53,455 nucleotides of DNA from positions 1 to 53,455 of the forward strand of contig CAZJJW010000002.1 of NCBI GenBank assembly GCA_964546425.1. The letters run 5' to 3'. The DNA is from an uncultured Candidatus Saccharibacteria bacterium. Lineage in GTDB: Bacteria > Patescibacteriota > Minisyncoccia > Phycocordibacterales > JACOZG01. The position numbers and the translations under genes are program-made. Shown here piece after piece: positions 1 through 53,455 of the stretch (positions within the stretch are counted from its first letter, which is position 1; every line of letters begins with the position of its first letter). Under the pieces are notes generated by a model, which saw nothing but the letters and a program-made list of their open reading frames with translations, was not told the DNA's origin and did no database searches.

Positions 1-1338
1 GTCGGCAAAGACGCCCGCCACCTGGTGGTGTCGGGCTTGATGAGCGCTTTCAAGAAGATTTGGGTTGACGCTTGGTCGGCGCGGATGGAATATATTTTGA
101 GCAATACGTTGTTGGCTCTGCTTGAATATCCGGATGCCACTTTACTCGGTGTCAATCGGATGCTCTCTGACAAAGTTTATCGGCGGAAAGTGGTGGACAA
201 TGTGACTGATCCGGGCGTCCGCACCTTTTGGGTCGAGGAATTTGCCAATTATACCGAACGGATGGCGGCCGAGGCGGTGCCGGCGATTCAGAATAAGGTC
301 GGCCAGTTCACTTCCAACCCGTTGATCCGCAATATGATCGGCCAGCCGAAATCGTCGTTTGATTTTCGCGAGGCGATGGACCAAGGCAAGATTGTTCTCA
401 TCAATCTTTCTAAAGGCCGGATCGGCGAGGTCAACGCCAATCTGCTCGGCTCAATGTTGATTACCAAAATTTATTTGGCGGCGATGTCGCGCGCCAATCT
501 CTCGGTCAAGGAGTTGGCCGCGTCCAAGCCGTTTTACTTCTTCGTGGACGAATTTCAGTCCTTCGCCAATGAGTCCTTCGCCAATATTTTGTCCGAGGCG
601 CGCAAATATAATTTGTCGCTTACCATTGCCCACCAGTACGTTGAGCAGATGTCGGAGGAGGTCCGAGCGGCCGTCTTCGGCAATGTCGGCACGATTTGCG
701 CCTTCCGAGTCGGCCCGTTCGACGCCGAAATCTTCGAAACCATTTTCGGCCCGACATTTATGAAAGAGGATATGGTCAATCTCGGTTTCGCTCAACTTTA
801 TCTCACCTTGATGATTGACGGCGTCGGTTCGCCGCCGTTCTCGGCTAAAACCTTGCCGCCCTTGCCGCCGCCGGCGCAGTCTCACTTAACTAAAATTATT
901 GAGGCCTCGCGCCGGCAGTTCGCGCATCCGCGCCCGCAAGTCGAGGTCGAGATCGCCAAGTGGCATTCCGCCAGAGGCGGACCCGCCTCTGGCGGGGAGA
1001 AATTAACTGCGCCTCCCCCAATTGCGCCGAAAGTTTTGCCGCCCAAGCCGTCCAAACCACCCGAAATTATTGTTCCAGAGAAAGTGGTGATGCCACCGCC
1101 AAAATCAGTTTCTTTAACGGCGCTTAAGAAAACGGTGACCGAGAAGAGTACCGGCAAACACGCCGCGGATCTGAAACAAGTTTTGGAACAAGTTCAGAAA
1201 GAGGTTTCTTCCGGTCTTAATATTAAATCTCGGATCGAGTCGCCGACATCCGATGTTAATCCGCCAGTCGGCGGACCAACATCGGATGTCCAGAAGCCGG
1301 AGGTGCCGGAAGAAATGCTGAAAAAAGTTTTGGGCTAA
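1..1338 (+). CDS. Type IV secretion coupling-protein-like ATPase (TraD/VirD4/TraG family), C-terminal part; 5' end outside window
   Basis: Reading frame is open from nt 1 (the track start at 25 is an internal GTG). Walker-B-like FYFFVDEFQSF is followed by ARKYNLSLTIAHQYVEQ, the layout of the T4CP/TraG-D_C module. The last ~150 aa are Pro/Lys-rich low complexity with a duplicated PTSDV motif. Confidence 0.6.
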   Translation, partial: VGKDARHLVVSGLMSAFKKIWVDAWSARMEYILSNTLLALLEYPDATLLGVNRMLSDKVYRRKVVDNVTDPGVRTFWVEEFANYTERMAAEAVPAIQNKVGQFTSNPLIRNMIGQPKSSFDFREAMDQGKIVLINLSKGRIGEVNANLLGSMLITKIYLAAMSRANLSVKELAASKPFYFFVDEFQSFANESFANILSEARKYNLSLTIAHQYVEQMSEEVRAAVFGNVGTICAFRVGPFDAEIFETIFGPTFMKEDMVNLGFAQLYLTLMIDGVGSPPFSAKTLPPLPPPAQSHLTKIIEASRRQFAHPRPQVEVEIAKWHSARGGPASGGEKLTAPPPIAPKVLPPKPSKPPEIIVPEKVVMPPPKSVSLTALKKTVTEKSTGKHAADLKQVLEQVQKEVSSGLNIKSRIESPTSDVNPPVGGPTSDVQKPEVPEEMLKKVLG

Positions 1339-2402
1339 TGATCAAACCGCGCATTTTAATATTTTCTCTGGCGCCGTTGTCGCTGGTCGGCGGCGCGGAA
1401 ATCGCGGTCAAAGAAATTACTGATCGCCTCGCTAACCAATTTGAATTTGAAATCATTTCGTCCGACGTCAAAAGCTTTTGGTCGAAATATGGTTTTCCGA
1501 TTTGGGCCTGTCGCCGCGCCGCCGCGCTCCACCGCGAGCAGAAATTTGATCTGGTTTGGGCGATTATGGCCAATCAAGCCGGTATGGCGGCGGCGCGGTT
1601 TAAGAAAGAATTTCCCCAAGTTCCTCTTTTGCTCACTTTGCAAGAAGGTGACGATTTAAACAGCTTGGCTTACAGATTAAAGTTGCTCGGGCCGAAATTG
1701 TTCGGCGTTTTTCGGCGGGCTGACCAGATTCAAGCGATCTCTCGTTATTTAGCCGAGTGGGGAAGAACGATGGGTGCAACTTGTCCGATTATTGTTGTGC
1801 CGAATGGGGTTGACTTAAATAAATTCGAAGCACTAAATCCTAAATCCGAAACAATTCCAAAATCCAAAATTATCATAACGACGTCTAGATTGGTTAAAAA
1901 GAACGGCGTTGATATTTTAATCAAAGCGCTCGCTTTTTTGCCCCCCGATGTTAAACTTCAAATCCTGGGGGTGGGGCCGGAAGCGAGAGCCCTCAAAGAC
2001 CTAACAAATTGGCTTAAATTGGCCTCCAGGGTGGCATTTTTGGGCCAGGTAGCCCCGTCCGAGCTGGAGCAGTACCTGACACAGGCCTCGGTTTTTGCCC
2101 GGCCTTCTCGGTCAGAGGGACTCGGCAACTCGTTTCTGGAAGCAATGGCGGTGGGTTTGCCGACCGTGGGTACACCGGTCGGCGGCATCCCAGATTTTCT
2201 CCATGATGGCGAAACTGGTTGGCTGGCCCGAGTTGATGACCCAAAAGACTTAGCCGAAAAAATTAGTTTTATTTTCAATCCGGCCAATCAAGCCGAAGTT
2301 TATCGAATCGCTCAAGCCGGGCAGAAGTTAGCTCGAGAAAATTATAGTTGGGAAACTGTCGTCGCCAAGATTAAAAATATTTTTAATCAATTGATAGTAT
2401 GA
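1338..2402 (+). CDS. Glycosyltransferase, GT4 (GT-B) family
   Basis: ATG overlaps the previous stop (TAATG). C-terminal EX7E-type region SEGLGNSFLEAMAVGLPTVGTPVGGIPDF is typical of Glycos_transf_1. Confidence 0.85.
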   Translation: MIKPRILIFSLAPLSLVGGAEIAVKEITDRLANQFEFEIISSDVKSFWSKYGFPIWACRRAAALHREQKFDLVWAIMANQAGMAAARFKKEFPQVPLLLTLQEGDDLNSLAYRLKLLGPKLFGVFRRADQIQAISRYLAEWGRTMGATCPIIVVPNGVDLNKFEALNPKSETIPKSKIIITTSRLVKKNGVDILIKALAFLPPDVKLQILGVGPEARALKDLTNWLKLASRVAFLGQVAPSELEQYLTQASVFARPSRSEGLGNSFLEAMAVGLPTVGTPVGGIPDFLHDGETGWLARVDDPKDLAEKISFIFNPANQAEVYRIAQAGQKLARENYSWETVVAKIKNIFNQLIV

Positions 2403-3478
2403 AAGTCGCGGTGATTGGTGGCGGGATTTATGGTGTGACGGTGGCGGCGCGCTTGGCTAAGCGCGGTCATGAGGTGGAACTGTTTGAGGAAAAAAATGAT
2501 ATTCTGCAAACCGCTTCCGGTATTAATCAATATCGGTTGCACCGCGGTTATCACTATCCGCGCAGCGCCGAGACGATTGTTTCGTCACTCGCCGCCGAGC
2601 CAACCTTCCGCGCCGAGTACGGCGCGGCGGTGATTGACGCGAACGAGCATTACTATGCCATCGCCAAGGAGAAAAGCTTGATTTCGCGCGACGAGTATTT
2701 GGAGATTTGTAAACGTCACGGCTTGGAACACGAGATTGCCCGGCTTGATCTGCTTGATCACGGCAAATTACAACTTTGTCTCCGGGTCCAGGAGGCGGTG
2801 CTTGACCCGAGCCGCTTGCGCTCAATCTGTTGGCATCGTTTGCGGGAGAGCGGCGTGCGAGTGATTTGCGGCCAGCGGGCCGCGGCTGAAGACGTGGCTG
2901 GGCATGACTATGTTGTCAACTGCACCTACGCCAATTTAAATGCTCTCATGGGTGACCAACCAGAGCGCCAGCGCGATTATCAGTTTGAATTGTGCGAAAA
3001 GCCGGTGGTACGCTTGCCGGCGGCGTTTGCCAAGAAAAGCGTTGTCGTTTTGGATGGGCCGTTCACTTGCATTGATCCGGTCGGTGAGGGTTCTTTGCAT
3101 GTGATGGGCAATGTCGTCCACGCGATTCATTCAACCAACATCGGCAAACATCCAAATATTCCTAATTCTTTTCATAATTTGTTAAATCGGGGTGTGATCA
3201 TCAAACCGACAATTACTAATTTCAACAAATTTATGGAAACGGCAACTTACTTCATGCCGGCCATCAAAGATGCCGAGCATATCGGTTCGATGTTTACCGT
3301 TAGAACTGTTTTGCCCAATGTGGAGCAAACCGATACCCGCCCGACGCTGGTCGACGCCATTAACCATCGTCTGATCAACGTCTTCTCCGGCAAAATCGGC
3401 AACTGCGTTCTGGCGGCCGACCGCGTGGCGGAATTGATTGAAAGTCGGGCTACTGTTTTATCATCTGCAAAAGTTTGA
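2399..3478 (+). CDS. FAD/NAD(P)-binding oxidoreductase (DAO-like)
   Basis: N-terminal dinucleotide fingerprint MKVAVIGGGIYGVTVAARLAKRGHEVELFE. 4-nt ATGA overlap with the upstream GT. Confidence 0.7.
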   Translation: MKVAVIGGGIYGVTVAARLAKRGHEVELFEEKNDILQTASGINQYRLHRGYHYPRSAETIVSSLAAEPTFRAEYGAAVIDANEHYYAIAKEKSLISRDEYLEICKRHGLEHEIARLDLLDHGKLQLCLRVQEAVLDPSRLRSICWHRLRESGVRVICGQRAAAEDVAGHDYVVNCTYANLNALMGDQPERQRDYQFELCEKPVVRLPAAFAKKSVVVLDGPFTCIDPVGEGSLHVMGNVVHAIHSTNIGKHPNIPNSFHNLLNRGVIIKPTITNFNKFMETATYFMPAIKDAEHIGSMFTVRTVLPNVEQTDTRPTLVDAINHRLINVFSGKIGNCVLAADRVAELIESRATVLSSAKV

Positions 3479-4286
3479 CCACCTCAAGGCCGAGGTCGCC
3501 GGTGTTGCGGAGCGGAGTAATCGACCCCGAGGGTCGATTAGAGATGGCGTCTAGGAAGGCGGCGCATTCGCGTTCGAGGGAGGTGATTTCAGATTGATAG
3601 ATGAGCTCATAGCCATCTGGCCCTAATTTAAATAATTGATCATCTTGCCACCAGAGTGTTTGGGTTTTGGTTTTTATCATGACCGATTTATTTTTAAACG
3701 GTGCGACGCGATTGAGGTAGAAGTTAGCTTTTTTCCCATCAGCAAATTCGGCCACGCCTTCAAAAATGTCTGACTCACTACGAACAGGTTTTAAATGTTC
3801 TGGTTGGCCCATCAGATACAGCATGATCGCCAAGTCGTGGACCAATAAATTAAAATGGATATTTTCAACAAAGGTACCGTACTTATACCAGGCAAATTCA
3901 AGGTTGGTAATTTTTTCGCGGACCGTGAGTTCTATAATTTTGTCGAGCACGGGGTGATACAAAAAAACATGACCGACGGCGAGGATTAATTTTTTCTCTT
4001 GGGCGAGTCTGACCAGTTCGGCTGCTTGCTCGGTCGATTCGGCCAGTGGCTTCTCAACCAAAACATGTTTACCGGCTTCGAGGGCCTGTTTGGCGAGCGC
4101 ATAATGAGTGGCAATCGGCGTGGCAATCACCACCGCTTGAATTTCTGGTTGGCTCAAAATGTTCTCGTAGCTCGGTGGGCCGTGGTGAGGAACTGGAGCA
4201 ACTTCGCTGATTTTCTCAAATTCCCGCAGCAAATTCTGGCCCCAGCGACCGAGACCCACCATTGCAATTTTCGGTTTTTGATGCAT
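3450..4286 (-). CDS. Gfo/Idh/MocA-family NAD(P)-dependent sugar oxidoreductase
   Basis: KIAMVGLGRWGQNLL Rossmann start and VLVEKPLAES (EKP motif). Start placed at ATG 4286 (MHQKPKIAMVGLG); the ORF stays open to 4322. The 3' end overlaps the convergent gene by 29 nt. Confidence 0.75.
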   Translation of the reverse strand: MHQKPKIAMVGLGRWGQNLLREFEKISEVAPVPHHGPPSYENILSQPEIQAVVIATPIATHYALAKQALEAGKHVLVEKPLAESTEQAAELVRLAQEKKLILAVGHVFLYHPVLDKIIELTVREKITNLEFAWYKYGTFVENIHFNLLVHDLAIMLYLMGQPEHLKPVRSESDIFEGVAEFADGKKANFYLNRVAPFKNKSVMIKTKTQTLWWQDDQLFKLGPDGYELIYQSEITSLERECAAFLDAISNRPSGSITPLRNTGDLGLEVVKLLQMIKQ

Positions 4287-4302
4287 AATGACAGTATATT
4301 CG

Positions 4303-5436
4303 ATGAAAGTGATTTTAGCCACCGGTATTTTCTACCCGGACGTGGGCGGTCCGGCCATTCACGTCCGCCGGATTGCCGAGGCGCTTAAGGCGGTCGGCTA
4401 CGCGCCGGTGGTAATTGCTTACGGTGATAGTACAGAATCAAATAAATTTACTTTCCCCATCCATCGCATTTCGCGCCACTCTGGCAAAGTGGGACGCTGG
4501 CTCCATTATTTTTTAAAAACTCTGAAACTCGCCGCCGGCGCTGATGTAATTTATGCCTTTGACATCAGCGCCGCCGGCCTGCCGGCCTTTTTGGCGGCCA
4601 AATTATTCCGGAAAAAATTTGTAGTTAGAATTGGTGGGGACCCGATTTGGGAGCGAGTGGTTGAAAACGGCGCGCGTTTTCTATCGCTTGAAGATTATTA
4701 CGAGCAAGGTTTGTATCGGGTTGACCGGCCGTGGCTCTATCGCTTGATCCGGTTTATCTTGCGCTACACCGACGCGACGGTATTCTACAATCAGATGTTC
4801 CGCGAGTTCTACATTAAGTATTATGGGCTAGCGGCGGAGAAGATTACCGTGATTCCTAATCCGATCTCGGCGCGGGCGCAGACTAATCCGCAGCTACCGG
4901 CAGAGCCGACCATACTCTTCGCTGGTCGTTTCGTTGCTTACAAAAATTTGCCCCTGGTGCTTCGGGTCTTCAAACGAGTTCACGAGCGTTTACCACAGAG
5001 CCGCTTATTGCTGATTGGTCACGGTCCGGATCGAGACAGTTTAACCCGACAAATTGTTGAAGCGGGAGCCGATTCTTACATCACCCTGATGGATTCGATG
5101 CCGCAAGAAAAGTTATTTAAGTTGATTGCCGAGTCAGCAATCGTCATCGGCCCCGCCTTGAGTGAGTTTAATCCCAATTCGATTCTTGAGGCCTTGTCGT
5201 TTGGCAAACCGGTGCTTTTGAGTCGCGGTCATGGTTTGACGGTTGCCCTGCCGCCGGAGTTTGAATTTGATCCCAAAAATGAGGCAGAACTGGAGCAAAA
5301 ACTGCTCTGGTTTTTGAATGAAGCCAATTATCGCCGAGCGGTGGAATTGGTCGAGCAGTTGCCGCAATCCCAAACTTGGGAGAAGGTTACCGCCGCGCAT
5401 CTCGATCTACTTAAATCACTAGTCAGACAGCTATGA
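4303..5436 (+). CDS. Glycosyltransferase, GT4 family
   Basis: MKVILATGIFYPDVGGPAIHV N-terminus and C-terminal ILEALSFGKPVLLS region. Alternative ATG at 4288. Confidence 0.8.
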   Translation: MKVILATGIFYPDVGGPAIHVRRIAEALKAVGYAPVVIAYGDSTESNKFTFPIHRISRHSGKVGRWLHYFLKTLKLAAGADVIYAFDISAAGLPAFLAAKLFRKKFVVRIGGDPIWERVVENGARFLSLEDYYEQGLYRVDRPWLYRLIRFILRYTDATVFYNQMFREFYIKYYGLAAEKITVIPNPISARAQTNPQLPAEPTILFAGRFVAYKNLPLVLRVFKRVHERLPQSRLLLIGHGPDRDSLTRQIVEAGADSYITLMDSMPQEKLFKLIAESAIVIGPALSEFNPNSILEALSFGKPVLLSRGHGLTVALPPEFEFDPKNEAELEQKLLWFLNEANYRRAVELVEQLPQSQTWEKVTAAHLDLLKSLVRQL

Positions 5437-6350
5437 AAGTTTTGATGCTCTCCACTGATCGGAAAATATTTGAGCCGGCGAGTGAAGTTAAAGCCCGGAT
5501 GGTTAATTATGCGAGCGAATTAGAAGAATTATTCATCGTCGTTTTGGGTGTCAAGCAACCGTTGCGAACGGAAGGGAAACTTAAATATCTTGGCCTAATT
5601 CGCTGGCAGGCTTTCTGGTGGCGACCGACAGAAAAGTTTGATCTGGTCACCAGTCAAGATCCGTTTGAAACCGGGGTGATTGCCCGCCGATTGGCGAAGA
5701 TTGTTGACGCCAAGTTGGAGTTGCAAATCCACACGGATTTCCTGAGCCCGTATTTTGCGGGGCAGTCTATTGTAAATTGGGTTAGAGTCCGGATCGCCGA
5801 ATGGCTCTTACCCAAAGCTGACAAAATCCGAGTCGTGAGCCAAAGAATTAAAAATTCTCTAATTTCCAATCTCCAACTTCCAATTTCTAAAATCGAAGTC
5901 CGGCCGATTGCAATTGATTTAGAAAAAATAAAAACCGCCACAATTACCGTTGACCTTCATAAAAAATATCCGCAATTTAAGAAAATTATTTTGATGGCTT
6001 CCCGTTTGGAGCCGGAGAAAAATGTTAAACTGGCAGTGGCAGCAATGAAGTTGCTTAAAGAAAATTATGGTTTAGTGATTGTTGGTTCCGGCAGTCAAAA
6101 AATCCCAAGTTTACCAAATGTAATCTTAGAATCGTGGCAGGACAAAAAAACCCTCTTTTCTTATTACAAAACGGCCGATCTTTTCCTGCTGACCTCGTGG
6201 TACGAGGGCTATGGTTTGGTTTTGGCCGAGGCGCACGCCGCTGGTTGTCCGCTTGTCTCAACCGATGTTGGAGTGGCGCGAGAAGTTGGAGCGACGATTA
6301 CGCCTGATGACCCGGCCGCGCTCGCCAAGATTATTTTGTCTAAATTATGA
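5433..6350 (+). CDS. Glycosyltransferase, GT4 family
   Basis: ATGA overlap with the upstream gene. C-terminal LLTSWYEGYGLVLAEAHAAGCPLVSTDVG (EX7E region). Confidence 0.8.
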   Translation: MKVLMLSTDRKIFEPASEVKARMVNYASELEELFIVVLGVKQPLRTEGKLKYLGLIRWQAFWWRPTEKFDLVTSQDPFETGVIARRLAKIVDAKLELQIHTDFLSPYFAGQSIVNWVRVRIAEWLLPKADKIRVVSQRIKNSLISNLQLPISKIEVRPIAIDLEKIKTATITVDLHKKYPQFKKIILMASRLEPEKNVKLAVAAMKLLKENYGLVIVGSGSQKIPSLPNVILESWQDKKTLFSYYKTADLFLLTSWYEGYGLVLAEAHAAGCPLVSTDVGVAREVGATITPDDPAALAKIILSKL

Positions 6351-7363
6351 AATTGTTGTTCATTACCCAAAAAGTTAATCGTGACGACCCGGGGCTCGGA
6401 TTTTTCCACCGCTGGATTGAGGAATTTGCTAAGCACTTTGAATTTATTACGGTGATTTGCCTCGAGCAGGGAGAATTTGATTTGCCCGCGAACGTGAAAG
6501 TTTTGTCTCTCGGTAAGGAAAAAGGGCGATCGCGCTTGAAGTATTTATTTAATTTTTACAAATACATTTGGCAAGAGCGGAAAAATTATGACGCGGTCTT
6601 TGTGCACATGAATCAAGAATATGTTCTGCTCGCTGGCTGGCTTTGGCGACTGTGGCGCAAGCGGGTAACGATGTGGCGCAATCACCATTCTGGTAATTGG
6701 CTGACTGATCTGGCCGCGTTTTGGTGTGATAAGGTTTTTTGCACTTCTAGATATTCTTACACGGCGAAATACAAAAAAACGGTACTCATGCCCGTGGGCA
6801 TTGACACCGCGCTTTTCAAACCCGACCCAAGTGTCCAAAAAATTCCCAACTCCATTTTGTTTTTAGCGCGCATGTCGCCAGTCAAGAAGCCGCATGTTTT
6901 AATTGAAGCGTTAAAAATTTTGCAGGAGCAAAAAATAAATTTCACCGCCAGTTTTTACGGTGACGCTCCGGCTCAAGATCAGAATTATTACCAGACGCTC
7001 AAGACCAATTCAATCCCACAAATTTCATTTCACCCCGGTATTCCAAACCGCAACACCGTCAAGATTTATAACGTGCATGCCATTTGTGTTAATTTGAGCT
7101 CGAGCGGCATGTATGATAAAACTATTTTCGAAGCGATGGCCTGTGGTTGTCTTATCCTCGCCAGCAACGATAATTTAAAGGGTCAAATTGATGACCGGCT
7201 GATTATTATAAACCGAGAAGCGGTTGAAGTCGCAGAAAAATTAAAGATTATCCTATTTTTACCGGAGCCGGAAAAGGCCAAGTTGGTTGCTCAAAATATT
7301 GAGTTTGCGAAAGCACACAGCTTGGCCGCTCTCGGAATTAAACTGGCCCATGAACTTGCTTAA
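6347..7363 (+). CDS. Glycosyltransferase (GT-B, GT1/GT4-like)
   Basis: ATGA overlap with the upstream gene. C-terminal IFEAMACGCLILASNDN motif region. The N-terminal half is divergent. Confidence 0.7.
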   Translation: MKLLFITQKVNRDDPGLGFFHRWIEEFAKHFEFITVICLEQGEFDLPANVKVLSLGKEKGRSRLKYLFNFYKYIWQERKNYDAVFVHMNQEYVLLAGWLWRLWRKRVTMWRNHHSGNWLTDLAAFWCDKVFCTSRYSYTAKYKKTVLMPVGIDTALFKPDPSVQKIPNSILFLARMSPVKKPHVLIEALKILQEQKINFTASFYGDAPAQDQNYYQTLKTNSIPQISFHPGIPNRNTVKIYNVHAICVNLSSSGMYDKTIFEAMACGCLILASNDNLKGQIDDRLIIINREAVEVAEKLKIILFLPEPEKAKLVAQNIEFAKAHSLAALGIKLAHELA

Positions 7364-7751
7364 GCACAAAGCAACAAAGTATCTTATTTCCGGCGGCGCG
7401 GCCACGGCGGTCAATTTAGGCACCGTCTACGTGCTCACCGACTGGTTCTCCGTTTATTATCTCATCTCGTCGGTGGTCGGTTTTGTCCTGGCGATTTGCG
7501 TCAGTTTCACCCTACAAAAATTCTGGACCTTTGAAAACCATTCTCGAGATTTTATTCACTGGCAGGCGCTTATTTTTCTAACCACGGCGCTAACGGGTCT
7601 CATGCTGAATACGATTTTGGTCTACTCACTGGTGCAATACTTAAGTCAGCATTATTTACTAGCCCAAATTTTAAGCGGGGTAGTCATTGCGATCCTGAAT
7701 TTTTTCACCTACCAAAAATTGATTTTCCGTTCAACTATTAAACTGCCATGA
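7350..7751 (+). CDS. GtrA-family small membrane protein (polyprenyl-phosphate-sugar handling)
   Basis: Start moved to ATG 7350 (MNLLKHKATKYLISGGAATAVNLGTVYVLTDWF), 14-nt overlap with the upstream gene. About 133 aa with four hydrophobic helices, typical of GtrA. Confidence 0.75.
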   Translation: MNLLKHKATKYLISGGAATAVNLGTVYVLTDWFSVYYLISSVVGFVLAICVSFTLQKFWTFENHSRDFIHWQALIFLTTALTGLMLNTILVYSLVQYLSQHYLLAQILSGVVIAILNFFTYQKLIFRSTIKLP

Positions 7752-9352
7752 AAAATAAATTTGCCCTAATTATTTTACTCGCCATCTTTCTTTTACTGCG
7801 CTTGCCCGGCTTGTCGTTGCCCTATCATCAGGATGAGTGGAAGAATGTTCACGCCGCCGAATTGGGTGGTGCGGCGACGAGTGGTCTCTACCATCCGCCC
7901 TTAACCCAACTTTTACTCAAAGCCGGCGTCGCCGTTTTCGGCGCTGATCACTTGCGCCTCCTGCCGCTTTTCTTCTCGGTCATTGCCGCTTGGCTGTTGT
8001 TTGAAGTGATGCGCCGCCGCGCCAGCGACCACGCGGCCTGGTTGGCGGTTTTCCTCTACGCCATATCTTTTTACGGCGTGTGGTCGTCACTCCAGATTGA
8101 TACCGACGGGGCGATCTTGCCCGTTTTTTTCCTCCTGGCCGTTTATCTCTACGATCGCCAATGGTGGTGGTTAACCGGCTTGGCGCTACTCGCTGGCCTC
8201 TTAGTCAAACTAAGTTTTATTTTGGTCGTTGGGGCTCTGTTAATTGATTTTTTGTTGACTCATCGCCAGGCCCTGACCAAAAAACGCTCATTTTACATTT
8301 TTTCTGCTTCTATCACATTCTTTATTTTGTTCGCGGCCGCGGTTTTTATCGTCCAGCGAATTTATCCCGCTTTTAGTATTGAAGGCATGATCGCCCATGC
8401 CCGGTCGTTTGCTCACCTGTCCGGTCGCAATTATATCCAAGTTGTGGCCCAAGCGATTAAGGCAATCTTTTATCTCTCGCCCTTATTACTTCTTCCGTTG
8501 CTTTTTATCTCTCGCGAGATTTTCAAGCAGACCAGAATTTTCTTTATTTATCTAGCGCTTGGTTTCGTATTCTATTTTATTCTGTTTGATTTCTCGGCTG
8601 GAGCGCTCGACAAATATCTGATGTTCACCATTATTCCCCTGGCCGCAATTTCCGGAGCTGTCATCAGCCAGATTAAGTGGACCAAGAAAACAGTTATTCT
8701 CGGAGTAGTTTCGGCTATTGCGTTGTTTGCTTTGAACTTTCTCGCGCCCGTCGTGTTACCACTTTATCCTAAAACTGATTGGTTTGGGCGCGTGCTCCAC
8801 GGCGAGTGGAATTTTCTCAACCCGTTCAATGGCGGCTCCGGGCCGACCGGTTTCTATGTCTCGTTTTTGTTTATTGCCGCTGTTTTTATTTTCAGCACTA
8901 TCGTAGCTCTAGCCGGTTCTCTTAAGAAAGATTGGCGGCCGATTACGCTGGCGATATTAGTAATTATCGGCTTGGTGTATAACGGTGTCATGGCCGAAGA
9001 ACTTATGTTTGGCAAAATCAATGGTAGCGCGCCGCGCGCTTTGCGCGCGGCGCTTGACTTCATCGCAGATAATCCAAACGTCAAACCAGTCTTAACTTAT
9101 AACGACATTGGCGCTTATGAATTATCCAAATTAGGCAAATACGTTGGCCGTTTCTACGCCGCGCCGCAGTTCGAGGCCGAACATCGGCAACGTTTCGCCG
9201 CCCACACCGGCGATTTCTTGGTCGTGGACATGCCGCACATTAACCAAGACAGCTTCTATACAGAATTTTTCTCAAAATGTGATGTCATTTTCGAGACCGA
9301 ATCCAACGTTATCCCAACCAAAATTTACTCATGTTCCATCAACAAAAAATAG
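7748..9352 (+). CDS. GT-C fold membrane glycosyltransferase (GT39/ArnT/PMT-like)
   Basis: 534 aa with more than 10 predicted TM helices. First loop carries HQDEW (DE motif as in ArnT/PMT enzymes). ATGA overlap with gtrA-like gene. Confidence 0.65.
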   Translation: MKNKFALIILLAIFLLLRLPGLSLPYHQDEWKNVHAAELGGAATSGLYHPPLTQLLLKAGVAVFGADHLRLLPLFFSVIAAWLLFEVMRRRASDHAAWLAVFLYAISFYGVWSSLQIDTDGAILPVFFLLAVYLYDRQWWWLTGLALLAGLLVKLSFILVVGALLIDFLLTHRQALTKKRSFYIFSASITFFILFAAAVFIVQRIYPAFSIEGMIAHARSFAHLSGRNYIQVVAQAIKAIFYLSPLLLLPLLFISREIFKQTRIFFIYLALGFVFYFILFDFSAGALDKYLMFTIIPLAAISGAVISQIKWTKKTVILGVVSAIALFALNFLAPVVLPLYPKTDWFGRVLHGEWNFLNPFNGGSGPTGFYVSFLFIAAVFIFSTIVALAGSLKKDWRPITLAILVIIGLVYNGVMAEELMFGKINGSAPRALRAALDFIADNPNVKPVLTYNDIGAYELSKLGKYVGRFYAAPQFEAEHRQRFAAHTGDFLVVDMPHINQDSFYTEFFSKCDVIFETESNVIPTKIYSCSINKK

Positions 9353-9362
9353 TATAAATTTT

Positions 9363-11330
9363 TTAATTACTGGGATCCTCGCCTCTTTCTATCTGTTCGA
9401 TCCATCCCTTGCTCCAAAGATTAAACTCGTGGTTTAATTCCGCGGCTTGACGAAGCACTTTAATGGCCTCGTCTCTTTGTCCGAGCTTGAGGTGAGCGGC
9501 CGCCAAGGAGGCGGATAGTTGAAAATCTTGAGGATTATCAGCCAAACGTTGGCGCAATATGTCCGCCAACTTATCGATTTGGTTTGTTTCCAAATATACT
9601 CCCCCAAGCTTAATGAGCGTGGCTTGTCGGTGAGGAGATAGGATTCTAGCTTGTTCGAGTAGCTTTAGTGCCGTCGCTTTTTTTTCTTGACTATGCCACA
9701 ACAATCCAGCGAGATAAAAAACTTGAGGATCATTTGGACTTTCGGTCATTTGCTTAGCCATCTCTCCTATCGCTAGGTTGTAGAAGTCACGTTTCAAGCT
9801 TGCTTTAGCCTGAGCCAGTCGTTCCGGTTCTAGCACTATCACCGCTAATTGACGGCGAATTTCTGGTACCCCGAAGCCGTTTTGGTTTAAGGCCCGCCCA
9901 AAAGCTTGGTAACTTTTTTCCGGGTTATTGGGTAACGATTTGATTCCGGTCGCGAAACTTTGGGCTGCAACTATGGCTTTGGCATTAAGGAGGTAGGCCA
10001 AAATTAGGGTTAGTAAGACAACCGGCCCAATTATCCAGCTTGGGAATTTAATCCCCATCGTTGGCTTGTTTTCGTTCCCAGAATCAATAAAGGCGAGCAC
10101 AACAAAAAAGATCAAATAAGTTGCCAGACTGTCAAAAGTCAAAAGGTTATTAACAAAACTGGCGGTCAGTAAACCGGTCATCAAGTATCTTTCGCTGTTG
10201 GGAAAAGCTTTTGTCGGCCGCCAAAGCAACCAGAAAGCTATTGTGTAGATTGATAAGTAAAAAATCAGACCAATTATCCCTCCCGCCACCAGCCAATCGA
10301 GAACAATATTGTGGGCCCGATCGGAATAGGTTTCTTGGCTGTCATCATACGCCGGGAGATAATACTTATGAAAAACCGAATAATAATTTTCTTGCCCCCA
10401 TCCTAGAATTGGCCGTTCCTTAAAACCCGCCCAAGCCATTTGCCAAAGGTAGTAACGGTTTTGGTGTTTAAAATTTTCCCAAGAAGCATTACTTAGTCGC
10501 TCAAGCGTGACGTTAGCTTTCGTCAAAGGATTATTCCGAGATATGATTATCCCCACAACAAGAATCACTATTATTCCTATTGCGACAATAGCACTTCGCC
10601 GCCAAACCGTTCGCCGCTCCTTTATTGAAATTAAAGTAGCGACAGTAAAAATTCCGATGACAAGGGCGATCAAAGCGCTGCGGGTGGCGGTAAAATAGAT
10701 GACGATTAAATATAAGCTGGTCATTAAACCATAGAATGACCAAGCCATCCAGGAATTTCGTTTGCGCCAGAATTCCGTTAGGGCCAAGAAAACCAAGGGG
10801 ACCAGATACGAGGCCAAAAAACCGGCATTACCAAAAGTTCCATCCAGGCGATTCTCCGCAATATCCCGGTAAACAGGAATAATTCTTGCTAGTTGCCCTA
10901 GGGCCACTAGCACCACGAGACTGCTTCCGAGAATGAAAGCCAAGAAAAAATTACTCCACATCCTCCTTCCCCTTAGAACAGAGCCCGCAATCACAAAGTA
11001 AAAGAATAAGTGGGCTAACATAATCCATCCCTCCATCCGGCCAAAATTGCCCCAAAAACTCAAGTCGGGGTTTACACCCAGCAGATTACTCAAAGCAATC
11101 AGGACCAGAAAAGTTGCCCCGGCTAATTTTAATTGAGTGAGTTTTGGTCGGTATTGCGGCGCGATTAAAATGAGACCCAGCCAAGCGCCGGCTGTTAATT
11201 CAACCAAGATGCGGAAAACGAAAGCCTTGCCCGTAACGAACGGCATCGCCAGAAAGGGGGTAACAATTACCGGTACGAATGATACCGCGAATATACCACC
11301 CAGGACAATTCCGCTGAGGATTCTCCGCAT
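9363..11330 (-). CDS. O-antigen ligase/polymerase-like (Wzy_C) membrane protein fused to C-terminal TPR repeats
   Basis: Polytopic membrane protein with the Wzy_C loop DRAHNIVLDWLVAGGIIGL. Last ~170 aa are TPR-like. Start placed at ATG 11330 (MRRILSG); ORF open to 11348. Paralogue of 45776..47860. Confidence 0.75.
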   Translation of the reverse strand: MRRILSGIVLGGIFAVSFVPVIVTPFLAMPFVTGKAFVFRILVELTAGAWLGLILIAPQYRPKLTQLKLAGATFLVLIALSNLLGVNPDLSFWGNFGRMEGWIMLAHLFFYFVIAGSVLRGRRMWSNFFLAFILGSSLVVLVALGQLARIIPVYRDIAENRLDGTFGNAGFLASYLVPLVFLALTEFWRKRNSWMAWSFYGLMTSLYLIVIYFTATRSALIALVIGIFTVATLISIKERRTVWRRSAIVAIGIIVILVVGIIISRNNPLTKANVTLERLSNASWENFKHQNRYYLWQMAWAGFKERPILGWGQENYYSVFHKYYLPAYDDSQETYSDRAHNIVLDWLVAGGIIGLIFYLSIYTIAFWLLWRPTKAFPNSERYLMTGLLTASFVNNLLTFDSLATYLIFFVVLAFIDSGNENKPTMGIKFPSWIIGPVVLLTLILAYLLNAKAIVAAQSFATGIKSLPNNPEKSYQAFGRALNQNGFGVPEIRRQLAVIVLEPERLAQAKASLKRDFYNLAIGEMAKQMTESPNDPQVFYLAGLLWHSQEKKATALKLLEQARILSPHRQATLIKLGGVYLETNQIDKLADILRQRLADNPQDFQLSASLAAAHLKLGQRDEAIKVLRQAAELNHEFNLWSKGWIEQIERGEDPSN

Positions 11331-11367
11331 TGACAGATAGTAACACAACTGATTGAATAGTAAAAAA

Positions 11368-12699
11368 ATGAAAGAAGTTTCAGTTGTGGGATTGGGGAAA
11401 CTAGGGGCCTGCTTGGCTACCTGTTTAGCCTTCCGCGGCTATGAAGTCTTGAGCCACGACAAAAATCCGGCCCGAGTAAACCTGATAAATAATGGTCAAG
11501 CGCCAGTGGTTGAACCCCGACTCCAAGAACTAATTGATCGAGTCGGTCCGAAACTTCAGGCGACCGCCAACCCATCTGAAGTTATTAAAAATTCGCACAT
11601 CACTTTTATTGTCCTCCCCACACCGTCTACCAAGAGGGGTGATTTTTCTGATCGTTATCTTCAGGATTTTTTTCAAGCCAGCGCTCCTAGCCTGAAGCAG
11701 AAAAAGGGTTATCATCTTTTTGTGATTACTTCCACTGTTTCTCCAGGAACCACAACTAATCACCTAATTCCTCTAATTGAACGTCTGTCCGAGAAGAAAA
11801 TTAATAATGACTTTGGTCTTTGTTATAATCCGGAGTTTATCGCTCTGGGCAATGTGGTTAACGATATGCTTAAGCCTGATCTGGTTTTAATTGGTGAGAG
11901 CGATAAGGGGGCGGGGGATCGGTTGGCCAAAGTTTACCTCCAGCTTTGTGAAAACTCTCCCCCGATTGCTCGCATGTCAATTGCCGGCGCTGAAATTGCT
12001 AAAATTTCTCTCAATGCTTATGTGACGATGAAAATTAGCTTCGCCAACACTTTGGGCAATATCTGTGAGCGGGTACCGGGGGCTGATGTCGACGCCATAA
12101 CAGCGGCCTTGGGGGCAGATAAAAGAATTTCTCCTTACTATCTAAAATCGGGGGCCGCTTTCGGCGGACCCTGCTTTCCGCGAGATAGCAAAGCTTTCAG
12201 CGTTTTTACTAAACAACTTGGTCTTGAAGCTAAATTGTCCGAGGCGACGGAGAGGGTTAATCATGGCCAGGTCAAAAATTTGTTAAATAAGATCGAGCAG
12301 GCCATCAAGGAAGTATCTAACCCGTCGATTTCTTTACTCGGTCTGGCCTATAAAACCAAAACGCCGGTAGTCGAGGAGTCGATCACTCTAGCGATAATTA
12401 GGTTCTTACTCAAGCAACACCCGAGAATAAAAATATCCGTTTACGATCCCTTGGCGATGTCAACAACCCGAGAGATCTTTGGTGATAAAATCAATTACGC
12501 TGCCTCGATGGCCGAATGTTTAAGTCAATCTTCACTTTGGGTTGTGGTTACTACTGAACCGGAGTTTCAAACGATAAGTAGAAAGCATCTTAAGCGAAAG
12601 CCCACGACCATAATAGATTGCTGGCGAATATTAGATCAGGACAAATTGGGGGCTGGATTTAAGTACCATGCGCTTGGCCGAAATGATCCAAACAATTGA
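11368..12699 (+). CDS. Nucleotide-sugar 6-dehydrogenase (UDP-glucose/GDP-mannose dehydrogenase family)
   Basis: VSVVGLGKLGACLA NAD fingerprint and catalytic-Cys box GGPCFPRDSKAF. Start placed at ATG 11368 (the track starts at TTG 11353). Confidence 0.85.
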   Translation: MKEVSVVGLGKLGACLATCLAFRGYEVLSHDKNPARVNLINNGQAPVVEPRLQELIDRVGPKLQATANPSEVIKNSHITFIVLPTPSTKRGDFSDRYLQDFFQASAPSLKQKKGYHLFVITSTVSPGTTTNHLIPLIERLSEKKINNDFGLCYNPEFIALGNVVNDMLKPDLVLIGESDKGAGDRLAKVYLQLCENSPPIARMSIAGAEIAKISLNAYVTMKISFANTLGNICERVPGADVDAITAALGADKRISPYYLKSGAAFGGPCFPRDSKAFSVFTKQLGLEAKLSEATERVNHGQVKNLLNKIEQAIKEVSNPSISLLGLAYKTKTPVVEESITLAIIRFLLKQHPRIKISVYDPLAMSTTREIFGDKINYAASMAECLSQSSLWVVVTTEPEFQTISRKHLKRKPTTIIDCWRILDQDKLGAGFKYHALGRNDPNN

Positions 12700-13429
12700 A
12701 ACGGTGCGTCAGTATTGGGATAGACAGCCCTGCAACAGTACAGATTTCACGCCGGATAAATATCAGCTTGAGCCGCATATTCCCGGTTTTGCTCAATTCA
12801 ATCGCTGGACAGGAAAAAAGGTTCTGGAGATTGGCGTTGGCATTGGTTATGACGCAAGCAATTTTGCCCGCGCGGGGGCTTATTATACCGGTGTTGATTT
12901 GTCGGAGAAAAGTCTGGAGCTTTGTCGGAAAAGATTTGAGGTCTACGGTCTGGGGGGCCGTTTTTATCATGGTAATGCCGAAACGTTAAGCTCTTTTCTT
13001 CCGGTCGAATCATACGACCTAATTTACTCTTTTGGCGTGATTCATCACACGCCTCATCCAGAAAAAGTTTTTGAGGAGATAAAAAAATATTGTTCGCCGG
13101 ATACAGAAATAAGAATCATGCTCTATGCTAGATGGTCTTGGAAAGTTCTGCGGATAATTTTGGTTCAGGGGCGCGGAGCGTTTTGGAAAAGGGATGAACT
13201 TGTCCGAAACTATTCTGAAGCGCAAGCCAACTGTCCGGTGGTTAATATTTATTCTTTCGGTGAGATTAGGCGATTGTTGCGGGACTTAGAAATCATTGAG
13301 ATGAAGAAAGATTATCTCTCGCTGTGGGGCCGAGAAAAAGGCTTAATTGAACGATTACCCAGATTCTTTCGCCAATGGCTCGCGCGTTGGTTGGGGTGGA
13401 ATATCCTGATTGTGGCGAGACTTAAATGA
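12668..13429 (+). CDS. Class I SAM-dependent methyltransferase
   Basis: Motif I VLEIGVGIGYDA, post-I GVDLSEKSL. Overlaps the dehydrogenase 3' end by 32 nt (alternative ATG 12683). Confidence 0.8.
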   Translation: MRLAEMIQTIETVRQYWDRQPCNSTDFTPDKYQLEPHIPGFAQFNRWTGKKVLEIGVGIGYDASNFARAGAYYTGVDLSEKSLELCRKRFEVYGLGGRFYHGNAETLSSFLPVESYDLIYSFGVIHHTPHPEKVFEEIKKYCSPDTEIRIMLYARWSWKVLRIILVQGRGAFWKRDELVRNYSEAQANCPVVNIYSFGEIRRLLRDLEIIEMKKDYLSLWGREKGLIERLPRFFRQWLARWLGWNILIVARLK

Positions 13430-14618
13430 GATCTAAGTAGCGGCGTGTAAGAGTTTGACGGGCGCATTTTTCAACCAAAACCCGGCGGCTGTTCTGGCCG
13501 AGGCGTCGGCGCAAATCTTGGTTTTGCTTGAGGTTTTTGACGGCCGTGGCCAACTCGGCCCCACTTTCGGCCACCATTCCCGTCTCATTTTCTAAAATCA
13601 GCCGCCCAAGTTCGCCGGTTCGCTCCGTGATGGCAATAATCGGCCGGCCGGAAGCAAGTGAACTGTACACCTTGCCAGGGAAACCAAAGCTCTCCATGCC
13701 GGGTTTTAAACTCACCAAGTGGCAATCGGCGGTGGCTAATAATTTATTGTAATCTGCTCGGGCGACATAACTCATGAAATCAACATTCGGCAATTGTTTT
13801 TGTCGGACAATCTCTTGTAATCGCTTTTTGTTGCCACCCTCGCCGACCAGCAAGAAAATAATCTCGTTATTTTCTCTCAACAATTCTGCCGCTTCAACAA
13901 CCGGGTCGAAATCTTGGAACAAGCCAATATTGCCAGAATAGAGCACCACAAACTTACCATGGTAACCGCTGACTCGCGACCAGGGATTATCTTTGGAAAA
14001 AGGGAAAATCTCTTCCGGATCCTCCCAGTTGGTGATTACTATCGTTTTCTTCGCTGCCTCGGGATAGGAAATTTCTAAATATTGCCGCATCGAATTGCTA
14101 AGGACAACAACCTGCTCCAGGTAATCTAAACTCCACCGATTAAGCCAACGCATCGCGCACACTAAAATAGAGGATGGCCGGATTATGCCCAAATGCACGG
14201 CTAGATCGGGATAAATATCCTGCCAGATATAGTACACTCTTTTGCTAAACAATCTATTGACCACAGCGCCCAGACCGATTGTGGTGGGAACGGTTGAAAC
14301 CATGATGATCTTGTCAGCCCAGCGAAAAAGCCAAAAGTGAAGTAGCGACGCCAGCGGGAAAGAGAAATAATTAACAATTCTACCCAATCTGAAATCTTTA
14401 TTGAAATAAAGGTGGTGAATTCTTTTTACTTTAACCTTGCTCTGGTATTCTCCGTAACTACCGCGAGTAAAAAATTTAGTGCGACCGGCCATAATCAAGA
14501 CCTCCCGGCCGGAGATCTGTAGATCTTCAGCCAATTTTTCCATGACCCAGCCGGTACCCGCCGAATCCGGCGGAAAATATTGGGTAATCAGTAAAATTTT
14601 TTCTTTAGCCGCGGCCAT
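13422..14618 (-). CDS. Glycosyltransferase, GT4 family (WcaI-like)
   Basis: KILLITQYFPPDSAGTG N-terminus and C-terminal GFPGKVYSSLASGRPIIA region. The 3' end overlaps the convergent methyltransferase by 8 nt. Confidence 0.85.
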   Translation of the reverse strand: MAAAKEKILLITQYFPPDSAGTGWVMEKLAEDLQISGREVLIMAGRTKFFTRGSYGEYQSKVKVKRIHHLYFNKDFRLGRIVNYFSFPLASLLHFWLFRWADKIIMVSTVPTTIGLGAVVNRLFSKRVYYIWQDIYPDLAVHLGIIRPSSILVCAMRWLNRWSLDYLEQVVVLSNSMRQYLEISYPEAAKKTIVITNWEDPEEIFPFSKDNPWSRVSGYHGKFVVLYSGNIGLFQDFDPVVEAAELLRENNEIIFLLVGEGGNKKRLQEIVRQKQLPNVDFMSYVARADYNKLLATADCHLVSLKPGMESFGFPGKVYSSLASGRPIIAITERTGELGRLILENETGMVAESGAELATAVKNLKQNQDLRRRLGQNSRRVLVEKCARQTLTRRYLDLI

Positions 14619-15540
14619 AGATTAACCGTTTGATGAGTAGACGACCGTAAAGATAAACATTGCTAAGAAACCAGGCCCAGTAACCTCGCCGGAGGGCCAA
14701 CCAGAAACTTTGGTAAAGAAACTTGTTCCAAACAATACTTCGCCAGTTGCCCGTCAGACCATAATGAGCCGCCGCCGCCCAGAATAGGAGGCCAACCTGG
14801 GCCCGATCTCTGAGGGCGCGAATTCGAGGAGAAGTGCGGGGGGAATTAAAAACTCTTTCCAGGACCATTTTTTTAGCTTCATAAAAGCGTTTGGCCGTTT
14901 TAGGTATTCCCCCCTCAAACAAGTTACCTGAAAGGTGGCGATAACAGGAAACAAAGCCGGGCACATGTTTTATCGGGAACTCTAGTCCAAGCCTAACCCA
15001 CATTTCAAAATCGGGGCAACTGTCGAGGTATTTGTCGGCATAGAAACCGACTTGCTCTAGAGCCCGGCGTCTGATGAACGAAGCTTGAGCCGGAGGCACT
15101 AATTCCAGGCACAGCAGTTTACCAAAGTTATACGGTGGAGCCAGAAATTTATCAATAATCTGTCCATTTTCGTTCATAAGGTATTCGTCGCCATAAATAG
15201 CTCCCGCTTCTGGAAATTTAGCCAAATTTTCCACGGCCCAAGAACAGGCCTTGGGGAGCAAGGCGTCATCGGCATTGAGGGCCAACAGGGCATCTCCTCG
15301 CGCCCTCTGAATGGCTCGGTTTAACCCATCGGCTTGACCGCGATCCGGCGCGGACCGGAATCTTATTCGCCTTGGATATTTTTCCGCGTATTCTTGGATG
15401 ATTTCAACCGTTCCATCAGTCGAGGCACCATCCTGGATGATATGTTCCACCATCGGGTAATCTTGAGCCAGGACGCTCTCGAGACATTCCCGGATAAAGC
15501 GAGCGCTATTAAAGCATGGTGTAACGATGGAAATTAGCAT
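14605..15540 (-). CDS. Glycosyltransferase, GT2 family
   Basis: MLISIVTPCFNSARFIRECLESVLAQDY...IIQDGASTDGT, DAD motif in LNADDALL. Confidence 0.85.
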   Translation of the reverse strand: MLISIVTPCFNSARFIRECLESVLAQDYPMVEHIIQDGASTDGTVEIIQEYAEKYPRRIRFRSAPDRGQADGLNRAIQRARGDALLALNADDALLPKACSWAVENLAKFPEAGAIYGDEYLMNENGQIIDKFLAPPYNFGKLLCLELVPPAQASFIRRRALEQVGFYADKYLDSCPDFEMWVRLGLEFPIKHVPGFVSCYRHLSGNLFEGGIPKTAKRFYEAKKMVLERVFNSPRTSPRIRALRDRAQVGLLFWAAAAHYGLTGNWRSIVWNKFLYQSFWLALRRGYWAWFLSNVYLYGRLLIKRLIYGRG

Positions 15541-16459
15541 CTTTTTCAGCCGGAACGGCGATTATATTCTTGGCGCTAGGATTATCATAATCACGAAAAA
15601 TTTCGGGTCGGCCGGTGTTTGGACTAAAAGTGTATAATCCATATGATCGACTTTTAAAAAAGCCAAGGATATCTTTGGCCGAATTCCCTAAGTTCCTTAG
15701 CGAGCGATCGAACAACTCGGTCAGGATCAATGGCCGGTAGGTTTCGATTATCTGGTCTGCCCCCCGCAGAACTAAGAACTCGGATCCCTCGCTGTCAATC
15801 TTGATCAAGTTGACTTTCTCTATTTTCTCACACTTGACCAAATTGTCCAAGGTGTCCACGGCCACCCTTTCTTTTCCTTTTAGCCCTGTTTGGTAAACGA
15901 AGCGGCCGAAAGTATTATGGCCCTCGTGGTATTCCTCGGCGATCAAAAGTTCCGCTTCACCGGAGTGGTCAGATAGACCAAGCTGGTAGACCCGGACGTT
16001 GGGATAGTGGTTGAGCAAGAGATTTTTGTAAATTTTGGCCACTTCCCGTCGGCTTGGCTCGATCGCCAAAACTTGGCCCTGGCCGCCGACCAATCTGGAC
16101 GCGAACAGGCTAAACCAACCATTATTGGCACCGACGTCAATGAAGGTCATGCCCGGTTTCAGGTATTGCTCAAGGAAGTAAAATTCATTGGGCTCATAGA
16201 CACCCTCGACGTACAGACAGCGGGACAATTCAGAGCTTGGACGGACGAGTATATTAATTTTTTTTACCCATTTGATTTTTAGATTGCTGTCGGGGTACCT
16301 TCTTTCTAGCCGCTCCCAGATCCTTTTGAGTTGCCTGCGATAAAGCCCGAGCCTCCGCTCGTTTTCCAGCATACCGATATACCACCCCGGGATCGGTTGC
16401 AATTTCTGTGGCCGGTAAACCAATTCGGCAAATTTAATAAACACGAATAAGGTTGTCAT
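15509..16459 (-). CDS. FkbM-family methyltransferase
   Basis: TFIDVGANNGWFSLFASRL...VLAIEPSRRE. The track ORF runs to 16603 but would overlap the upstream gene by 170 nt. ATG 16459 (or 16372) is more plausible; the exact start is uncertain. Confidence 0.7.
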   Translation of the reverse strand: MTTLFVFIKFAELVYRPQKLQPIPGWYIGMLENERRLGLYRRQLKRIWERLERRYPDSNLKIKWVKKINILVRPSSELSRCLYVEGVYEPNEFYFLEQYLKPGMTFIDVGANNGWFSLFASRLVGGQGQVLAIEPSRREVAKIYKNLLLNHYPNVRVYQLGLSDHSGEAELLIAEEYHEGHNTFGRFVYQTGLKGKERVAVDTLDNLVKCEKIEKVNLIKIDSEGSEFLVLRGADQIIETYRPLILTELFDRSLRNLGNSAKDILGFFKSRSYGLYTFSPNTGRPEIFRDYDNPSAKNIIAVPAEKDANFHRYTML

Positions 16460-17150
16460 TCGCGAGTAGATAGTCTTTGGTGGCAATGAAAATTTGCCGG
16501 ATATTATGGCCATTTTTTTGATAGGACAAATCCCCCTGGAATTTAAATTCGAAATCTTGATGATTTGGCAGATACTTAGGCAAATAAACGTGCTTAAAGC
16601 CATTAAATTTCAATAGGGAGACAACCAAAGACGGTGTTGGCCTTGACCCTAGACCGCGCAAGGCCTGGCTATAAGTCCCCGTTTCCTCAATGTAGCGAAG
16701 TAGCGGTTCCGGGTAGTCTGTGATGCAAGTTTCCAAGAGTATCAGCTCTTGGCAAATACCACTTAATTTTTCTATGACCAAGGCCGGATTTTCCGTATGG
16801 TAGAGCAGGCCGTAGCAAAAGACGACGTCAAATTCCCCGAATTTAGACAAATCGTCCTGCTCAACATCAGCCAAAGCGCATTTTAAACCGGGATATTTTT
16901 TCTTAAGCTCGGCGATGTTTTCCGGCCGGCCTTCTAATCCTAGAATGTCGCAATCCTGCTGGACAAAAAATTGAGCCAGATGGCCGACACCGCAACCGGT
17001 ATCAACCACTCTTTTGCCCGCTAGATTCAAGTTAAGTGACTTAAGATGATTCAGTCTGGCCAAATTAATATCCAAGGCCTCCTTTTTGTCGAAGGTTTCT
17101 GTTTTTTCTTGCGGACTGCGTTGGAATTGGTTGAAATCCAGTAGCTTCAT
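16434..17150 (-). CDS. Class I SAM-dependent methyltransferase
   Basis: Motif I VVDTGCGVGHLAQFF. Start placed at ATG 17150, which forms an ATGA overlap with the upstream stop (ORF open to 17177). Confidence 0.8.
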   Translation of the reverse strand: MKLLDFNQFQRSPQEKTETFDKKEALDINLARLNHLKSLNLNLAGKRVVDTGCGVGHLAQFFVQQDCDILGLEGRPENIAELKKKYPGLKCALADVEQDDLSKFGEFDVVFCYGLLYHTENPALVIEKLSGICQELILLETCITDYPEPLLRYIEETGTYSQALRGLGSRPTPSLVVSLLKFNGFKHVYLPKYLPNHQDFEFKFQGDLSYQKNGHNIRQIFIATKDYLLANDNLIRVY

Positions 17151-18115
17151 ATCGTGGAGGTTTGACTCGCGATCCAATTGTAAGTTTTGGCGAGTCCATC
17201 TTTAAGTTTAGAAGCGGGCGCCCAGCCAATTTTCTGCCGAATTAAATTATTGTCAGAATTTCGACCGCGCACCCCCAAGGGGCCCGACACATGCTTGATG
17301 GTTAACTTTTTGCCCGCAATTTTCATCACCATTTTCGCCAGTTCGTCGATGTTGACCATTTCTTCCGATCCAATATTGACCGGGCCGGTAAAATCAGAAG
17401 CCATTAACCGTCCGACTCCTTCTAGACACTCATCAATGTAAAGAAATGACCGCGTTTGCTGCCCATCGCCCCAAATCTCAATCTCGCCGCCATCGGAGGC
17501 TTCCGCTACCTTGCGGCAAAGGGCGGCCGGCGCCTTCTCTCGACCGCCGCGCCAGGTACCTTTGGGGCCGAAAATGTTGTGGAACCTGGCAATTCTGACG
17601 CCCAGACCGTAGTTTTTATAAAATGACAGATAAAGTCTCTCGCTGAAAAGTTTCTCCCAGCCGTACTCACTGTCGGGGTCGGCGGGGTAGGCCGATTCCT
17701 CGTGGCATTTTGGATTGTCGGGATCGCATTGGTTGTGCCGCGGGTAGACGCAGGCCGAGGAAGAATAAAAAATCTTTTTTGCCCCGGCCTGATGGCTAAA
17801 ACGGGCCACATTCAAATTGATCGTTGCCGAATTATGCATCAGATCGGCGTCATGATCACCCGTAAAAATATAACCCGCCCCGCCCATGTCAGCCGCCAGT
17901 TGGTAAACCTCGTCAAATGGCTGGTCTAAAACTGACCCGACTAGTCTTGGATCTCGCAAATCACCAAGAACAAACTCGTCGGCGGCCGTTTGGTCGAATT
18001 CCGGATATTTTAGATCCACCCCGCGGACCCAAGTATTCTCCCTTTTCAATTTGGCGATGAGATGATTACCGATAAAGCCACCGCCCCCGCAGACCAGAAT
18101 TTTCCTCCTTGCCAT
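17147..18115 (-). CDS. gme: GDP-mannose 3,5-epimerase
   Basis: Long blocks match plant/bacterial GME: LAADMGGAGYI, SSSACVYP, RFHNIFGPKGTWRGGREKAPAALCRK, WGDGQQTRSF.YIDEC.EGV, GVRGRNSDNNLI. Confidence 0.85.
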   Translation of the reverse strand: MARRKILVCGGGGFIGNHLIAKLKRENTWVRGVDLKYPEFDQTAADEFVLGDLRDPRLVGSVLDQPFDEVYQLAADMGGAGYIFTGDHDADLMHNSATINLNVARFSHQAGAKKIFYSSSACVYPRHNQCDPDNPKCHEESAYPADPDSEYGWEKLFSERLYLSFYKNYGLGVRIARFHNIFGPKGTWRGGREKAPAALCRKVAEASDGGEIEIWGDGQQTRSFLYIDECLEGVGRLMASDFTGPVNIGSEEMVNIDELAKMVMKIAGKKLTIKHVSGPLGVRGRNSDNNLIRQKIGWAPASKLKDGLAKTYNWIASQTSTI

Positions 18116-18154
18116 GGCCGAATATTACAACGATCGGCTCTTTAGCGCAATCAT

Positions 18155-18182
18155 TTGATAAAAATGGATAAATTAGTATAAT
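18155..18182 (+). promoter_or_regulatory. Sigma70-like promoter for the wzm-wzt operon
   Basis: TTGATA (18155-18160), 16-nt spacer, TATAAT (18177-18182). The -10 box overlaps ATG 18181, which argues for the downstream ATG 18202 as the start. Confidence 0.5.
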
Positions 18183-18201
18183 GGTCAAACCACTTGAACC
18201 A

Positions 18202-19017
18202 ATGACCACTGTTATCCAAGCCAAAAAGCCGCTAGCTTTAGAATTTTTCAAAGAACTCTGGTCTAGTAAGGAGCTCCTGTATTTTTTTACCTGGCGGGAT
18301 CTGAAAATCCGCTACAAGCAAACGGTTCTCGGTGTGATGTGGGCACTGTTTCAACCCTTTATCACCATGGTGATTTTCACTGTCTTCTTCGGCAAGTTTG
18401 GCAAAATTCCTTCCGACAACATTCCTTATCCGGTCTTCGTTTTTGCCGGCCTTCTCTTGTGGCAACTATTTTCCGCCACACTTCTCCAGGCGAGCGGCAG
18501 TTTGGTGGGAAACCAGAATTTGTTAACTAAGGTTTACTTTCCGCGGTTAATCTTGCCCATCTCATCGCTTTTCTCTAATCTGGTGGATTTTTTTATTGCC
18601 TCGAGCATCCTGGTGGGTTTGATGATTTATTACAGTTATATTCCCCACCTGATCGGATTAACCCTGGTGCCTTTGCTGGTGATCATCACATGCGTTTTTG
18701 CTGTCGGGCTAGGATTGTTTTTAGCTTCACTCAATGTTAAATATCGGGATATTAAATATATCCTTCCATTTTTTGTTCAGATTATGATATTTCTAACGCC
18801 GGTAATTTATCCACCGAGCATTCTGGGCAGGTACTCCTGGCTTTTGGCCATCAATCCGCTCACGGGCGTTATCAAAGCGATGCGAGCGGCATTATTTGGC
18901 GGCCAGCCAATTAACTGGTTGCTACTGTTTCTGTCTGGCTCGACGTCGTTGGTCGTTCTCTTATTTGGCTTCATCTATTTTAAGCGAACGGAAAGGCAAT
19001 TTGCTGACCTAATTTAA
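18202..19017 (+). CDS. wzm: ABC-2 type polysaccharide export permease (Wzm/TagG family)
   Basis: ELLYFFTWRDLKIRYKQTVLGVMWALFQP signature and six TM helices. Alternative start at 18181. Confidence 0.8.
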   Translation: MTTVIQAKKPLALEFFKELWSSKELLYFFTWRDLKIRYKQTVLGVMWALFQPFITMVIFTVFFGKFGKIPSDNIPYPVFVFAGLLLWQLFSATLLQASGSLVGNQNLLTKVYFPRLILPISSLFSNLVDFFIASSILVGLMIYYSYIPHLIGLTLVPLLVIITCVFAVGLGLFLASLNVKYRDIKYILPFFVQIMIFLTPVIYPPSILGRYSWLLAINPLTGVIKAMRAALFGGQPINWLLLFLSGSTSLVVLLFGFIYFKRTERQFADLI

Positions 19018-19019
19018 TC

Positions 19020-20282
19020 ATGAGCGTAATCATCGAAATAAAAAATATCTCTAAATGTTACTCAATCAATCGGTCAAATGAGTACTATACCGCCCTGCGC
19101 GATGTTCTAACGAATATCTTTAAGTCGCCATGGCGGTTTCTCTCAACTAAAGTTCGCGAAGTCGCCGGCTATAACAAGAAAGATATTTTTTGGGCATTAA
19201 AAAACATCAATTTCACGGTCGAGAAGGGTGAGATCGTCGGTATCATTGGTCCTAATGGCGCCGGCAAGTCTACTTTGCTTAAGATTCTCAATCGCATTAC
19301 CGAACCGACCTCGGGCGAAATAACAATTCACGGCAAGATATCATCATTGCTTGAAGTCGGTACCGGTTTTCATCCGGAGTTAACAGGTCGAGAAAACATA
19401 TTTTTCTCTGGAGCTATCTTGGGAATGAAACGGCGCGAGATTGTCCGCAAATTTAATGACATCGTTAAATTTGCCGAGATGGAGCAATTCATTGACACGC
19501 CAGTCAAACGTTATTCTTCCGGTATGCACGTGCGACTAGCCTTTTCGGTGGCTGTCCATATGGAGCCGGACATTCTTTTAATTGATGAGGTTTTGGCGGT
19601 GGGGGATATTAGCTTTCAGAAAAAATGCTTGGAGAAAATTCACGAAGTAGCAAGAAAAGACGACCGGACGATCATCTTTGTTAGCCATAATCTTGATGCG
19701 GTTCAGAATTTGTGCGAACGGTCCGTCTATCTAGAGCACGGCGAGGTAAAAAAGATCGGCCCAACCGACCAGGTGATAAAATCCTATCTCGATTGGCAGA
19801 TGATACTTGACCAAAAAGCCGTCCACGAATTTCCCCCGTTGCTAGGTAAGCCCTACCAGATTATCAAGGTGGTAATTAAAAATCAAGATGGAATGCCGCA
19901 GACTAATCTAGAGGCGGGGGAACCTTTTATGGTGGAAGTGACTTACAATACAAAAGTTGATGAGGCCACTTTTTGGCTTAACTTACAATGTGTCAATGAG
20001 CACGGTAACATTATTTTTTTCTCCCGCGATACCGACCGTAATCCAGAACTGATGACCCGACGCAGCAAGGGTCGCCATGTTTCCACTTTCACCTTCCCGG
20101 CAAATCAAAATGTCTCACTCAATAATGGGCGCTACTTTTTAACCATCCGAATCCACCAGGACCCAGATACTGAAGTTACGGTGCCGATTAAGATTGAGGA
20201 CACAAGGGGTCAATTCGGTGGCTTCCCTGGAGTGGTACTCGTCGGTCAAGCTTGGCATAATAACGAAAAATTATCACTATGA
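19020..20282 (+). CDS. wzt: Polysaccharide export ABC ATPase with C-terminal glycan-binding-type domain (Wzt/TagH family)
   Basis: Walker A GPNGAGKST, signature YSSGM, Walker B LLIDEVLAVGD. An extra ~160-aa beta-rich C-terminal domain follows, as in Wzt proteins that recognise chain-terminal residues. Confidence 0.85.
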   Translation: MSVIIEIKNISKCYSINRSNEYYTALRDVLTNIFKSPWRFLSTKVREVAGYNKKDIFWALKNINFTVEKGEIVGIIGPNGAGKSTLLKILNRITEPTSGEITIHGKISSLLEVGTGFHPELTGRENIFFSGAILGMKRREIVRKFNDIVKFAEMEQFIDTPVKRYSSGMHVRLAFSVAVHMEPDILLIDEVLAVGDISFQKKCLEKIHEVARKDDRTIIFVSHNLDAVQNLCERSVYLEHGEVKKIGPTDQVIKSYLDWQMILDQKAVHEFPPLLGKPYQIIKVVIKNQDGMPQTNLEAGEPFMVEVTYNTKVDEATFWLNLQCVNEHGNIIFFSRDTDRNPELMTRRSKGRHVSTFTFPANQNVSLNNGRYFLTIRIHQDPDTEVTVPIKIEDTRGQFGGFPGVVLVGQAWHNNEKLSL

Positions 20283-21043
20283 AAATCTTTGGTTTTGTCG
20301 CGGTCAGGACTTATTCCAGCAGATTGCCAGGCAAGATGCTCGCTACCATCCGGGGCAAAAGAGTAATCGAGCATGACATCGAGAGGGCCAAAACGATTGG
20401 TGGGCTTGATGGTTTGGTGGTTTGTACCTCGCTGGGAAAAGAAGACGATGTGTTAGAAGAAATTGCGAACAAGCAGGGGGTGTTTTGTTTTCGGGGTAGT
20501 CTCGAAGACAAACTAGCGAGATTCCTTGGGGCCGCGGACAAATTTGGAGCCGACTATTTTGTCAACATTGATGGCGATGACCCGTTTTGCGATCCGGACC
20601 TAGTGGAACAAGCAATCAGGCAGATCAAAGCAGAATCCTGTGATGTTATTAAGTCACCTGACGGTCTGGTTTGCGGCGCTTTCACCTTTTTAATCAGTGT
20701 GGCCGCGCTCCGCCAAGTTTGTGAGATGAAAAACACGACCGATACCGAAATGTACGAGGTTTATTTTTTAGAAAACGGTCGTTTCAATGTTAAGGACTTG
20801 AAGGTTACCGAGCCAATCTATTTTAACGACCGGGTACGTCTCACTCTTGACTACCAAGAAGATTTAGATTTTTTCAAGCGCGTTTTTGATGAATTGGAAA
20901 TGGACTCGAATACGTTACCCTTGCGCCAGATTATGACTTTGCTCAAACAAAAGCCGGAAATCGCCACCATCAACTTCTCCCGCCATAAGGATTATGTTGC
21001 TAAACGGGAGTTGATGCGTAAAAAGACCAAAATTAAAAATTAA
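20279..21043 (+). CDS. Cytidylyltransferase (SpsF/NeuA-like, acylneuraminate cytidylyltransferase family)
   Basis: N-terminal AVRTYSSRLPGKML (the R..S.RLP.K signature of this family). ATGA overlap with wzt. Confidence 0.7.
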   Translation: MKIFGFVAVRTYSSRLPGKMLATIRGKRVIEHDIERAKTIGGLDGLVVCTSLGKEDDVLEEIANKQGVFCFRGSLEDKLARFLGAADKFGADYFVNIDGDDPFCDPDLVEQAIRQIKAESCDVIKSPDGLVCGAFTFLISVAALRQVCEMKNTTDTEMYEVYFLENGRFNVKDLKVTEPIYFNDRVRLTLDYQEDLDFFKRVFDELEMDSNTLPLRQIMTLLKQKPEIATINFSRHKDYVAKRELMRKKTKIKN

Positions 21044-21044
21044 T

Positions 21045-22283
21045 ATGAAAAACAGTAATAGTTGGCGTTTTCGAGGCAATGAACTCAAATATGTTAAAGA
21101 GGTTTTAGATTCCGGTTTCGGTAGCTCAACGATTGGTACGATGAACCAGCGCTTTGAAGCGGCTTTTGCCAAACGTTTTGGCGTCAAGTATGCCGTGGTT
21201 TCCAACTCGGGCACGGCTACTCTCCATCAGGCCTTGGTGGCATTCGGGGTTGGGCCAGGAGATGAAGTCATTGTGCCAGCTCTCACGGTAGTGATGTGTG
21301 GTTATGCGGTCATCCACGCGGGGGCCAAGCCAGTCTTTGCCGATGTTTTGCCAGACACTTTCCTGATTGATCCGAAAGATATTGAACGGAAAATAACCAA
21401 GAAGACTAAAGCTGTCATGCCAGTTCACTTGTATGGTCAGGTCTGTGACATGGAAGCGATTATGAAGATTGCCAAAAAACACCACCTGTTTGTCGTGGAA
21501 GATTGCGCCCAGTGTTTCCTGGGTACTGATGGCCAAGGACAAATCGGCGGCACGATTGGCCATGTGGGCAGTTTCAGTCTGGAGAATTCCAAGCACATTT
21601 CGACCGGTGATGGTGGTATTTTAATCACCAATGATGAAACTTTGGCTGAACGGATGCGCAAATTTGGCGGCATGGGCTTCAAGAGCATTGGCGCAATCAG
21701 CGGCCAAGTTAAGAAGAACAAAGATGTTTTCCAAGATCCAAAATATTTGCGACACACGACCTTTGGCTTTAACTATCGTTTAAGTGCTATTTGTGGTGCG
21801 ATTGGTTTGGCCCAGGTTGAGAAAATTGACTATTTAGTTAAAAAGCGCCAAGCCATCGCCGCAAAATATCTCCTGGCTCTTCGTGGTTGTGATTGGCTCA
21901 TCCCTCAATACGTGCCGAAAGGTTATGCAAATACCTACTATACTTTTGCGGCGCGTTACGAAGGAGAACAGAAAAAAGGTGTCAGCTGGTATGACTTTCG
22001 CAAGAAGTTTATGGAATATGGTGGAGATGGTATTTATGCCGCTTGGGCGCTAGTCTACAATGAGCCCATCATGCGTTTAATTGACGAGAAAGGAGCCTTC
22101 TTCCCTGACTTGCCCGGCCAAGCTCGATCATTTAAGGGTTATCTGCCTAAAAATATCAACTGCCCGCAAGCCGAAAAATTACAGCCGCTCTTGATGCAAT
22201 TTACCGCCAATCAAGGGATTGAACAAGACATGAACGTACAGATGAATGCCCTCAAAAGAACAATCAAATTTTTCGGCCGATAA
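21045..22283 (+). CDS. DegT/DnrJ/EryC1/StrS-family PLP-dependent sugar aminotransferase
   Basis: VVSNSGTATLHQAL, HLYGQVCDM, FSLENSKHISTGDGG (Lys for PLP). Confidence 0.85.
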   Translation: MKNSNSWRFRGNELKYVKEVLDSGFGSSTIGTMNQRFEAAFAKRFGVKYAVVSNSGTATLHQALVAFGVGPGDEVIVPALTVVMCGYAVIHAGAKPVFADVLPDTFLIDPKDIERKITKKTKAVMPVHLYGQVCDMEAIMKIAKKHHLFVVEDCAQCFLGTDGQGQIGGTIGHVGSFSLENSKHISTGDGGILITNDETLAERMRKFGGMGFKSIGAISGQVKKNKDVFQDPKYLRHTTFGFNYRLSAICGAIGLAQVEKIDYLVKKRQAIAAKYLLALRGCDWLIPQYVPKGYANTYYTFAARYEGEQKKGVSWYDFRKKFMEYGGDGIYAAWALVYNEPIMRLIDEKGAFFPDLPGQARSFKGYLPKNINCPQAEKLQPLLMQFTANQGIEQDMNVQMNALKRTIKFFGR

Positions 22284-22312
22284 AAAATGCCCCGAAAGTT
22301 TCCTCTCGGGGC
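22282..22312 (-). terminator. Rho-independent terminator of the B-A1 unit
   Basis: Stem gccccga/tcggggc (22289-22312). On the minus strand it is followed by A+T6 (22282-22288). Lies 28 nt past the A1 stop; the T-run overlaps the DegT stop codon. Confidence 0.65.
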
Positions 22313-22340
22313 GTAAAAGAACAATTCCTCATTCCATAGG

Positions 22341-22667
22341 TTAGGCATGGGTCGTCTTGCGAGGCCGGCGGTGACGCGGCCGACCCTTCGTGACCTTTCG
22401 CGACGGTGGCACAATGAACGCCGCAGGGTTGATTGGTCGACCGAGCAACCTGCCAGCCTCCTGGAGACCACTTTCGTACTCGCCCATTTGAACCGTAAAC
22501 TTAAGGGTGGCCGACACTTCGGGCAACTCCTCCTTGATGCGCAGTAGCAAAGACACAAGGTAGGCTTCCGGATCAGCCTTGACCCTTTTCACCAGCTCGT
22601 CGGTTGAGTACCGCGATGACAATCTGAACACCTCCGCGACCAGCTTGCCAATGGCGGGTTCCAACAT
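22341..22667 (-). CDS. Uncharacterised small protein A1 (108 aa), paralogue of 28017..28310
   Basis: Strong RBS GAAAGGAGAG (22680-22671) 3 nt before the ATG. Shares DPEAYLVS.L.RIKE.LP.VS.TL with A2. Pro/Arg/Lys-rich C-terminal tail. No family recognised. Confidence 0.7.
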   Translation of the reverse strand: MLEPAIGKLVAEVFRLSSRYSTDELVKRVKADPEAYLVSLLLRIKEELPEVSATLKFTVQMGEYESGLQEAGRLLGRPINPAAFIVPPSRKVTKGRPRHRRPRKTTHA

Positions 22668-22685
22668 ATGCTCTCCTTTCGGATT

Positions 22686-23333
22686 TTAGGATAAGAAACT
22701 CGGATTGTTCGCCGCGCGGCGAATCACATTGAGATGCTGCTCGAAAATACTGGTGACCCAGATTTCCTCCTCGTAGAGCTCCTCGGCCAAGACATTCTCG
22801 GCGAACTGCCGAACCAAGTAGCCGAAGACGAACAAGGCCCGGTCGTCAAACCATTGATGAAGTTCCTGGAGAACCGGGCGGTAATATTGTTCGACGAAAG
22901 CTTGTTTCTTTGCGGGCCAGGGCGCCTGACTTGCCAGAAACAGCTTTTCTTCTGGTTTGGACCAGAGCTTGCGCTCATTGATTAAAGTGTGCCGGCGAAT
23001 CGCCCAAAAGATCAGACAGCGCAGAACATCGAGACAATCCGCGGCGCGAGCTACTTCCTCGAACGCACTTTTGAACCGAAACATAATCCGGACGACTTGA
23101 GTAGCCTCCTCGTACATTTTGCCCTGCTTGTCGAAGAACACTCCATCGACGCTGTACATTGACCAGCCTCCGAAGGGCGATTTATACATGTCGATACGTG
23201 CCAGCGCCTCTTCGACCGAGGGCAGGGTATGTCGGCGATGCAGACGGGTGTAATCTTGAGGGTCAAAGAGCGCTGGATAGATTCTGAATTCCTCCATGAA
23301 AGGCTCGATATATTTCCTCACATACTTCTTCAC
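22686..23333 (-). CDS. Uncharacterised protein B (215 aa)
   Basis: ORF with GTG start. The N-terminal region is homologous to the remnant at 27799..27986, and the homology continues upstream of the GTG. No motif recognised. Confidence 0.6.
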   Translation of the reverse strand: MKKYVRKYIEPFMEEFRIYPALFDPQDYTRLHRRHTLPSVEEALARIDMYKSPFGGWSMYSVDGVFFDKQGKMYEEATQVVRIMFRFKSAFEEVARAADCLDVLRCLIFWAIRRHTLINERKLWSKPEEKLFLASQAPWPAKKQAFVEQYYRPVLQELHQWFDDRALFVFGYLVRQFAENVLAEELYEEEIWVTSIFEQHLNVIRRAANNPSFLS

Positions 23334-23395
23334 GGGCTCTTCGTTGTGGCCAAAACGCAGGGCATCGAAAATCGTGCCCTGATGAGCCCTCGCTA

Positions 23396-23424
23396 TTTAT
23401 ACACTAATGTTGCAAATAAAGCAA
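23396..23424 (-). promoter_or_regulatory. Candidate sigma70-like promoter of the B-A1 unit
   Basis: Minus strand TTGCTT (23424-23419), 17-nt spacer, TATAAA (23401-23396), immediately downstream of the rSAM terminator. Confidence 0.4.
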
Positions 23425-23444
23425 GGCAGGGGAAGTTGGATAAG

Positions 23445-23478
23445 ATAAAAAGACACCACCCAATCCGTTGGGTGGTGT
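23445..23478 (-). terminator. Rho-independent terminator of the radical-SAM gene
   Basis: 11-bp stem acaccacccaa/ttgggtggtgt with loop tccg (23453-23478), followed on the minus strand by CTTTTTAT. Confidence 0.7.
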
Positions 23479-23499
23479 GTGGTATTGAACCAAAGAGCT

Positions 23500-25155
23500 C
23501 TACATATCGAGAATCCCTTCGATATTTCCTCGGTCGACATGCTCGCGAGCCTGGAGGAACTGATCTTCCGACATCGCCCCGAAGTTGAGCGGTCGGCCGT
23601 CACGGTCGTGCATCACTTTGGTAGCATCGTCGAGCTCAAGGACATAATCGAGCATGGCGTTATCAGCCACCGGGCTGCCGCAGGCATCGAAGGAGAGACC
23701 GAAATTGGCCCGAAGTTGTTGCTGAACTCGGGGAGCTCGCAACGCCTCGGTGCCGGGATAGGCAGTGAAGACGAAGATCTTCTGGTTGACTGCCTCTCTC
23801 GACGTAGCCGTCTCCATTTGCCAGAGGATGAAGCCGACAGTCGTCTTCAAATCCTCCAGGCGCTCACCCGGATAGGCCATAATCCAGGTGCAGTTGCCGT
23901 GAATGCCGGCGGCCTGACAGTTTTGGATCCCCTTCACCATGGTGGTGGGGAAGTCGAAGCCATTAATGCGGCTTAGCTGGTTTGTCTTGCTACCTCGCGG
24001 CCTCAAGATGAAACCACCCTTGCCCATTTCTTCGAGCACATGCTCTGAAGCACTCTCGGCGCCGAAGCCGATATAGATGCAACCGGCCTTGGCCATGTCG
24101 AAGACTCGATCGTCTGACGCCTCATCGAGGCGAGTGTGGGTGCCCCAACGTAAACCGCCAAGCGGCTTGAATGCCTCCGGCAAACAAGCGATGTGTGTGG
24201 GGTTGACCGCGAAGTTGTCATCAACGAAACCAAGGAAATCAATCCCGTAGCGTCGTTGTAGCCAGGACGCTTCCTCGGCCAACTTCTCCGGCGATCGGAG
24301 ATCGTACAGGCGACTACCGGTGGCTCCCCGATGACAGAACTTGCAAGCATAGGGGCAACCCCAGGTGGCGACGGTGTTCATGCTTCGGGTCATCTGGAAT
24401 GGCGTAGCCGAACTGTTGTTGGCCGCCAAGCCCCAGATGGGGACTTGGATATACTGCTCCAGAATCGAGTTGCCGAGTACATCCTGATGTAACAGGTCCC
24501 AAGCCGGAAAAGGTAGGATATCCAAATCCGGCGGTCGACTGCCTTCATATAAGAAGCGCAGACGACCGTTCTGTTCGCCCAAGCATTGAGGCAGGTGCGA
24601 CATGTCGCGGTGCTGATGAAGCCTGGCTTCGAGGACATCCTTGCCCAAGAGCAAGATCACGTCGTCACCTTCCGAACGAACTACGGCATCAAGTTCCGGG
24701 ATCCAATTGAAGAGTCCCGTTTTGATATCGGTGGCTAAGCCCCCGCCACTAATGATGAAAGCGTCGGGGACCAACTGGCGGCAGGTACTGACCACGAACT
24801 GTTGCCACCGCAGAGTGGTGATCATCCCCGAGAGGGCGATGATATCCGGCTCGCCGTGCTGGTTGATGTGCCGTTCCAACAGGGAGCTGGTCTCATCATA
24901 GGTCAACCAGCGACCGTTGGGTTTATCTTTGACGGCCTCGTCCTCTAGGCGATATGCGTTGAGGTCAAGGATGCTGACTTCGGCGCCGTACATTCGAGTG
25001 CGAGATGCCAAGAGCCCTGGGCCCAGCGGGGCATTATTGGGTTTGGCCGACTCGCGGAGCGGCATATTGAGGTAGAGGATTTTTAAACCCTCCAGCGCGT
25101 GATAATCAAGCGCTGACACGACGTCGACAGGCATTACTGCTAGGGTACTAGTCAT
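23500..25155 (-). CDS. B12-binding-domain radical SAM enzyme (class B)
   Basis: N-terminal cobalamin-binding-like Rossmann layout (DIIALSGMITTLRWQQF...FIISGGGLAT), then the cluster motif WGCPYACKFCH (CxxxCxxC). SD AGGAG lies 7 nt before the ATG. Confidence 0.85.
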   Translation of the reverse strand: MTSTLAVMPVDVVSALDYHALEGLKILYLNMPLRESAKPNNAPLGPGLLASRTRMYGAEVSILDLNAYRLEDEAVKDKPNGRWLTYDETSSLLERHINQHGEPDIIALSGMITTLRWQQFVVSTCRQLVPDAFIISGGGLATDIKTGLFNWIPELDAVVRSEGDDVILLLGKDVLEARLHQHRDMSHLPQCLGEQNGRLRFLYEGSRPPDLDILPFPAWDLLHQDVLGNSILEQYIQVPIWGLAANNSSATPFQMTRSMNTVATWGCPYACKFCHRGATGSRLYDLRSPEKLAEEASWLQRRYGIDFLGFVDDNFAVNPTHIACLPEAFKPLGGLRWGTHTRLDEASDDRVFDMAKAGCIYIGFGAESASEHVLEEMGKGGFILRPRGSKTNQLSRINGFDFPTTMVKGIQNCQAAGIHGNCTWIMAYPGERLEDLKTTVGFILWQMETATSREAVNQKIFVFTAYPGTEALRAPRVQQQLRANFGLSFDACGSPVADNAMLDYVLELDDATKVMHDRDGRPLNFGAMSEDQFLQAREHVDRGNIEGILDM

Positions 25156-25243
25156 CCGATTTCTCCTATGTTATATTGACCGAATGAGATTCTGTTTCAA
25201 AGAACACTATTCCCATTATACTATAACTTAGTACGAAAATCAA

Positions 25244-25933
25244 ATGTTACCAAAAAAGCGGCTAGTAATTACCGGTAGTGAAGGTTTAATTGGTACCAAA
25301 CTGGTAGAGTATTTTAGCCCACACTATGAGGTTTTACGTCTTGATTTACAATTAGGCCATGATTTTACTGATGAGCCGTTCGTGGCCCAGTGGTTTAAGG
25401 AGAACCGCAATCTTTATGGCATTATCATTTGCCACGCCCATAATCCAATTGCTGCCGCTAACACCAGCAAAATTGAGCCGATCGATATGCCGCTTGAGGA
25501 GTTGCGGGATTTTCTCGAAGTTAATACCGTGAGCGCTTTCAATGTTTGCCGCCATTTCATTAAAAATAATAAAACTGGGGTAATTATAAATATCAGTTCT
25601 CTCTACGGTTCAGTCTCACCCAAGCATATGCTCTACACCGATTTTACCAAACCGATTGGTTACTCAATTTCTAAAGCTGGTGTCGTGATTATGTCTAAGT
25701 ATCTGGCAACATATTATGCTCCCGACATCAGGATTAACACGGTGGTGCTCGGGGGGGTTGCTGGCCGGGTTTATGATCAGGGCTTTGTCGATAAATATTC
25801 CGCCCACACCCCGATGAAGCGTTTGATGAATCTTGACGAGGTACCGCCAGTATTTGAATTTTTGTTGAATGAGAAATCCTCCTATGTTACCGGTGCCGAA
25901 TTCTACGTTGATGGTGGTTGGACCGCGTGGTAA
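25244..25933 (+). CDS. Short-chain dehydrogenase/reductase (classical SDR)
   Basis: VITGSEGLIG cofactor motif, catalytic YSISKAG (YxxxK), NISS. Confidence 0.85.
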   Translation: MLPKKRLVITGSEGLIGTKLVEYFSPHYEVLRLDLQLGHDFTDEPFVAQWFKENRNLYGIIICHAHNPIAAANTSKIEPIDMPLEELRDFLEVNTVSAFNVCRHFIKNNKTGVIINISSLYGSVSPKHMLYTDFTKPIGYSISKAGVVIMSKYLATYYAPDIRINTVVLGGVAGRVYDQGFVDKYSAHTPMKRLMNLDEVPPVFEFLLNEKSSYVTGAEFYVDGGWTAW

Positions 25934-25936
25934 TAA

Positions 25937-26515
25937 TTAGGCGGGCGGGAAGTCGTTTTCGTTAATGCCGCGGGCATCAAGTACCATCTCGGCAAACTCG
26001 CGGATGGCGCCAAAGCCGCCGGGTCGCTTGGTGATAATGTGGGCCAGCGGTCTGACTGTCCGGGTGGCATTGGCGGGGCAAACGATAATTCCTTCATTTT
26101 GGATGGCGAGCATGGCGTCACGGTCGTTGATATCATCACCCATGTAAATGGTGTCGACAAAAGTTAGCTTATTTTCGGCTAGCCATGATCTAATGGTTTC
26201 CAGTTTTGCCCCCTTGCCCCCCTGTTTGGTGAATAATTCTACCTTCGGCCAACGCCCACTTTTGGCGGATGTTAAAGTGTTGAATCGGTCAACGATGCCG
26301 CCCAACGGCTCACCCTCACCAGAAACAAAAACGATTTTTATGCCGATTTCGCGGAGGAAGGAGATTCCTTGTCCGTCTTGATGACCGCGCGATTTCGAGA
26401 TGATCACCGCGCCATCGGCTAGCGTTGAGCGAGTTTCTTGTCCGTCAAAGAAGACGCCGTCGGCATCGAGAAACAAAACTTTAAAGTTTTTCAGTTTTTC
26501 CTGGATATTTTGCAT
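25937..26515 (-). CDS. KdsC-family HAD phosphatase (ulosonate-phosphate phosphatase-like)
   Basis: FLDADGVFFDG (DxDGxxxD) and GDDINDRDAM. Start placed at ATG 26515 (MQNIQEKLKNFKVLFLD), because the track's TTG 26545 lies inside the upstream terminator T-run. Confidence 0.8.
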   Translation of the reverse strand: MQNIQEKLKNFKVLFLDADGVFFDGQETRSTLADGAVIISKSRGHQDGQGISFLREIGIKIVFVSGEGEPLGGIVDRFNTLTSAKSGRWPKVELFTKQGGKGAKLETIRSWLAENKLTFVDTIYMGDDINDRDAMLAIQNEGIIVCPANATRTVRPLAHIITKRPGGFGAIREFAEMVLDARGINENDFPPA

Positions 26516-26540
26516 CGTCTTATTATCGCTAAAAAATTGA

Positions 26541-26577
26541 AACAAGAAAAGCCCCAGGCGACTTGTCGCCTGGGGCT
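26541..26577 (-). terminator. Rho-independent terminator of gene C
   Basis: 10-bp stem gccccaggcg/cgcctggggc (26551-26576), followed on the minus strand by TTTTCTTGTT. Confidence 0.7.
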
Positions 26578-26601
26578 ACTGAATTTCTCTTGCTCCATCA
26601 G

Positions 26602-27651
26602 CTATTTCTCAACCAGACCATGGATGGCTTCGGCGCCCGCCTCCGGTCGGAATTTGGCGCTGGCTGCCCAGCGCCGACTGTTCTTGTCATACCGCTCCCA
26701 ATCCAGCCAACTGAGATGTTCGGGCTCAGTGAGGCGGGGGATTACACCCATAGCAACAAGCGGGTAAGCGCTTAACCCGCATTCTTCTTGATAGAGTCGT
26801 TTTGCCATCGGCCCCCAGACCGAGATTGCTCGCCGGCCATGATGAAGCGCGATCCGGAGTGGCGTCGTGAAGGCGCCGACGGTGATATCGCACATTCGGG
26901 CCAAAGCGTCAGTGCCCAGTTGTCCGCGATGAGTAAAGGACAAGCCCTCAGTCAATCGGGCAAACTCGGGTAGGACATGGGCATACTGCGGGTATTGGTC
27001 CGCGTCGGCATACTTGGGGTGCCAGAGGCTGTAGTAACAGACGAACTGACTCGGATCATTCTCGAGCCGTAGGCTGTTTGCCACCAGTCTGACTATTTCG
27101 AGCACGTTGTCTGGGTGATCCGGGACCACCATGATTGAGGTTTTACCAGCCGTAGCCGTATCGAAGGCCGCCAAGGCCTCTTTAGCCGTAGCGGGTACGC
27201 TGGTGTCCACTGTCGAGGCAATGTCGCCAACAATGGCACGCCGCCGGGCGATATTTACGGTCATCATGAAGTCGTCCATCACCAGCGTCAGATTGGGGAC
27301 GAAGCCTTGAAGCCGCGACAAGGCATTCCAGGTATCTTCGCAAGTCACGACTGGGATTTCGAGCGCCCGGGCAGTCCCAGCGAAATCGAGTTCCCAGTTG
27401 ATCGGGGAAGAGCAGCCGACGACTACCACCTGTGGGCGTTCTGTAACCACCACAGATGGGCGTTGTGGTTGGAGTTGATCACTGCCACGGACAATGATGG
27501 TCAGGCCGGATTCCTCCGCCAAACCTATCGCTTTGCCCTCGACAGCCAACTTCACCTCGTGGCCCTGTTCGGCCAGGAATTTGAGTACCGGCAGGCCTAT
27601 CTTGGCCGCCATAATGTCTCGGAAGACACCCAGAACCTTAATTCGTTCCAC
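26602..27651 (-). CDS. Uncharacterised protein C (349 aa), probably GT-B fold (WecB/NeuC-like N-terminal pattern)
   Basis: GTG start preceded by GGAAAGGCGG. IKVLGVFRDIMAAKIGLPVLKFL resembles [18 protein letters not shown] of UDP-GlcNAc 2-epimerases, but the catalytic boxes are not conserved. The N-terminus is duplicated at 28436..28567. Confidence 0.5.
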   Translation of the reverse strand: MERIKVLGVFRDIMAAKIGLPVLKFLAEQGHEVKLAVEGKAIGLAEESGLTIIVRGSDQLQPQRPSVVVTERPQVVVVGCSSPINWELDFAGTARALEIPVVTCEDTWNALSRLQGFVPNLTLVMDDFMMTVNIARRRAIVGDIASTVDTSVPATAKEALAAFDTATAGKTSIMVVPDHPDNVLEIVRLVANSLRLENDPSQFVCYYSLWHPKYADADQYPQYAHVLPEFARLTEGLSFTHRGQLGTDALARMCDITVGAFTTPLRIALHHGRRAISVWGPMAKRLYQEECGLSAYPLVAMGVIPRLTEPEHLSWLDWERYDKNSRRWAASAKFRPEAGAEAIHGLVEK

Positions 27652-27798
27652 TACCGCACCGCCTTTCCAGATAAAAAGAACTGATTAGAGCCGACACTAA
27701 CCGTAGCATTTTAAGTCTAAGTTGTCAATTGACGTTCAATTATTTTTCTGCTACAACTGGACCTGATTTAGACCTTTCACAATATAAGGAGATCAGGT

Positions 27799-27986
27799 AT
27801 GCCACCCACGGGAACAAGGTACCTCTTTGCTCGAAACGAGCGGCCTATCAAGGCACGATCTTCAATGCCTTACGCTATGGTCACGACGAGAATAAGGTAA
27901 AAGAGTATTTACGAAAGAATGTGCGAGCTTTAGCGGATCGAGATGTATCAGTCACCATTCATGGGCTGGTCAACTTACAGCAATGA
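27799..27986 (+). pseudogene. Frameshifted, truncated remnant of a B paralogue (B')
   Basis: AAGGAG (27786-27791) plus ATG 27799 opens a frame that stops at 27900. The B-homologous residues AAYQGTIFNALRYGHDENKVKEYLRKNV lie in the neighbouring frame (track ORF 27729..27986, which has no ATG). About 180 codons of B are missing. Confidence 0.5.
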
Positions 27987-28016
27987 CCCCCAACTTTTCT
28001 GAAAGGAGAGAAAGCC

Positions 28017-28310
28017 ATGCTTTCTAAACCGGTCGAACAGCTCCTCCTGGAGGTAGCTGCCCATTACGGGGACAGAACAGAGCAAGTGGCCAAAAAGGAC
28101 CCGGAGGCGTATTTGGTATCAATCCTTATGCGAATCAAGGAGGATCTGCCAGTCGTGTCGTCAACCTTGATGGATACGATTGAGATGGCAGACTATGACG
28201 GCCATCTCAACGAGGCGAAGCAATTGCTCAGCCCCTCCGCCAAAAGCCCGCCACAGAAGAGGCCGAGAAGTGTTTCCAAAGTGAGACCTAAAAGCCTATC
28301 GCGACGATGA
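28017..28310 (+). CDS. Uncharacterised small protein A2 (97 aa), paralogue of 22341..22667
   Basis: Identical RBS GAAAGGAGAG (28001-28010). Conserved body DPEAYLVSILMRIKEDLPVVSSTL, with a different Pro/Lys/Arg/Ser-rich tail. Confidence 0.7.
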   Translation: MLSKPVEQLLLEVAAHYGDRTEQVAKKDPEAYLVSILMRIKEDLPVVSSTLMDTIEMADYDGHLNEAKQLLSPSAKSPPQKRPRSVSKVRPKSLSRR

Positions 28311-28329
28311 TGTGCTCCACCTGTTCTTT

Positions 28330-28360
28330 GGAGCCCTTTCTTCTGGAGGGGCTCTTTTTT
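28330..28360 (+). terminator. Rho-independent terminator after A2
   Basis: Stem ggagccc/ggggctc (with a G-G mismatch at the first position) followed by T6 (28355-28360). Confidence 0.75.
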
Positions 28361-28378
28361 ATTATTCCAGCGGGATAG

Positions 28379-28411
28379 AAAAAGCCGGTGGGTCAAGCTT
28401 GACCCACCGGC
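28379..28411 (-). terminator. Rho-independent terminator after the C' stub (face-to-face with the A2 terminator)
   Basis: Perfect palindrome gccggtgggtc-aagctt-gacccaccggc (28384-28411), followed on the minus strand by T5. Confidence 0.7.
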
Positions 28412-28435
28412 TACTACTGAAAACGGAAATCGCCC

Positions 28436-28567
28436 TCACTTGACTCGGCGAACACGGCGCAGTTTCTTGGCCGCTACCACCTCGCCCCCTTGATCCGAGA
28501 AGAGTTTGAGAATGGGCAGGCCCATCCGGGCCGCCATAATGTCTCGGAACACACCTAAGATTCTCAT
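28436..28567 (-). pseudogene. 43-codon stub homologous to the N-terminus of protein C (C')
   Basis: MRILGVFRDIMAARMGLPILKLFSDQGGEV... versus C MERIKVLGVFRDIMAAKIGLPVLKFLAEQGHEV. Shared 5' UTR GAAAGGCGGTG. A 21-nt identical core ggccgccataatgtctcggaa occurs at 27604-27624 and 28529-28549. Too short for the ORF track. Confidence 0.6.
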
Positions 28568-28660
28568 CCGTACACCGCCTTTCTGGCCTTGGGCCTATTT
28601 GTCAAGTAGGGGTGTAAGAAATGGACAGTCGGGAGGTTATATATTAATATAGCTGTCATC

Positions 28661-29539
28661 GTGAAAAAGTCGCGGACCAAAGTGGATTTCAATCGGCTGA
28701 CCCAGCCGTATTTAATTGCCGAGATCGGCATTAATCACAATGGCGATTTGCAGATTGCTAAAAAGTTGATCTCGGCGGCCTTCGCCTGTTCCTGGGATTG
28801 TGTCAAGTTCCAGAAACGCAATCCCGATAAGGCGGTGCCGGAACATCAGAAAAATGTGCCGCGCGAGACACCCTGGGGCAAGATGACTTATCTTAAATAT
28901 AAACACCGGATCGAGTTTGACAAAAAGCATTATGATGAGATCCAAAAGTATTGCCGGATGAAGCCGATCGACTGGGCCGTTTCCGTCTGGGATTTAGATA
29001 GCCTCGACTTTATGGTTAAAAGTTATCGCGACGACTTGCCATTTTTGAAAATTCCCTCGGCCTTGCTGACTAATGATGAGCTTCTTGTCAAAACCGCTAA
29101 AACTGGTATCCCGGTAATTGTTTCTACTGGTATGAGTACGCTCAAAGAAATTGACCACGCCGTCGAGTTGCTAAAGAAGTATGCTTCCCAATTTGTGGTC
29201 ATGCATTGCAATTCTTCTTATCCGGCTAATCTGTTAGAGCTTAACCTGCGGATGATTCCGATGCTAAAGAAGCGCTATAATTGCATTGTCGGTTACAGCG
29301 GCCACGAATTTGGTTTGGATTCAACAACGGTAGCGGTGGCGCTCGGCGCGCAAGTGGTTGAACGTCATATTACGCTTGACCACACGATGTGGGGCACCGA
29401 CCAATCTGCAAGTGTTGAGCCGCAGGGGATGGACAAGCTCTACAAGCAGATCAGAACCGTCGCCGGAATGCTCGGTGACGGCAAGAAACGAGTTTACGAC
29501 AGCGAGTTGGCGGTCCGCAAAAAGTTAAGGGGGTATTAA
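28661..29539 (+). CDS. NeuB/SpsE-family ulosonic acid synthase (PEP-condensing), short form without SAF domain
   Basis: PYLIAEIGINHNGDLQIAKKLI, KFQ, VSTGMSTLKEID, HCNSSYP, GYSGHE, ERHITLD. Ends at 292 aa, right after the TIM barrel. GTG start. Confidence 0.85.
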   Translation: MKKSRTKVDFNRLTQPYLIAEIGINHNGDLQIAKKLISAAFACSWDCVKFQKRNPDKAVPEHQKNVPRETPWGKMTYLKYKHRIEFDKKHYDEIQKYCRMKPIDWAVSVWDLDSLDFMVKSYRDDLPFLKIPSALLTNDELLVKTAKTGIPVIVSTGMSTLKEIDHAVELLKKYASQFVVMHCNSSYPANLLELNLRMIPMLKKRYNCIVGYSGHEFGLDSTTVAVALGAQVVERHITLDHTMWGTDQSASVEPQGMDKLYKQIRTVAGMLGDGKKRVYDSELAVRKKLRGY

Positions 29540-29540
29540 T

Positions 29541-30722
29541 ATGCGCCTTTCCCCAGACGATCCGACTTCAGATAAGCTCGTTGATTGTCCGACCCCGTAT
29601 TACCATTTGCTTGAGCATCAGCCGGTCGACACAAAGCCCAGAATGGCGATTTTTTTAGGTAATGACTTCAAGAACATGTCTAAAACTCTCGACCGCGAGG
29701 CTTATATTGAGCAGACAAATCAGTGTTTGGATTACATGAGACGAGAATGCCGAGGTTGCAGTTTATACTACAAACCTCACCCCAATGAGACCGACGAGTA
29801 TTCTTTTTTTGACCTTGATGGGTTTCAGGTGATTGGTAAGGAGGATAACGAGATTGCCGAAATATTTTTTTGGAAAAATCTCTCCTCTATAAAATACGTT
29901 TTTTCGATCGCTTCCACGGCAGTTTGGTCGGCTTACAATTTGGGACTGAATGCCTATACCTTCATCCGACCGGTTGAGGCGGTAATCGGCAAAGATATCG
30001 CTAGCGCCGGTGACTATTTTGATGAATTGCCAAGTTCGTTCTTTATCACTAATTTTGATCAGCCGCTTCGGGAGAACCGAAAAATCCTAGTCCCAGACCA
30101 CTTGGCCGAAGGCCGTTTTCTTAGAGACTTGGAATCAGGAAATGACGTTTGGTTTTTGGTCGGCGATCCTGGTATGTTGGTGATCTACATTTCTTTCGTT
30201 AATCTAATCAAGAAAAATTTTCCCCATAAAAAAATCAACCTAATTCTTCCCCGGCACCATCGCTGGGGACGAGTTAAAGAGAAACATTATCGAAGTTACT
30301 TTAATCAAATAGTTAGTTTTCCTCGTAGCTTGTATTCCTTAAAGCCCAGTCGATTCATCGAAATTATTAAGACAATTTTGGCGATAAAGAGATTTAAGCT
30401 GCCCCCTCAAGACGTTTTACTCCTGTTTGCCAACAGTAATTTAGTTGAGAATTGTTTCGTGTCATACTTCCCGAATAAAAAAATCGCAGTTCAATTCAAA
30501 GATTACTTCGAGATAAACTATGGACTAAAGGAATCAGAGATTCTCCGGGGAGAAAAATTGAAGGCCAGATTCACCAGTATAATGTTCAATCTTATAATTG
30601 AACCAATTTTGGGTTTATACCGAAGTATATATCTAGAATATGGTGACGGCCGGGTGATTAATATCGTGCGATTTTTAAAACCGGCCACCAAAATTTATGA
30701 CCGGATTTATTTGTTGTGTTGA
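29541..30722 (+). CDS. Uncharacterised protein P1 with YKPHP motif, paralogue of 34912..36093; possible CMP/CDP-sugar-dependent transferase
   Basis: Shares many blocks with P2: IF.GNDF, TN.CLDY.RR.C.GC.L.Y.PHP.E, IKY.FS..ST, INLI..RHHRW, YSLKP, ENCF.SY, EP.LGL. SD AAGGGGG lies 7 nt upstream. The function is inference only. Confidence 0.55.
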   Translation: MRLSPDDPTSDKLVDCPTPYYHLLEHQPVDTKPRMAIFLGNDFKNMSKTLDREAYIEQTNQCLDYMRRECRGCSLYYKPHPNETDEYSFFDLDGFQVIGKEDNEIAEIFFWKNLSSIKYVFSIASTAVWSAYNLGLNAYTFIRPVEAVIGKDIASAGDYFDELPSSFFITNFDQPLRENRKILVPDHLAEGRFLRDLESGNDVWFLVGDPGMLVIYISFVNLIKKNFPHKKINLILPRHHRWGRVKEKHYRSYFNQIVSFPRSLYSLKPSRFIEIIKTILAIKRFKLPPQDVLLLFANSNLVENCFVSYFPNKKIAVQFKDYFEINYGLKESEILRGEKLKARFTSIMFNLIIEPILGLYRSIYLEYGDGRVINIVRFLKPATKIYDRIYLLC

Positions 30723-30746
30723 CGAATACCGAGATATTACTATACT
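30719..30746 (+). promoter_or_regulatory. Sigma70-like promoter upstream of the transketolase gene
   Basis: TTGACG (30719-30724, overlapping the P1 stop), 16-nt spacer, TATACT (30741-30746). The ATG is 14 nt after the -10 box. Confidence 0.5.
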
Positions 30747-30760
30747 TTAAAGTTACATAG

Positions 30761-32665
30761 ATGATCAGTGACTCCCTTACCTATATTCCCCGCGCTGAAG
30801 TTGACCGCCTGCGGAAAAAAATTAAGGACCCAATCCTCCGAGCCTCAATCTTGGCAAATGTCTTTCGCTTAAATGCCTTATCGATGATAATGGAATCGGG
30901 ATCGGGCCACGTGGGATCATCTTTTAGCGCGATGGATATTGTTACTTGGTTGTGGCTGGAAGAAATGCAAAACCCCAATGACAATAAGAAGCGAAATGCT
31001 GATATTTATTTTTCGTCAAAAGGTCATGATGCCCCCGGCTTGTATGCTGTGATGATCGGATTGGGAAAGCTTAAAGAAGCTCTCCGACATCGCCTGCGAA
31101 GGATTGATGGTTTGCCCGGTCATCCTGACGTTCGGACCCCATTTGTGATCACCAATACTGGCGCCCTGGGTATGGGTTTGGCCAAAGCGCGGGGTATGGC
31201 TGGCGCTCGGAGACTGGCTGGAAAAAGTGGACGAATTTTTGTGTTGCTTGGCGACGGGGAACTGCAGGAAGGCCAAAACTGGGAGTCTCTCCAGCCAATT
31301 GCCAACGGAGGATTCTCGGAAATTACGGCGATAATTGATTTCAACAAGATTCAATCGGACACCTATGTCAAAGACACGAGTGACCTTGGAAATTTAGAGG
31401 CAAAATTTAGAGCCTTTGGTTGGGAGGTGTTTAGAATCGACGGCCACAATATGAGAGAAATAAAAGCTGTCCTTCAAAAAACAAAACGCGGTATCGGGAA
31501 ACCAAAAGTGATTATTGCCGACACCATAAAAGGAAAAGAGGTGTCATTTATGGAAAAAGTTGCTTCCGACGGATTCTATAAGTTTCATTCGGGGGCGCCG
31601 TTGCCGGAGCTCTATAAAAAGGCCGCCGAGGAAATTATAAATAGCGTAGAATCAGCCTTGCGTCCATTAGGGCTTGAGGTCGCGATTGAGCAAAAAGTTC
31701 CGATTCCTAAGCGAGCAACCTCGCCTCGGGCGGAGAGACTGATCGTTGCCCATGGGGATGAACTGGTAAAACTGGCCCAAAAGCATCCTAAAATTGTAGC
31801 GTTTGATGCAGACTTGGTGCTGGATACGGGACTAGTGCCCTACTCGAAAACCATTCCCCAGCGGTATGTCCAAGCCGGAATTGCCGAGCAGTACATGACC
31901 TCCATGGCTGGCGGTTACGCCTTGAAAGGGATGTTGCCCGTTGTTCACTCGTTTGAATGTTTTCTTTCCACTCATGCCAATGCTCAAATCTATAACAATG
32001 CGACCGAGCGGACTAAGATTATTTATGTTGGTTCGCTGGCCGGGCTTCTGCCCGCTTCCCCCGGCCACTCTCACCAGGCGCTCCGCGGCATTTCTCTGGT
32101 CGGCTCCATTCCGGGACTGACGATGATTCAGCCAGCCAATGAAGCAGAAGCCCGGCTGGCAATTCGCTTTGCGGTGCTCCAAAACAAAGGCAGTTCTTAT
32201 ATTCGTTTGGTCACTCTTCCCATTGAATTACCATATGTTCTGCCAAGGGGCTACGTCTTAAAAAGAGGGCAGGGTGTAAAAATCCGCTCGGGAAAAGAGG
32301 CCGCGATTGTTGCTTATGGCCCGACCTTGCTCAAAGAGACCTATCTGGCCGCTGAAATTTTAGAACAAGCGGGATTACGGGTGGCGGTTTTTAATATGCC
32401 ATGGCTTAATACCATTGATGAAGCGTGGTTTAAGAAAACTTTCGCTAAGTTTAAAAAGATTGTTACTCTTGACGACCACTTTGTCTCCCAGGGCCTTGGG
32501 GTCCAGATTGCGGCAATGATCACCCGAGGCAGATTGAAATCGAGAATCCTATGTCTGGGGATTAGAGAAATTCCCGCCTGCGGCACACCAGCCGAGGTGC
32601 TCGCCTACCATCAACTCGATGCGATGAGTCTTTCCAAACAAATCAGATCTTTTTTGCATGATTGA
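30761..32665 (+). CDS. Transketolase-family ThDP enzyme (N- and C-terminal halves fused)
   Basis: SGHVGSSFSAMDIV, ThDP motif GDGELQEGQNWES, pyrimidine-binding GIAEQYMTSMAGGYA. 634 aa. Confidence 0.85.
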   Translation: MISDSLTYIPRAEVDRLRKKIKDPILRASILANVFRLNALSMIMESGSGHVGSSFSAMDIVTWLWLEEMQNPNDNKKRNADIYFSSKGHDAPGLYAVMIGLGKLKEALRHRLRRIDGLPGHPDVRTPFVITNTGALGMGLAKARGMAGARRLAGKSGRIFVLLGDGELQEGQNWESLQPIANGGFSEITAIIDFNKIQSDTYVKDTSDLGNLEAKFRAFGWEVFRIDGHNMREIKAVLQKTKRGIGKPKVIIADTIKGKEVSFMEKVASDGFYKFHSGAPLPELYKKAAEEIINSVESALRPLGLEVAIEQKVPIPKRATSPRAERLIVAHGDELVKLAQKHPKIVAFDADLVLDTGLVPYSKTIPQRYVQAGIAEQYMTSMAGGYALKGMLPVVHSFECFLSTHANAQIYNNATERTKIIYVGSLAGLLPASPGHSHQALRGISLVGSIPGLTMIQPANEAEARLAIRFAVLQNKGSSYIRLVTLPIELPYVLPRGYVLKRGQGVKIRSGKEAAIVAYGPTLLKETYLAAEILEQAGLRVAVFNMPWLNTIDEAWFKKTFAKFKKIVTLDDHFVSQGLGVQIAAMITRGRLKSRILCLGIREIPACGTPAEVLAYHQLDAMSLSKQIRSFLHD

Positions 32666-32696
32666 TTTTGAAAAAGTCTCGTGATACTATCGCCGT

Positions 32697-33539
32697 ATGA
32701 AAAGAGTTGCCAGGAAAAATAACAGCAGATATCCTAAAACGGTGGCTTTCGTCCAGGTCCGAACTGGTAGCTCTCGTTTTCCCAGTAAGGTTTTGTACAA
32801 AATCGGCAAAAGAGAGATTTTTCTGATCCAATTAGACCGGATGAAACGGTCCCGACGGCTCGATCAAATTGTGGTGGTTACCACCGCTAAAAAGGAGGAT
32901 GACGTTATTGTCTCCTTGTGTCGAAAAAACAAAATCCCTTATTTCCGCGGCAGTGAGCATGATTTGCTCGATCGGTATTATAAAGCCGCCAATAAATTCA
33001 AAGCCGAATTGGTCGCAAAAATTCCTTCGGATGAACCGCTGATTGATGGAGAAGTGATCGATGAAGTAGTGGGAAAGATGCAAAACAATCTGGATAAATA
33101 TGATTTTGTCAGCAATATCCATCCACCGTCTTTTCCGGACGGACTGGATGTCGAAATCATGCCTTTTAAAATTCTTGAAATCGCTTGGAAAAAAGCCAAA
33201 AAACCGCACGAGCGTGAACACGCCACGCCCTATATTTGGGACAACCCTAAACGTTTCCGGATTGGTAGTGTCACAAATCGGTATGGAAGTATGTTTATGA
33301 CCCATCGCTGGACGATGGATTATCCTGAAGACTTCGAATTTTTCAAGGCCGTTTTTTCTCATTTTAAAGATAAAAAGGGTTTTTTGATGAAAGACGTTTT
33401 GGATTTGCTCCAGAAACACCCGGAAATTGGCGCTATCAATGCCAGACACGTTGGCATCAATTGGTTTCGGACGGTGCCGGGGGAATTGAAGACGGTTAGC
33501 CCGGAGTTTTACCGTCAAGATACGGAGTCTTCACCATAA
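32697..33539 (+). CDS. Cytidylyltransferase (SpsF/NeuA-like family), second copy
   Basis: FVQVRTGSSRFPSKVL signature. Family-level resemblance to 20279..21043. Confidence 0.75.
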   Translation: MKRVARKNNSRYPKTVAFVQVRTGSSRFPSKVLYKIGKREIFLIQLDRMKRSRRLDQIVVVTTAKKEDDVIVSLCRKNKIPYFRGSEHDLLDRYYKAANKFKAELVAKIPSDEPLIDGEVIDEVVGKMQNNLDKYDFVSNIHPPSFPDGLDVEIMPFKILEIAWKKAKKPHEREHATPYIWDNPKRFRIGSVTNRYGSMFMTHRWTMDYPEDFEFFKAVFSHFKDKKGFLMKDVLDLLQKHPEIGAINARHVGINWFRTVPGELKTVSPEFYRQDTESSP

Positions 33540-34909
33540 TGAAAAGTAAATACAGTTTAGAACCGGTCTTCGTGCCTAAAGTAAGGACCAAATACCGGAC
33601 AATAAAGACTAAATTGCCGGTACCGCTGTCATTGCCCATCTTTAGGTCACTGATGGCGAGTGAGCCGGAATCTAAACGAGGTCAACCGCCCGTAGTCTGG
33701 GACCGAGCCGAAGGCTTTCAAGTCTACGATAAATGGGGAAATAAATGGATCGATTTCTCTTCAGGGGTGTTGGTGGCCAATGCCGGTCACGGCCGCAAAG
33801 AAATTATCGGTGCTATCACGAAGGCGCTAGGGCGGGGAATGCTCACGACTTTTGCTTTTGTCCATGAAAATCGCATGAAATTGACGCAAGAACTCCAAAG
33901 GATGTCTCCCGATCCGTCAAATTACCAGGCGGCTCTTTTTAGTGGCGGAAGTGAAGCTGTAGAATATGCTATTAAGCTTGCGAAGACACACGGAATTGAA
34001 AAATATGGTCCAAAAAGGGTATACATAGTATCTTTTATCAATGCTTTTCATGGAAGCACTCTCGGTTCCCAGCTTGCGGGGGGTAAGGAAAAACTAAAGA
34101 AGTGGACCATAGGTGAGGGGAAGACTTTTGTTCAAGTTCCTTTTCCAGACGGCTACAAAAATAAAAATACTTCCTTTAACCTTTTTCTTGAGAGTCTTAA
34201 GGTATTAAACATCAAGCCCGAGCAAATCGCAGGCGTCATAGTCGAATCATACCAGGGCGGGGGGCCGGACTTTATGCCGGTAAAATACGCCAAGGAACTG
34301 CAAAATTTCTGTAATTCAAATGATATCGTGATGATCTTTGATGAAATGCAGTCTGGTTTTGGAAGAACGGGAAAATGGTTTGCTTATGAATATTATGGCG
34401 TAAGCCCCGATTTGATTACTTGCGGCAAGGGCATTTCTTCGTCGTTACCTCTTTCGGCGGTGATTGGCAGAAAAGATATTATGGCGCTTTATCCGGCTGG
34501 CGCGACGCTCACTACCCATTCGGGAAATCCGATTTGCGTTGCCGCCGCTCTCGAGAATATAAAAATTTTGAAAAAAGAAAAGCTGGTAGAAAAATCTAAG
34601 AAGCTGGGAAAAATTCTGCTCAAGGGGCTGCAGAGAATTCAGAAACGATACTCCAAAGTGCTCGGTGTTGTCCAAGGCCGAGGTTTGGTGGCGGGCATTC
34701 AAGTAGTAAAGCCGGGCACCAGAGAACCGGATGGGGAGCTGGCGCTCCGGATCAACGAAGCCTGTTTTCACAAAGGCTTACTGATGTTTTCACCGGCCGG
34801 AGTGGCTGGCGAGTGCGTAAAAATTGCCCCGCCGCTTGTGATATCAGAGGAAGCCTTGAGAGAAGGAATCCAAGTGCTTGAAGAAGTTTGCGGCGAAATT
34901 CTCGGCTAA
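33539..34909 (+). CDS. Class III PLP-dependent aminotransferase (GSA-aminomutase/GABA-AT-like)
   Basis: SGGSEAVEYAIKLA, DEMQSGFGRTGKWFA, CGKGISSSLPLSA (PLP Lys). The start overlaps the upstream stop (TAATG). Confidence 0.85.
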   Translation: MKSKYSLEPVFVPKVRTKYRTIKTKLPVPLSLPIFRSLMASEPESKRGQPPVVWDRAEGFQVYDKWGNKWIDFSSGVLVANAGHGRKEIIGAITKALGRGMLTTFAFVHENRMKLTQELQRMSPDPSNYQAALFSGGSEAVEYAIKLAKTHGIEKYGPKRVYIVSFINAFHGSTLGSQLAGGKEKLKKWTIGEGKTFVQVPFPDGYKNKNTSFNLFLESLKVLNIKPEQIAGVIVESYQGGGPDFMPVKYAKELQNFCNSNDIVMIFDEMQSGFGRTGKWFAYEYYGVSPDLITCGKGISSSLPLSAVIGRKDIMALYPAGATLTTHSGNPICVAAALENIKILKKEKLVEKSKKLGKILLKGLQRIQKRYSKVLGVVQGRGLVAGIQVVKPGTREPDGELALRINEACFHKGLLMFSPAGVAGECVKIAPPLVISEEALREGIQVLEEVCGEILG

Positions 34910-34911
34910 AT

Positions 34912-36093
34912 ATGAAAAGCGATTTCGATTACATGCGGTGTCCATATTATTGGCTTCTTTTAGATAAAAACGAGACTTCAAATAATATTGAAAAGGAAGA
35001 AAAGCTGGCGGTTTTTTTTGGCAATGATTTTTTCAACACTACCGATATTGCTTACGATAAATTTATCAAAAGAACCAACGAGTGTCTTGATTATGTCAGA
35101 AGAAATTGCCAAGGTTGCAAATTGATTTACCGCCCGCATCCGGAAGAGCGGAAGGAGATCGAGTTGCTTGATTTAGAATCTTTCGCGGTCGAAAGAGATG
35201 GTCAGTCGGCCGAGGAATTTATTTTAGCCAACAAGAGCAAAATCAAGTACCTCTTCTCTTTCTGTTCCACCTCTTCAATCGCTGGGCTAAGTCTGGGTGT
35301 CAATTCCTATATTTTTTATAGATGTTTCAGTGATATTTTCGACGGCATTAATAAAATCTTTGTCGACAATTATTTGAAGGGTCTGCCTGAAAATTTCTTT
35401 ATCAAAGATTTCAACGCGTCATTAATCGAGAATAAGATAGAGATTAAAAAAGATTTGCCGACCGAAGACAGTTTCCGAAAAATTCTGACTGAACACAGTG
35501 GCCCGGTCTGGTTCATCATTCAAGAAAATCGGTATTTGCTAATCATTGAAGGCTTGGCTAAACTAATAAAGTCAATTGTCCCGGACCGGAGAATAAATTT
35601 GATCGTCTCGCGCCATCATCGCTGGACGGATGAGAAACTGGTGGAACTAAAAACCAAATTTGATGAAGTGATCGCGATCCCCCGAGTTTTCTATTCGCTG
35701 AAGCCGAAACGACTCTGGGCGGCCTGGCAGATCGCCCGAAAGATCAGAAAGATAAAACTTGATCAAGGAGCAATTCTCATCGGCTTAGCTCACCACGATT
35801 TTATTGAAAATTGTTTTATGTCTTACAATAAGCGCAATTTTAAAATCGCGGTTTTGTCAGAATCAGTCTGGCGCTTAAACTTCAAAACCGAGACTTTGGG
35901 TTTCGATACCCAACAATTCATGTTTGATAAAGCGGGCATCTTCTATAATTACTTTTTTGAGCCAATGTTGGGTTTAGCTAAAACCAAGTTTGTACATCAC
36001 CAGAAGGGAAGCTGGGCGTACTTTATTAGACTTCAAAAACCGATAGAAGAAATTTATGATCAAGTTTTTTTAATCAGGAATTCGCCGTTGTAA
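34912..36093 (+). CDS. Uncharacterised protein P2 with YRPHP motif, paralogue of 29541..30722
   Basis: Start placed at ATG 34912, 2 nt after the upstream stop (the track ORF starts at 34888 inside the aminotransferase). Conserved blocks as listed for P1. Confidence 0.55.
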   Translation: MKSDFDYMRCPYYWLLLDKNETSNNIEKEEKLAVFFGNDFFNTTDIAYDKFIKRTNECLDYVRRNCQGCKLIYRPHPEERKEIELLDLESFAVERDGQSAEEFILANKSKIKYLFSFCSTSSIAGLSLGVNSYIFYRCFSDIFDGINKIFVDNYLKGLPENFFIKDFNASLIENKIEIKKDLPTEDSFRKILTEHSGPVWFIIQENRYLLIIEGLAKLIKSIVPDRRINLIVSRHHRWTDEKLVELKTKFDEVIAIPRVFYSLKPKRLWAAWQIARKIRKIKLDQGAILIGLAHHDFIENCFMSYNKRNFKIAVLSESVWRLNFKTETLGFDTQQFMFDKAGIFYNYFFEPMLGLAKTKFVHHQKGSWAYFIRLQKPIEEIYDQVFLIRNSPL

Positions 36094-36131
36094 AAACCAC
36101 AAAGACGTGATAGTCTCTGACGACCACAACA

Positions 36132-37409
36132 ATGCCCGGTCAAGTGATTAAACACAATCGATGCCGGATTTCGAAGGAGCCACTAGTCGAGCTGTTTTCG
36201 CTCGGGTTGCTTCACTTATCCGATTTTCCCGCCCGAGATGATACTCGGCCAAGAAAGCCAGTGGAGCTTAAACTGTGTTTGGCTCCCACTTCGGGTTTGG
36301 TTCAATTGTCTCACACCGCCTCGCTCGATGAGATGTATCGCGAGTACTGGTATCGGTCTGGGATTAGCAACACCATGCGGGCCGAGCTCAAACAAATTGC
36401 CGAAATGACCCAATATTTGTCTAAAGTGAAATCGGGCGATATTTGGGTTGATATCGGTTGCAATGACGGCACCCTTTTAAGTTTTGTTGACAAGCGCCTG
36501 ATTAAGGTTGGTTTTGATCCGGCCAAAAACGGTTACGCCAGCGAGGCCCGCCAGCACGCTAATTTGGTTGTTGAGGATTACTTCACCGCCAACGCTTATA
36601 AGAAAAGCAAATACGGCAAAAAGCAGGCTAAAGTAGTAACTTCCATTGCCATGTTTTATGATTTGGAAAATCCTAATTCTTTTGTTGAGGATATTAATAA
36701 AATCTTAGACAATGATGGAGTTTGGATGGTGCAAATGAGTTATTTGCCCCTGATGCTTGATCAGCTGGCGTTCGACAATATTTGCCATGAGCATCTTGAG
36801 TATTATAGTTTGACCTCCTTCAAATACCTGATGGAAAAACACGGATTCGAGATAGTGGACTGTCAACTCAATGACAGTAATGGCGGTTTTTTCAGAGTCT
36901 TTTTGCGGAAAAAAGGAGCCAATCCAGTTAAGTTTGCCACGGCGCCATATCGGGAGGTGGCTAAATTCCGGGTCCAGTCGATCTTACATTACGAAAAGAG
37001 TCTCAAACTTAATCACCGATCGACTTATCTGAAGTTCTATCGCGAGGCGGTTAAACTCAAAAACCAAACTGTAAATTTTATCAAAAAGGAGAAAGCCAAA
37101 GGCAAAAGTATTTGGGGTTACGGCGCTTCGACCAAGGGCAACACTCTGCTACAGTGGTTTGGCCTAGATCATACTTTGATTGACGCTATTGCTGAACGTC
37201 ACCCGGTCAAGTACGGCCGGAAAACGGTCAGCACAAATATCCCGATTTTATCAGAGGAAGAAATGCGTAAGCTTCAACCAGACTATCTTTTGGTGCTACC
37301 GTGGCACTTCATTAATGAGTTCTGTGAGCGAGAGGCGGCTTTTCTAAACCGCGGAGGGAAATTTATTGTGCCTTGCCCCAAGTTTGAAATTATGGGGGCT
37401 GATAATTAA
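36132..37409 (+). CDS. NDP-hexose C-methyltransferase (TylC3-type; SAM MTase plus C-methyltransferase C-terminal domain)
   Basis: N-terminal CRISKEPLVELFSLGLLHLSDFP (degenerate Zn-ribbon region), motif I WVDIGCNDGTLL, C-terminal IWGYGASTKGNTLLQWF Rossmann-like domain. Confidence 0.7.
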   Translation: MPGQVIKHNRCRISKEPLVELFSLGLLHLSDFPARDDTRPRKPVELKLCLAPTSGLVQLSHTASLDEMYREYWYRSGISNTMRAELKQIAEMTQYLSKVKSGDIWVDIGCNDGTLLSFVDKRLIKVGFDPAKNGYASEARQHANLVVEDYFTANAYKKSKYGKKQAKVVTSIAMFYDLENPNSFVEDINKILDNDGVWMVQMSYLPLMLDQLAFDNICHEHLEYYSLTSFKYLMEKHGFEIVDCQLNDSNGGFFRVFLRKKGANPVKFATAPYREVAKFRVQSILHYEKSLKLNHRSTYLKFYREAVKLKNQTVNFIKKEKAKGKSIWGYGASTKGNTLLQWFGLDHTLIDAIAERHPVKYGRKTVSTNIPILSEEEMRKLQPDYLLVLPWHFINEFCEREAAFLNRGGKFIVPCPKFEIMGADN

Positions 37410-38377
37410 ATCCGATCCAGGTCGGCGAGAACCATCATTTGAACTAGTTCGGGAAAACTGATTCTTGGCTCCCAGCCAAGTTCGGCTTTTGCTTTAGTAA
37501 TGTCGCCCAGCGGATAAGCAGTTTCTGGTCGATAAAAATCTTTATTGATTTTAATAATTACCCGACCGGCGCTATTGCGAGCAATCTCCTCTAAACCCTG
37601 ACCCCGCCAGCTAAGTTTTAATCCTGCGGCCGAGGCCGCAACTTCAACAAATTCTCGAACGGTGTGAGTGGCTCCACTGGCCAGGACGTAATCGTCCGGC
37701 TCGGTGGCTTGCAGCATCCGCCACATTCCTTCCACTATATCTCCGGCGAAACTCCAGTCGCGTTTGGCGTCTAGATTGCCAATCTCGAGATAAGACCGCT
37801 TGCCTTTCACTAGTTCCGCAATCGAATGAGTGATCTTGCGAGTGACAAAGCGGAGATCGCGTCGCGGTGATTCGTGATTAAAGAGGAATCCGGAACAAAC
37901 AAAAACCCCTTGTTTCCTCGATCCAACCACAAACTCTTGATAAGCTCTTAATTTCGCCTCGCCATAACTATTAGTGGGCTTAAAGGTCGTAGTTTCGCTT
38001 TGGGGAGCGACTGATTTATCAAACATCTCCGCACTCGAGGCCTGAAAAATTTTTATCTTCGGGTTTGAGTTTAAGGCCAAATTAAACATTTGCCCCACCG
38101 CTCGGTAATTTAGGTCGAGCGTCAGTTCCGGGTCTCGCGCGGCCAAGCCAAGATCGGTCACCCCGGCCAGATTGTAAAATTCGTCGGGCTGATACTTGTT
38201 TAAAATTTCTCGAAGTCGTTTCGTGTCCCGGATGTCGGCCGAAATGATTATTGGGCCTTCGCCACCGCCCTCAACCTGATCTGAAATACCGACCACCCGG
38301 TAACCTTTTTCTTGGAGTAACTTGGACAGATAAAAACCATCTTGGCCGGTGATCCCAGCAATAAAAGCAGTTTTCAT
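37406..38377 (-). CDS. GDP-mannose 4,6-dehydratase-like SDR (short paralogue, 323 aa)
   Basis: IAGITGQDGFYLSKLLQEKGY, SYGEAK (YxxxK), LFNHESPRR, RDW. The stop shares a TTAA with the convergent C-methyltransferase stop. Confidence 0.75.
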   Translation of the reverse strand: MKTAFIAGITGQDGFYLSKLLQEKGYRVVGISDQVEGGGEGPIIISADIRDTKRLREILNKYQPDEFYNLAGVTDLGLAARDPELTLDLNYRAVGQMFNLALNSNPKIKIFQASSAEMFDKSVAPQSETTTFKPTNSYGEAKLRAYQEFVVGSRKQGVFVCSGFLFNHESPRRDLRFVTRKITHSIAELVKGKRSYLEIGNLDAKRDWSFAGDIVEGMWRMLQATEPDDYVLASGATHTVREFVEVAASAAGLKLSWRGQGLEEIARNSAGRVIIKINKDFYRPETAYPLGDITKAKAELGWEPRISFPELVQMMVLADLDRI

Positions 38378-38760
38378 GTGTAAGATTTCTCTTCAACGAT
38401 GTCTGATTTAAGAAGCAGATTGATTTGCTTTTTGATCGTGGCGCGCTCATCATTATTTTTAAAAGCGCCGCGAGCCAATTCAATAAACCGCGGTCCGAAA
38501 TCCTGGCGCCGCTCGCAATCGCGCTTGCCGTCCTCAATGTCCCAACCCTTTTCGCTTAAGGTCCGCAACTTGGAGAATAATTTATTAAGTTCCGGAGAGG
38601 GTGGGATTTGATTTTTGGCAATTTGGCGCAGGAGCTCCAGTTCGTGTCTGACATTTTTAAGTTTCTCCGGATCGATTATTCTCTCTTCCTTCACCTCTAG
38701 GATCGCTACCTTATCCAACAATTCCGCCGGCGCTGTTGGGACGAGGATTAATCTCAACAT
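38374..38760 (-). CDS. Small conserved protein (DUF6165-like by recollection)
   Basis: 128 aa with VAILEVKEERI..., GWDIEDGKRDCER, FGPRFIELARGAFKNNDERATIKKQIN...EEKSY. I recall this pattern next to GT9 genes, but the family assignment is from memory only. Confidence 0.45.
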   Translation of the reverse strand: MLRLILVPTAPAELLDKVAILEVKEERIIDPEKLKNVRHELELLRQIAKNQIPPSPELNKLFSKLRTLSEKGWDIEDGKRDCERRQDFGPRFIELARGAFKNNDERATIKKQINLLLKSDIVEEKSYT

Positions 38761-38769
38761 TTCAAGATA

Positions 38770-39816
38770 TTACTTCAGCCTCGTCAGATTGTCAAGTAGG
38801 CTGACCAGTTCGGCTTGTGCGGTAACAAAAGAGATTGAGTCAATCTTCTTGTCCGAGGCCTTCAAGATTCGGTAGGTTGGACTGGGTGGCAGATGATATT
38901 CACGCTCATCTGTTGGACCGACGAAGATTAGTTGGGGAATGTCAAAAGCATCGGCGGTGACCATAGGACCACTATCGTTGCCGATAATTAAATCGAGTCC
39001 GGCAATGGTAGCCTTAAACTCGTCGAGAGACTGATTGTAAAAATTAATATAAGAAACTTGCGGATTGAGGCCAACAATAACTTGATCAATTGCTTCTTTA
39101 TCAACCCCCGCACCCAGAAAAGCGATTTTGGCGCCATAATTTTCGGCTAACCAGTTCGCCACCGCAACGTAGCGCGCGGCTGGCCACCAGCGATCTTTGG
39201 TTGAACCGCCCGGGGCGATGCCGACCACGAAGCCCGTTAACATTTCCGCCTTAGCTTTTGCCTCTTTAGAAAAGTAAAGTCGGAAGTGAGCGTCGCCGGT
39301 ATTGGCGCCGATGGGGTCAAGCAGGGCCAGATAGAGTGGCGGGACATAGCTGCCGCGGGCGAAAGGTTTTGTCACCACCAGTTTCTTGAGAATGTTGTAG
39401 ATCCAAGAAACGCCCGTTTCGTTCCACGACAGTACCGAGACGCACTTGGCCCCTGACAGGTAGAGTAGGGCCAAACCCTCGATCGATCCCAGGTTGGCCA
39501 AGCAAGCGAAGTCCGGCATCAGTTGGCGGATGGTTCGCCAGGTGGCCCAAAAATTATTGTGGTAATGAATAGATTGGGTAATATCGGGGTTGTAACGGAC
39601 AACTTCTTCAACCCGGCCGCCGGCCACCAAGGTAATGGTAGTCTCGGGGTGGGTTTTCTTGATCGCGGCGAAGAGGGGGGTCACATAGACCATATCGCCC
39701 ACGTGTGGCTTGGAGCGAAAGATTAATGCTTGTTTAATTTTCGTCGGCGCTTGTCTGGCGCGGCCGCGGATCGGCCAGTAACCCAAACAGAGGAGAAAGA
39801 GGCAGAGATTTTTCAC
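38770..39816 (-). CDS. Glycosyltransferase family 9 (heptosyltransferase-like)
   Basis: HVGDMVYVTPLFAAIKKTHPETTITLV, PGGSTKDRWWPAARY, IGNDSGPMVTADAFDIP (GNDSGPMH-type box). Confidence 0.85.
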   Translation of the reverse strand: MKNLCLFLLCLGYWPIRGRARQAPTKIKQALIFRSKPHVGDMVYVTPLFAAIKKTHPETTITLVAGGRVEEVVRYNPDITQSIHYHNNFWATWRTIRQLMPDFACLANLGSIEGLALLYLSGAKCVSVLSWNETGVSWIYNILKKLVVTKPFARGSYVPPLYLALLDPIGANTGDAHFRLYFSKEAKAKAEMLTGFVVGIAPGGSTKDRWWPAARYVAVANWLAENYGAKIAFLGAGVDKEAIDQVIVGLNPQVSYINFYNQSLDEFKATIAGLDLIIGNDSGPMVTADAFDIPQLIFVGPTDEREYHLPPSPTYRILKASDKKIDSISFVTAQAELVSLLDNLTRLK

Positions 39817-40682
39817 TTTTTTAAGATTAAACAGGCAACGGCGCGAGCGGCGGCGGCGTGATCCGGACCGTCGTTGCGTTTAGTGCGAATGTCGAAATAA
39901 GTTTTGGTCCCGGCCTCGGCCTCGGTGCTCAGTTGCCAGCCAGCCTCACCGTAAGCGTAAAAATGTTTGGCGCACTTGCCTGTGTCAAAAATCTTTTCGA
40001 CCTCCTTGATCATGGCTGAATCGAATTGTTGAAAGAAGCCGAAATTTTCTGACTGGCCGAAAGGGACAGTCAGCAAGATCACCCCGCCCGGTTTCAGGAC
40101 CCGCTGTAATTCTCTGATGGCTAGCAGGAAGTCGGCTGGTTTTGACTCTTTGTATTTCCCGTCGGTATAAACCAGCGAATTATCCATGCCGATGTGTTCC
40201 AACGTCGAGACGCAAGCAATGCCATCGAAATGATTATCCTTGAACGGCAATTCCCGGATATCGCCATAGAGATAGCTAATGCCCCGATACCAGAAACAGC
40301 TCGTCTCCGGATTAAGAGTCAGAATCGACAACTCTTTATTTTTCAGCGCCTGATTTTTCAAAATGATGTCAAAGTTTAGGATTGATCCGGCGTCCAACCA
40401 CTGGCCAGAGGCGGGGGCCATTTGCGCTAGAAGCCACGGATACTCAACGATTCTTTCGTCCAGTCCCAGGCCATAACCGGTCAGTAACCGTTCTTGATTC
40501 TTGAAGCCGTTCAGGATGTTAGGATCAGCTATGACCCTGGCGATATTTTGCCACTTGTATTCGAAGTAGCCTTTGGTCCACGGTTTCTTGCCCCGCAGAC
40601 TAAAGATCACCAAATGATACCTAGATCTGCTTGCCTTATAGCCAGTGATGGCAGTGGTCAATAGCTTTTTGATAATTTTCAT
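39813..40682 (-). CDS. Class I SAM-dependent methyltransferase
   Basis: FDGIACVSTLEHIG and LKPGGVILLTVPFG (post-II/III motifs). ATGA-type overlaps on both sides. Confidence 0.75.
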   Translation of the reverse strand: MKIIKKLLTTAITGYKASRSRYHLVIFSLRGKKPWTKGYFEYKWQNIARVIADPNILNGFKNQERLLTGYGLGLDERIVEYPWLLAQMAPASGQWLDAGSILNFDIILKNQALKNKELSILTLNPETSCFWYRGISYLYGDIRELPFKDNHFDGIACVSTLEHIGMDNSLVYTDGKYKESKPADFLLAIRELQRVLKPGGVILLTVPFGQSENFGFFQQFDSAMIKEVEKIFDTGKCAKHFYAYGEAGWQLSTEAEAGTKTYFDIRTKRNDGPDHAAAARAVACLILKK

Positions 40683-41710
40683 CGCAGGTTGGTTAGAAGT
40701 TTGGCACCCAAATGTTTAGCCGTGAGCTCTTGGTGGTAGAGAATCGAACTGTTTTGGGCCACTCTGGCTAATGTCTCGGGATGATTTTTAAGTTGGCTAA
40801 TTTTTTGGGCCAGATCGATTGTATTACCGGGCTCAAAACACAAACAAGTCTCGTTCTCGGTTAACACTTCAAGCACGGCTTTGTTTCTACCGGTCAAATA
40901 GGGGAGTTTCATCGCCAAGCTCTCGAAGATTTTATGGGGAATAGTTCTATAAAGCCGAGGGTGCTTAGCTAGCTGACCAAGCGAAAGGTGACATTCTTGC
41001 ATCTTTTGTCGCAACTCGCTAAAGGATAATTGGTTAGTAATCAATTCGACATTGCCCGGCCGAAATTCTGATATTAAGGACTCAACTTTTTTCTCAAGCA
41101 GTCCCTGACCGATGATTCTAACTTTTATCTTTTCTTTTTCCAATTCTTTTGCGGCCATGATGATTATCTCGACACCAGCCTCAGGCAAGAATTTACCCCT
41201 AAAGACGACAGTGAACTGTTCCAGTTTTTCTATTGTCGGATCAAAATAAAATTCTTGATCGTCAACTCCAGTAAGGTGCACCAAAAGCTTATTTGGTCGC
41301 AAGTTAAACATCTTCACAAGGAACGTTTTTTGAGCTTCGCTTTCAACCAAAACAAGATGAGCGGCATGAAAAGCGACAAAGTCAATCAACCAATACCAGA
41401 AAGCTCTAATTGTTCCGACTCTCCGGGAAATAACCATACTCTCATAAAAAGAGTTGCCGGCGTTGTAAATTATTTTTCTTAGCGAAATTAGCCGGAGCCA
41501 GGGCACTAAAATTGCGCCGGTGTAACCAACGATTGCTAGATCGTAATTCTTATTTAATCGGTGATGTTTCTGGCGAATCGCCCGGAATTTTTTCAAACCG
41601 CGAGAGTTGTCCGTAATCTCGACGACTTCCACCCCGTTTTCGCGCAAGCCTCTGATGGTCACGCGATCGCGAGGATGATTTGTGTTAAGATTGATGTAAC
41701 AAATTTTCAT
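40679..41710 (-). CDS. Glycosyltransferase (GT-B, GT4-like)
   Basis: C-terminal PHKIFESLAMKLPYLTGRN region and a two-Rossmann length. Overlaps the fcl 3' end by 26 nt. Confidence 0.7.
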   Translation of the reverse strand: MKICYINLNTNHPRDRVTIRGLRENGVEVVEITDNSRGLKKFRAIRQKHHRLNKNYDLAIVGYTGAILVPWLRLISLRKIIYNAGNSFYESMVISRRVGTIRAFWYWLIDFVAFHAAHLVLVESEAQKTFLVKMFNLRPNKLLVHLTGVDDQEFYFDPTIEKLEQFTVVFRGKFLPEAGVEIIIMAAKELEKEKIKVRIIGQGLLEKKVESLISEFRPGNVELITNQLSFSELRQKMQECHLSLGQLAKHPRLYRTIPHKIFESLAMKLPYLTGRNKAVLEVLTENETCLCFEPGNTIDLAQKISQLKNHPETLARVAQNSSILYHQELTAKHLGAKLLTNLR

Positions 41711-42623
41711 GGTACCACTGATAGGTTTCCGCTAGACCATCTCCCAGGGTTATTTTAGGTCCCCAGCCTAGCTTATTAATCTTGCTGACATCAAGCAGTT
41801 TGCGGGGCGTGCCGTCCGGTTTTGATGGGTCCCAAATAATTTTCCCCCCATAACCGACAACGTTCTTAATCTTTTCGGCCAACTCTGAAATAGAGAGATC
41901 TTCACCGGTGCCGATATTGATAATCTCTGAGTCATTATAATTTTCCATCAAGAATAGGCAAGCCCGAGCCAGATCATTCACATCGAGAAATTCGCGCTTT
42001 GGTTTACCGCTGCCCCATAATATCACCTCGTCGGCCCGGGTTTGTTTGGCGTCATGGAATTTGCGAATCAGTGCCGGCAGAACGTGCGAATTTTCTAGGT
42101 CGAAATTATCATAAGGCCCATACAAATTAGTTGGCATTGCTGAAATAAAATTCGTTCCGTATTGTCTATTATAAGACTGACACATTGAAATGCCGGCAAT
42201 CTTGGCAATGGCGTAGGATTCGTTGGTCGGTTCAAGCGGCCCGGTCATGAAGGATTTTTCCTTGAGCGGTTGGGGCGCCAATTTAGGATAGATGCAAGAA
42301 CTGCCGAGGAAGAGCAGTTTTTTGACCCGGTGGGCATAAGACTGATTAATAACATTGCTCTGGATAATTAAATTTTGATAGATGAAGTCGGCTGGATAAG
42401 TATTGTTGGCCTGGATGCCGCCGACTTTCGCCGCGGCGAGGAAAACATAGTCCGGTTTCTCTCGAGCGAAAAATTGTTGGACTGCCCGACTGTCTGAAAG
42501 ATCAAGCTCGGCACGGGTGCGGGTGACAAGATTGGCATAACCCTCGGCTTGCAGCGTCCGTAAAATGGCTGATCCAACTAAGCCGCGGTGGCCGGCGACA
42601 AATATTTTCTCCGATTTTTTCAT
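41685..42623 (-). CDS. fcl: GDP-L-fucose synthase (GDP-4-keto-6-deoxymannose 3,5-epimerase/4-reductase)
   Basis: Near-colinear with E. coli Fcl: IFVAGHRGLVGSAI, LAAAKVGGIQANNTYPADFIYQNL, LFLGSSCIYPK, EPTNESYAIAKIAG, MPTNLYGP, KPDGTPRKLLDVSK. Confidence 0.9.
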   Translation of the reverse strand: MKKSEKIFVAGHRGLVGSAILRTLQAEGYANLVTRTRAELDLSDSRAVQQFFAREKPDYVFLAAAKVGGIQANNTYPADFIYQNLIIQSNVINQSYAHRVKKLLFLGSSCIYPKLAPQPLKEKSFMTGPLEPTNESYAIAKIAGISMCQSYNRQYGTNFISAMPTNLYGPYDNFDLENSHVLPALIRKFHDAKQTRADEVILWGSGKPKREFLDVNDLARACLFLMENYNDSEIINIGTGEDLSISELAEKIKNVVGYGGKIIWDPSKPDGTPRKLLDVSKINKLGWGPKITLGDGLAETYQWYHENLLHQS

Positions 42624-43402
42624 TCCTTTATTAATTCTATTGTTTGGAACATGGCTAGCACACTTATGGCGGGGGATAACATTCGTTCCAACACTTTCAC
42701 CGGAGTGTACATCCAGTAGGGCAGCAGCGATTTATAAGACAAACCGCCACTGATCAGATAGCGGAACGGGGTGTGCAATTTGACCGACTGAATTTTAAGA
42801 CGAGGGAAACGGGTTTGAAATTTTTTTCGATCTCGGACAAAAACCATCCAAGGTAAAGCGCCGTTGGCCACCGACATCGGACCCGTCGAAGGGAAGTTCC
42901 AACCAGTCATCTTTTCGTTGAACGGTTCGTGGTGAAAGTTTTTGTAGACAAATCGACTCCAAACAGTATTGGCGGGTTCAAGCATAACGATTTTTCCACC
43001 CCTTTTTAATGTTCGCTCTGCCTCGTGGAAAAACTTTTCGCACTCACCCAGGTGATGAAGCGTGTTAATCATAACTATCGCCGCCAGCTCGTGGTTGAGA
43101 AAGGGGAGCTGGTAGGCATTGATCGTCATGTCACAGTTGGGCAGAGGCAAAATGTCGGAAGTAATTACGGCCGGGTAAATCTCTTTAAGGAAGCCGCCGC
43201 CCGCGCCAAGCTCGAGAACTTTGCCAGCTTGGTTGACCCTACTCATGATCTCGCGATACCAATCGAGGTAAAGTTTCTTGATAAATTTCTTGCGCAGAAT
43301 TATTTCACGGTGATAAACGGTCATCTCCGGCGCGTCTAAGCCGTAGCGGGCTTGTTGCGCGGCATATTCTTGGTCGCGCAATAGTTTTTTCAGTAGGGCC
43401 AT
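42620..43402 (-). CDS. Class I SAM-dependent methyltransferase
   Basis: Motif I VLELGAGGGFLKE, and LKRGGKIVMLEP. Confidence 0.8.
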   Translation of the reverse strand: MALLKKLLRDQEYAAQQARYGLDAPEMTVYHREIILRKKFIKKLYLDWYREIMSRVNQAGKVLELGAGGGFLKEIYPAVITSDILPLPNCDMTINAYQLPFLNHELAAIVMINTLHHLGECEKFFHEAERTLKRGGKIVMLEPANTVWSRFVYKNFHHEPFNEKMTGWNFPSTGPMSVANGALPWMVFVRDRKKFQTRFPRLKIQSVKLHTPFRYLISGGLSYKSLLPYWMYTPVKVLERMLSPAISVLAMFQTIELIKE

Positions 43403-44656
43403 CTAAATGAATTTTATTTTTTTCAGCGCAAAAATGACCATTTTTATAAGCAACCAACCATGAGCGATCCGTCTAATGTTCGTCGCGCCATAAACACGTT
43501 CACGGTAGTGTACAGGCAAATCAATGATTTTTAGATTGAGTTTGGCGGCGCCAAAAAGCAGATCAAAATCACCAAATGGATCAAAATCACCAAAAAATTT
43601 ACGATTCCGGATTATTTTTTGGTAGTCCTTTCGCCACAAAACTTTCGTGCCGCACAAAGTGTCTTTTAGTTGTTGCCCCAAGATCCAACTAAAGGCTGAA
43701 CTAAAAAACTTGTTACCAAGAAAATTAAGCAGGCGCATTGACTCTTTTTCCATGGGGTAGACTAATCTGGAGCCGTTTATAAAATCGGCTTGGTAACTAA
43801 CGATCGCTCGGAAAAACTTGTCCATTTCCTCGGGCGGTACAGTCATATCAGCATCGTAAATTGCCAAAATATCACCGGTGGCCAGCTCGAAACCGCAACG
43901 AACGGCGTCGCCTTTACCGCGACCACTCTGTTGAGCAAACTTAATCTTTCTTGTCGCGCCGTAGGCGCGGGCGACTCGTTCGATCTCGGCGTAAGTTTTA
44001 TCAGTAGAGTTCCCTTCAATAAAAATTATTTCCGTCCCGCTGCCTAATTGTGGTAGTTCACGAGCGATTTTTTCGATGGTACCCATTTCATTAAGCGCCG
44101 GTACGACGATCGAGATGGAGGGTAAGTTTTGTTGATTTGGCCGCTGGACCTTTCTCAAAACAAAAAAATTGAAAAGTCCCAAATGATTGAATGGCCATAG
44201 ATTGGAAAGAAACTGATTAAGAAAAACTGAGATGATTGGCAGATAAATCGGCGCGATCATTTTTGTTCCCATTCTTACCACTTCAAATTGGGCCAGCGTT
44301 GCAAAATTTTTGATGTCGTTTTTGGTCAACCAATTTTGTTCAATGACCTGATTACGCATCCCCAACTTAGAAGCCAGACGGAGAACCGGTTCCCAGAGAG
44401 TGCTGTATTGAGTAATAATCAGTCGGCCGTCAGGCGCTAAAGCCGCTCCAGCTCCTAAGAAAAAAGTATCGATGTCGTGAACGTGACCGAGAATATCCGA
44501 AGCGACGATATAGTTCCATTCATCAGTCGGTAGCGGGGCAACCTTTTTCTTTGCAGTCTGGCTGGGGTTGACCCGGAAACTACATTCTCCCGGGAGGAGT
44601 AGAGACTGAACGAAAGATTCCAAATAGGAATAGTAATATCGTTTCCAAAACATCAT
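43403..44656 (-). CDS. GT2 glycosyltransferase (polyprenyl-phosphate sugar synthase-like) with a degenerate N-terminal methyltransferase-like domain
   Basis: ISIVVPALNEMGTIEKI...IIFIEGNSTDKT, AIYDADMT (DxD). The N-terminal 170 aa keep YIVASDILGHVHDI and LAPDGRLIIT but lack a GxGxG motif I. Confidence 0.75.
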   Translation of the reverse strand: MMFWKRYYYSYLESFVQSLLLPGECSFRVNPSQTAKKKVAPLPTDEWNYIVASDILGHVHDIDTFFLGAGAALAPDGRLIITQYSTLWEPVLRLASKLGMRNQVIEQNWLTKNDIKNFATLAQFEVVRMGTKMIAPIYLPIISVFLNQFLSNLWPFNHLGLFNFFVLRKVQRPNQQNLPSISIVVPALNEMGTIEKIARELPQLGSGTEIIFIEGNSTDKTYAEIERVARAYGATRKIKFAQQSGRGKGDAVRCGFELATGDILAIYDADMTVPPEEMDKFFRAIVSYQADFINGSRLVYPMEKESMRLLNFLGNKFFSSAFSWILGQQLKDTLCGTKVLWRKDYQKIIRNRKFFGDFDPFGDFDLLFGAAKLNLKIIDLPVHYRERVYGATNIRRIAHGWLLIKMVIFALKKIKFI

Positions 44657-44665
44657 TTTAGAGAT

Positions 44666-45715
44666 TTAGATCCGGTGGCCGTTAGTTTTGAGTCGCGCCA
44701 AGTCAGCTTTGGCCATTAGCTCAACCAGTTTCTTGAAAGTTACTTTGGGTTTCCAGCCAAGAACCTTCCGCGCTTTGGTCGCGTCCCCAAGCAAGAGATC
44801 AACTTCGGCTGGACGGTAATAACGAGGGTCTATTTCGATTAGGGTCTTGCCGCTCTTTTTGTCTAGCCCTTTTTCAGTCAGACCTTTTCCTTTCCAGACC
44901 AACTCGAAGTCAAAGTGTCGTGCCGCCTCCTCGGCAAATTCTCGGACAGAATGATTTTCTCCCGTAGCGAGTATATAGTCGTCTGGTTTGGTGTGCTGAA
45001 GTATGCGCCACATACCCTCGACATAGTCTTTGGCATGACCCCAGTCACGTTTAGCATTAAGGTTACCGAGATAGAGCCGGTTCGCGAGACCGAGTTTAAT
45101 TTTGGCAAATCCCGATGTGATCTTGCGGGTGACGAAAGTCTCACCGCGCCGCTCGCTCTCATGATTGAAGAGGATGCCGTTACAGGCGAAGAGTCCGTAG
45201 GCTTCACGATAATTTCTAGTGATCCAATACGCAAAAACTTTGGCGCAGCCGTAAGGTGAGCGGGGATGGAACGGCGTGGTTTCTTTCTGCGGTGTCTCCT
45301 CGACTTGGCCGAACATCTCGGACGATGACGCCTGATAAAAGCGGGTTTTCAGTTTGGTCTCGCGGATAGCGTCTAGCAGACGCAAAGTTCCGAGACCGGT
45401 AACGTCAGCGGTAAATTCCGGGATATCAAACGACACCCGCACATGACTTTGTGACCCAAGATTGTAGATCTCGTCCGGCCGCACTTGTTCCAGGATGCGA
45501 TTTAAGGAGCTCGAGTCTCCAAGATCGCCGTAGTGGCCAGTCAATTTGGGATTTGGTGTGTGTGGGTCCTGAAAGATGTGATCGATCCGCGCCGTATTGA
45601 AGGAGCTAGAACGGCGGAAGACACCATGAACTTCGTAACCCTTTTCGAGCAAAAGCTCGGCCAAGTAAGAACCGTCCTGGCCAGTGATACCGGTAATTAA
45701 AACCTTTTTTATCAT
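44666..45715 (-). CDS. gmd: GDP-mannose 4,6-dehydratase
   Basis: Colinear with E. coli Gmd: [78 protein letters not shown]. Confidence 0.9.
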
Positions 45716-45723
45716 CGGGTTCG

Positions 45724-45767
45724 AGTATAACTCTTTTGTTGCTAGTTGGCCAGCTCCATGTTAGGAT
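45724..45767. promoter_or_regulatory. Divergent promoter region (gmd leftward, ligase-TPR paralogue rightward)
   Basis: Minus-strand TATACT (45729-45724) lies 8 nt before gmd ATG 45715. Plus-strand TTGCTA (45739-45744), 17-nt spacer, TAGGAT (45762-45767) lies 8 nt before ATG 45776. No SD on either side. Confidence 0.4.
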
Positions 45768-45775
45768 AACGGCGT

Positions 45776-47860
45776 ATGACCATAAAACATGTCCTGCGCG
45801 GATCGGTTGTCGTTGGTTTGTTCGGTCTTCTGTTGACCCCGCTTTTGGTGAGTAATAGTTTGTTTTTCCCTTACATCACCGGCAAAGCTTTTTTCTTTCG
45901 ACTGATTACCGAAATCATCTTCGCTCTATGGTTGGGACTAATCCTGTTGGATAAAAGCTATCGCCCGCGCCGGTCGCTACTGCTTCTTGCTCTGACGGTT
46001 TTTACCGCCATTGTCACTTTGGCCACAATTTTTAGCCAAAATCCGGCGCGCAGTTTTTGGTCTAATTTCGAGCGGATGGAAGGTTTAATCACCTACTTTC
46101 ACCTGCTGGCTTACTTTGTGGTTTTAGGTTCGGTCTTGCAAAGCGAAAAATTGTGGCGTTGGTTTTTCAATTTCTCGATCGCGGTCAGTGTGGTGGTTGG
46201 TTTGTACAGCTTAAGCCAGATTGTCCACGGCTTACAAGCCGGGGCGATTGGCCGCATTGACGCCACTCTGGGCAACCCGACTTATTTGGCGGTTTATATG
46301 CTGATCAATGTTTTCCTGGCGGCTTGGCAGTGGTGGCGCGCTCGAGCCGAGACGGGTTGGCCCTATCTCTATGGGCCGGTTATTTTTCTCCAGCTTGTTG
46401 TTCTTTATTACACCGCCACCCGCGGCGCGATTCTCGGCTTCATTGGTGGCGGTCTCATTGCGGCTCTCATAATGATTCTCTGGGGTTGGCGGGAGGGGTT
46501 AGTCAAACGTTTGGCCGGGGGACTATTTTTGGGTTTAATTATTTTGACCGCCGGCTTCTGGCTCCTTAAGGATGCTTCCTTTGTTAAGCAAAATCCGGTA
46601 CTCTCACGTTTTGCGAATATCTCACTGACCGAACAGACGACCGAATCGCGCCTGACTATTTGGGCGATGAGCCTCCGGGGATTTAAAGAGCGCCCACTCT
46701 TGGGTTGGGGGCCGGAGAATTATAATTTGGTGTTTAACAAATATTATGAGCCGAAGTTATTCCGCAACGAACAATGGTTTGACCGTTCGCACAACATCTT
46801 TTTCGATTGGTTGATCAGCGCCGGTTTGCTTGGTTTGATCGGTTATCTATCTTTGTTTGCTCTGGTGTTCTATTATATTTGGCGGCGCTCCGCTGACACG
46901 GTTGAACGGGCGTTGTGGGTTGGTTTCCTGGTGGCGTACTTTTTCCAAAATATTTTTGTCTTCGATAACCTGATCAGCTATCTTTTATTCTGGTCAATTT
47001 TAGCTTATTGGCATCGGCGCAGTTTACCGCCGGTTTCAATGCCGCTGACCGCGGTCAACCCCAAATCGTTTGGCCGGCAAGCGGCGACGGTAATCATTGC
47101 CGCGGCGACCATTTTCATCATTTATGCTGTGAACGTCAAGCCTTGGTTAGCAAACCGAAACTTGATTCGGGCCTTAACCCCTTCGTCTGATCCGGTCAGC
47201 AATCTCACTTTGTTTAAACAGGTGCTAGCCTCCGGGACACCGATTGGTTTCGCCGAGACCCGCGAGCAACTTCTTAATACCGCGCTCGGCGTCTATGGTA
47301 ACGATAAGATTGCAACTAGCACGAGGGAGCTATTTATCAATCTGGCGGCCAACGAAATGGGCGCCCAAGTTAAACAGGCGCCCACCGACGCCCGCCATCA
47401 ATTATTTCTCGGCACATTTTTGTTGAATTTGGGTCAAACTCAACTGGCCCTGCCCTACTTGGAACGAGCGCACGAACTTTCGCCGCGCAAGCAGACAATT
47501 ATGTTTGCATTGGCGCGGGGCTACTTCCAGGCCGGTCAATCGGCCCGGGCAGTTAAGTTGACCGAAGAGGCCTTTAATCTCGATCGGCGCTTCGAATCGG
47601 CCCGCAACTTTTTGATTGAATTATATGTTGGGACTAAAAATTACCCCGAGGTTTTGAAGTTGTGGCAGGAGGCGGTGGCCATTGACCCGGCCAATGTCCA
47701 ATCGCGCCTCTCTCTGGCCGCTTCTTATTTGGCCAATGGCAAACGTGATTTGGCCATTGAGGCGCTAGAAGCGGTGTTGACACTAGACCCCAAACAGAAA
47801 GCGCAAGTAGATTTTTATATCAAAGAAATCCGCGCTGGCCGCAATCCGGTGCAGGAATGA
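45776..47860 (+). CDS. O-antigen ligase/polymerase-like (Wzy_C) membrane protein fused to TPR repeats, second paralogue
   Basis: N-terminus PYITGKAFFFRLITEI parallels PFVTGKAFVFRILVEL of 9363..11330. Wzy_C loop DRSHNIFFDWLISAGLLGL. C-terminal TPR region. Confidence 0.75.
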   Translation: MTIKHVLRGSVVVGLFGLLLTPLLVSNSLFFPYITGKAFFFRLITEIIFALWLGLILLDKSYRPRRSLLLLALTVFTAIVTLATIFSQNPARSFWSNFERMEGLITYFHLLAYFVVLGSVLQSEKLWRWFFNFSIAVSVVVGLYSLSQIVHGLQAGAIGRIDATLGNPTYLAVYMLINVFLAAWQWWRARAETGWPYLYGPVIFLQLVVLYYTATRGAILGFIGGGLIAALIMILWGWREGLVKRLAGGLFLGLIILTAGFWLLKDASFVKQNPVLSRFANISLTEQTTESRLTIWAMSLRGFKERPLLGWGPENYNLVFNKYYEPKLFRNEQWFDRSHNIFFDWLISAGLLGLIGYLSLFALVFYYIWRRSADTVERALWVGFLVAYFFQNIFVFDNLISYLLFWSILAYWHRRSLPPVSMPLTAVNPKSFGRQAATVIIAAATIFIIYAVNVKPWLANRNLIRALTPSSDPVSNLTLFKQVLASGTPIGFAETREQLLNTALGVYGNDKIATSTRELFINLAANEMGAQVKQAPTDARHQLFLGTFLLNLGQTQLALPYLERAHELSPRKQTIMFALARGYFQAGQSARAVKLTEEAFNLDRRFESARNFLIELYVGTKNYPEVLKLWQEAVAIDPANVQSRLSLAASYLANGKRDLAIEALEAVLTLDPKQKAQVDFYIKEIRAGRNPVQE

Positions 47861-47862
47861 GT

Positions 47863-47871
47863 TGTGGATAA
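47863..47871 (-). promoter_or_regulatory. Perfect DnaA-box 9-mer (TGTGGATAA = reverse complement of TTATCCACA)
   Basis: Exact consensus, 2 nt after the ligase stop and 6 nt upstream of the candidate -35. Confidence 0.4.
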
Positions 47872-47876
47872 GCCTC

Positions 47877-47905
47877 TTGCGGGTTGCTGGGGGGGGGGTT
47901 ATACT
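47877..47905 (+). promoter_or_regulatory. Candidate promoter whose 17-nt spacer contains a G10 tract
   Basis: TTGCGG (47877-47882), 17-nt spacer (47883-47899), TATACT (47900-47905). ATG at 47944. Confidence 0.45.
47889..47898. repeat. Homopolymeric G10 tract
   Basis: ctgg+gggggggg read directly. The longest G/C homopolymer I noticed in the window. Confidence 0.95.
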
Positions 47906-47943
47906 AGATTATTATTAGTCAGATAATAATTTTTGCTAAATAT

Positions 47944-48687
47944 ATGAAAAAGTATCTCATACCAGCAACGTTTCTGTGTCTTTTAGTTGTTACGCCAGCT
48001 TTAGCCCAAACCTCAACCGTTACTGTGGTTCGGCCAAATGGCGGAGAGATTTTGTATCCGGGCCAACAGCAAATAATTCAGTGGAGTGCTCCCAGCTCGA
48101 CTCCAACTGTTAGTCTTTACTTACTCTATAATCAAAGTATGACCAGTCCTGCCATCGCGTCGGCTACACCTAACACCGGTTCTTATTTGTGGACGGTCCC
48201 CGCTATTGGCGGCAATCCCAATAATTTATTCCAAATTTACCTGGTGACGCCCGGCGGTACCGATAGAAGTGATGGTTACTTTACAATCAATTCAGGCCCA
48301 TTCATTGACCTGAAAGTAAATGGTGGCAACGGTCCCGTTACTGTCGCCCCTAACACCCCATTTACTCTCTCCTGGCTCGGCAACTTTACCCGCCCTTGCC
48401 CCGCCTATGGCTTTATGCCCGGCTGGGGCGGTTTCAAGCAAGTCACGAGCAATGTCATTGGCTCAACCACCATCTCTCTTCCAGCCTACAGCGCTGGGCG
48501 GACCTATAACCCCAGCTTATATTGCACCATCTGGTCTGGCGCTACGACTTCCACCATCGTCACCGACAGTGTTAGGGTAAACGTCATCGGCAGTACCACT
48601 ACTCTCATCTCCCGGGCCGAGAGCTTGAATCTCATTGCCGCCATGCTTGAGGCGATTCGGAATTTGCTTAGCACCTTGGGTCGGTAG
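47944..48687 (+). CDS. Secreted Ser/Thr-rich protein (Kre9/KNH-like N-terminal beta domain by pattern)
   Basis: Signal peptide MKKYLIPATFLCLLVVTPALA|QT. VVRPNGGEILYPGQQQIIQWS...GSYLWTVPA resembles the Ser-Thr-rich surface-domain pattern. Confidence 0.65.
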   Translation: MKKYLIPATFLCLLVVTPALAQTSTVTVVRPNGGEILYPGQQQIIQWSAPSSTPTVSLYLLYNQSMTSPAIASATPNTGSYLWTVPAIGGNPNNLFQIYLVTPGGTDRSDGYFTINSGPFIDLKVNGGNGPVTVAPNTPFTLSWLGNFTRPCPAYGFMPGWGGFKQVTSNVIGSTTISLPAYSAGRTYNPSLYCTIWSGATTSTIVTDSVRVNVIGSTTTLISRAESLNLIAAMLEAIRNLLSTLGR

Positions 48688-48706
48688 GCGGAGTTGTGTG
48701 GGGCGC

Positions 48707-48735
48707 TTGACTTATTTTTTGCAATTTGCTAAGCT
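48707..48735 (+). promoter_or_regulatory. Candidate promoter in the non-coding interval
   Basis: TTGACT (48707-48712), 17-nt spacer, TAAGCT (48730-48735). Confidence 0.4.
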
Positions 48736-48741
48736 CTAAGA

Positions 48742-48827
48742 CGTGGGTGCGGTTCTGGTGGCAACATTGGAACTGGCTCCAACTAAATGTAAATGTCTTG
48801 CGAAAGGCCCGCCTCTGGCGGGTTTTT
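48742..48827 (+). ncRNA. Candidate small RNA (~85 nt) of unknown class
   Basis: Runs from about 7 nt after the candidate -10 to the hairpin cccgcc-tct-ggcggg plus T5 (48807-48827). No credible ORF and no known RNA-family motif recognised. Confidence 0.3.
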
Positions 48828-48858
48828 CGTGCCTGGTTTATAATCAGAACAGGTTTTG

Positions 48859-48937
48859 TGCCCACTGACGGTCGGCGGTCGCACTCACATAAGACATTTA
48901 GTTTTTGGAGCTCGCACCCGCCGGCCGTCCGTGAGCA
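48859..48937. other. Long imperfect hairpin (12-bp core stem plus 6-bp extension)
   Basis: gacggtcggcgg (48867-48878) pairs with ccgccggccgtc (48918-48929), one G-U pair. The flanks tgcccac/gtgagca extend the stem. The 39-nt apical region contains aagacatttag, complementary to ctaaatgt..ctt at 48783-48799. Confidence 0.5.
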
Positions 48938-48975
48938 GAAAATTATTTTAAACCCGCCTTATCGGCGGGCAAGAG

Positions 48976-48984
48976 TTATCCACA
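48976..48984 (+). promoter_or_regulatory. Perfect DnaA-box 9-mer (TTATCCACA)
   Basis: Exact consensus, followed by an AT-rich stretch (48985-49030). Confidence 0.4.
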
Positions 48985-49061
48985 CTTTGATTGAAAAAGT
49001 TATTGTTTCTTTTTTATTTTTGCGCGATAATAATCAAGTCAGAGCAATCAGCGGTCGGAGA

Positions 49062-49090
49062 TTGCAATCGAGCTTTATAGAAATTTAAAT
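49062..49090 (+). promoter_or_regulatory. Candidate promoter of the polybasic mini-gene
   Basis: TTGCAA (49062-49067), 17-nt spacer, TTAAAT (49085-49090). The ATG lies 11 nt after the -10 box. Confidence 0.35.
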
Positions 49091-49101
49091 CACTCTCAAT
49101 T

Positions 49102-49152
49102 ATGGCAAAAAGAAAAAAGGCGAAGAAGGGCAAGAGAAAGTCTCGCCGCTAG
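49102..49152 (+). CDS. 16-codon polybasic micro-ORF (MAKRKKAKKGKRKSRR)
   Basis: ATG...TAG read directly; 12 of 16 residues are Lys/Arg. Bracketed by a candidate promoter and a hairpin plus T9 terminator. Below the ORF-track length cutoff. Confidence 0.35.
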   Translation: MAKRKKAKKGKRKSRR

Positions 49153-49173
49153 TCTGTCGGTTTTGAAAAAATC

Positions 49174-49196
49174 TCCCCACCGGGGGATTTTTTTTG
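49174..49196 (+). terminator. Rho-independent terminator after the mini-gene
   Basis: Stem tcccc/gggga with loop accg, followed by T9 (49188-49196). Confidence 0.6.
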
Positions 49197-49203
49197 CGAA
49201 AAA

Positions 49204-49212
49204 TGTTATACT
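49204..49212 (+). promoter_or_regulatory. Extended -10 element (TGtTATACT) directly upstream of secA
   Basis: Ends 6 nt before the secA GTG at 49219. No SD is present. Confidence 0.45.
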
Positions 49213-49218
49213 CGACCG

Positions 49219-51747
49219 GTGTCATTTCTAGGTAAAATTTTCGGCGATAACAGCTCGCGTGATGTGAAGTCGGTCTTGCCGCTGGTGGAGCAAATTAACG
49301 CGCTGGAGCCGTCTTTCGAATCGCTCTCGCTCGAGGCCCTCAAGTCTAAAACGGTTGAACTTAAGGCCCGGTTAAGCCAGACCGAAACGCTTGACGACTT
49401 ACTGCCGGAAGCGTTTGCCGCCGTCCGCGAAGCGGCCAAGCGAACGCTCGGCCAGCGCCATTATGATGTGCAATTAATCGGCGGGATCTTGCTTCATCAA
49501 GGCAGGATTGCGGAAATGAAAACCGGTGAGGGTAAAACCTTGGTCTCAACCCTCGCCGCCTACTTAAACGCCCTCGAGAGCCAGGGTGTTCATGTGGTGA
49601 CCGTCAATGATTATTTGTCGCGCCGCGACGCCGTTTGGATGGGCCAAATTTACGCGGCCCTTGGTCTCTCGGTCGGCGTTATCAATCACGAATCGTCCTA
49701 TCTCTATGATCCGGCTCATGAGTCAGAAGATAAGGCGCGTGACGCCGAGGGCTCTTTTAGAATTTTCTACCAATTTTTAAAACCGTCAACTCGCCGTGAA
49801 GCTTATCAAGCCGATATTACTTATGGCACCAACAACGAATACGGTTTCGATTATTTGCGCGATAATTTGGCGCCTGATCCCAATGGCGTGGTTCAAATTT
49901 CTCTACCGACTCGGCCGCGTCACCACTTCGCCATTGTGGACGAGGTGGACTCGATTTTGATTGACGAGGCCCGGACGCCGCTCATTATCTCGGCGCCGGT
50001 GGCCGAATCGGAGAGTCTGTACCAGACTTTTGCCAGATTGGTGCGATCTTTTGCATCGCCGGCTGATTACGAGGTGGACGAAAAAACCAAATCAATTTCT
50101 CTGACCGAGGAAGGGATAAATCGGGCCGAAAAATCGCTCGGCGTCGAGAATATTTACACCGATAAAGGAATCAAATATGTTCACCATTTAGAAACGGCGG
50201 TGCGGGCCAAGGCGCTTTATGAACGGGATCGCAATTATGTGATCAAAGACGGTGAAATCATCATTGTGGATGAATTTACCGGTCGGCTCCAACCGGGCCG
50301 GCGCTGGTCGGAGGGCCTGCACCAGGCGATTGAAGCCAAGGAGGGTGTCGCCATTAAACAAGAATCACGGATTTTTGCCAGCATCACCTTTCAGAACTAT
50401 TTTAAACTTTACGGCAAAGTGGCGGGGATGACGGGGACGGCGCTCACTTCGGCCGAAGAGTTCCAGCGCGTTTACGGTTTGGACACGGTCGCCGTCCCGA
50501 CTCATCGGCCAAACCAGCGCCAAGATTTGAATGATTTAATTTACCAAACCGAGAAGGGCAAGTTGCAAGCGGCCACCAAGAAAATTAAAGAATTATATGA
50601 ACGTGGCCAACCGGTGCTGGTGGGCACGATTTCGATTGAGAAAAATGAATTGGTCTCGGCTTATTTAAATAAAGAGGGCATTCCCCACAAAGTTTTGAAC
50701 GCCAAGAATAATGAGGAAGAAGGCGCGATTATCGCCGCGGCCGGAAAAAAGGGCAGTGTGGTGATCGCCACCAACCTGGCCGGCCGCGGCGTTGATATCA
50801 AACTTGGCGGTGTGGGCGCCACAGCCGAAGATCAAGAAGCGGTGAAAGCGCTTGGCGGTTTGTTTGTGCTTGGCACCGAGCGGCATGAAGCGCGCCGGAT
50901 CGACAATCAGTTGCGCGGCCGCGCCGGGCGTCAAGGCGATCCGGGCGCGACCCAGTTTCTCGTTTCTTTCGACGACGATCTAGCCCGAGTGTTCGCGCCG
51001 GACAAGATTAAGGGTATGATGGGTCGTCTCGGTTTGCCGGAGGATGAGCCGATTGAAAATCGTTTGGTCTCGCGCGCCATCGAGAGCGCTCAAGCCAAAA
51101 TTGAGGGTCTAAACTTCGACGCCCGCAAGCATTTGCTCGATTACGACAATGTTTTAAATCACCAGCGCGGGGCGATTTATGCCAAGCGCCAGGCGATTTT
51201 GTTTGGCGACCGAGAAGCGCTGGGGGAGTTTTTAACAGGCCAACCAGAATTGGTCGAGGCGAAAAAGCAACAACTCGGCGAAGAAGTTTTTTGGCCGAGC
51301 GTGCGGCAGCTTATTTTGCAGATCATTGATCTCTATTGGGTGGATCATCTTGAGCTGATGGAGTATATGCGCGGCAGTGTTCGCCTGCGAGCTTACGGCC
51401 AGCGCGATCCCTTGATCGAATATAAGCGCGAAGGTTTGGCGATGTTTAAAACGATGGAAAGAAGCATGTTTGAAGAGACATTAAAACTTTTGCCGACTTT
51501 GGGCGTCACTCTTAAAGTTGAAGCCGCGGTTCCAATGAGGGAAGTCCACGAATCAGTCCGCTTGATAGGCCAGAGGCCTACCCCGACCAAACCGTCGGGG
51601 TTGGGTCTTTCATCCGGCGTCCCCAAGGTGGGACGAAATGAGCCCTGTCCATGCGGTAGCGGCAAAAAGTTCAAAAAATGTGGCCTGTTAAATACTGAAG
51701 CACACCAGCAAAATCTGGCTAAGATCGGGCATAAATTAACCACTTGA
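49219..51747 (+). CDS. secA: Preprotein translocase ATPase SecA
   Basis: N-terminus FLGKIFGDNSSRDVK, MKTGEGKTL (Walker A), DEVDSILIDEARTPLIIS, TNLAGRGVDIKLGG, C-terminal zinc motif CPCGSGKKFKKCG. GTG start. Confidence 0.95.
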   Translation: MSFLGKIFGDNSSRDVKSVLPLVEQINALEPSFESLSLEALKSKTVELKARLSQTETLDDLLPEAFAAVREAAKRTLGQRHYDVQLIGGILLHQGRIAEMKTGEGKTLVSTLAAYLNALESQGVHVVTVNDYLSRRDAVWMGQIYAALGLSVGVINHESSYLYDPAHESEDKARDAEGSFRIFYQFLKPSTRREAYQADITYGTNNEYGFDYLRDNLAPDPNGVVQISLPTRPRHHFAIVDEVDSILIDEARTPLIISAPVAESESLYQTFARLVRSFASPADYEVDEKTKSISLTEEGINRAEKSLGVENIYTDKGIKYVHHLETAVRAKALYERDRNYVIKDGEIIIVDEFTGRLQPGRRWSEGLHQAIEAKEGVAIKQESRIFASITFQNYFKLYGKVAGMTGTALTSAEEFQRVYGLDTVAVPTHRPNQRQDLNDLIYQTEKGKLQAATKKIKELYERGQPVLVGTISIEKNELVSAYLNKEGIPHKVLNAKNNEEEGAIIAAAGKKGSVVIATNLAGRGVDIKLGGVGATAEDQEAVKALGGLFVLGTERHEARRIDNQLRGRAGRQGDPGATQFLVSFDDDLARVFAPDKIKGMMGRLGLPEDEPIENRLVSRAIESAQAKIEGLNFDARKHLLDYDNVLNHQRGAIYAKRQAILFGDREALGEFLTGQPELVEAKKQQLGEEVFWPSVRQLILQIIDLYWVDHLELMEYMRGSVRLRAYGQRDPLIEYKREGLAMFKTMERSMFEETLKLLPTLGVTLKVEAAVPMREVHESVRLIGQRPTPTKPSGLGLSSGVPKVGRNEPCPCGSGKKFKKCGLLNTEAHQQNLAKIGHKLTT

Positions 51748-51772
51748 CATCCCAACCAAACGGGTGTATAAT
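51744..51772 (+). promoter_or_regulatory. Consensus sigma70 promoter
   Basis: TTGACA (51744-51749, overlapping the secA stop), exact 17-nt spacer, TATAAT (51767-51772). Confidence 0.7.
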
Positions 51773-51850
51773 GGTCAACGGAAGGTGAGGTATGGCCGTG
51801 TGGCCAGCTCACCCAAGTCCAGGACCTAAAACTAAGGAAAGGAAACTATC

Positions 51851-52165
51851 ATGGCTACGAAAGTGGTCGTGGCGGGGTCGTCCGGAGTGACGGCTTCGCA
51901 GCTCAAGAATCTCTCAGCCGATGACCTGAAGCGGCAGGGGACGGGCGGCGTGACGTTGCTGGAGCGCCTGCTCCACGAGTTCGTCTATCACAGCGAGACT
52001 GGCAAGCACTTGGACGTCAAGAAGGTCACTCTCTGCTCGGCTTCGCGTGGCTCGGACGGCAGCGTGCCGTGCGTCTGCTGGGGCTCCGTCTGCCACGGGG
52101 TCAGCGTCGGCGGGTGCAGCCCGGACTGCCGGAGCGACAGCCTGCGGGCTCGCGCAGTTTCCTAA
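51851..52165 (+). CDS. Uncharacterised 104-aa protein with Cys-rich C-terminal third
   Basis: SD AAGGAAAGGAAA ends about 6-7 nt before the ATG. C-terminal CSASRGSDGSVPCVCWGSVCHGVSVGGCSPDC (6 Cys, 1 His). No family recognised. Confidence 0.65.
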   Translation: MATKVVVAGSSGVTASQLKNLSADDLKRQGTGGVTLLERLLHEFVYHSETGKHLDVKKVTLCSASRGSDGSVPCVCWGSVCHGVSVGGCSPDCRSDSLRARAVS

Positions 52166-52193
52166 CCCCTGATCCTAAAATCTTGTACCCTCT

Positions 52194-52225
52194 GGCCCCA
52201 GACGATTGTCGTCTGGGGCCGTTTT
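52194..52225 (+). terminator. Rho-independent terminator
   Basis: Perfect 11-bp stem ggccccagacg/cgtctggggcc with loop attgt (52194-52220), followed by GTTTT. Confidence 0.8.
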
Positions 52226-52239
52226 GCCTCACGCAGAAA

Positions 52240-52443
52240 ATGATACCGTTTTATTGCTGGAGCGGGATTTTGGTAGCATTTTTTGCTAAGCTTAAACCAT
52301 TTTACGGTTCGGTGGAAAAGACGAGGCAGTACTTTTTATGGGTGCTGGTGGTGAGCTTGGTCGCTGTCGTTTTGCCAGCCATCGGCCTCATTTTCGCCAT
52401 CCCGCAGTTCTTGGGCTTGTATCAGACTATCGGTAATTTGTAG
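52240..52443 (+). CDS. Possible 67-aa two-helix membrane protein
   Basis: Distal part of track ORF 52069..52443, starting at ATG 52240 just after the terminator. Two hydrophobic segments (ILVAFFAKL; LWVLVVSLVAVVLPAIGLIFAI). No SD and no homology recognised. Confidence 0.3.
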   Translation: MIPFYCWSGILVAFFAKLKPFYGSVEKTRQYFLWVLVVSLVAVVLPAIGLIFAIPQFLGLYQTIGNL

Positions 52444-52448
52444 ACTTC

Positions 52449-52457
52449 TGGTATAAT
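52449..52457 (+). promoter_or_regulatory. Extended -10 element (TGgTATAAT)
   Basis: Ends 12 nt before ATG 52470. Confidence 0.45.
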
Positions 52458-52469
52458 TAGATCAGACCG

Positions 52470-53455
52470 ATGGAGAAGATTAAAACAGTTTTCATTAACT
52501 GCTGTCAAAATTTTTCCGTCGTCTGCTTCTGGCTCGTTATTCTCACGGGCCTCTTGATTGTGCCCAGCCATGTTAACGCCGCGCCCAATCTTCAGATTAA
52601 TTATCAAGCTAAACTGACGGATACGAGCAGTGTGCCGGTCACCGACGGCACCTACACCGTCGTTTTCAAACTTTACACGGCCGCCAGCGGCGGCACGGCG
52701 CTCTGGACGGAGACAGATAGTGTTGGAACCACTAACGGCTTGTTTTCGGTCATGCTTGGTGCCACGACCGCCCTAACTTCCGTGAGTTTTGACCAGACAT
52801 TATATCTTGGGGTTAAGGTTGGTACTGATAGCGAGATGACCCCCCGCAAGATTCTCGGCACAGTGCCGGCCGCTTTTGAAGCCGACAAACTTGATGGACT
52901 CACCAGTGTGGATTTTTTTCGAATTAACCAGACCAACGCCACCTCAAGCGCCACCACGACGCTCTCGGTTAAGCAATCCGGTACCGGCCCGATCATGGAA
53001 CTGTGGGACGGCGGCACCTCGGTGCTGAAAGTGTTGGACGGCGGTTTAATCGGCATCGGCACGACCACGCCCGTTTCCACCCTCTCGATTCAGGGTTCAC
53101 TTTGCGTCCGCGACACCGGCTCGTGCGGCACGGCGGCGGGCACGATTTATGCCACTACTGGTTCGATTAGCGACATTGACTTAGCCGAGAATTATACCAC
53201 GACCGATCGTACCCTGGTGGCCGGCGAGGTGGTAGCCGTCGATCCCGCTTCGCCGGTTTCGGTGAAGCGCGCCGCGACTGGCGATCTGCTTATTGGTATT
53301 GTCTCGACCAAGCCCGGTCTCCTGCTCGGTCGTGAAATTTCCGACAGCGTGCCGGTGGTGCTCGCCGGCCGCGTGCCGGTGAGAGTCAATAACGAAGGCG
53401 GCGCCATCAAGATCGGCGATCGGCTCGGGCTGTCGTCAGTACCGGGCGTGGCGAC
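52470..53455 (+). CDS. Secreted/surface protein, N-terminal 328 codons (3' end outside window)
   Basis: Absent from the ORF track because no stop is reached; I translated it by hand and found no stop up to the window end. Signal/anchor VVCFWLVILTGLLIVPSHVNA|AP. The module TDGTYTVVFKLYTAASGGTALWTETDSVGTTNGLFSVMLG is common at the N-terminus of tail-fibre-like surface proteins. Confidence 0.7.
   Translation, partial: MEKIKTVFINCCQNFSVVCFWLVILTGLLIVPSHVNAAPNLQINYQAKLTDTSSVPVTDGTYTVVFKLYTAASGGTALWTETDSVGTTNGLFSVMLGATTALTSVSFDQTLYLGVKVGTDSEMTPRKILGTVPAAFEADKLDGLTSVDFFRINQTNATSSATTTLSVKQSGTGPIMELWDGGTSVLKVLDGGLIGIGTTTPVSTLSIQGSLCVRDTGSCGTAAGTIYATTGSISDIDLAENYTTTDRTLVAGEVVAVDPASPVSVKRAATGDLLIGIVSTKPGLLLGREISDSVPVVLAGRVPVRVNNEGGAIKIGDRLGLSSVPGVA

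Follow-up and report, generated by a model that had tools for sequence, protein, structure and literature searches.

The locus

The window, as we call the whole 53,455-nt stretch of DNA analysed here, carries two old and diverged copies of B–A, a two-gene cassette that recurs in this bacterial group. They lie in what we read as a nonulosonic-acid-type surface-glycan locus in the genome of an uncultured, ultra-small member of Candidatus Vogelbacteria (Patescibacteria/CPR), with genes for NeuB, a cytidylyltransferase, a DegT aminotransferase, a B12-radical SAM (rSAM) enzyme, an SDR, a HAD phosphatase and a putative GT-B enzyme, C. The cassettes would be separate bicistronic units in opposite orientation; in each, A (~75-110 aa) would lie 3' of B (~260 aa), between a promoter and a terminator belonging to the cassette. 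Three independent assemblies agree at 100% identity over region 22000-29000, which is thus not an assembly artefact. Its features, together with the NeuB gene, are as follows.

22289..22312, minus: intrinsic terminator at the end of the left B–A1 cassette (10-bp stem, then T run)
22341-22667, minus: A1, ORF, an intact A-family member of 108 aa with a basic C-terminal tail
22680-22671, minus: RBS of A1, GAAAGGAGAG
22686..23387, minus: left B, a 5'-truncated B-family member retaining family residues ~25-260
23396..23424, minus: relic promoter of the left cassette, TTGCTTTATTTGCAACATTAGTGTATAAA, identified by local alignment to L011 9920-9948
23453..23478, minus: terminator between the rSAM gene and the B–A1 cassette (11-bp stem, then T run)
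23500..25155, minus: B12-binding radical SAM enzyme (PF04055 + PF02310), a pathway gene outside the repeat
25244-25933, plus: SDR, pathway gene
25937-26545, minus: KdsC/KDN-9-P-phosphatase-like HAD hydrolase, pathway gene
26577-26550, minus: C's own terminator
26602-27651, minus: C, 349 aa, predicted GT-B-fold enzyme of a rare family
27652..27798, no strand: divergent intergenic region between C and B', AT-rich (GC 0.39), presumably holding the promoters of both
27799..28000, plus: B', what is left of a second B gene, now a pseudogene
28001-28010, plus: RBS of A2, GAAAGGAGAG
28017-28310, plus: A2, ORF, an intact A-family gene of 97 aa
28330..28355, plus: terminator at the end of the right B'–A2 cassette (11-bp stem, then T run)
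28383..28412, minus: terminator just 3' of the C' stub, a perfect 15/15 hairpin (I12), back to back with the A2 terminator
28436..28583, minus: C' stub, consisting of an RBS, GAAAGGCGGTG, 33 C-like codons, 10 unrelated codons and a stop
28661..29539, plus: NeuB-family synthase (PF03102, E=3.4e-72), the pathway anchor

B is broken in both cassettes and A is intact in both

Aligned with its family, left B keeps 23 of the 23 family-invariant residues of the part that is present, and it matches P0005 at 59% identity over 233 aa. It lacks the first ~24 conserved residues, with the conserved N-terminal RYxFxRSERxIFxEIYFPKR, of which no remnant was found in any frame. The 5'UTR and RBS are gone along with these codons, and GTG 23333 is the sole canonical start (the NCBI annotation gives a 203-aa product). 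An earlier note on this DNA had taken left B to be intact and had placed within it a peptide shared with B', HQGTIFDALRFGH; this peptide instead lies upstream of GTG 23333, directly after an in-frame TAA (23399-23397). That TAA is part of the -10 box of the relic promoter, whose counterpart at locus L011 stands 53-81 nt upstream of the B start (alignment score 31, versus 14.8 ± 2.5 for shuffles, with a shuffle maximum of 27). The L011-type match implies a deletion of ~125 nt that took out the 5'UTR, the RBS and codons 1-24; in our model this event, beginning right behind the -10 box and reaching codon ~24, would have inactivated the gene. Judging from its uninterrupted 233-codon frame and full set of invariant residues, left B may still be translated from GTG 23333 and function.

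B' is, as previously recognized, the decayed remnant of a B-type gene that starts at ATG 27799, where MPPTGTRYLFARNER agrees with the family N-terminus. It retains ~70 of 260 codons in three pieces and three frames (27799-27843, 27834-27932 and 27934-27999), corresponding to family residues of about 1-15, 25-57 and 89-119. Two frame changes, one stop and three deletions (about 9, 33 and 140 codons) separate it from an intact gene, and its inactivation would be the work of these deletions and frameshifts. A BLASTP comparison at the ORF level, of B with the 27729-27986 ORF, gave no match. With B damaged in both copies, the reciprocal decay proposed earlier falls away. Both A genes retain their ORF, RBS and conserved family residues, and a third damaged B, frameshifted near codon 118 in L038, likewise accompanies an intact A. 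Breakage of the larger gene and survival of the smaller in both window copies points mainly to ordinary genome mosaicism rather than to a special duplicated system.

The two arms probably belong to different cassette lineages

A1 and A2 are paralogs, in agreement with the earlier note (43% identity over 101 aa, E=9e-20), and the RBS before them is identical, also as reported. The arms align by blastn in three patches, one of 119 nt at 67% identity and two, of 53 and 48 nt, at 77% (E 2e-6 to 8e-6; summed tblastx E = 6e-29). The inverted repeat I1 has its arms 4735 nt apart. C and C', however, lie on the same strand and form a direct repeat (D1), so that they fall outside the mirror repeat described before.

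The closest relatives of each arm lie in other genomes. A1 is nearest to A of L011 (51%), the same locus to which the left promoter points, and A2 is nearest to the A proteins of L016 (48%) and L038 (47%). Foreign B proteins match B' better (76-83%; top matches P0031 at 76%, P0074 at 83%, and P0035) than does window B (68%), which as a match to the B' pieces ranks 43rd of 113 and 47th-49th of 117. Although the sequences compared are short (~70 aa for B', 76 columns for A), these affinities suggest that the copies represent different lineages, the left (B, A1 and relic promoter) L011-like and the right (B' and A2) L016-like. Neither arm resembles the other more than it resembles cassettes from elsewhere, so the pair did not arise by a local inverted duplication in recent times, and the inverted duplication proposed in the earlier note is not supported. 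A very old local duplication may still underlie A1 and A2, which are mutual nearest neighbors in 20-23% of bootstrap resamples and share the 10-nt RBS.

In its full form, local duplication would mean that one ancestral A–B(–C) unit was copied, inverted around rSAM and diverged in place (~45% aa, ~70% nt) with differential decay. We consider this unlikely. It would account for two cassettes inside 6 kb of one locus, for the identical RBS, for an A1–A2 identity of 46% on core columns, the second-highest value for A1 and the third-highest for A2 against 21 comparators, and for window C being closest, by a narrow margin, to C' (70% nt). It sits poorly with the low rank of window B among matches to B', with the L011 and L016 affinities of the two arms, with the direct orientation of C and C', with the absence of C beside B–A elsewhere, and with the framed genes being conserved parts of the pathway also where B–A is absent.

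B–A is an autonomous, recurrent cassette

B has 147 homologs, which are ~255-265 aa long and lack any Pfam domain; at 50% identity there are 312 clusters, every one of them stand-alone. Searches with A and B of Pfam, NCBIfam, PHROGs, PADLOC and the PDB were all negative, the confident AF2 model of B found no neighbor in the PDB, and neither sequence nor fold searches linked B or A to a known toxin, antitoxin, defense or regulator family. For these two genes, then, the earlier statement that they belong to no named family holds.

B–A is seen mainly in Patescibacteria, where an A-like ORF lies 3' of B in ~20 of 26 CPR loci; the A-like ORFs 3' of B in other genomes align with A1, and in L029 the A-like gene is upstream of B and divergent. 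Distant B homologs in Gemmataceae and Pyrinomonadaceae have no A. Only A recurs beside B; no other recurrent neighbor and no specific glycan gene was seen. Dozens of other genomes carry B–A without C or an rSAM gene, and B and A are absent from the C-bearing loci, so the gene set A, B, C envisaged before does not exist as a unit: synteny upholds B–A, also outside glycan loci, and excludes C and rSAM from it. The terminators after rSAM, A1 and A2, the promoter-like boxes upstream of B in other loci and the relic promoter together suggest that B–A is transcriptionally autonomous.

Glycan or envelope loci make up about half of the B–A contexts examined (two in the window; L001/L016; L002/L020, which is a further NeuB locus; L050/L014 with L015, L017 and L018; L022) and the rest are housekeeping (RNR, PGK, ComEC/RecJ, tRNA synthetase). 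Between L014 and L015, flanking genes are 84-90% identical, B 83% and A only 48%, suggesting that A evolves fast and that B in this clade has been inherited vertically at its neighbors' rate, inside a Glyphos_transf/GT2 locus. One could propose that B is a new sugar- or polymer-modifying enzyme and A its small partner or regulator, decay in the window marking loss of an optional modification in this strain. The share of glycan contexts, the vertical inheritance, the many invariant acidic, Arg and aromatic residues of B, which are enzyme-like, and the failure to find B on phages or plasmids all speak for such a role, which we nonetheless hold to be rather doubtful: the other copies sit amid housekeeping genes, no specific glycan gene travels with B–A, the cassette's own promoter and terminator unlink it from glycan operons, and the fold of B is unlike that of any known carbohydrate-active enzyme.

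A composite mobile element spanning 22.3-28.4 kb, with the inverted B–A copies in the role of flanking insertion sequences, B as a new kind of transposase or recombinase, A as DNA-binding accessory and rSAM, SDR, HAD and C as cargo, is largely refuted and very improbable. Inverted copies do bracket a block of higher GC (0.50-0.58, versus 0.41-0.48 in the flanks; SDR, at 0.44, is excepted), B occurs in several phyla and in two copies in several genomes, and A could contact DNA through its basic tail. Yet the cassette ends lack terminal inverted repeats and target duplications, copies within a genome are only 50-78% identical and not near-identical, no DDE, HUH, serine or tyrosine recombinase resembles B in fold, the supposed cargo forms syntenic parts of the pathway where B–A is absent, B–A holds a stable syntenic position in the L014/L015 clade, and a search of 50,697 phage records, 72,556 plasmids and 2.9 million IMG/VR contigs yielded no B homolog.

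C, its stub and the surrounding pathway

C is a rare protein, with only 5 homologs among 5.8 billion clusters and no match in Pfam or NCBIfam. It had been called unplaceable, but its AF2 model (pLDDT 87.9) shows two Rossmann-like halves and a GT-B fold that matches glycosyltransferases and UDP-GlcNAc 2-epimerases (Foldseek against the PDB: SpnP, CalG4 and WecB, E 2e-11 to 6e-10, TM about 0.6), and the model identifies C as a GT-B-fold sugar enzyme, a candidate hydrolyzing epimerase, nucleotidase or transferase. Across GT1 enzymes (SpnP, CalG4, OleD) and UDP-GlcNAc 2-epimerases (WecB, MnaA, NeuC-like) the matches run from E 2e-11 to 1e-9 and TM 0.55-0.63. NeuC- and PseG-type GT-B enzymes usually stand beside NeuB in nonulosonic acid loci, as C does; C differs in its sequence identity of only 9-16% and in the rarity of its family.

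The C' stub is, as first described, the decayed 5' end of a C gene: C (26602-27651) and C' (28436-28567) share 20 of 33 residues (E=4e-13) and are 70% identical over 99 alignable nt, and C' is almost as close to C of L054 (68% nt) as to window C. C adjoins NeuB in L006-L010 and L054, divergently in L006-L008 and L054, which suggests that the stub stands where C stood ancestrally, in divergent orientation to NeuB. It would mark the former junction of C with NeuB, and the right cassette, with a second, equally diverged C 5' end, separates the stub from the main part of C. Gene-end duplications arise from Campbell-type integration or homology-facilitated illegitimate recombination. Here too a direct repeat (RBS and ~36 codons of C) brackets ~800 nt of foreign DNA, with a dead stub on the native upstream region at one side and intact C at the other; in contrast, the two copies share only 70% identity, there is neither an integrase nor vector-like sequence, and the event is not reconstructable from the available relatives. 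We infer that either a Campbell-type single crossover or homology-facilitated illegitimate recombination with DNA of a related lineage could have produced this layout.

The segment with the cassettes had been thought to split a sugar pathway. L010 holds counterparts of rSAM (62%, full length), DegT (71%), cytidylyltransferase (66%), C, HAD and SDR together, and in L008, whose rSAM is 56% identical, NeuB–C–HAD–rSAM are contiguous. SDR and HAD have counterparts in L010, L008 and L054 (SDR at only ~30%), and window NeuB is 77% identical to NeuB of L006 and L008. Because rSAM, HAD, C, DegT and cytidylyltransferase co-occur in related loci without B–A, the segment is no interruption of the pathway.

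Discussion

Overall, B–A cassettes of two lineages embedded in a nonulosonic-acid-type glycan locus probably offer the best explanation of this region, and in the architecture and evolutionary reading themselves we have good confidence. The cassettes would be ancient paralogs or independent acquisitions. A function of B–A as an effector–partner pair, addiction- or conflict-like, is a tentative suggestion: B would be an effector whose loss is tolerated or favored, and A a fast-evolving partner, neutralizer or regulator, that is retained and possibly binds nucleic acid through its basic tail.

Two known arrangements invite comparison. UpxY/UpxZ are paired regulators heading Bacteroides capsular polysaccharide loci, and B–A resembles them, by description, as a paralogous small-gene pair recurring in different surface-glycan loci of one genome. 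B, however, has no NusG/KOW-like fold match, and B–A is self-terminated, is not first in a glycan operon and has about half of its copies outside glycan loci. With toxin-first type II toxin–antitoxin operons, of the higBA and mqsRA type, B–A shares a compact two-gene layout, a promoter and terminator belonging to the unit, the occurrence of several diverged paralogs in one genome, a scattered distribution in variable chromosomal contexts, and retention of a small, fast-evolving partner (A) while the larger gene (B) is repeatedly lost. It differs in that B and A have no sequence or fold similarity to known toxins or antitoxins, and in that B is large (~260 aa), not found on plasmids or phages, vertically stable in at least one clade and only putatively toxic. 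The apparent inheritance of B at its neighbors' rate in the L014/L015 clade is easier to reconcile with an accessory, housekeeping-like role than with a selfish one.

Organization of the glycan locus

The gene layout rests on an ORF listing of 19-31 kb. Here A1 and A2 are paralogous small genes, B is a larger gene with a remnant copy (B'), and C encodes a GT-B-fold protein and has a 5' stub (C'); B followed by A forms a two-gene cassette, present as B + A1 on the left and B' + A2 on the right.

Genes of the glycan locus, from the ORF listing
20279-21043, + strand: cytidylyltransferase
21045-22283, + strand: DegT aminotransferase
22341-22667, − strand: A1, 108 aa
22686-23333, − strand: B, GTG start
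23500-25155, − strand: B12-binding radical SAM (rSAM) gene
25244-25933, + strand: SDR
25937-26545, − strand: HAD phosphatase
26602-27651, − strand: C, 349 aa
27799 to ~28000, + strand: B' region
28017-28310, + strand: A2, 97 aa
28436-28567, − strand: C' stub, 43 codons
28661-29539, + strand: NeuB-family gene
29541-30722, + strand: unannotated gene, 393 aa

Predicted terminators
22312-22289, − strand: after A1
23478-23453, − strand: after rSAM
26577-26550, − strand: after C
28330-28355, + strand: after A2
28412-28383, − strand: after the C' stub, a perfect 15/15 hairpin

Exact-sequence matches assign the organism to Candidatus Vogelbacteria, in the Parcubacteria/Patescibacteria. Three independent assemblies agree at 100% across the 7-kb region (22000-29000), Pfam and NCBIfam uphold the enzyme assignments, and the window contains no Rfam families or tRNAs. 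Because terminators follow rSAM, A1, A2, C and C', each cassette is its own transcription unit. A NeuB-family synthase (PF03102, 3.4e-72), a cytidylyltransferase (CTP_transf_3 and KdsB-like matches) and a DegT aminotransferase are all present, as a nonulosonic-acid locus demands, and the HAD protein matches NF058599 and KdsC models at about 1e-16, under their curated cut-offs.

The earlier note had taken the repeat-bearing segment to split this sugar pathway. A locus from another member of the Patescibacteria (L010) gathers counterparts of most window genes without B–A: cytidylyltransferase (66% identity), DegT (71%), rSAM (62% over its full length), C (43%), the 393-aa protein (36%), NeuB (35%), HAD (31%) and SDR (30%). 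Another locus lacking B–A, L008, has the order 393aa–NeuB / C / HAD / rSAM; its NeuB is 77% identical, its C 58% and its rSAM 56%. Since rSAM, C, HAD, SDR and DegT recur together in L010, the segment at 22.3-28.4 kb does not split the pathway, and its sole additions are the two B–A cassettes. The 393-aa protein, which belongs to no Pfam or NCBIfam family, is encoded right after NeuB and holds the same position in L006-L010 at 30-36% identity; it is another uncharacterised conserved member of the pathway. The window from 20279 to 32665 and the whole L010 locus thus hold a gene set that recurs in Patescibacteria: NeuB, B12-rSAM, a rare GT-B enzyme, DegT, CMP-transferase, SDR, HAD and a transketolase-like gene. 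An unusual nonulosonic sugar, perhaps a C-methylated one, is its probable product. A literature search on nonulosonic acids in Patescibacteria returned just general papers on horizontal gene transfer and defence in CPR bacteria.

Base composition varies from gene to gene, with a GC content of 0.58 for A1, 0.57 for rSAM, 0.58 for C and 0.57 for C' against 0.44 for the SDR, 0.41 for the 393-aa gene and 0.44 for wzm/wzt. This patchiness at 22000-29000 is consistent with a mosaic origin of the locus, though not diagnostic of it; on horizontal transfer GC content gave no information, the C' stub being GC-rich like C and the SDR GC-poor.

C is a rare sugar-pathway enzyme with a probable recombination scar

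Homologs of C are exceedingly rare (five in 5.8 billion clusters); NeuB adjoins C at all of these loci, and B and A are absent from them. A, B and C therefore do not form the single gene set that had been proposed. C has no match in Pfam or NCBIfam at E ≤ 0.1 (Epimerase_2, Glyco_transf_28, GT1 and others). Its AF2 model (pLDDT 87.9, pTM 0.85) shows two Rossmann-like halves and matches GT-B enzymes at E 2e-11 to 1e-9 and TM ~0.6, including SpnP, CalG4, OleD and the UDP-GlcNAc 2-epimerases WecB and MnaA. These matches place C, for which the earlier note had no family, in an ordinary superfamily of sugar pathways, of which it is a divergent member.

In L006-L008 and in L054, a locus from another organism in the same samples, C diverges from NeuB over a 96-190-nt spacer; in the window the C' stub takes this position, at a distance of 93 nt from NeuB. 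Full-length C is separated from the stub by the terminators of the stub and of A2, by A2 and B', and by an AT-rich spacer of 147 nt, giving the arrangement [native upstream–C5']–[foreign DNA]–[C5'–rest of C]. Two kinds of event would be expected to give this topology equally: a single crossover that integrates a circular DNA bearing a 5' fragment of C, or a replacement joined by homology at one end and illegitimately at the other. A search of JGI metagenome contigs by protein pattern and common 21-mer found no intermediate or pre-insertion allele and no further relatives of C.

Two strong terminators stand back to back here, 28 nt apart: that of A2 (28330-28355, +) and that after the C' stub (28383-28412, −). 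A clean terminator of its own is odd for a 43-codon relic, and the 28383-28412 hairpin may have come with the inserted DNA.

The repeated copies are real but are probably not sisters

The similarity between the two arms that the earlier note had seen is real and non-random. A1 and A2 are 43% identical (E=9e-20) and, as had been noticed, are preceded by the same ribosome-binding site, GAAAGGAGAG. A tblastx comparison of the reverse-complemented left arm with the right arm matched A at 44% over 70 aa and two pieces of B at 63% and 59% (27 aa each, in different frames of the right arm), for a summed E of 6e-29, and blastn between the arms gave three patches of 67-77% identity. At the ORF level, BLASTP does not match B to the 27729-27986 ORF, B' being spread over three frames; tblastx and tblastn brought the similarity out. 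C and C' have 20 of 33 residues in common (E=4e-13) and the ribosome-binding site GAAAGGCGGTG, with 70% DNA identity over 99 nt and 10, 5 and 15 differences at codon positions 1, 2 and 3. The proposed mirror-image arrangement holds for A and B; C and C' both lie on the minus strand and so form a direct repeat (D1).

The arms do not come out as each other's closest relatives, which argues against the local inverted duplication that had been proposed. The left B is nearest to P0005, a B homolog from locus L011 (59% identity), A1 is nearest to the A of the same locus (51%, vs 46% to A2), and the left promoter is of the L011 type. The B' pieces are nearest to the B homologs P0031 (76%), P0074 (83%) and P0035 (locus L016), vs 68% and 75% to window B, which ranks 43 of 113 and 47-49 of 117 for them. 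A2 is nearest to its counterparts in L016 (48%) and L038 (47%), vs 46% to A1. For A, where lineage was ranked by identity with a column bootstrap, the partner arm was the nearest neighbour in just 20-23% of bootstraps. The C' stub is 70% identical at the nucleotide level to window C and 68% to L054 C, and C and L054 C are 64% identical. Taken together, no repeated piece is clearly closest to its partner. Ancient paralogy or independent acquisition is therefore favoured over local duplication, with support that is moderate because the sequences are short.

B is damaged in both copies while A is retained

The earlier note had described reciprocal decay, with one intact and one decayed copy of B and of C. 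Both A genes are indeed intact and B' and C' have decayed, but the left B is damaged too. The N-terminus of B, M…RYxFxRSERxIFxEIYFPKRAAYQGxIFDALRxGY, is conserved in the family alignment; the left arm is homologous only from '(R)AHQGTIFDALRFGH' onward, directly after an in-frame TAA (23399-23397), and no trace of the missing 24 codons was found in any upstream frame. A 29-nt stretch at 23424-23396 (TTGCTTTATTTGCAACATTAGTGTATAAA) aligns with the L011 promoter region, which lies 53-81 nt ahead of the B gene there (score 31 vs 14.8 ± 2.5 for shuffles), and the TAA is part of a relic -10 box. The simplest reading is that a ~125-nt deletion took codons 1-24 together with the 5'UTR and the ribosome-binding site. 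What is left of B, 233 codons, is unbroken and keeps 23 of 23 invariant residues, so that either the deletion is recent or a short product from GTG 23333 still works.

The right copy is more heavily eroded. B' starts at ATG 27799 (MPPTGTRYLFARNER), shifts frame to KRAAYQGTIFNALRYGHDENKVKEYLRKNVRAL, shifts again to RIEMYQSPFMGWSTYSNDPQLF and then stops; it matches three segments of the B family and is missing roughly residues 16-24, 58-88 and 120-260 of the family alignment, the final deletion ending just before the A2 ribosome-binding site. In L038, a Staskawiczbacteria MAG (9980-10760), B is frameshifted near codon 118, possibly through a MAG sequencing error, and the downstream A (75 aa) is intact. 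B is thus damaged and A kept in three cases, the two window copies and L038, a pattern that can be tested by expression.

Promoter-like boxes lie upstream of B in other loci. Downstream of these -35/-10 boxes, in the presumed 5' leader of B, 12 of 22 loci carry the element G[TG][TC]C..TTGACA (for example GTTCATTGACA), 30-55 nt upstream of the B start; they include L011 (9960-9975), L012, L013, L016, L021, L024, L028 and L038. The window has a weak version at 27760-27790, and the left copy lost the element to its deletion. It might serve the cassette as an operator or as an RNA element.

The B–A cassette is widespread and autonomous

With B extended by the conserved upstream peptide as query, we found 147 homologs, nearly all of 250-270 aa and none with a Pfam domain, most of them from MAGs of Parcubacteria, Saccharibacteria and Peregrinibacteria. 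An exhaustive HMMER profile search gave 312 clusters at 50% identity, all stand-alone with no fusions, and a scan of GTDB species genomes gave 36 B loci, a few of them in Gemmataceae, Pyrinomonadaceae and Desulfobacterales. The family is marked by the motifs RSERxIFxEIYFPKRAAYQG, SPFxGWSxYxVDGVFF, EEATQVVR and EEIWV.

An A-like ORF (74-113 aa, motif PEAxLVSLL) lies directly 3' of B in ~20 of 26 CPR loci. In the window, A1 starts 18 nt past the B stop and A2 follows right after B', each on the strand of its B partner. In L029, B (1864-2658, +) and an A-like gene located upstream of it (1393-1713, −; 106 aa with a basic tail) are divergently oriented, so that the adjacency is kept and the gene order is not; in L013 and L018 another small ORF comes after B, and some B genes lack an A altogether. 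When 272 neighbouring proteins were clustered all against all, no recurrent partner besides A emerged.

Pfam profiling of 121 neighbours, together with eight contexts with precomputed Pfam annotation, shows a lean to glycan or envelope genes, such as another NeuB locus in L002 and Glyphos_transf/GT2 in L050; other B genes sit in housekeeping contexts (RNR, PGK, ComEC/RecJ, tRNA synthetase). That B–A is a glycan- or envelope-linked accessory enzyme or regulator is a tentative possibility, only slightly less likely than the effector–partner reading set out below. Two contexts are unusual. In a 264-kb Parcubacteria contig (L005), ~1.8 kb without a called gene (6206-8001) lies just upstream of B, in non-glycan surroundings of S24 peptidase, IMS polymerase, SRAP and HTH genes. 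In a Peregrinibacteria contig (L052), and at this one locus only, B is preceded at a distance of 93 nt by a tyrosine recombinase gene (5973-6908; Phage_integrase, 311 aa), which may encode the housekeeping XerC/D or point to the edge of an island.

In several genomes B is present in two diverged copies. We considered whether the cassettes bound a composite mobile element, and rejected this reading: a search of the cassette ends found no terminal inverted repeats or target-site duplications, the confident model of B shows no recognisable transposase or recombinase fold, with PDB matches no stronger than E=0.02 and TM 0.2, and within-genome copies of B are 50-78% identical, where a transposon would be expected to leave near-identical ones. 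The supposed cargo, moreover, is syntenic pathway content in other loci.

Possible functions of B and A

The earlier note could place none of A, B and C in a named family; this stands for A and B, and the predicted fold of C puts it in a known superfamily. Searches of all three against Pfam, NCBIfam, PHROGs and PADLOC gave no real matches. The model of B, built on homolog P0005 with 49 sequences (pLDDT 85.8, pTM 0.84), is an α+β fold with three β-hairpins and a 43-residue helix. Foldseek against the PDB found nothing (best E 0.02, TM ≤ 0.2), and in BFVD the matches were partial and confined to uncharacterised phage proteins of ~115 aa. In agreement with the latter, phrog_3543 (unknown function) weakly matches 11 of 49 members; we treat both findings as a lead, not as evidence. 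Individual Pfam scans of all 49 members gave just scattered weak matches, to Spherulin4 (7 members, E ≥ 0.012) and Adenyl_transf (2 members). We judge these spurious, since the AF2 model has neither a TIM-barrel nor an NTase fold and Foldseek retrieves neither. A is a small helical protein, commonly with a Lys/Arg-rich tail, and has no real PDB relatives; sequence profiles of B and A against the PDB found nothing or designed helical repeats.

The foremost but still tentative possibility is that B–A is an effector–partner module of toxin–antitoxin type. Like type II toxin–antitoxin systems, it is a compact, autonomous two-gene operon, with flanking terminators, a relic promoter and promoter-like boxes elsewhere. 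Diverged paralogs within genomes, a scattered distribution across phyla and the three cases of B lost and A kept point the same way, as does the pace of change in A: between L014 and L015, which have the same synteny (B ~9989, A ~10793), the flanks are 84-90% identical, B 83% and A 48%, with the C-terminal half of A essentially unalignable, so A evolves much faster than B. However, B–A is unlike any known system, with no match to a known toxin or antitoxin in Pfam, NCBIfam, PADLOC, PHROGs, PDB sequence searches or Foldseek; B homologs are missing from INPHARED phages, PLSDB plasmids and IMG/VR; the cassette is vertically stable in one clade; and A is absent beside some B genes. The remaining probability goes to B–A being neither an effector–partner pair nor glycan-linked, but something else.

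A more specific version of the effector–partner reading, which we consider unlikely as it stands, would make B–A an undescribed two-component system essentially confined to Patescibacteria, in which B would be an effector whose predicted fold has no neighbour in the PDB or BFVD, and A a fast-evolving partner that neutralises or regulates it. Many members of A carry a basic tail, and A might act via the conserved GTTCnTTGACA element in the 5' leader.

Implications

The earlier observation is partly confirmed and its interpretation partly supported. What had been taken for a mirrored gene set on either side of a radical-SAM gene is a glycan cluster of nonulosonic-acid type and mosaic make-up, with two old, independently decaying accessory cassettes of an orphan CPR family and one recombination scar at C. 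Its pathway (NeuB, the rare GT-B enzyme, B12-rSAM, DegT, CMP-transferase and the unannotated 393-aa protein) recurs in other Patescibacteria, and on this evidence the locus is no new kind of system. The part worth following is the B–A family alone, which is uncharacterised and structurally unplaced: B is a delimited orphan family, usually paired with A, and offers a concrete target for CPR-specific biology. If the more specific effector–partner reading is true, the recurrent loss of B with retention of A would be the trace left by an addiction- or conflict-type module, in bacteria for which few classical toxin–antitoxin or defence systems are reported.

Follow-up and report, generated by a model that had tools for sequence, protein, structure and literature searches.

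Two paralogous proteins of a Saccharibacteria bacterium represent a putatively permuted GT-B family of presumed CMP-ulosonic-acid transferases

Computational analysis of a 53,455-nucleotide stretch of DNA (the window) from an uncultured Candidatus Saccharibacteria bacterium indicated that two of its proteins, P1 and P2, are probably diverged paralogues of an unannotated and apparently unpublished family of permuted GT-B proteins, which falls within the HP-motif sialyltransferase-like superfamily and whose members are presumed to be CMP-ulosonic-acid transferases. Glycosyltransferases have two main folds, one of which is GT-B, and to our knowledge the order of an acceptor lobe (A) followed by a donor lobe (D) is treated as invariant, or universal, among GT-B enzymes. 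In P1 and P2, the donor lobe is predicted to come first. The two proteins most likely attach the acidic sugar produced by the neighboring genes to a cell-surface glycan.

The P1 and P2 genes and their sugar locus

P1 (29541..30722, + strand) was identified as a 393-aa sialyltransferase-like GT-B protein with a putatively permuted, donor-lobe-first (D-A) architecture on the basis of its ORF, its AlphaFold2 model, fold matches, and a permuted alignment to the relative P0055. P2 (34912..36093, + strand) is a 393-aa paralogue with the same predicted architecture, comprising a D lobe at residues 2–195 and an A lobe at residues 197–391. Each gene is an uninterrupted ORF of 393 codons. The ATG of P1 at 29541 is preceded by AAGGGGG 7 nt upstream and lies one base past the stop codon of a NeuB-like gene, and the ATG of P2 at 34912 lies two bases past the stop codon of a class-III aminotransferase gene. 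BLASTP aligned the two proteins over 384 aa with 35% identity and 55% positives (E 3e-74). The first-pass annotation of this DNA had described them as paralogues of about 393 aa that are roughly 30% identical by eye; the paralogy and both ORFs were borne out, while the identity figure proved slightly low. The sequence blocks that it had listed as shared, including CLDY.RR, Y(K/R)PHP, FS..ST, HHRW, YSLKP, ENCF.SY, and EP.LGL, were found in both proteins, as was the proposed HP...ST motif pair, an invariant H-P followed by S-T about 45 residues on. The distance from H to S is 45 residues in P1 (H80–S125) and 43 in P2 (H76–S119), where the HP motif (H76-P77) is encoded at 35137-35142 (+) and S119-T120 at 35266-35271 (+). 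The HP motif lies in the N-terminal half of both proteins, as had been noted. The duplication that gave rise to P1 and P2 is old, as the two belong to separate D-A subclades, each of them well supported.

The public gene call for P1 (P0003, 359 aa) is 34 codons shorter than the ORF, omitting window positions 29541-29642, and the ESM Atlas record likewise begins at residue 35. The omitted N-terminus is kept among homologues (P19, PYY.LL) and consists of a strand and a helix matching the first donor-lobe elements of canonical relatives. Therefore, the long form starting at ATG 29541 is the better call.

Directly upstream of P1 is the only NeuB-family ulosonic-acid synthase gene of the genome (28661..29539, +; PF03102, 243 bits). 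Its 292-aa product spans the complete PF03102 barrel and lacks a C-terminal SAF domain. The scores fall far short of the equivalog cut-offs for NeuB (245 vs 400 bits) and PseI (177 vs 340), and this SAF-less synthase probably makes a non-standard ulosonic acid. Between P1 and P2 lie genes for a transketolase-family enzyme (30761..32665, +; Transketolase_N, Transket_pyr, and Transketolase_C; NCBIfam NF004559, 368 bits against a cut-off of 488), a CTP_transf_3 cytidylyltransferase that is presumed to be a CMP-sugar synthetase and is one of two in the genome (32697..33539, +; PF02348, 78 bits), and the class-III aminotransferase (33539..34909, +; PF00202, 295 bits), which translationally abuts P2. 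These coordinates agree with the earlier statement that P1 and P2 flank this trio. A TylC3-type C-methyltransferase gene comes after P2. Two ORFs on the - strand of the locus, 26602-27651 (349 aa) and 25937-26545 (202 aa), had no Pfam or NCBIfam match; the 202-aa ORF recurs in two related loci (L004 and L010).

The locus also contains the second CTP_transf_3 cytidylyltransferase (20279..21043, +) and a Wzm/Wzt ABC exporter (18181..20282, +; PF01061, PF00005, and PF14524), in which Wzt ends in a Wzt_C carbohydrate-binding domain (PF14524; gene at window 19020-20282). A Wzt_C domain is a feature of systems that recognize a chain-terminating residue. Its presence implies that a specific residue at the chain end controls export, and a candidate for the cap recognized by Wzt is the ulosonic acid that P1 or P2 would add.

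The host genome has a size of 598 kb and is 97% complete. P1 and P2 are its only two copies of the family, and its single NeuB-family gene and two CTP_transf_3 genes all lie within the window. Six-frame searches of this genome revealed no member of the KpsC/S, TagF, KdtA, or polyST families, and the six-frame search with PF07388 gave no match at E<=0.01. P1 and P2 are thus the only recognizable candidates for CMP-/CDP-sugar transferases in the genome. Apart from P1 and P2, the only hint of a nonulosonate-related transferase, and a faint one, is a sub-threshold MptE-like match of 17.8 bits (PF01973, Maf/flagellin-glycosylation family) in a 412-aa open frame (G000 contig 7, 13364-13702, - strand).

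Placement of the family by sequence and fold

No Pfam or NCBIfam model reached its threshold for P1 or P2, with NCBIfam returning nothing for either protein, so the first-pass annotation was right in not placing them in a named family. P2 matched the polysialyltransferase model PF07388 at 20.7 bits, compared to a cut-off of 23.3, with its residues 22–121 aligned on positions 197–299 of the 316-position profile, which is the C-terminal third; P1 gave no match to PF07388. Weak matches to PF07388 were found in 6 of 15 family members and weak matches to PF07922 (GT52) in 3 of 15. A PF07388 match above the cut-off and over most of the length, as GT38 membership would entail, was not obtained. Searches of PDB sequences with P1, P2, and the family profile returned chance matches only (E >= 0.3), and hhalign of the family profile against NeuS gave weak matches (E 0.016 and 0.033) confined to the stretch from HP to S-T. 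The nearest ESM Atlas clusters were polysialyltransferase-family and GT52. Sequence similarity to the characterized sialyltransferases is below every curated threshold (20.7 vs 23.3 bits for PF07388; E 0.016 for hhalign). The relatives in databases are called "hypothetical protein" wherever a name exists, and no Pfam domain was found in the relatives of acceptor-first (A-D) order either.

P1 was modeled with good confidence by AlphaFold2 from an alignment of 15 sequences (pLDDT 85.7, pTM 0.87), and the model was compared with 48,161 PDB representatives. The best structural matches of residues 18–176 were the C-terminal CMP-binding lobes of the sialyltransferases 5wc6 (GT38), 2ilv (GT80), and 2yk4 (GT52). 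The N-terminal half around the HP motif is thus modeled as a Rossmann lobe whose best matches are CMP lobes of these three families, consistent with the GT-B phosphate-binding role that the first-pass annotation had proposed for the motif. The model comprises two Rossmann-like lobes, each of which matches GT-B lobes, as in a GT-B protein: a donor (CMP-binding-like) lobe at residues 1–198 (29541..30134, +), closed by a helix at 187–198 whose counterpart in canonical relatives is the C-terminal helix, and an acceptor-type lobe at residues 202–393 (30144..30719, +) with conserved W204, H239, W242, D291, E303, S308, and EPxLG (354–358). The acceptor-lobe fold matches had low Z values of 7–8, and the pTM of 0.87 suggests a defined packing of the two lobes in P1.

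Residues of the predicted active site

Conservation was counted over 90 full-length D-A and A-D proteins. In the donor lobe, His80, the residue of the motif first picked out by eye, is kept in 89/90 proteins, P81 in 90/90, E107 in 87/90, and S125 in 89/90; in the acceptor lobe, the counts were 85/90 for W242, 83/90 for D291, 80/90 for H239, 78/90 for S308, and 71/90 for E303. The CDP-contacting residues of the polysialyltransferase MhPST are H291 in the HP motif, at the alpha-phosphate, E323, at the hydroxyls of the ribose, and the phosphate-binding pair S339/T340 (PMC5517516). The HP motif of P1 (His80-Pro81; 29778..29783, +) can be assigned from its conservation, from the CMP-lobe matches, and from hhalign, which placed YRPHP.E on IKPHPKE of E. 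coli K1 NeuS and the S-T block on NeuS TSSS (E 0.016; NeuS from locus L022), and P1 thus has the HP motif of the HP-motif sialyltransferase-like superfamily. Glu107 (29859..29861, +) is a candidate ribose-binding residue and the putative counterpart of MhPST E323, and Ser125-Thr126 (29913..29918, +) is a candidate phosphate-binding pair, the putative counterpart of S339/T340 on the grounds of conservation and spacing. The distance from H to E is 27 residues in P1 and 32 in MhPST (H291–E323), and that from H to S-T is 45 and 48 (H291–S339/T340), respectively. The downstream Glu and Ser-Thr of the superfamily thus appear to be present in P1, with an equivalence drawn from spacing and hhalign rather than from residue-level superposition. 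We infer that His80 (His76 in P2), the Ser-Thr pair, and Glu107 hold the CMP leaving group.

Besides HP, D/E-D/E-G is the second defining motif of bacterial sialyltransferases (PMC2169525). This catalytic-base motif of GT38, GT52, and GT80 was not recognized in the acceptor lobe, nor did the beta5-alpha5 loop contain a conserved acidic residue or pair as a counterpart of MhPST E153. The acceptor lobe could not be aligned with NeuS by sequence using hhalign. EPxLG (354–358) is conserved only in the permuted clade, its Glu occurring in 14 of 44 canonical forms, and its site lies about 124 residues before HP in a canonical relative, compared to 125 in NmB polyST. H239, E303, and D291 are candidate catalytic bases in the acceptor lobe.

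Circular permutation of the two lobes

Judging from the alignments and models, the motif pair is N-terminal because the family is a circular permutant of a GT-B sister family of canonical order. Sequential whole-chain Foldseek superposition of P1 on GT-B structures gave TM values of only 0.16–0.23 with an rmsd of about 19 A, while the corresponding TM for a canonical relative was 0.44–0.50. Because the lobes match singly and the whole chain superposes badly, both GT-B lobes appear to be present in the wrong order.

Relatives were collected by an exhaustive profile search of 1.84 billion representatives, which yielded 337 proteins. The profile was split at P1 residue 200 into a donor part and an acceptor part, both derived from D-A sequences, and applied to 164 proteins gathered, of which 51 had the order D-A and 63 the order A-D, the latter also being about 400 aa long. 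The crossed lobes were supported in these split-HMM comparisons by E values of 1e-8 to 1e-34. By BLASTP, P1 11–203 aligned with residues 224–411 of P0055 (E 2e-16) and P1 203–392 with residues 14–205 (E 1e-12), and the same crossed pattern was observed between P2 and P0056 (E 1e-18 and 2e-15).

The secondary-structure strings of the P1 and P0056 models are cyclic shifts of one another. The N-terminus of P1 (strand 13–16, helix 21–24, strand 35–39) corresponds to P0056 209–238, just past the inter-domain linker of P0056, and the end of P1 is made up of the last three acceptor-lobe strands (362–392), matching P0056 164–195. Helix 187–198 of P1 corresponds to the long C-terminal helix of P0056 (379–401) and is followed after four residues by strand 1 of the acceptor lobe (203–206). 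From this matching of elements, it is concluded that the old termini would have been joined and the old linker cut. The canonical GT-B connectivity, in which the acceptor lobe comes first, the donor lobe second, and a C-terminal helix returns to the first lobe, is thus not seen in the model of P1. Both halves are homologous in swapped order, within one ORF and with cyclically shifted secondary structure, as expected of a natural permutant.

In an unrooted maximum-likelihood tree of the concatenated lobes of 90 full-length proteins, a single branch (SH-aLRT 96) separated the D-A forms from the rest, with one change of state. The tree is compatible with a single permutation event; as it is unrooted and the profiles were made from D-A sequences, the direction of the change, with A-D as the ancestral order, rests on the universal A-D order in GT-B.

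Fused or tandem intermediates (A-D-A-D) were sought among the longer relatives, where one long protein, P0165, but no clear intermediate was found. In P0165 (822 aa, Logan assembly), a D-A module occupies residues 429–821 and is preceded by 428 residues without a Pfam match in which only a faint HP-region match at 258–279 was detected; this N-terminal part may represent an additional transferase that is highly divergent and fused ahead of the module. In a Saccharibacteria MAG, two D-A genes stand in direct tandem (L006:9869-12353), which shows that tandem duplication occurs in the D-A family and could supply raw material for a duplication-and-truncation route to permutation. A literature search for circular permutation of GT-B found no paper on the subject, and only the GH70 glucansucrases came up.

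Distribution and gene context of the relatives

A pattern derived from an 8-sequence alignment was used to scan 185,579 species genomes, which revealed 15 D-A genes, spread over 14 loci, along with five A-D loci. The D-A genes belong to Yanofskybacteria, Saccharibacteria, Paceibacterota, and other Patescibacteria, and the A-D loci to four Chthoniobacterales/Verrucomicrobiota and one Parcubacteria bacterium. The D-A order was also found in 46 full-length cluster representatives. Among 400 other genomes drawn at random from the phylum, none had a homologue, and the family is therefore sporadic. Two D-A copies occur in four genomes, once in tandem.

Co-occurrence with NeuB and cytidylyltransferase genes, which the first-pass annotation had regarded as informative, is frequent: a NeuB-like gene lies within 10 kb of the D-A gene in 10 of the 14 related CPR loci, usually together with CTP_transf_3. 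Other common neighbors in the D-A loci are a B12 radical-SAM gene, DegT, and SDR, and genes of the P2 type recur beside a set of GT9, DUF6165, GMD-like, and C-methyltransferase genes. The canonical-order relatives in Chthoniobacterales (L016–L019) have unrelated neighbors (methyltransferase, GNAT, OMP, kinase). No sugar-activation genes were found at the Verrucomicrobial locus L016, and NeuB had no match in two of the four Verrucomicrobial genomes with A-D genes. Therefore, the superfamily is not tied to NeuB-type sugars, and the donor sugar may vary within it.

The gene at L019 has an N-terminal extension of about 210 aa without a Pfam match. P0049 (643 aa, ENA) combines a D-A transferase with a Methyltransf_24 domain at its C-terminus (477–594), a fusion that points to methylation of the transferred sugar or the acceptor sugar in some lineages.

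Comparison with known systems

By analogy, the P1/P2 family may work like a GT38, GT52, or GT80 sialyltransferase. The GT38 polysialyltransferases (MhPST, PDB 5wc6/5wcn; E. coli K1 NeuS; N. meningitidis B polyST) differ from P1 and P2, in which the donor lobe is predicted to be N-terminal, no conserved D/E-D/E-G was found across the family, and scores are under the Pfam threshold. The setting is also different, since the host of P1 and P2 is a CPR bacterium and the sugar would come from a SAF-less NeuB with transketolase and aminotransferase partners. The family thus falls outside GT38 by its model score and its domain order and, to date, by the lack of a recognizable D/E-D/E-G motif. GT80 (PmST1, PDB 2ilv) and GT52 (Neisseria NST/Lst, PDB 2yk4) have the canonical domain order, unlike P1 and P2, and their catalytic Asp lies within the D/E-D/E-G motif, which is not recognizable in P1 and P2.

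The canonical-order sister family, represented by P0055, P0056 (NCBI MFC1920727.1, Chloroflexota, "hypothetical protein"), and loci L016–L019, resembles P1 and P2 in that both lobes are homologous (pairwise E 1e-12 to 1e-18) and the proteins are about 400 aa long. Conserved H, P, E, S, W, and H residues are common to both groups, and neither has a Pfam, NCBIfam, or functional name. Unlike P1 and P2, the sister family has normal GT-B connectivity with a long C-terminal helix and is found outside CPR, often with no NeuB nearby. The beta-Kdo transferases WbbB (GT99) and KpsC (GT107) are likewise HP-motif enzymes and transfer an ulosonic acid from a CMP-sugar onto a glycan. The chain capped by WbbB is exported via Wzm/Wzt, with a carbohydrate-binding domain in Wzt, and the window encodes a comparable transporter.

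Proposed function and alternative explanations

The CMP-lobe matches, the linkage to NeuB in 10 of 14 loci, and the lack of any other recognized transferase of this kind in the genome all lend support to the earlier proposal that P1 and P2 are candidate CMP-/CDP-sugar transferases. In the mechanism that we propose, the CMP-binding Rossmann lobe would be followed by the former C-terminal helix and, directly after this helix, by strand 1 of the acceptor lobe, and the chain would begin and end at the site of the normal GT-B inter-domain linker. Each enzyme would bind a CMP-activated ulosonic (sialic-acid-like) sugar supplied by the adjacent synthase and cytidylyltransferase, the His, Ser-Thr, and Glu residues would stabilize the CMP leaving group, and a base of the acceptor lobe would activate a hydroxyl of a lipid-linked glycan acceptor. 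The Wzm/Wzt transporter is the likely export route for the product glycan. That both paralogues are old and have retained their motifs suggests that they form different linkages or use different acceptors, for example, in initiation versus extension or capping.

A more far-reaching version of this proposal is possible but doubtful as a whole. It holds that the family is a natural, conserved GT-B permutation for which no published precedent was found, with the linker cut, the lobes tied only via the former C-terminal helix, and a different hinge, and that the recurrent pair of a P1-type and a P2-type enzyme forms the initiating and the extending or capping enzymes of an undescribed ulosonic-acid surface polymer of CPR, recognized by the carbohydrate-binding domain of Wzt for export.

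Among the alternatives, it is unlikely that the donor is CDP-activated or another phospho-donor, as for a TagF/TarL-type polymerase or hexose-phosphate transferase, or is CMP-Kdo instead of a CMP-nonulosonic acid. It is very unlikely that P1 and P2 are GT-B-fold sugar-nucleotide-modifying enzymes of the ulosonic-acid pathway, of the NeuC/WecB 2-epimerase or hydrolase type: the 50 best matches of the P1 model included no epimerase, the set of H-P, E, and S-T is that with which sialyltransferases bind CMP phosphate and ribose, and the sequence-level leads all point to sialyltransferase families. A swapped order that merely reflects a donor lobe joined to an unrelated C-terminal domain, or a gene-calling or assembly artefact, is scarcely credible, given that only the low Z (7–8) of the acceptor-lobe fold matches speaks for it, whereas the C-terminal half aligns to the canonical N-terminal half (E 1e-12 and 2e-15; split-HMM E 1e-8 to 1e-34), the ORF runs uninterrupted between complete neighbor genes, and the D-A order recurs in the 46 cluster representatives and in 15 genes at 14 independent loci. 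The unrelated C-terminal domain, the NeuC-like epimerase, and the assembly artefact were accordingly set aside on alignment, fold, and ORF evidence.

Significance of the permuted family

The reading of P1 and P2 as permuted, presumed CMP-ulosonic-acid transferases has consequences for both enzymology and annotation. If it is true, the permuted enzyme closes on its substrates with a different hinge, and a conserved natural permutant together with an unpermuted sister family would allow a direct test of the roles of chain connectivity and hinge geometry in GT-B catalysis. A permuted GT-B protein could also serve as a template for engineering split or re-ordered transferases. About 340 database proteins, now "hypothetical" where named at all, are flagged here as sialyltransferase-like, and profile models that are sensitive to domain order, such as PF07388, miss these proteins. 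No literature on nonulosonic acids in Patescibacteria was found in our search. For the CPR/Patescibacteria, a group with essentially unknown surface glycans, P1, P2, and their relatives provide candidate transferases for orphan ulosonic-acid pathways.
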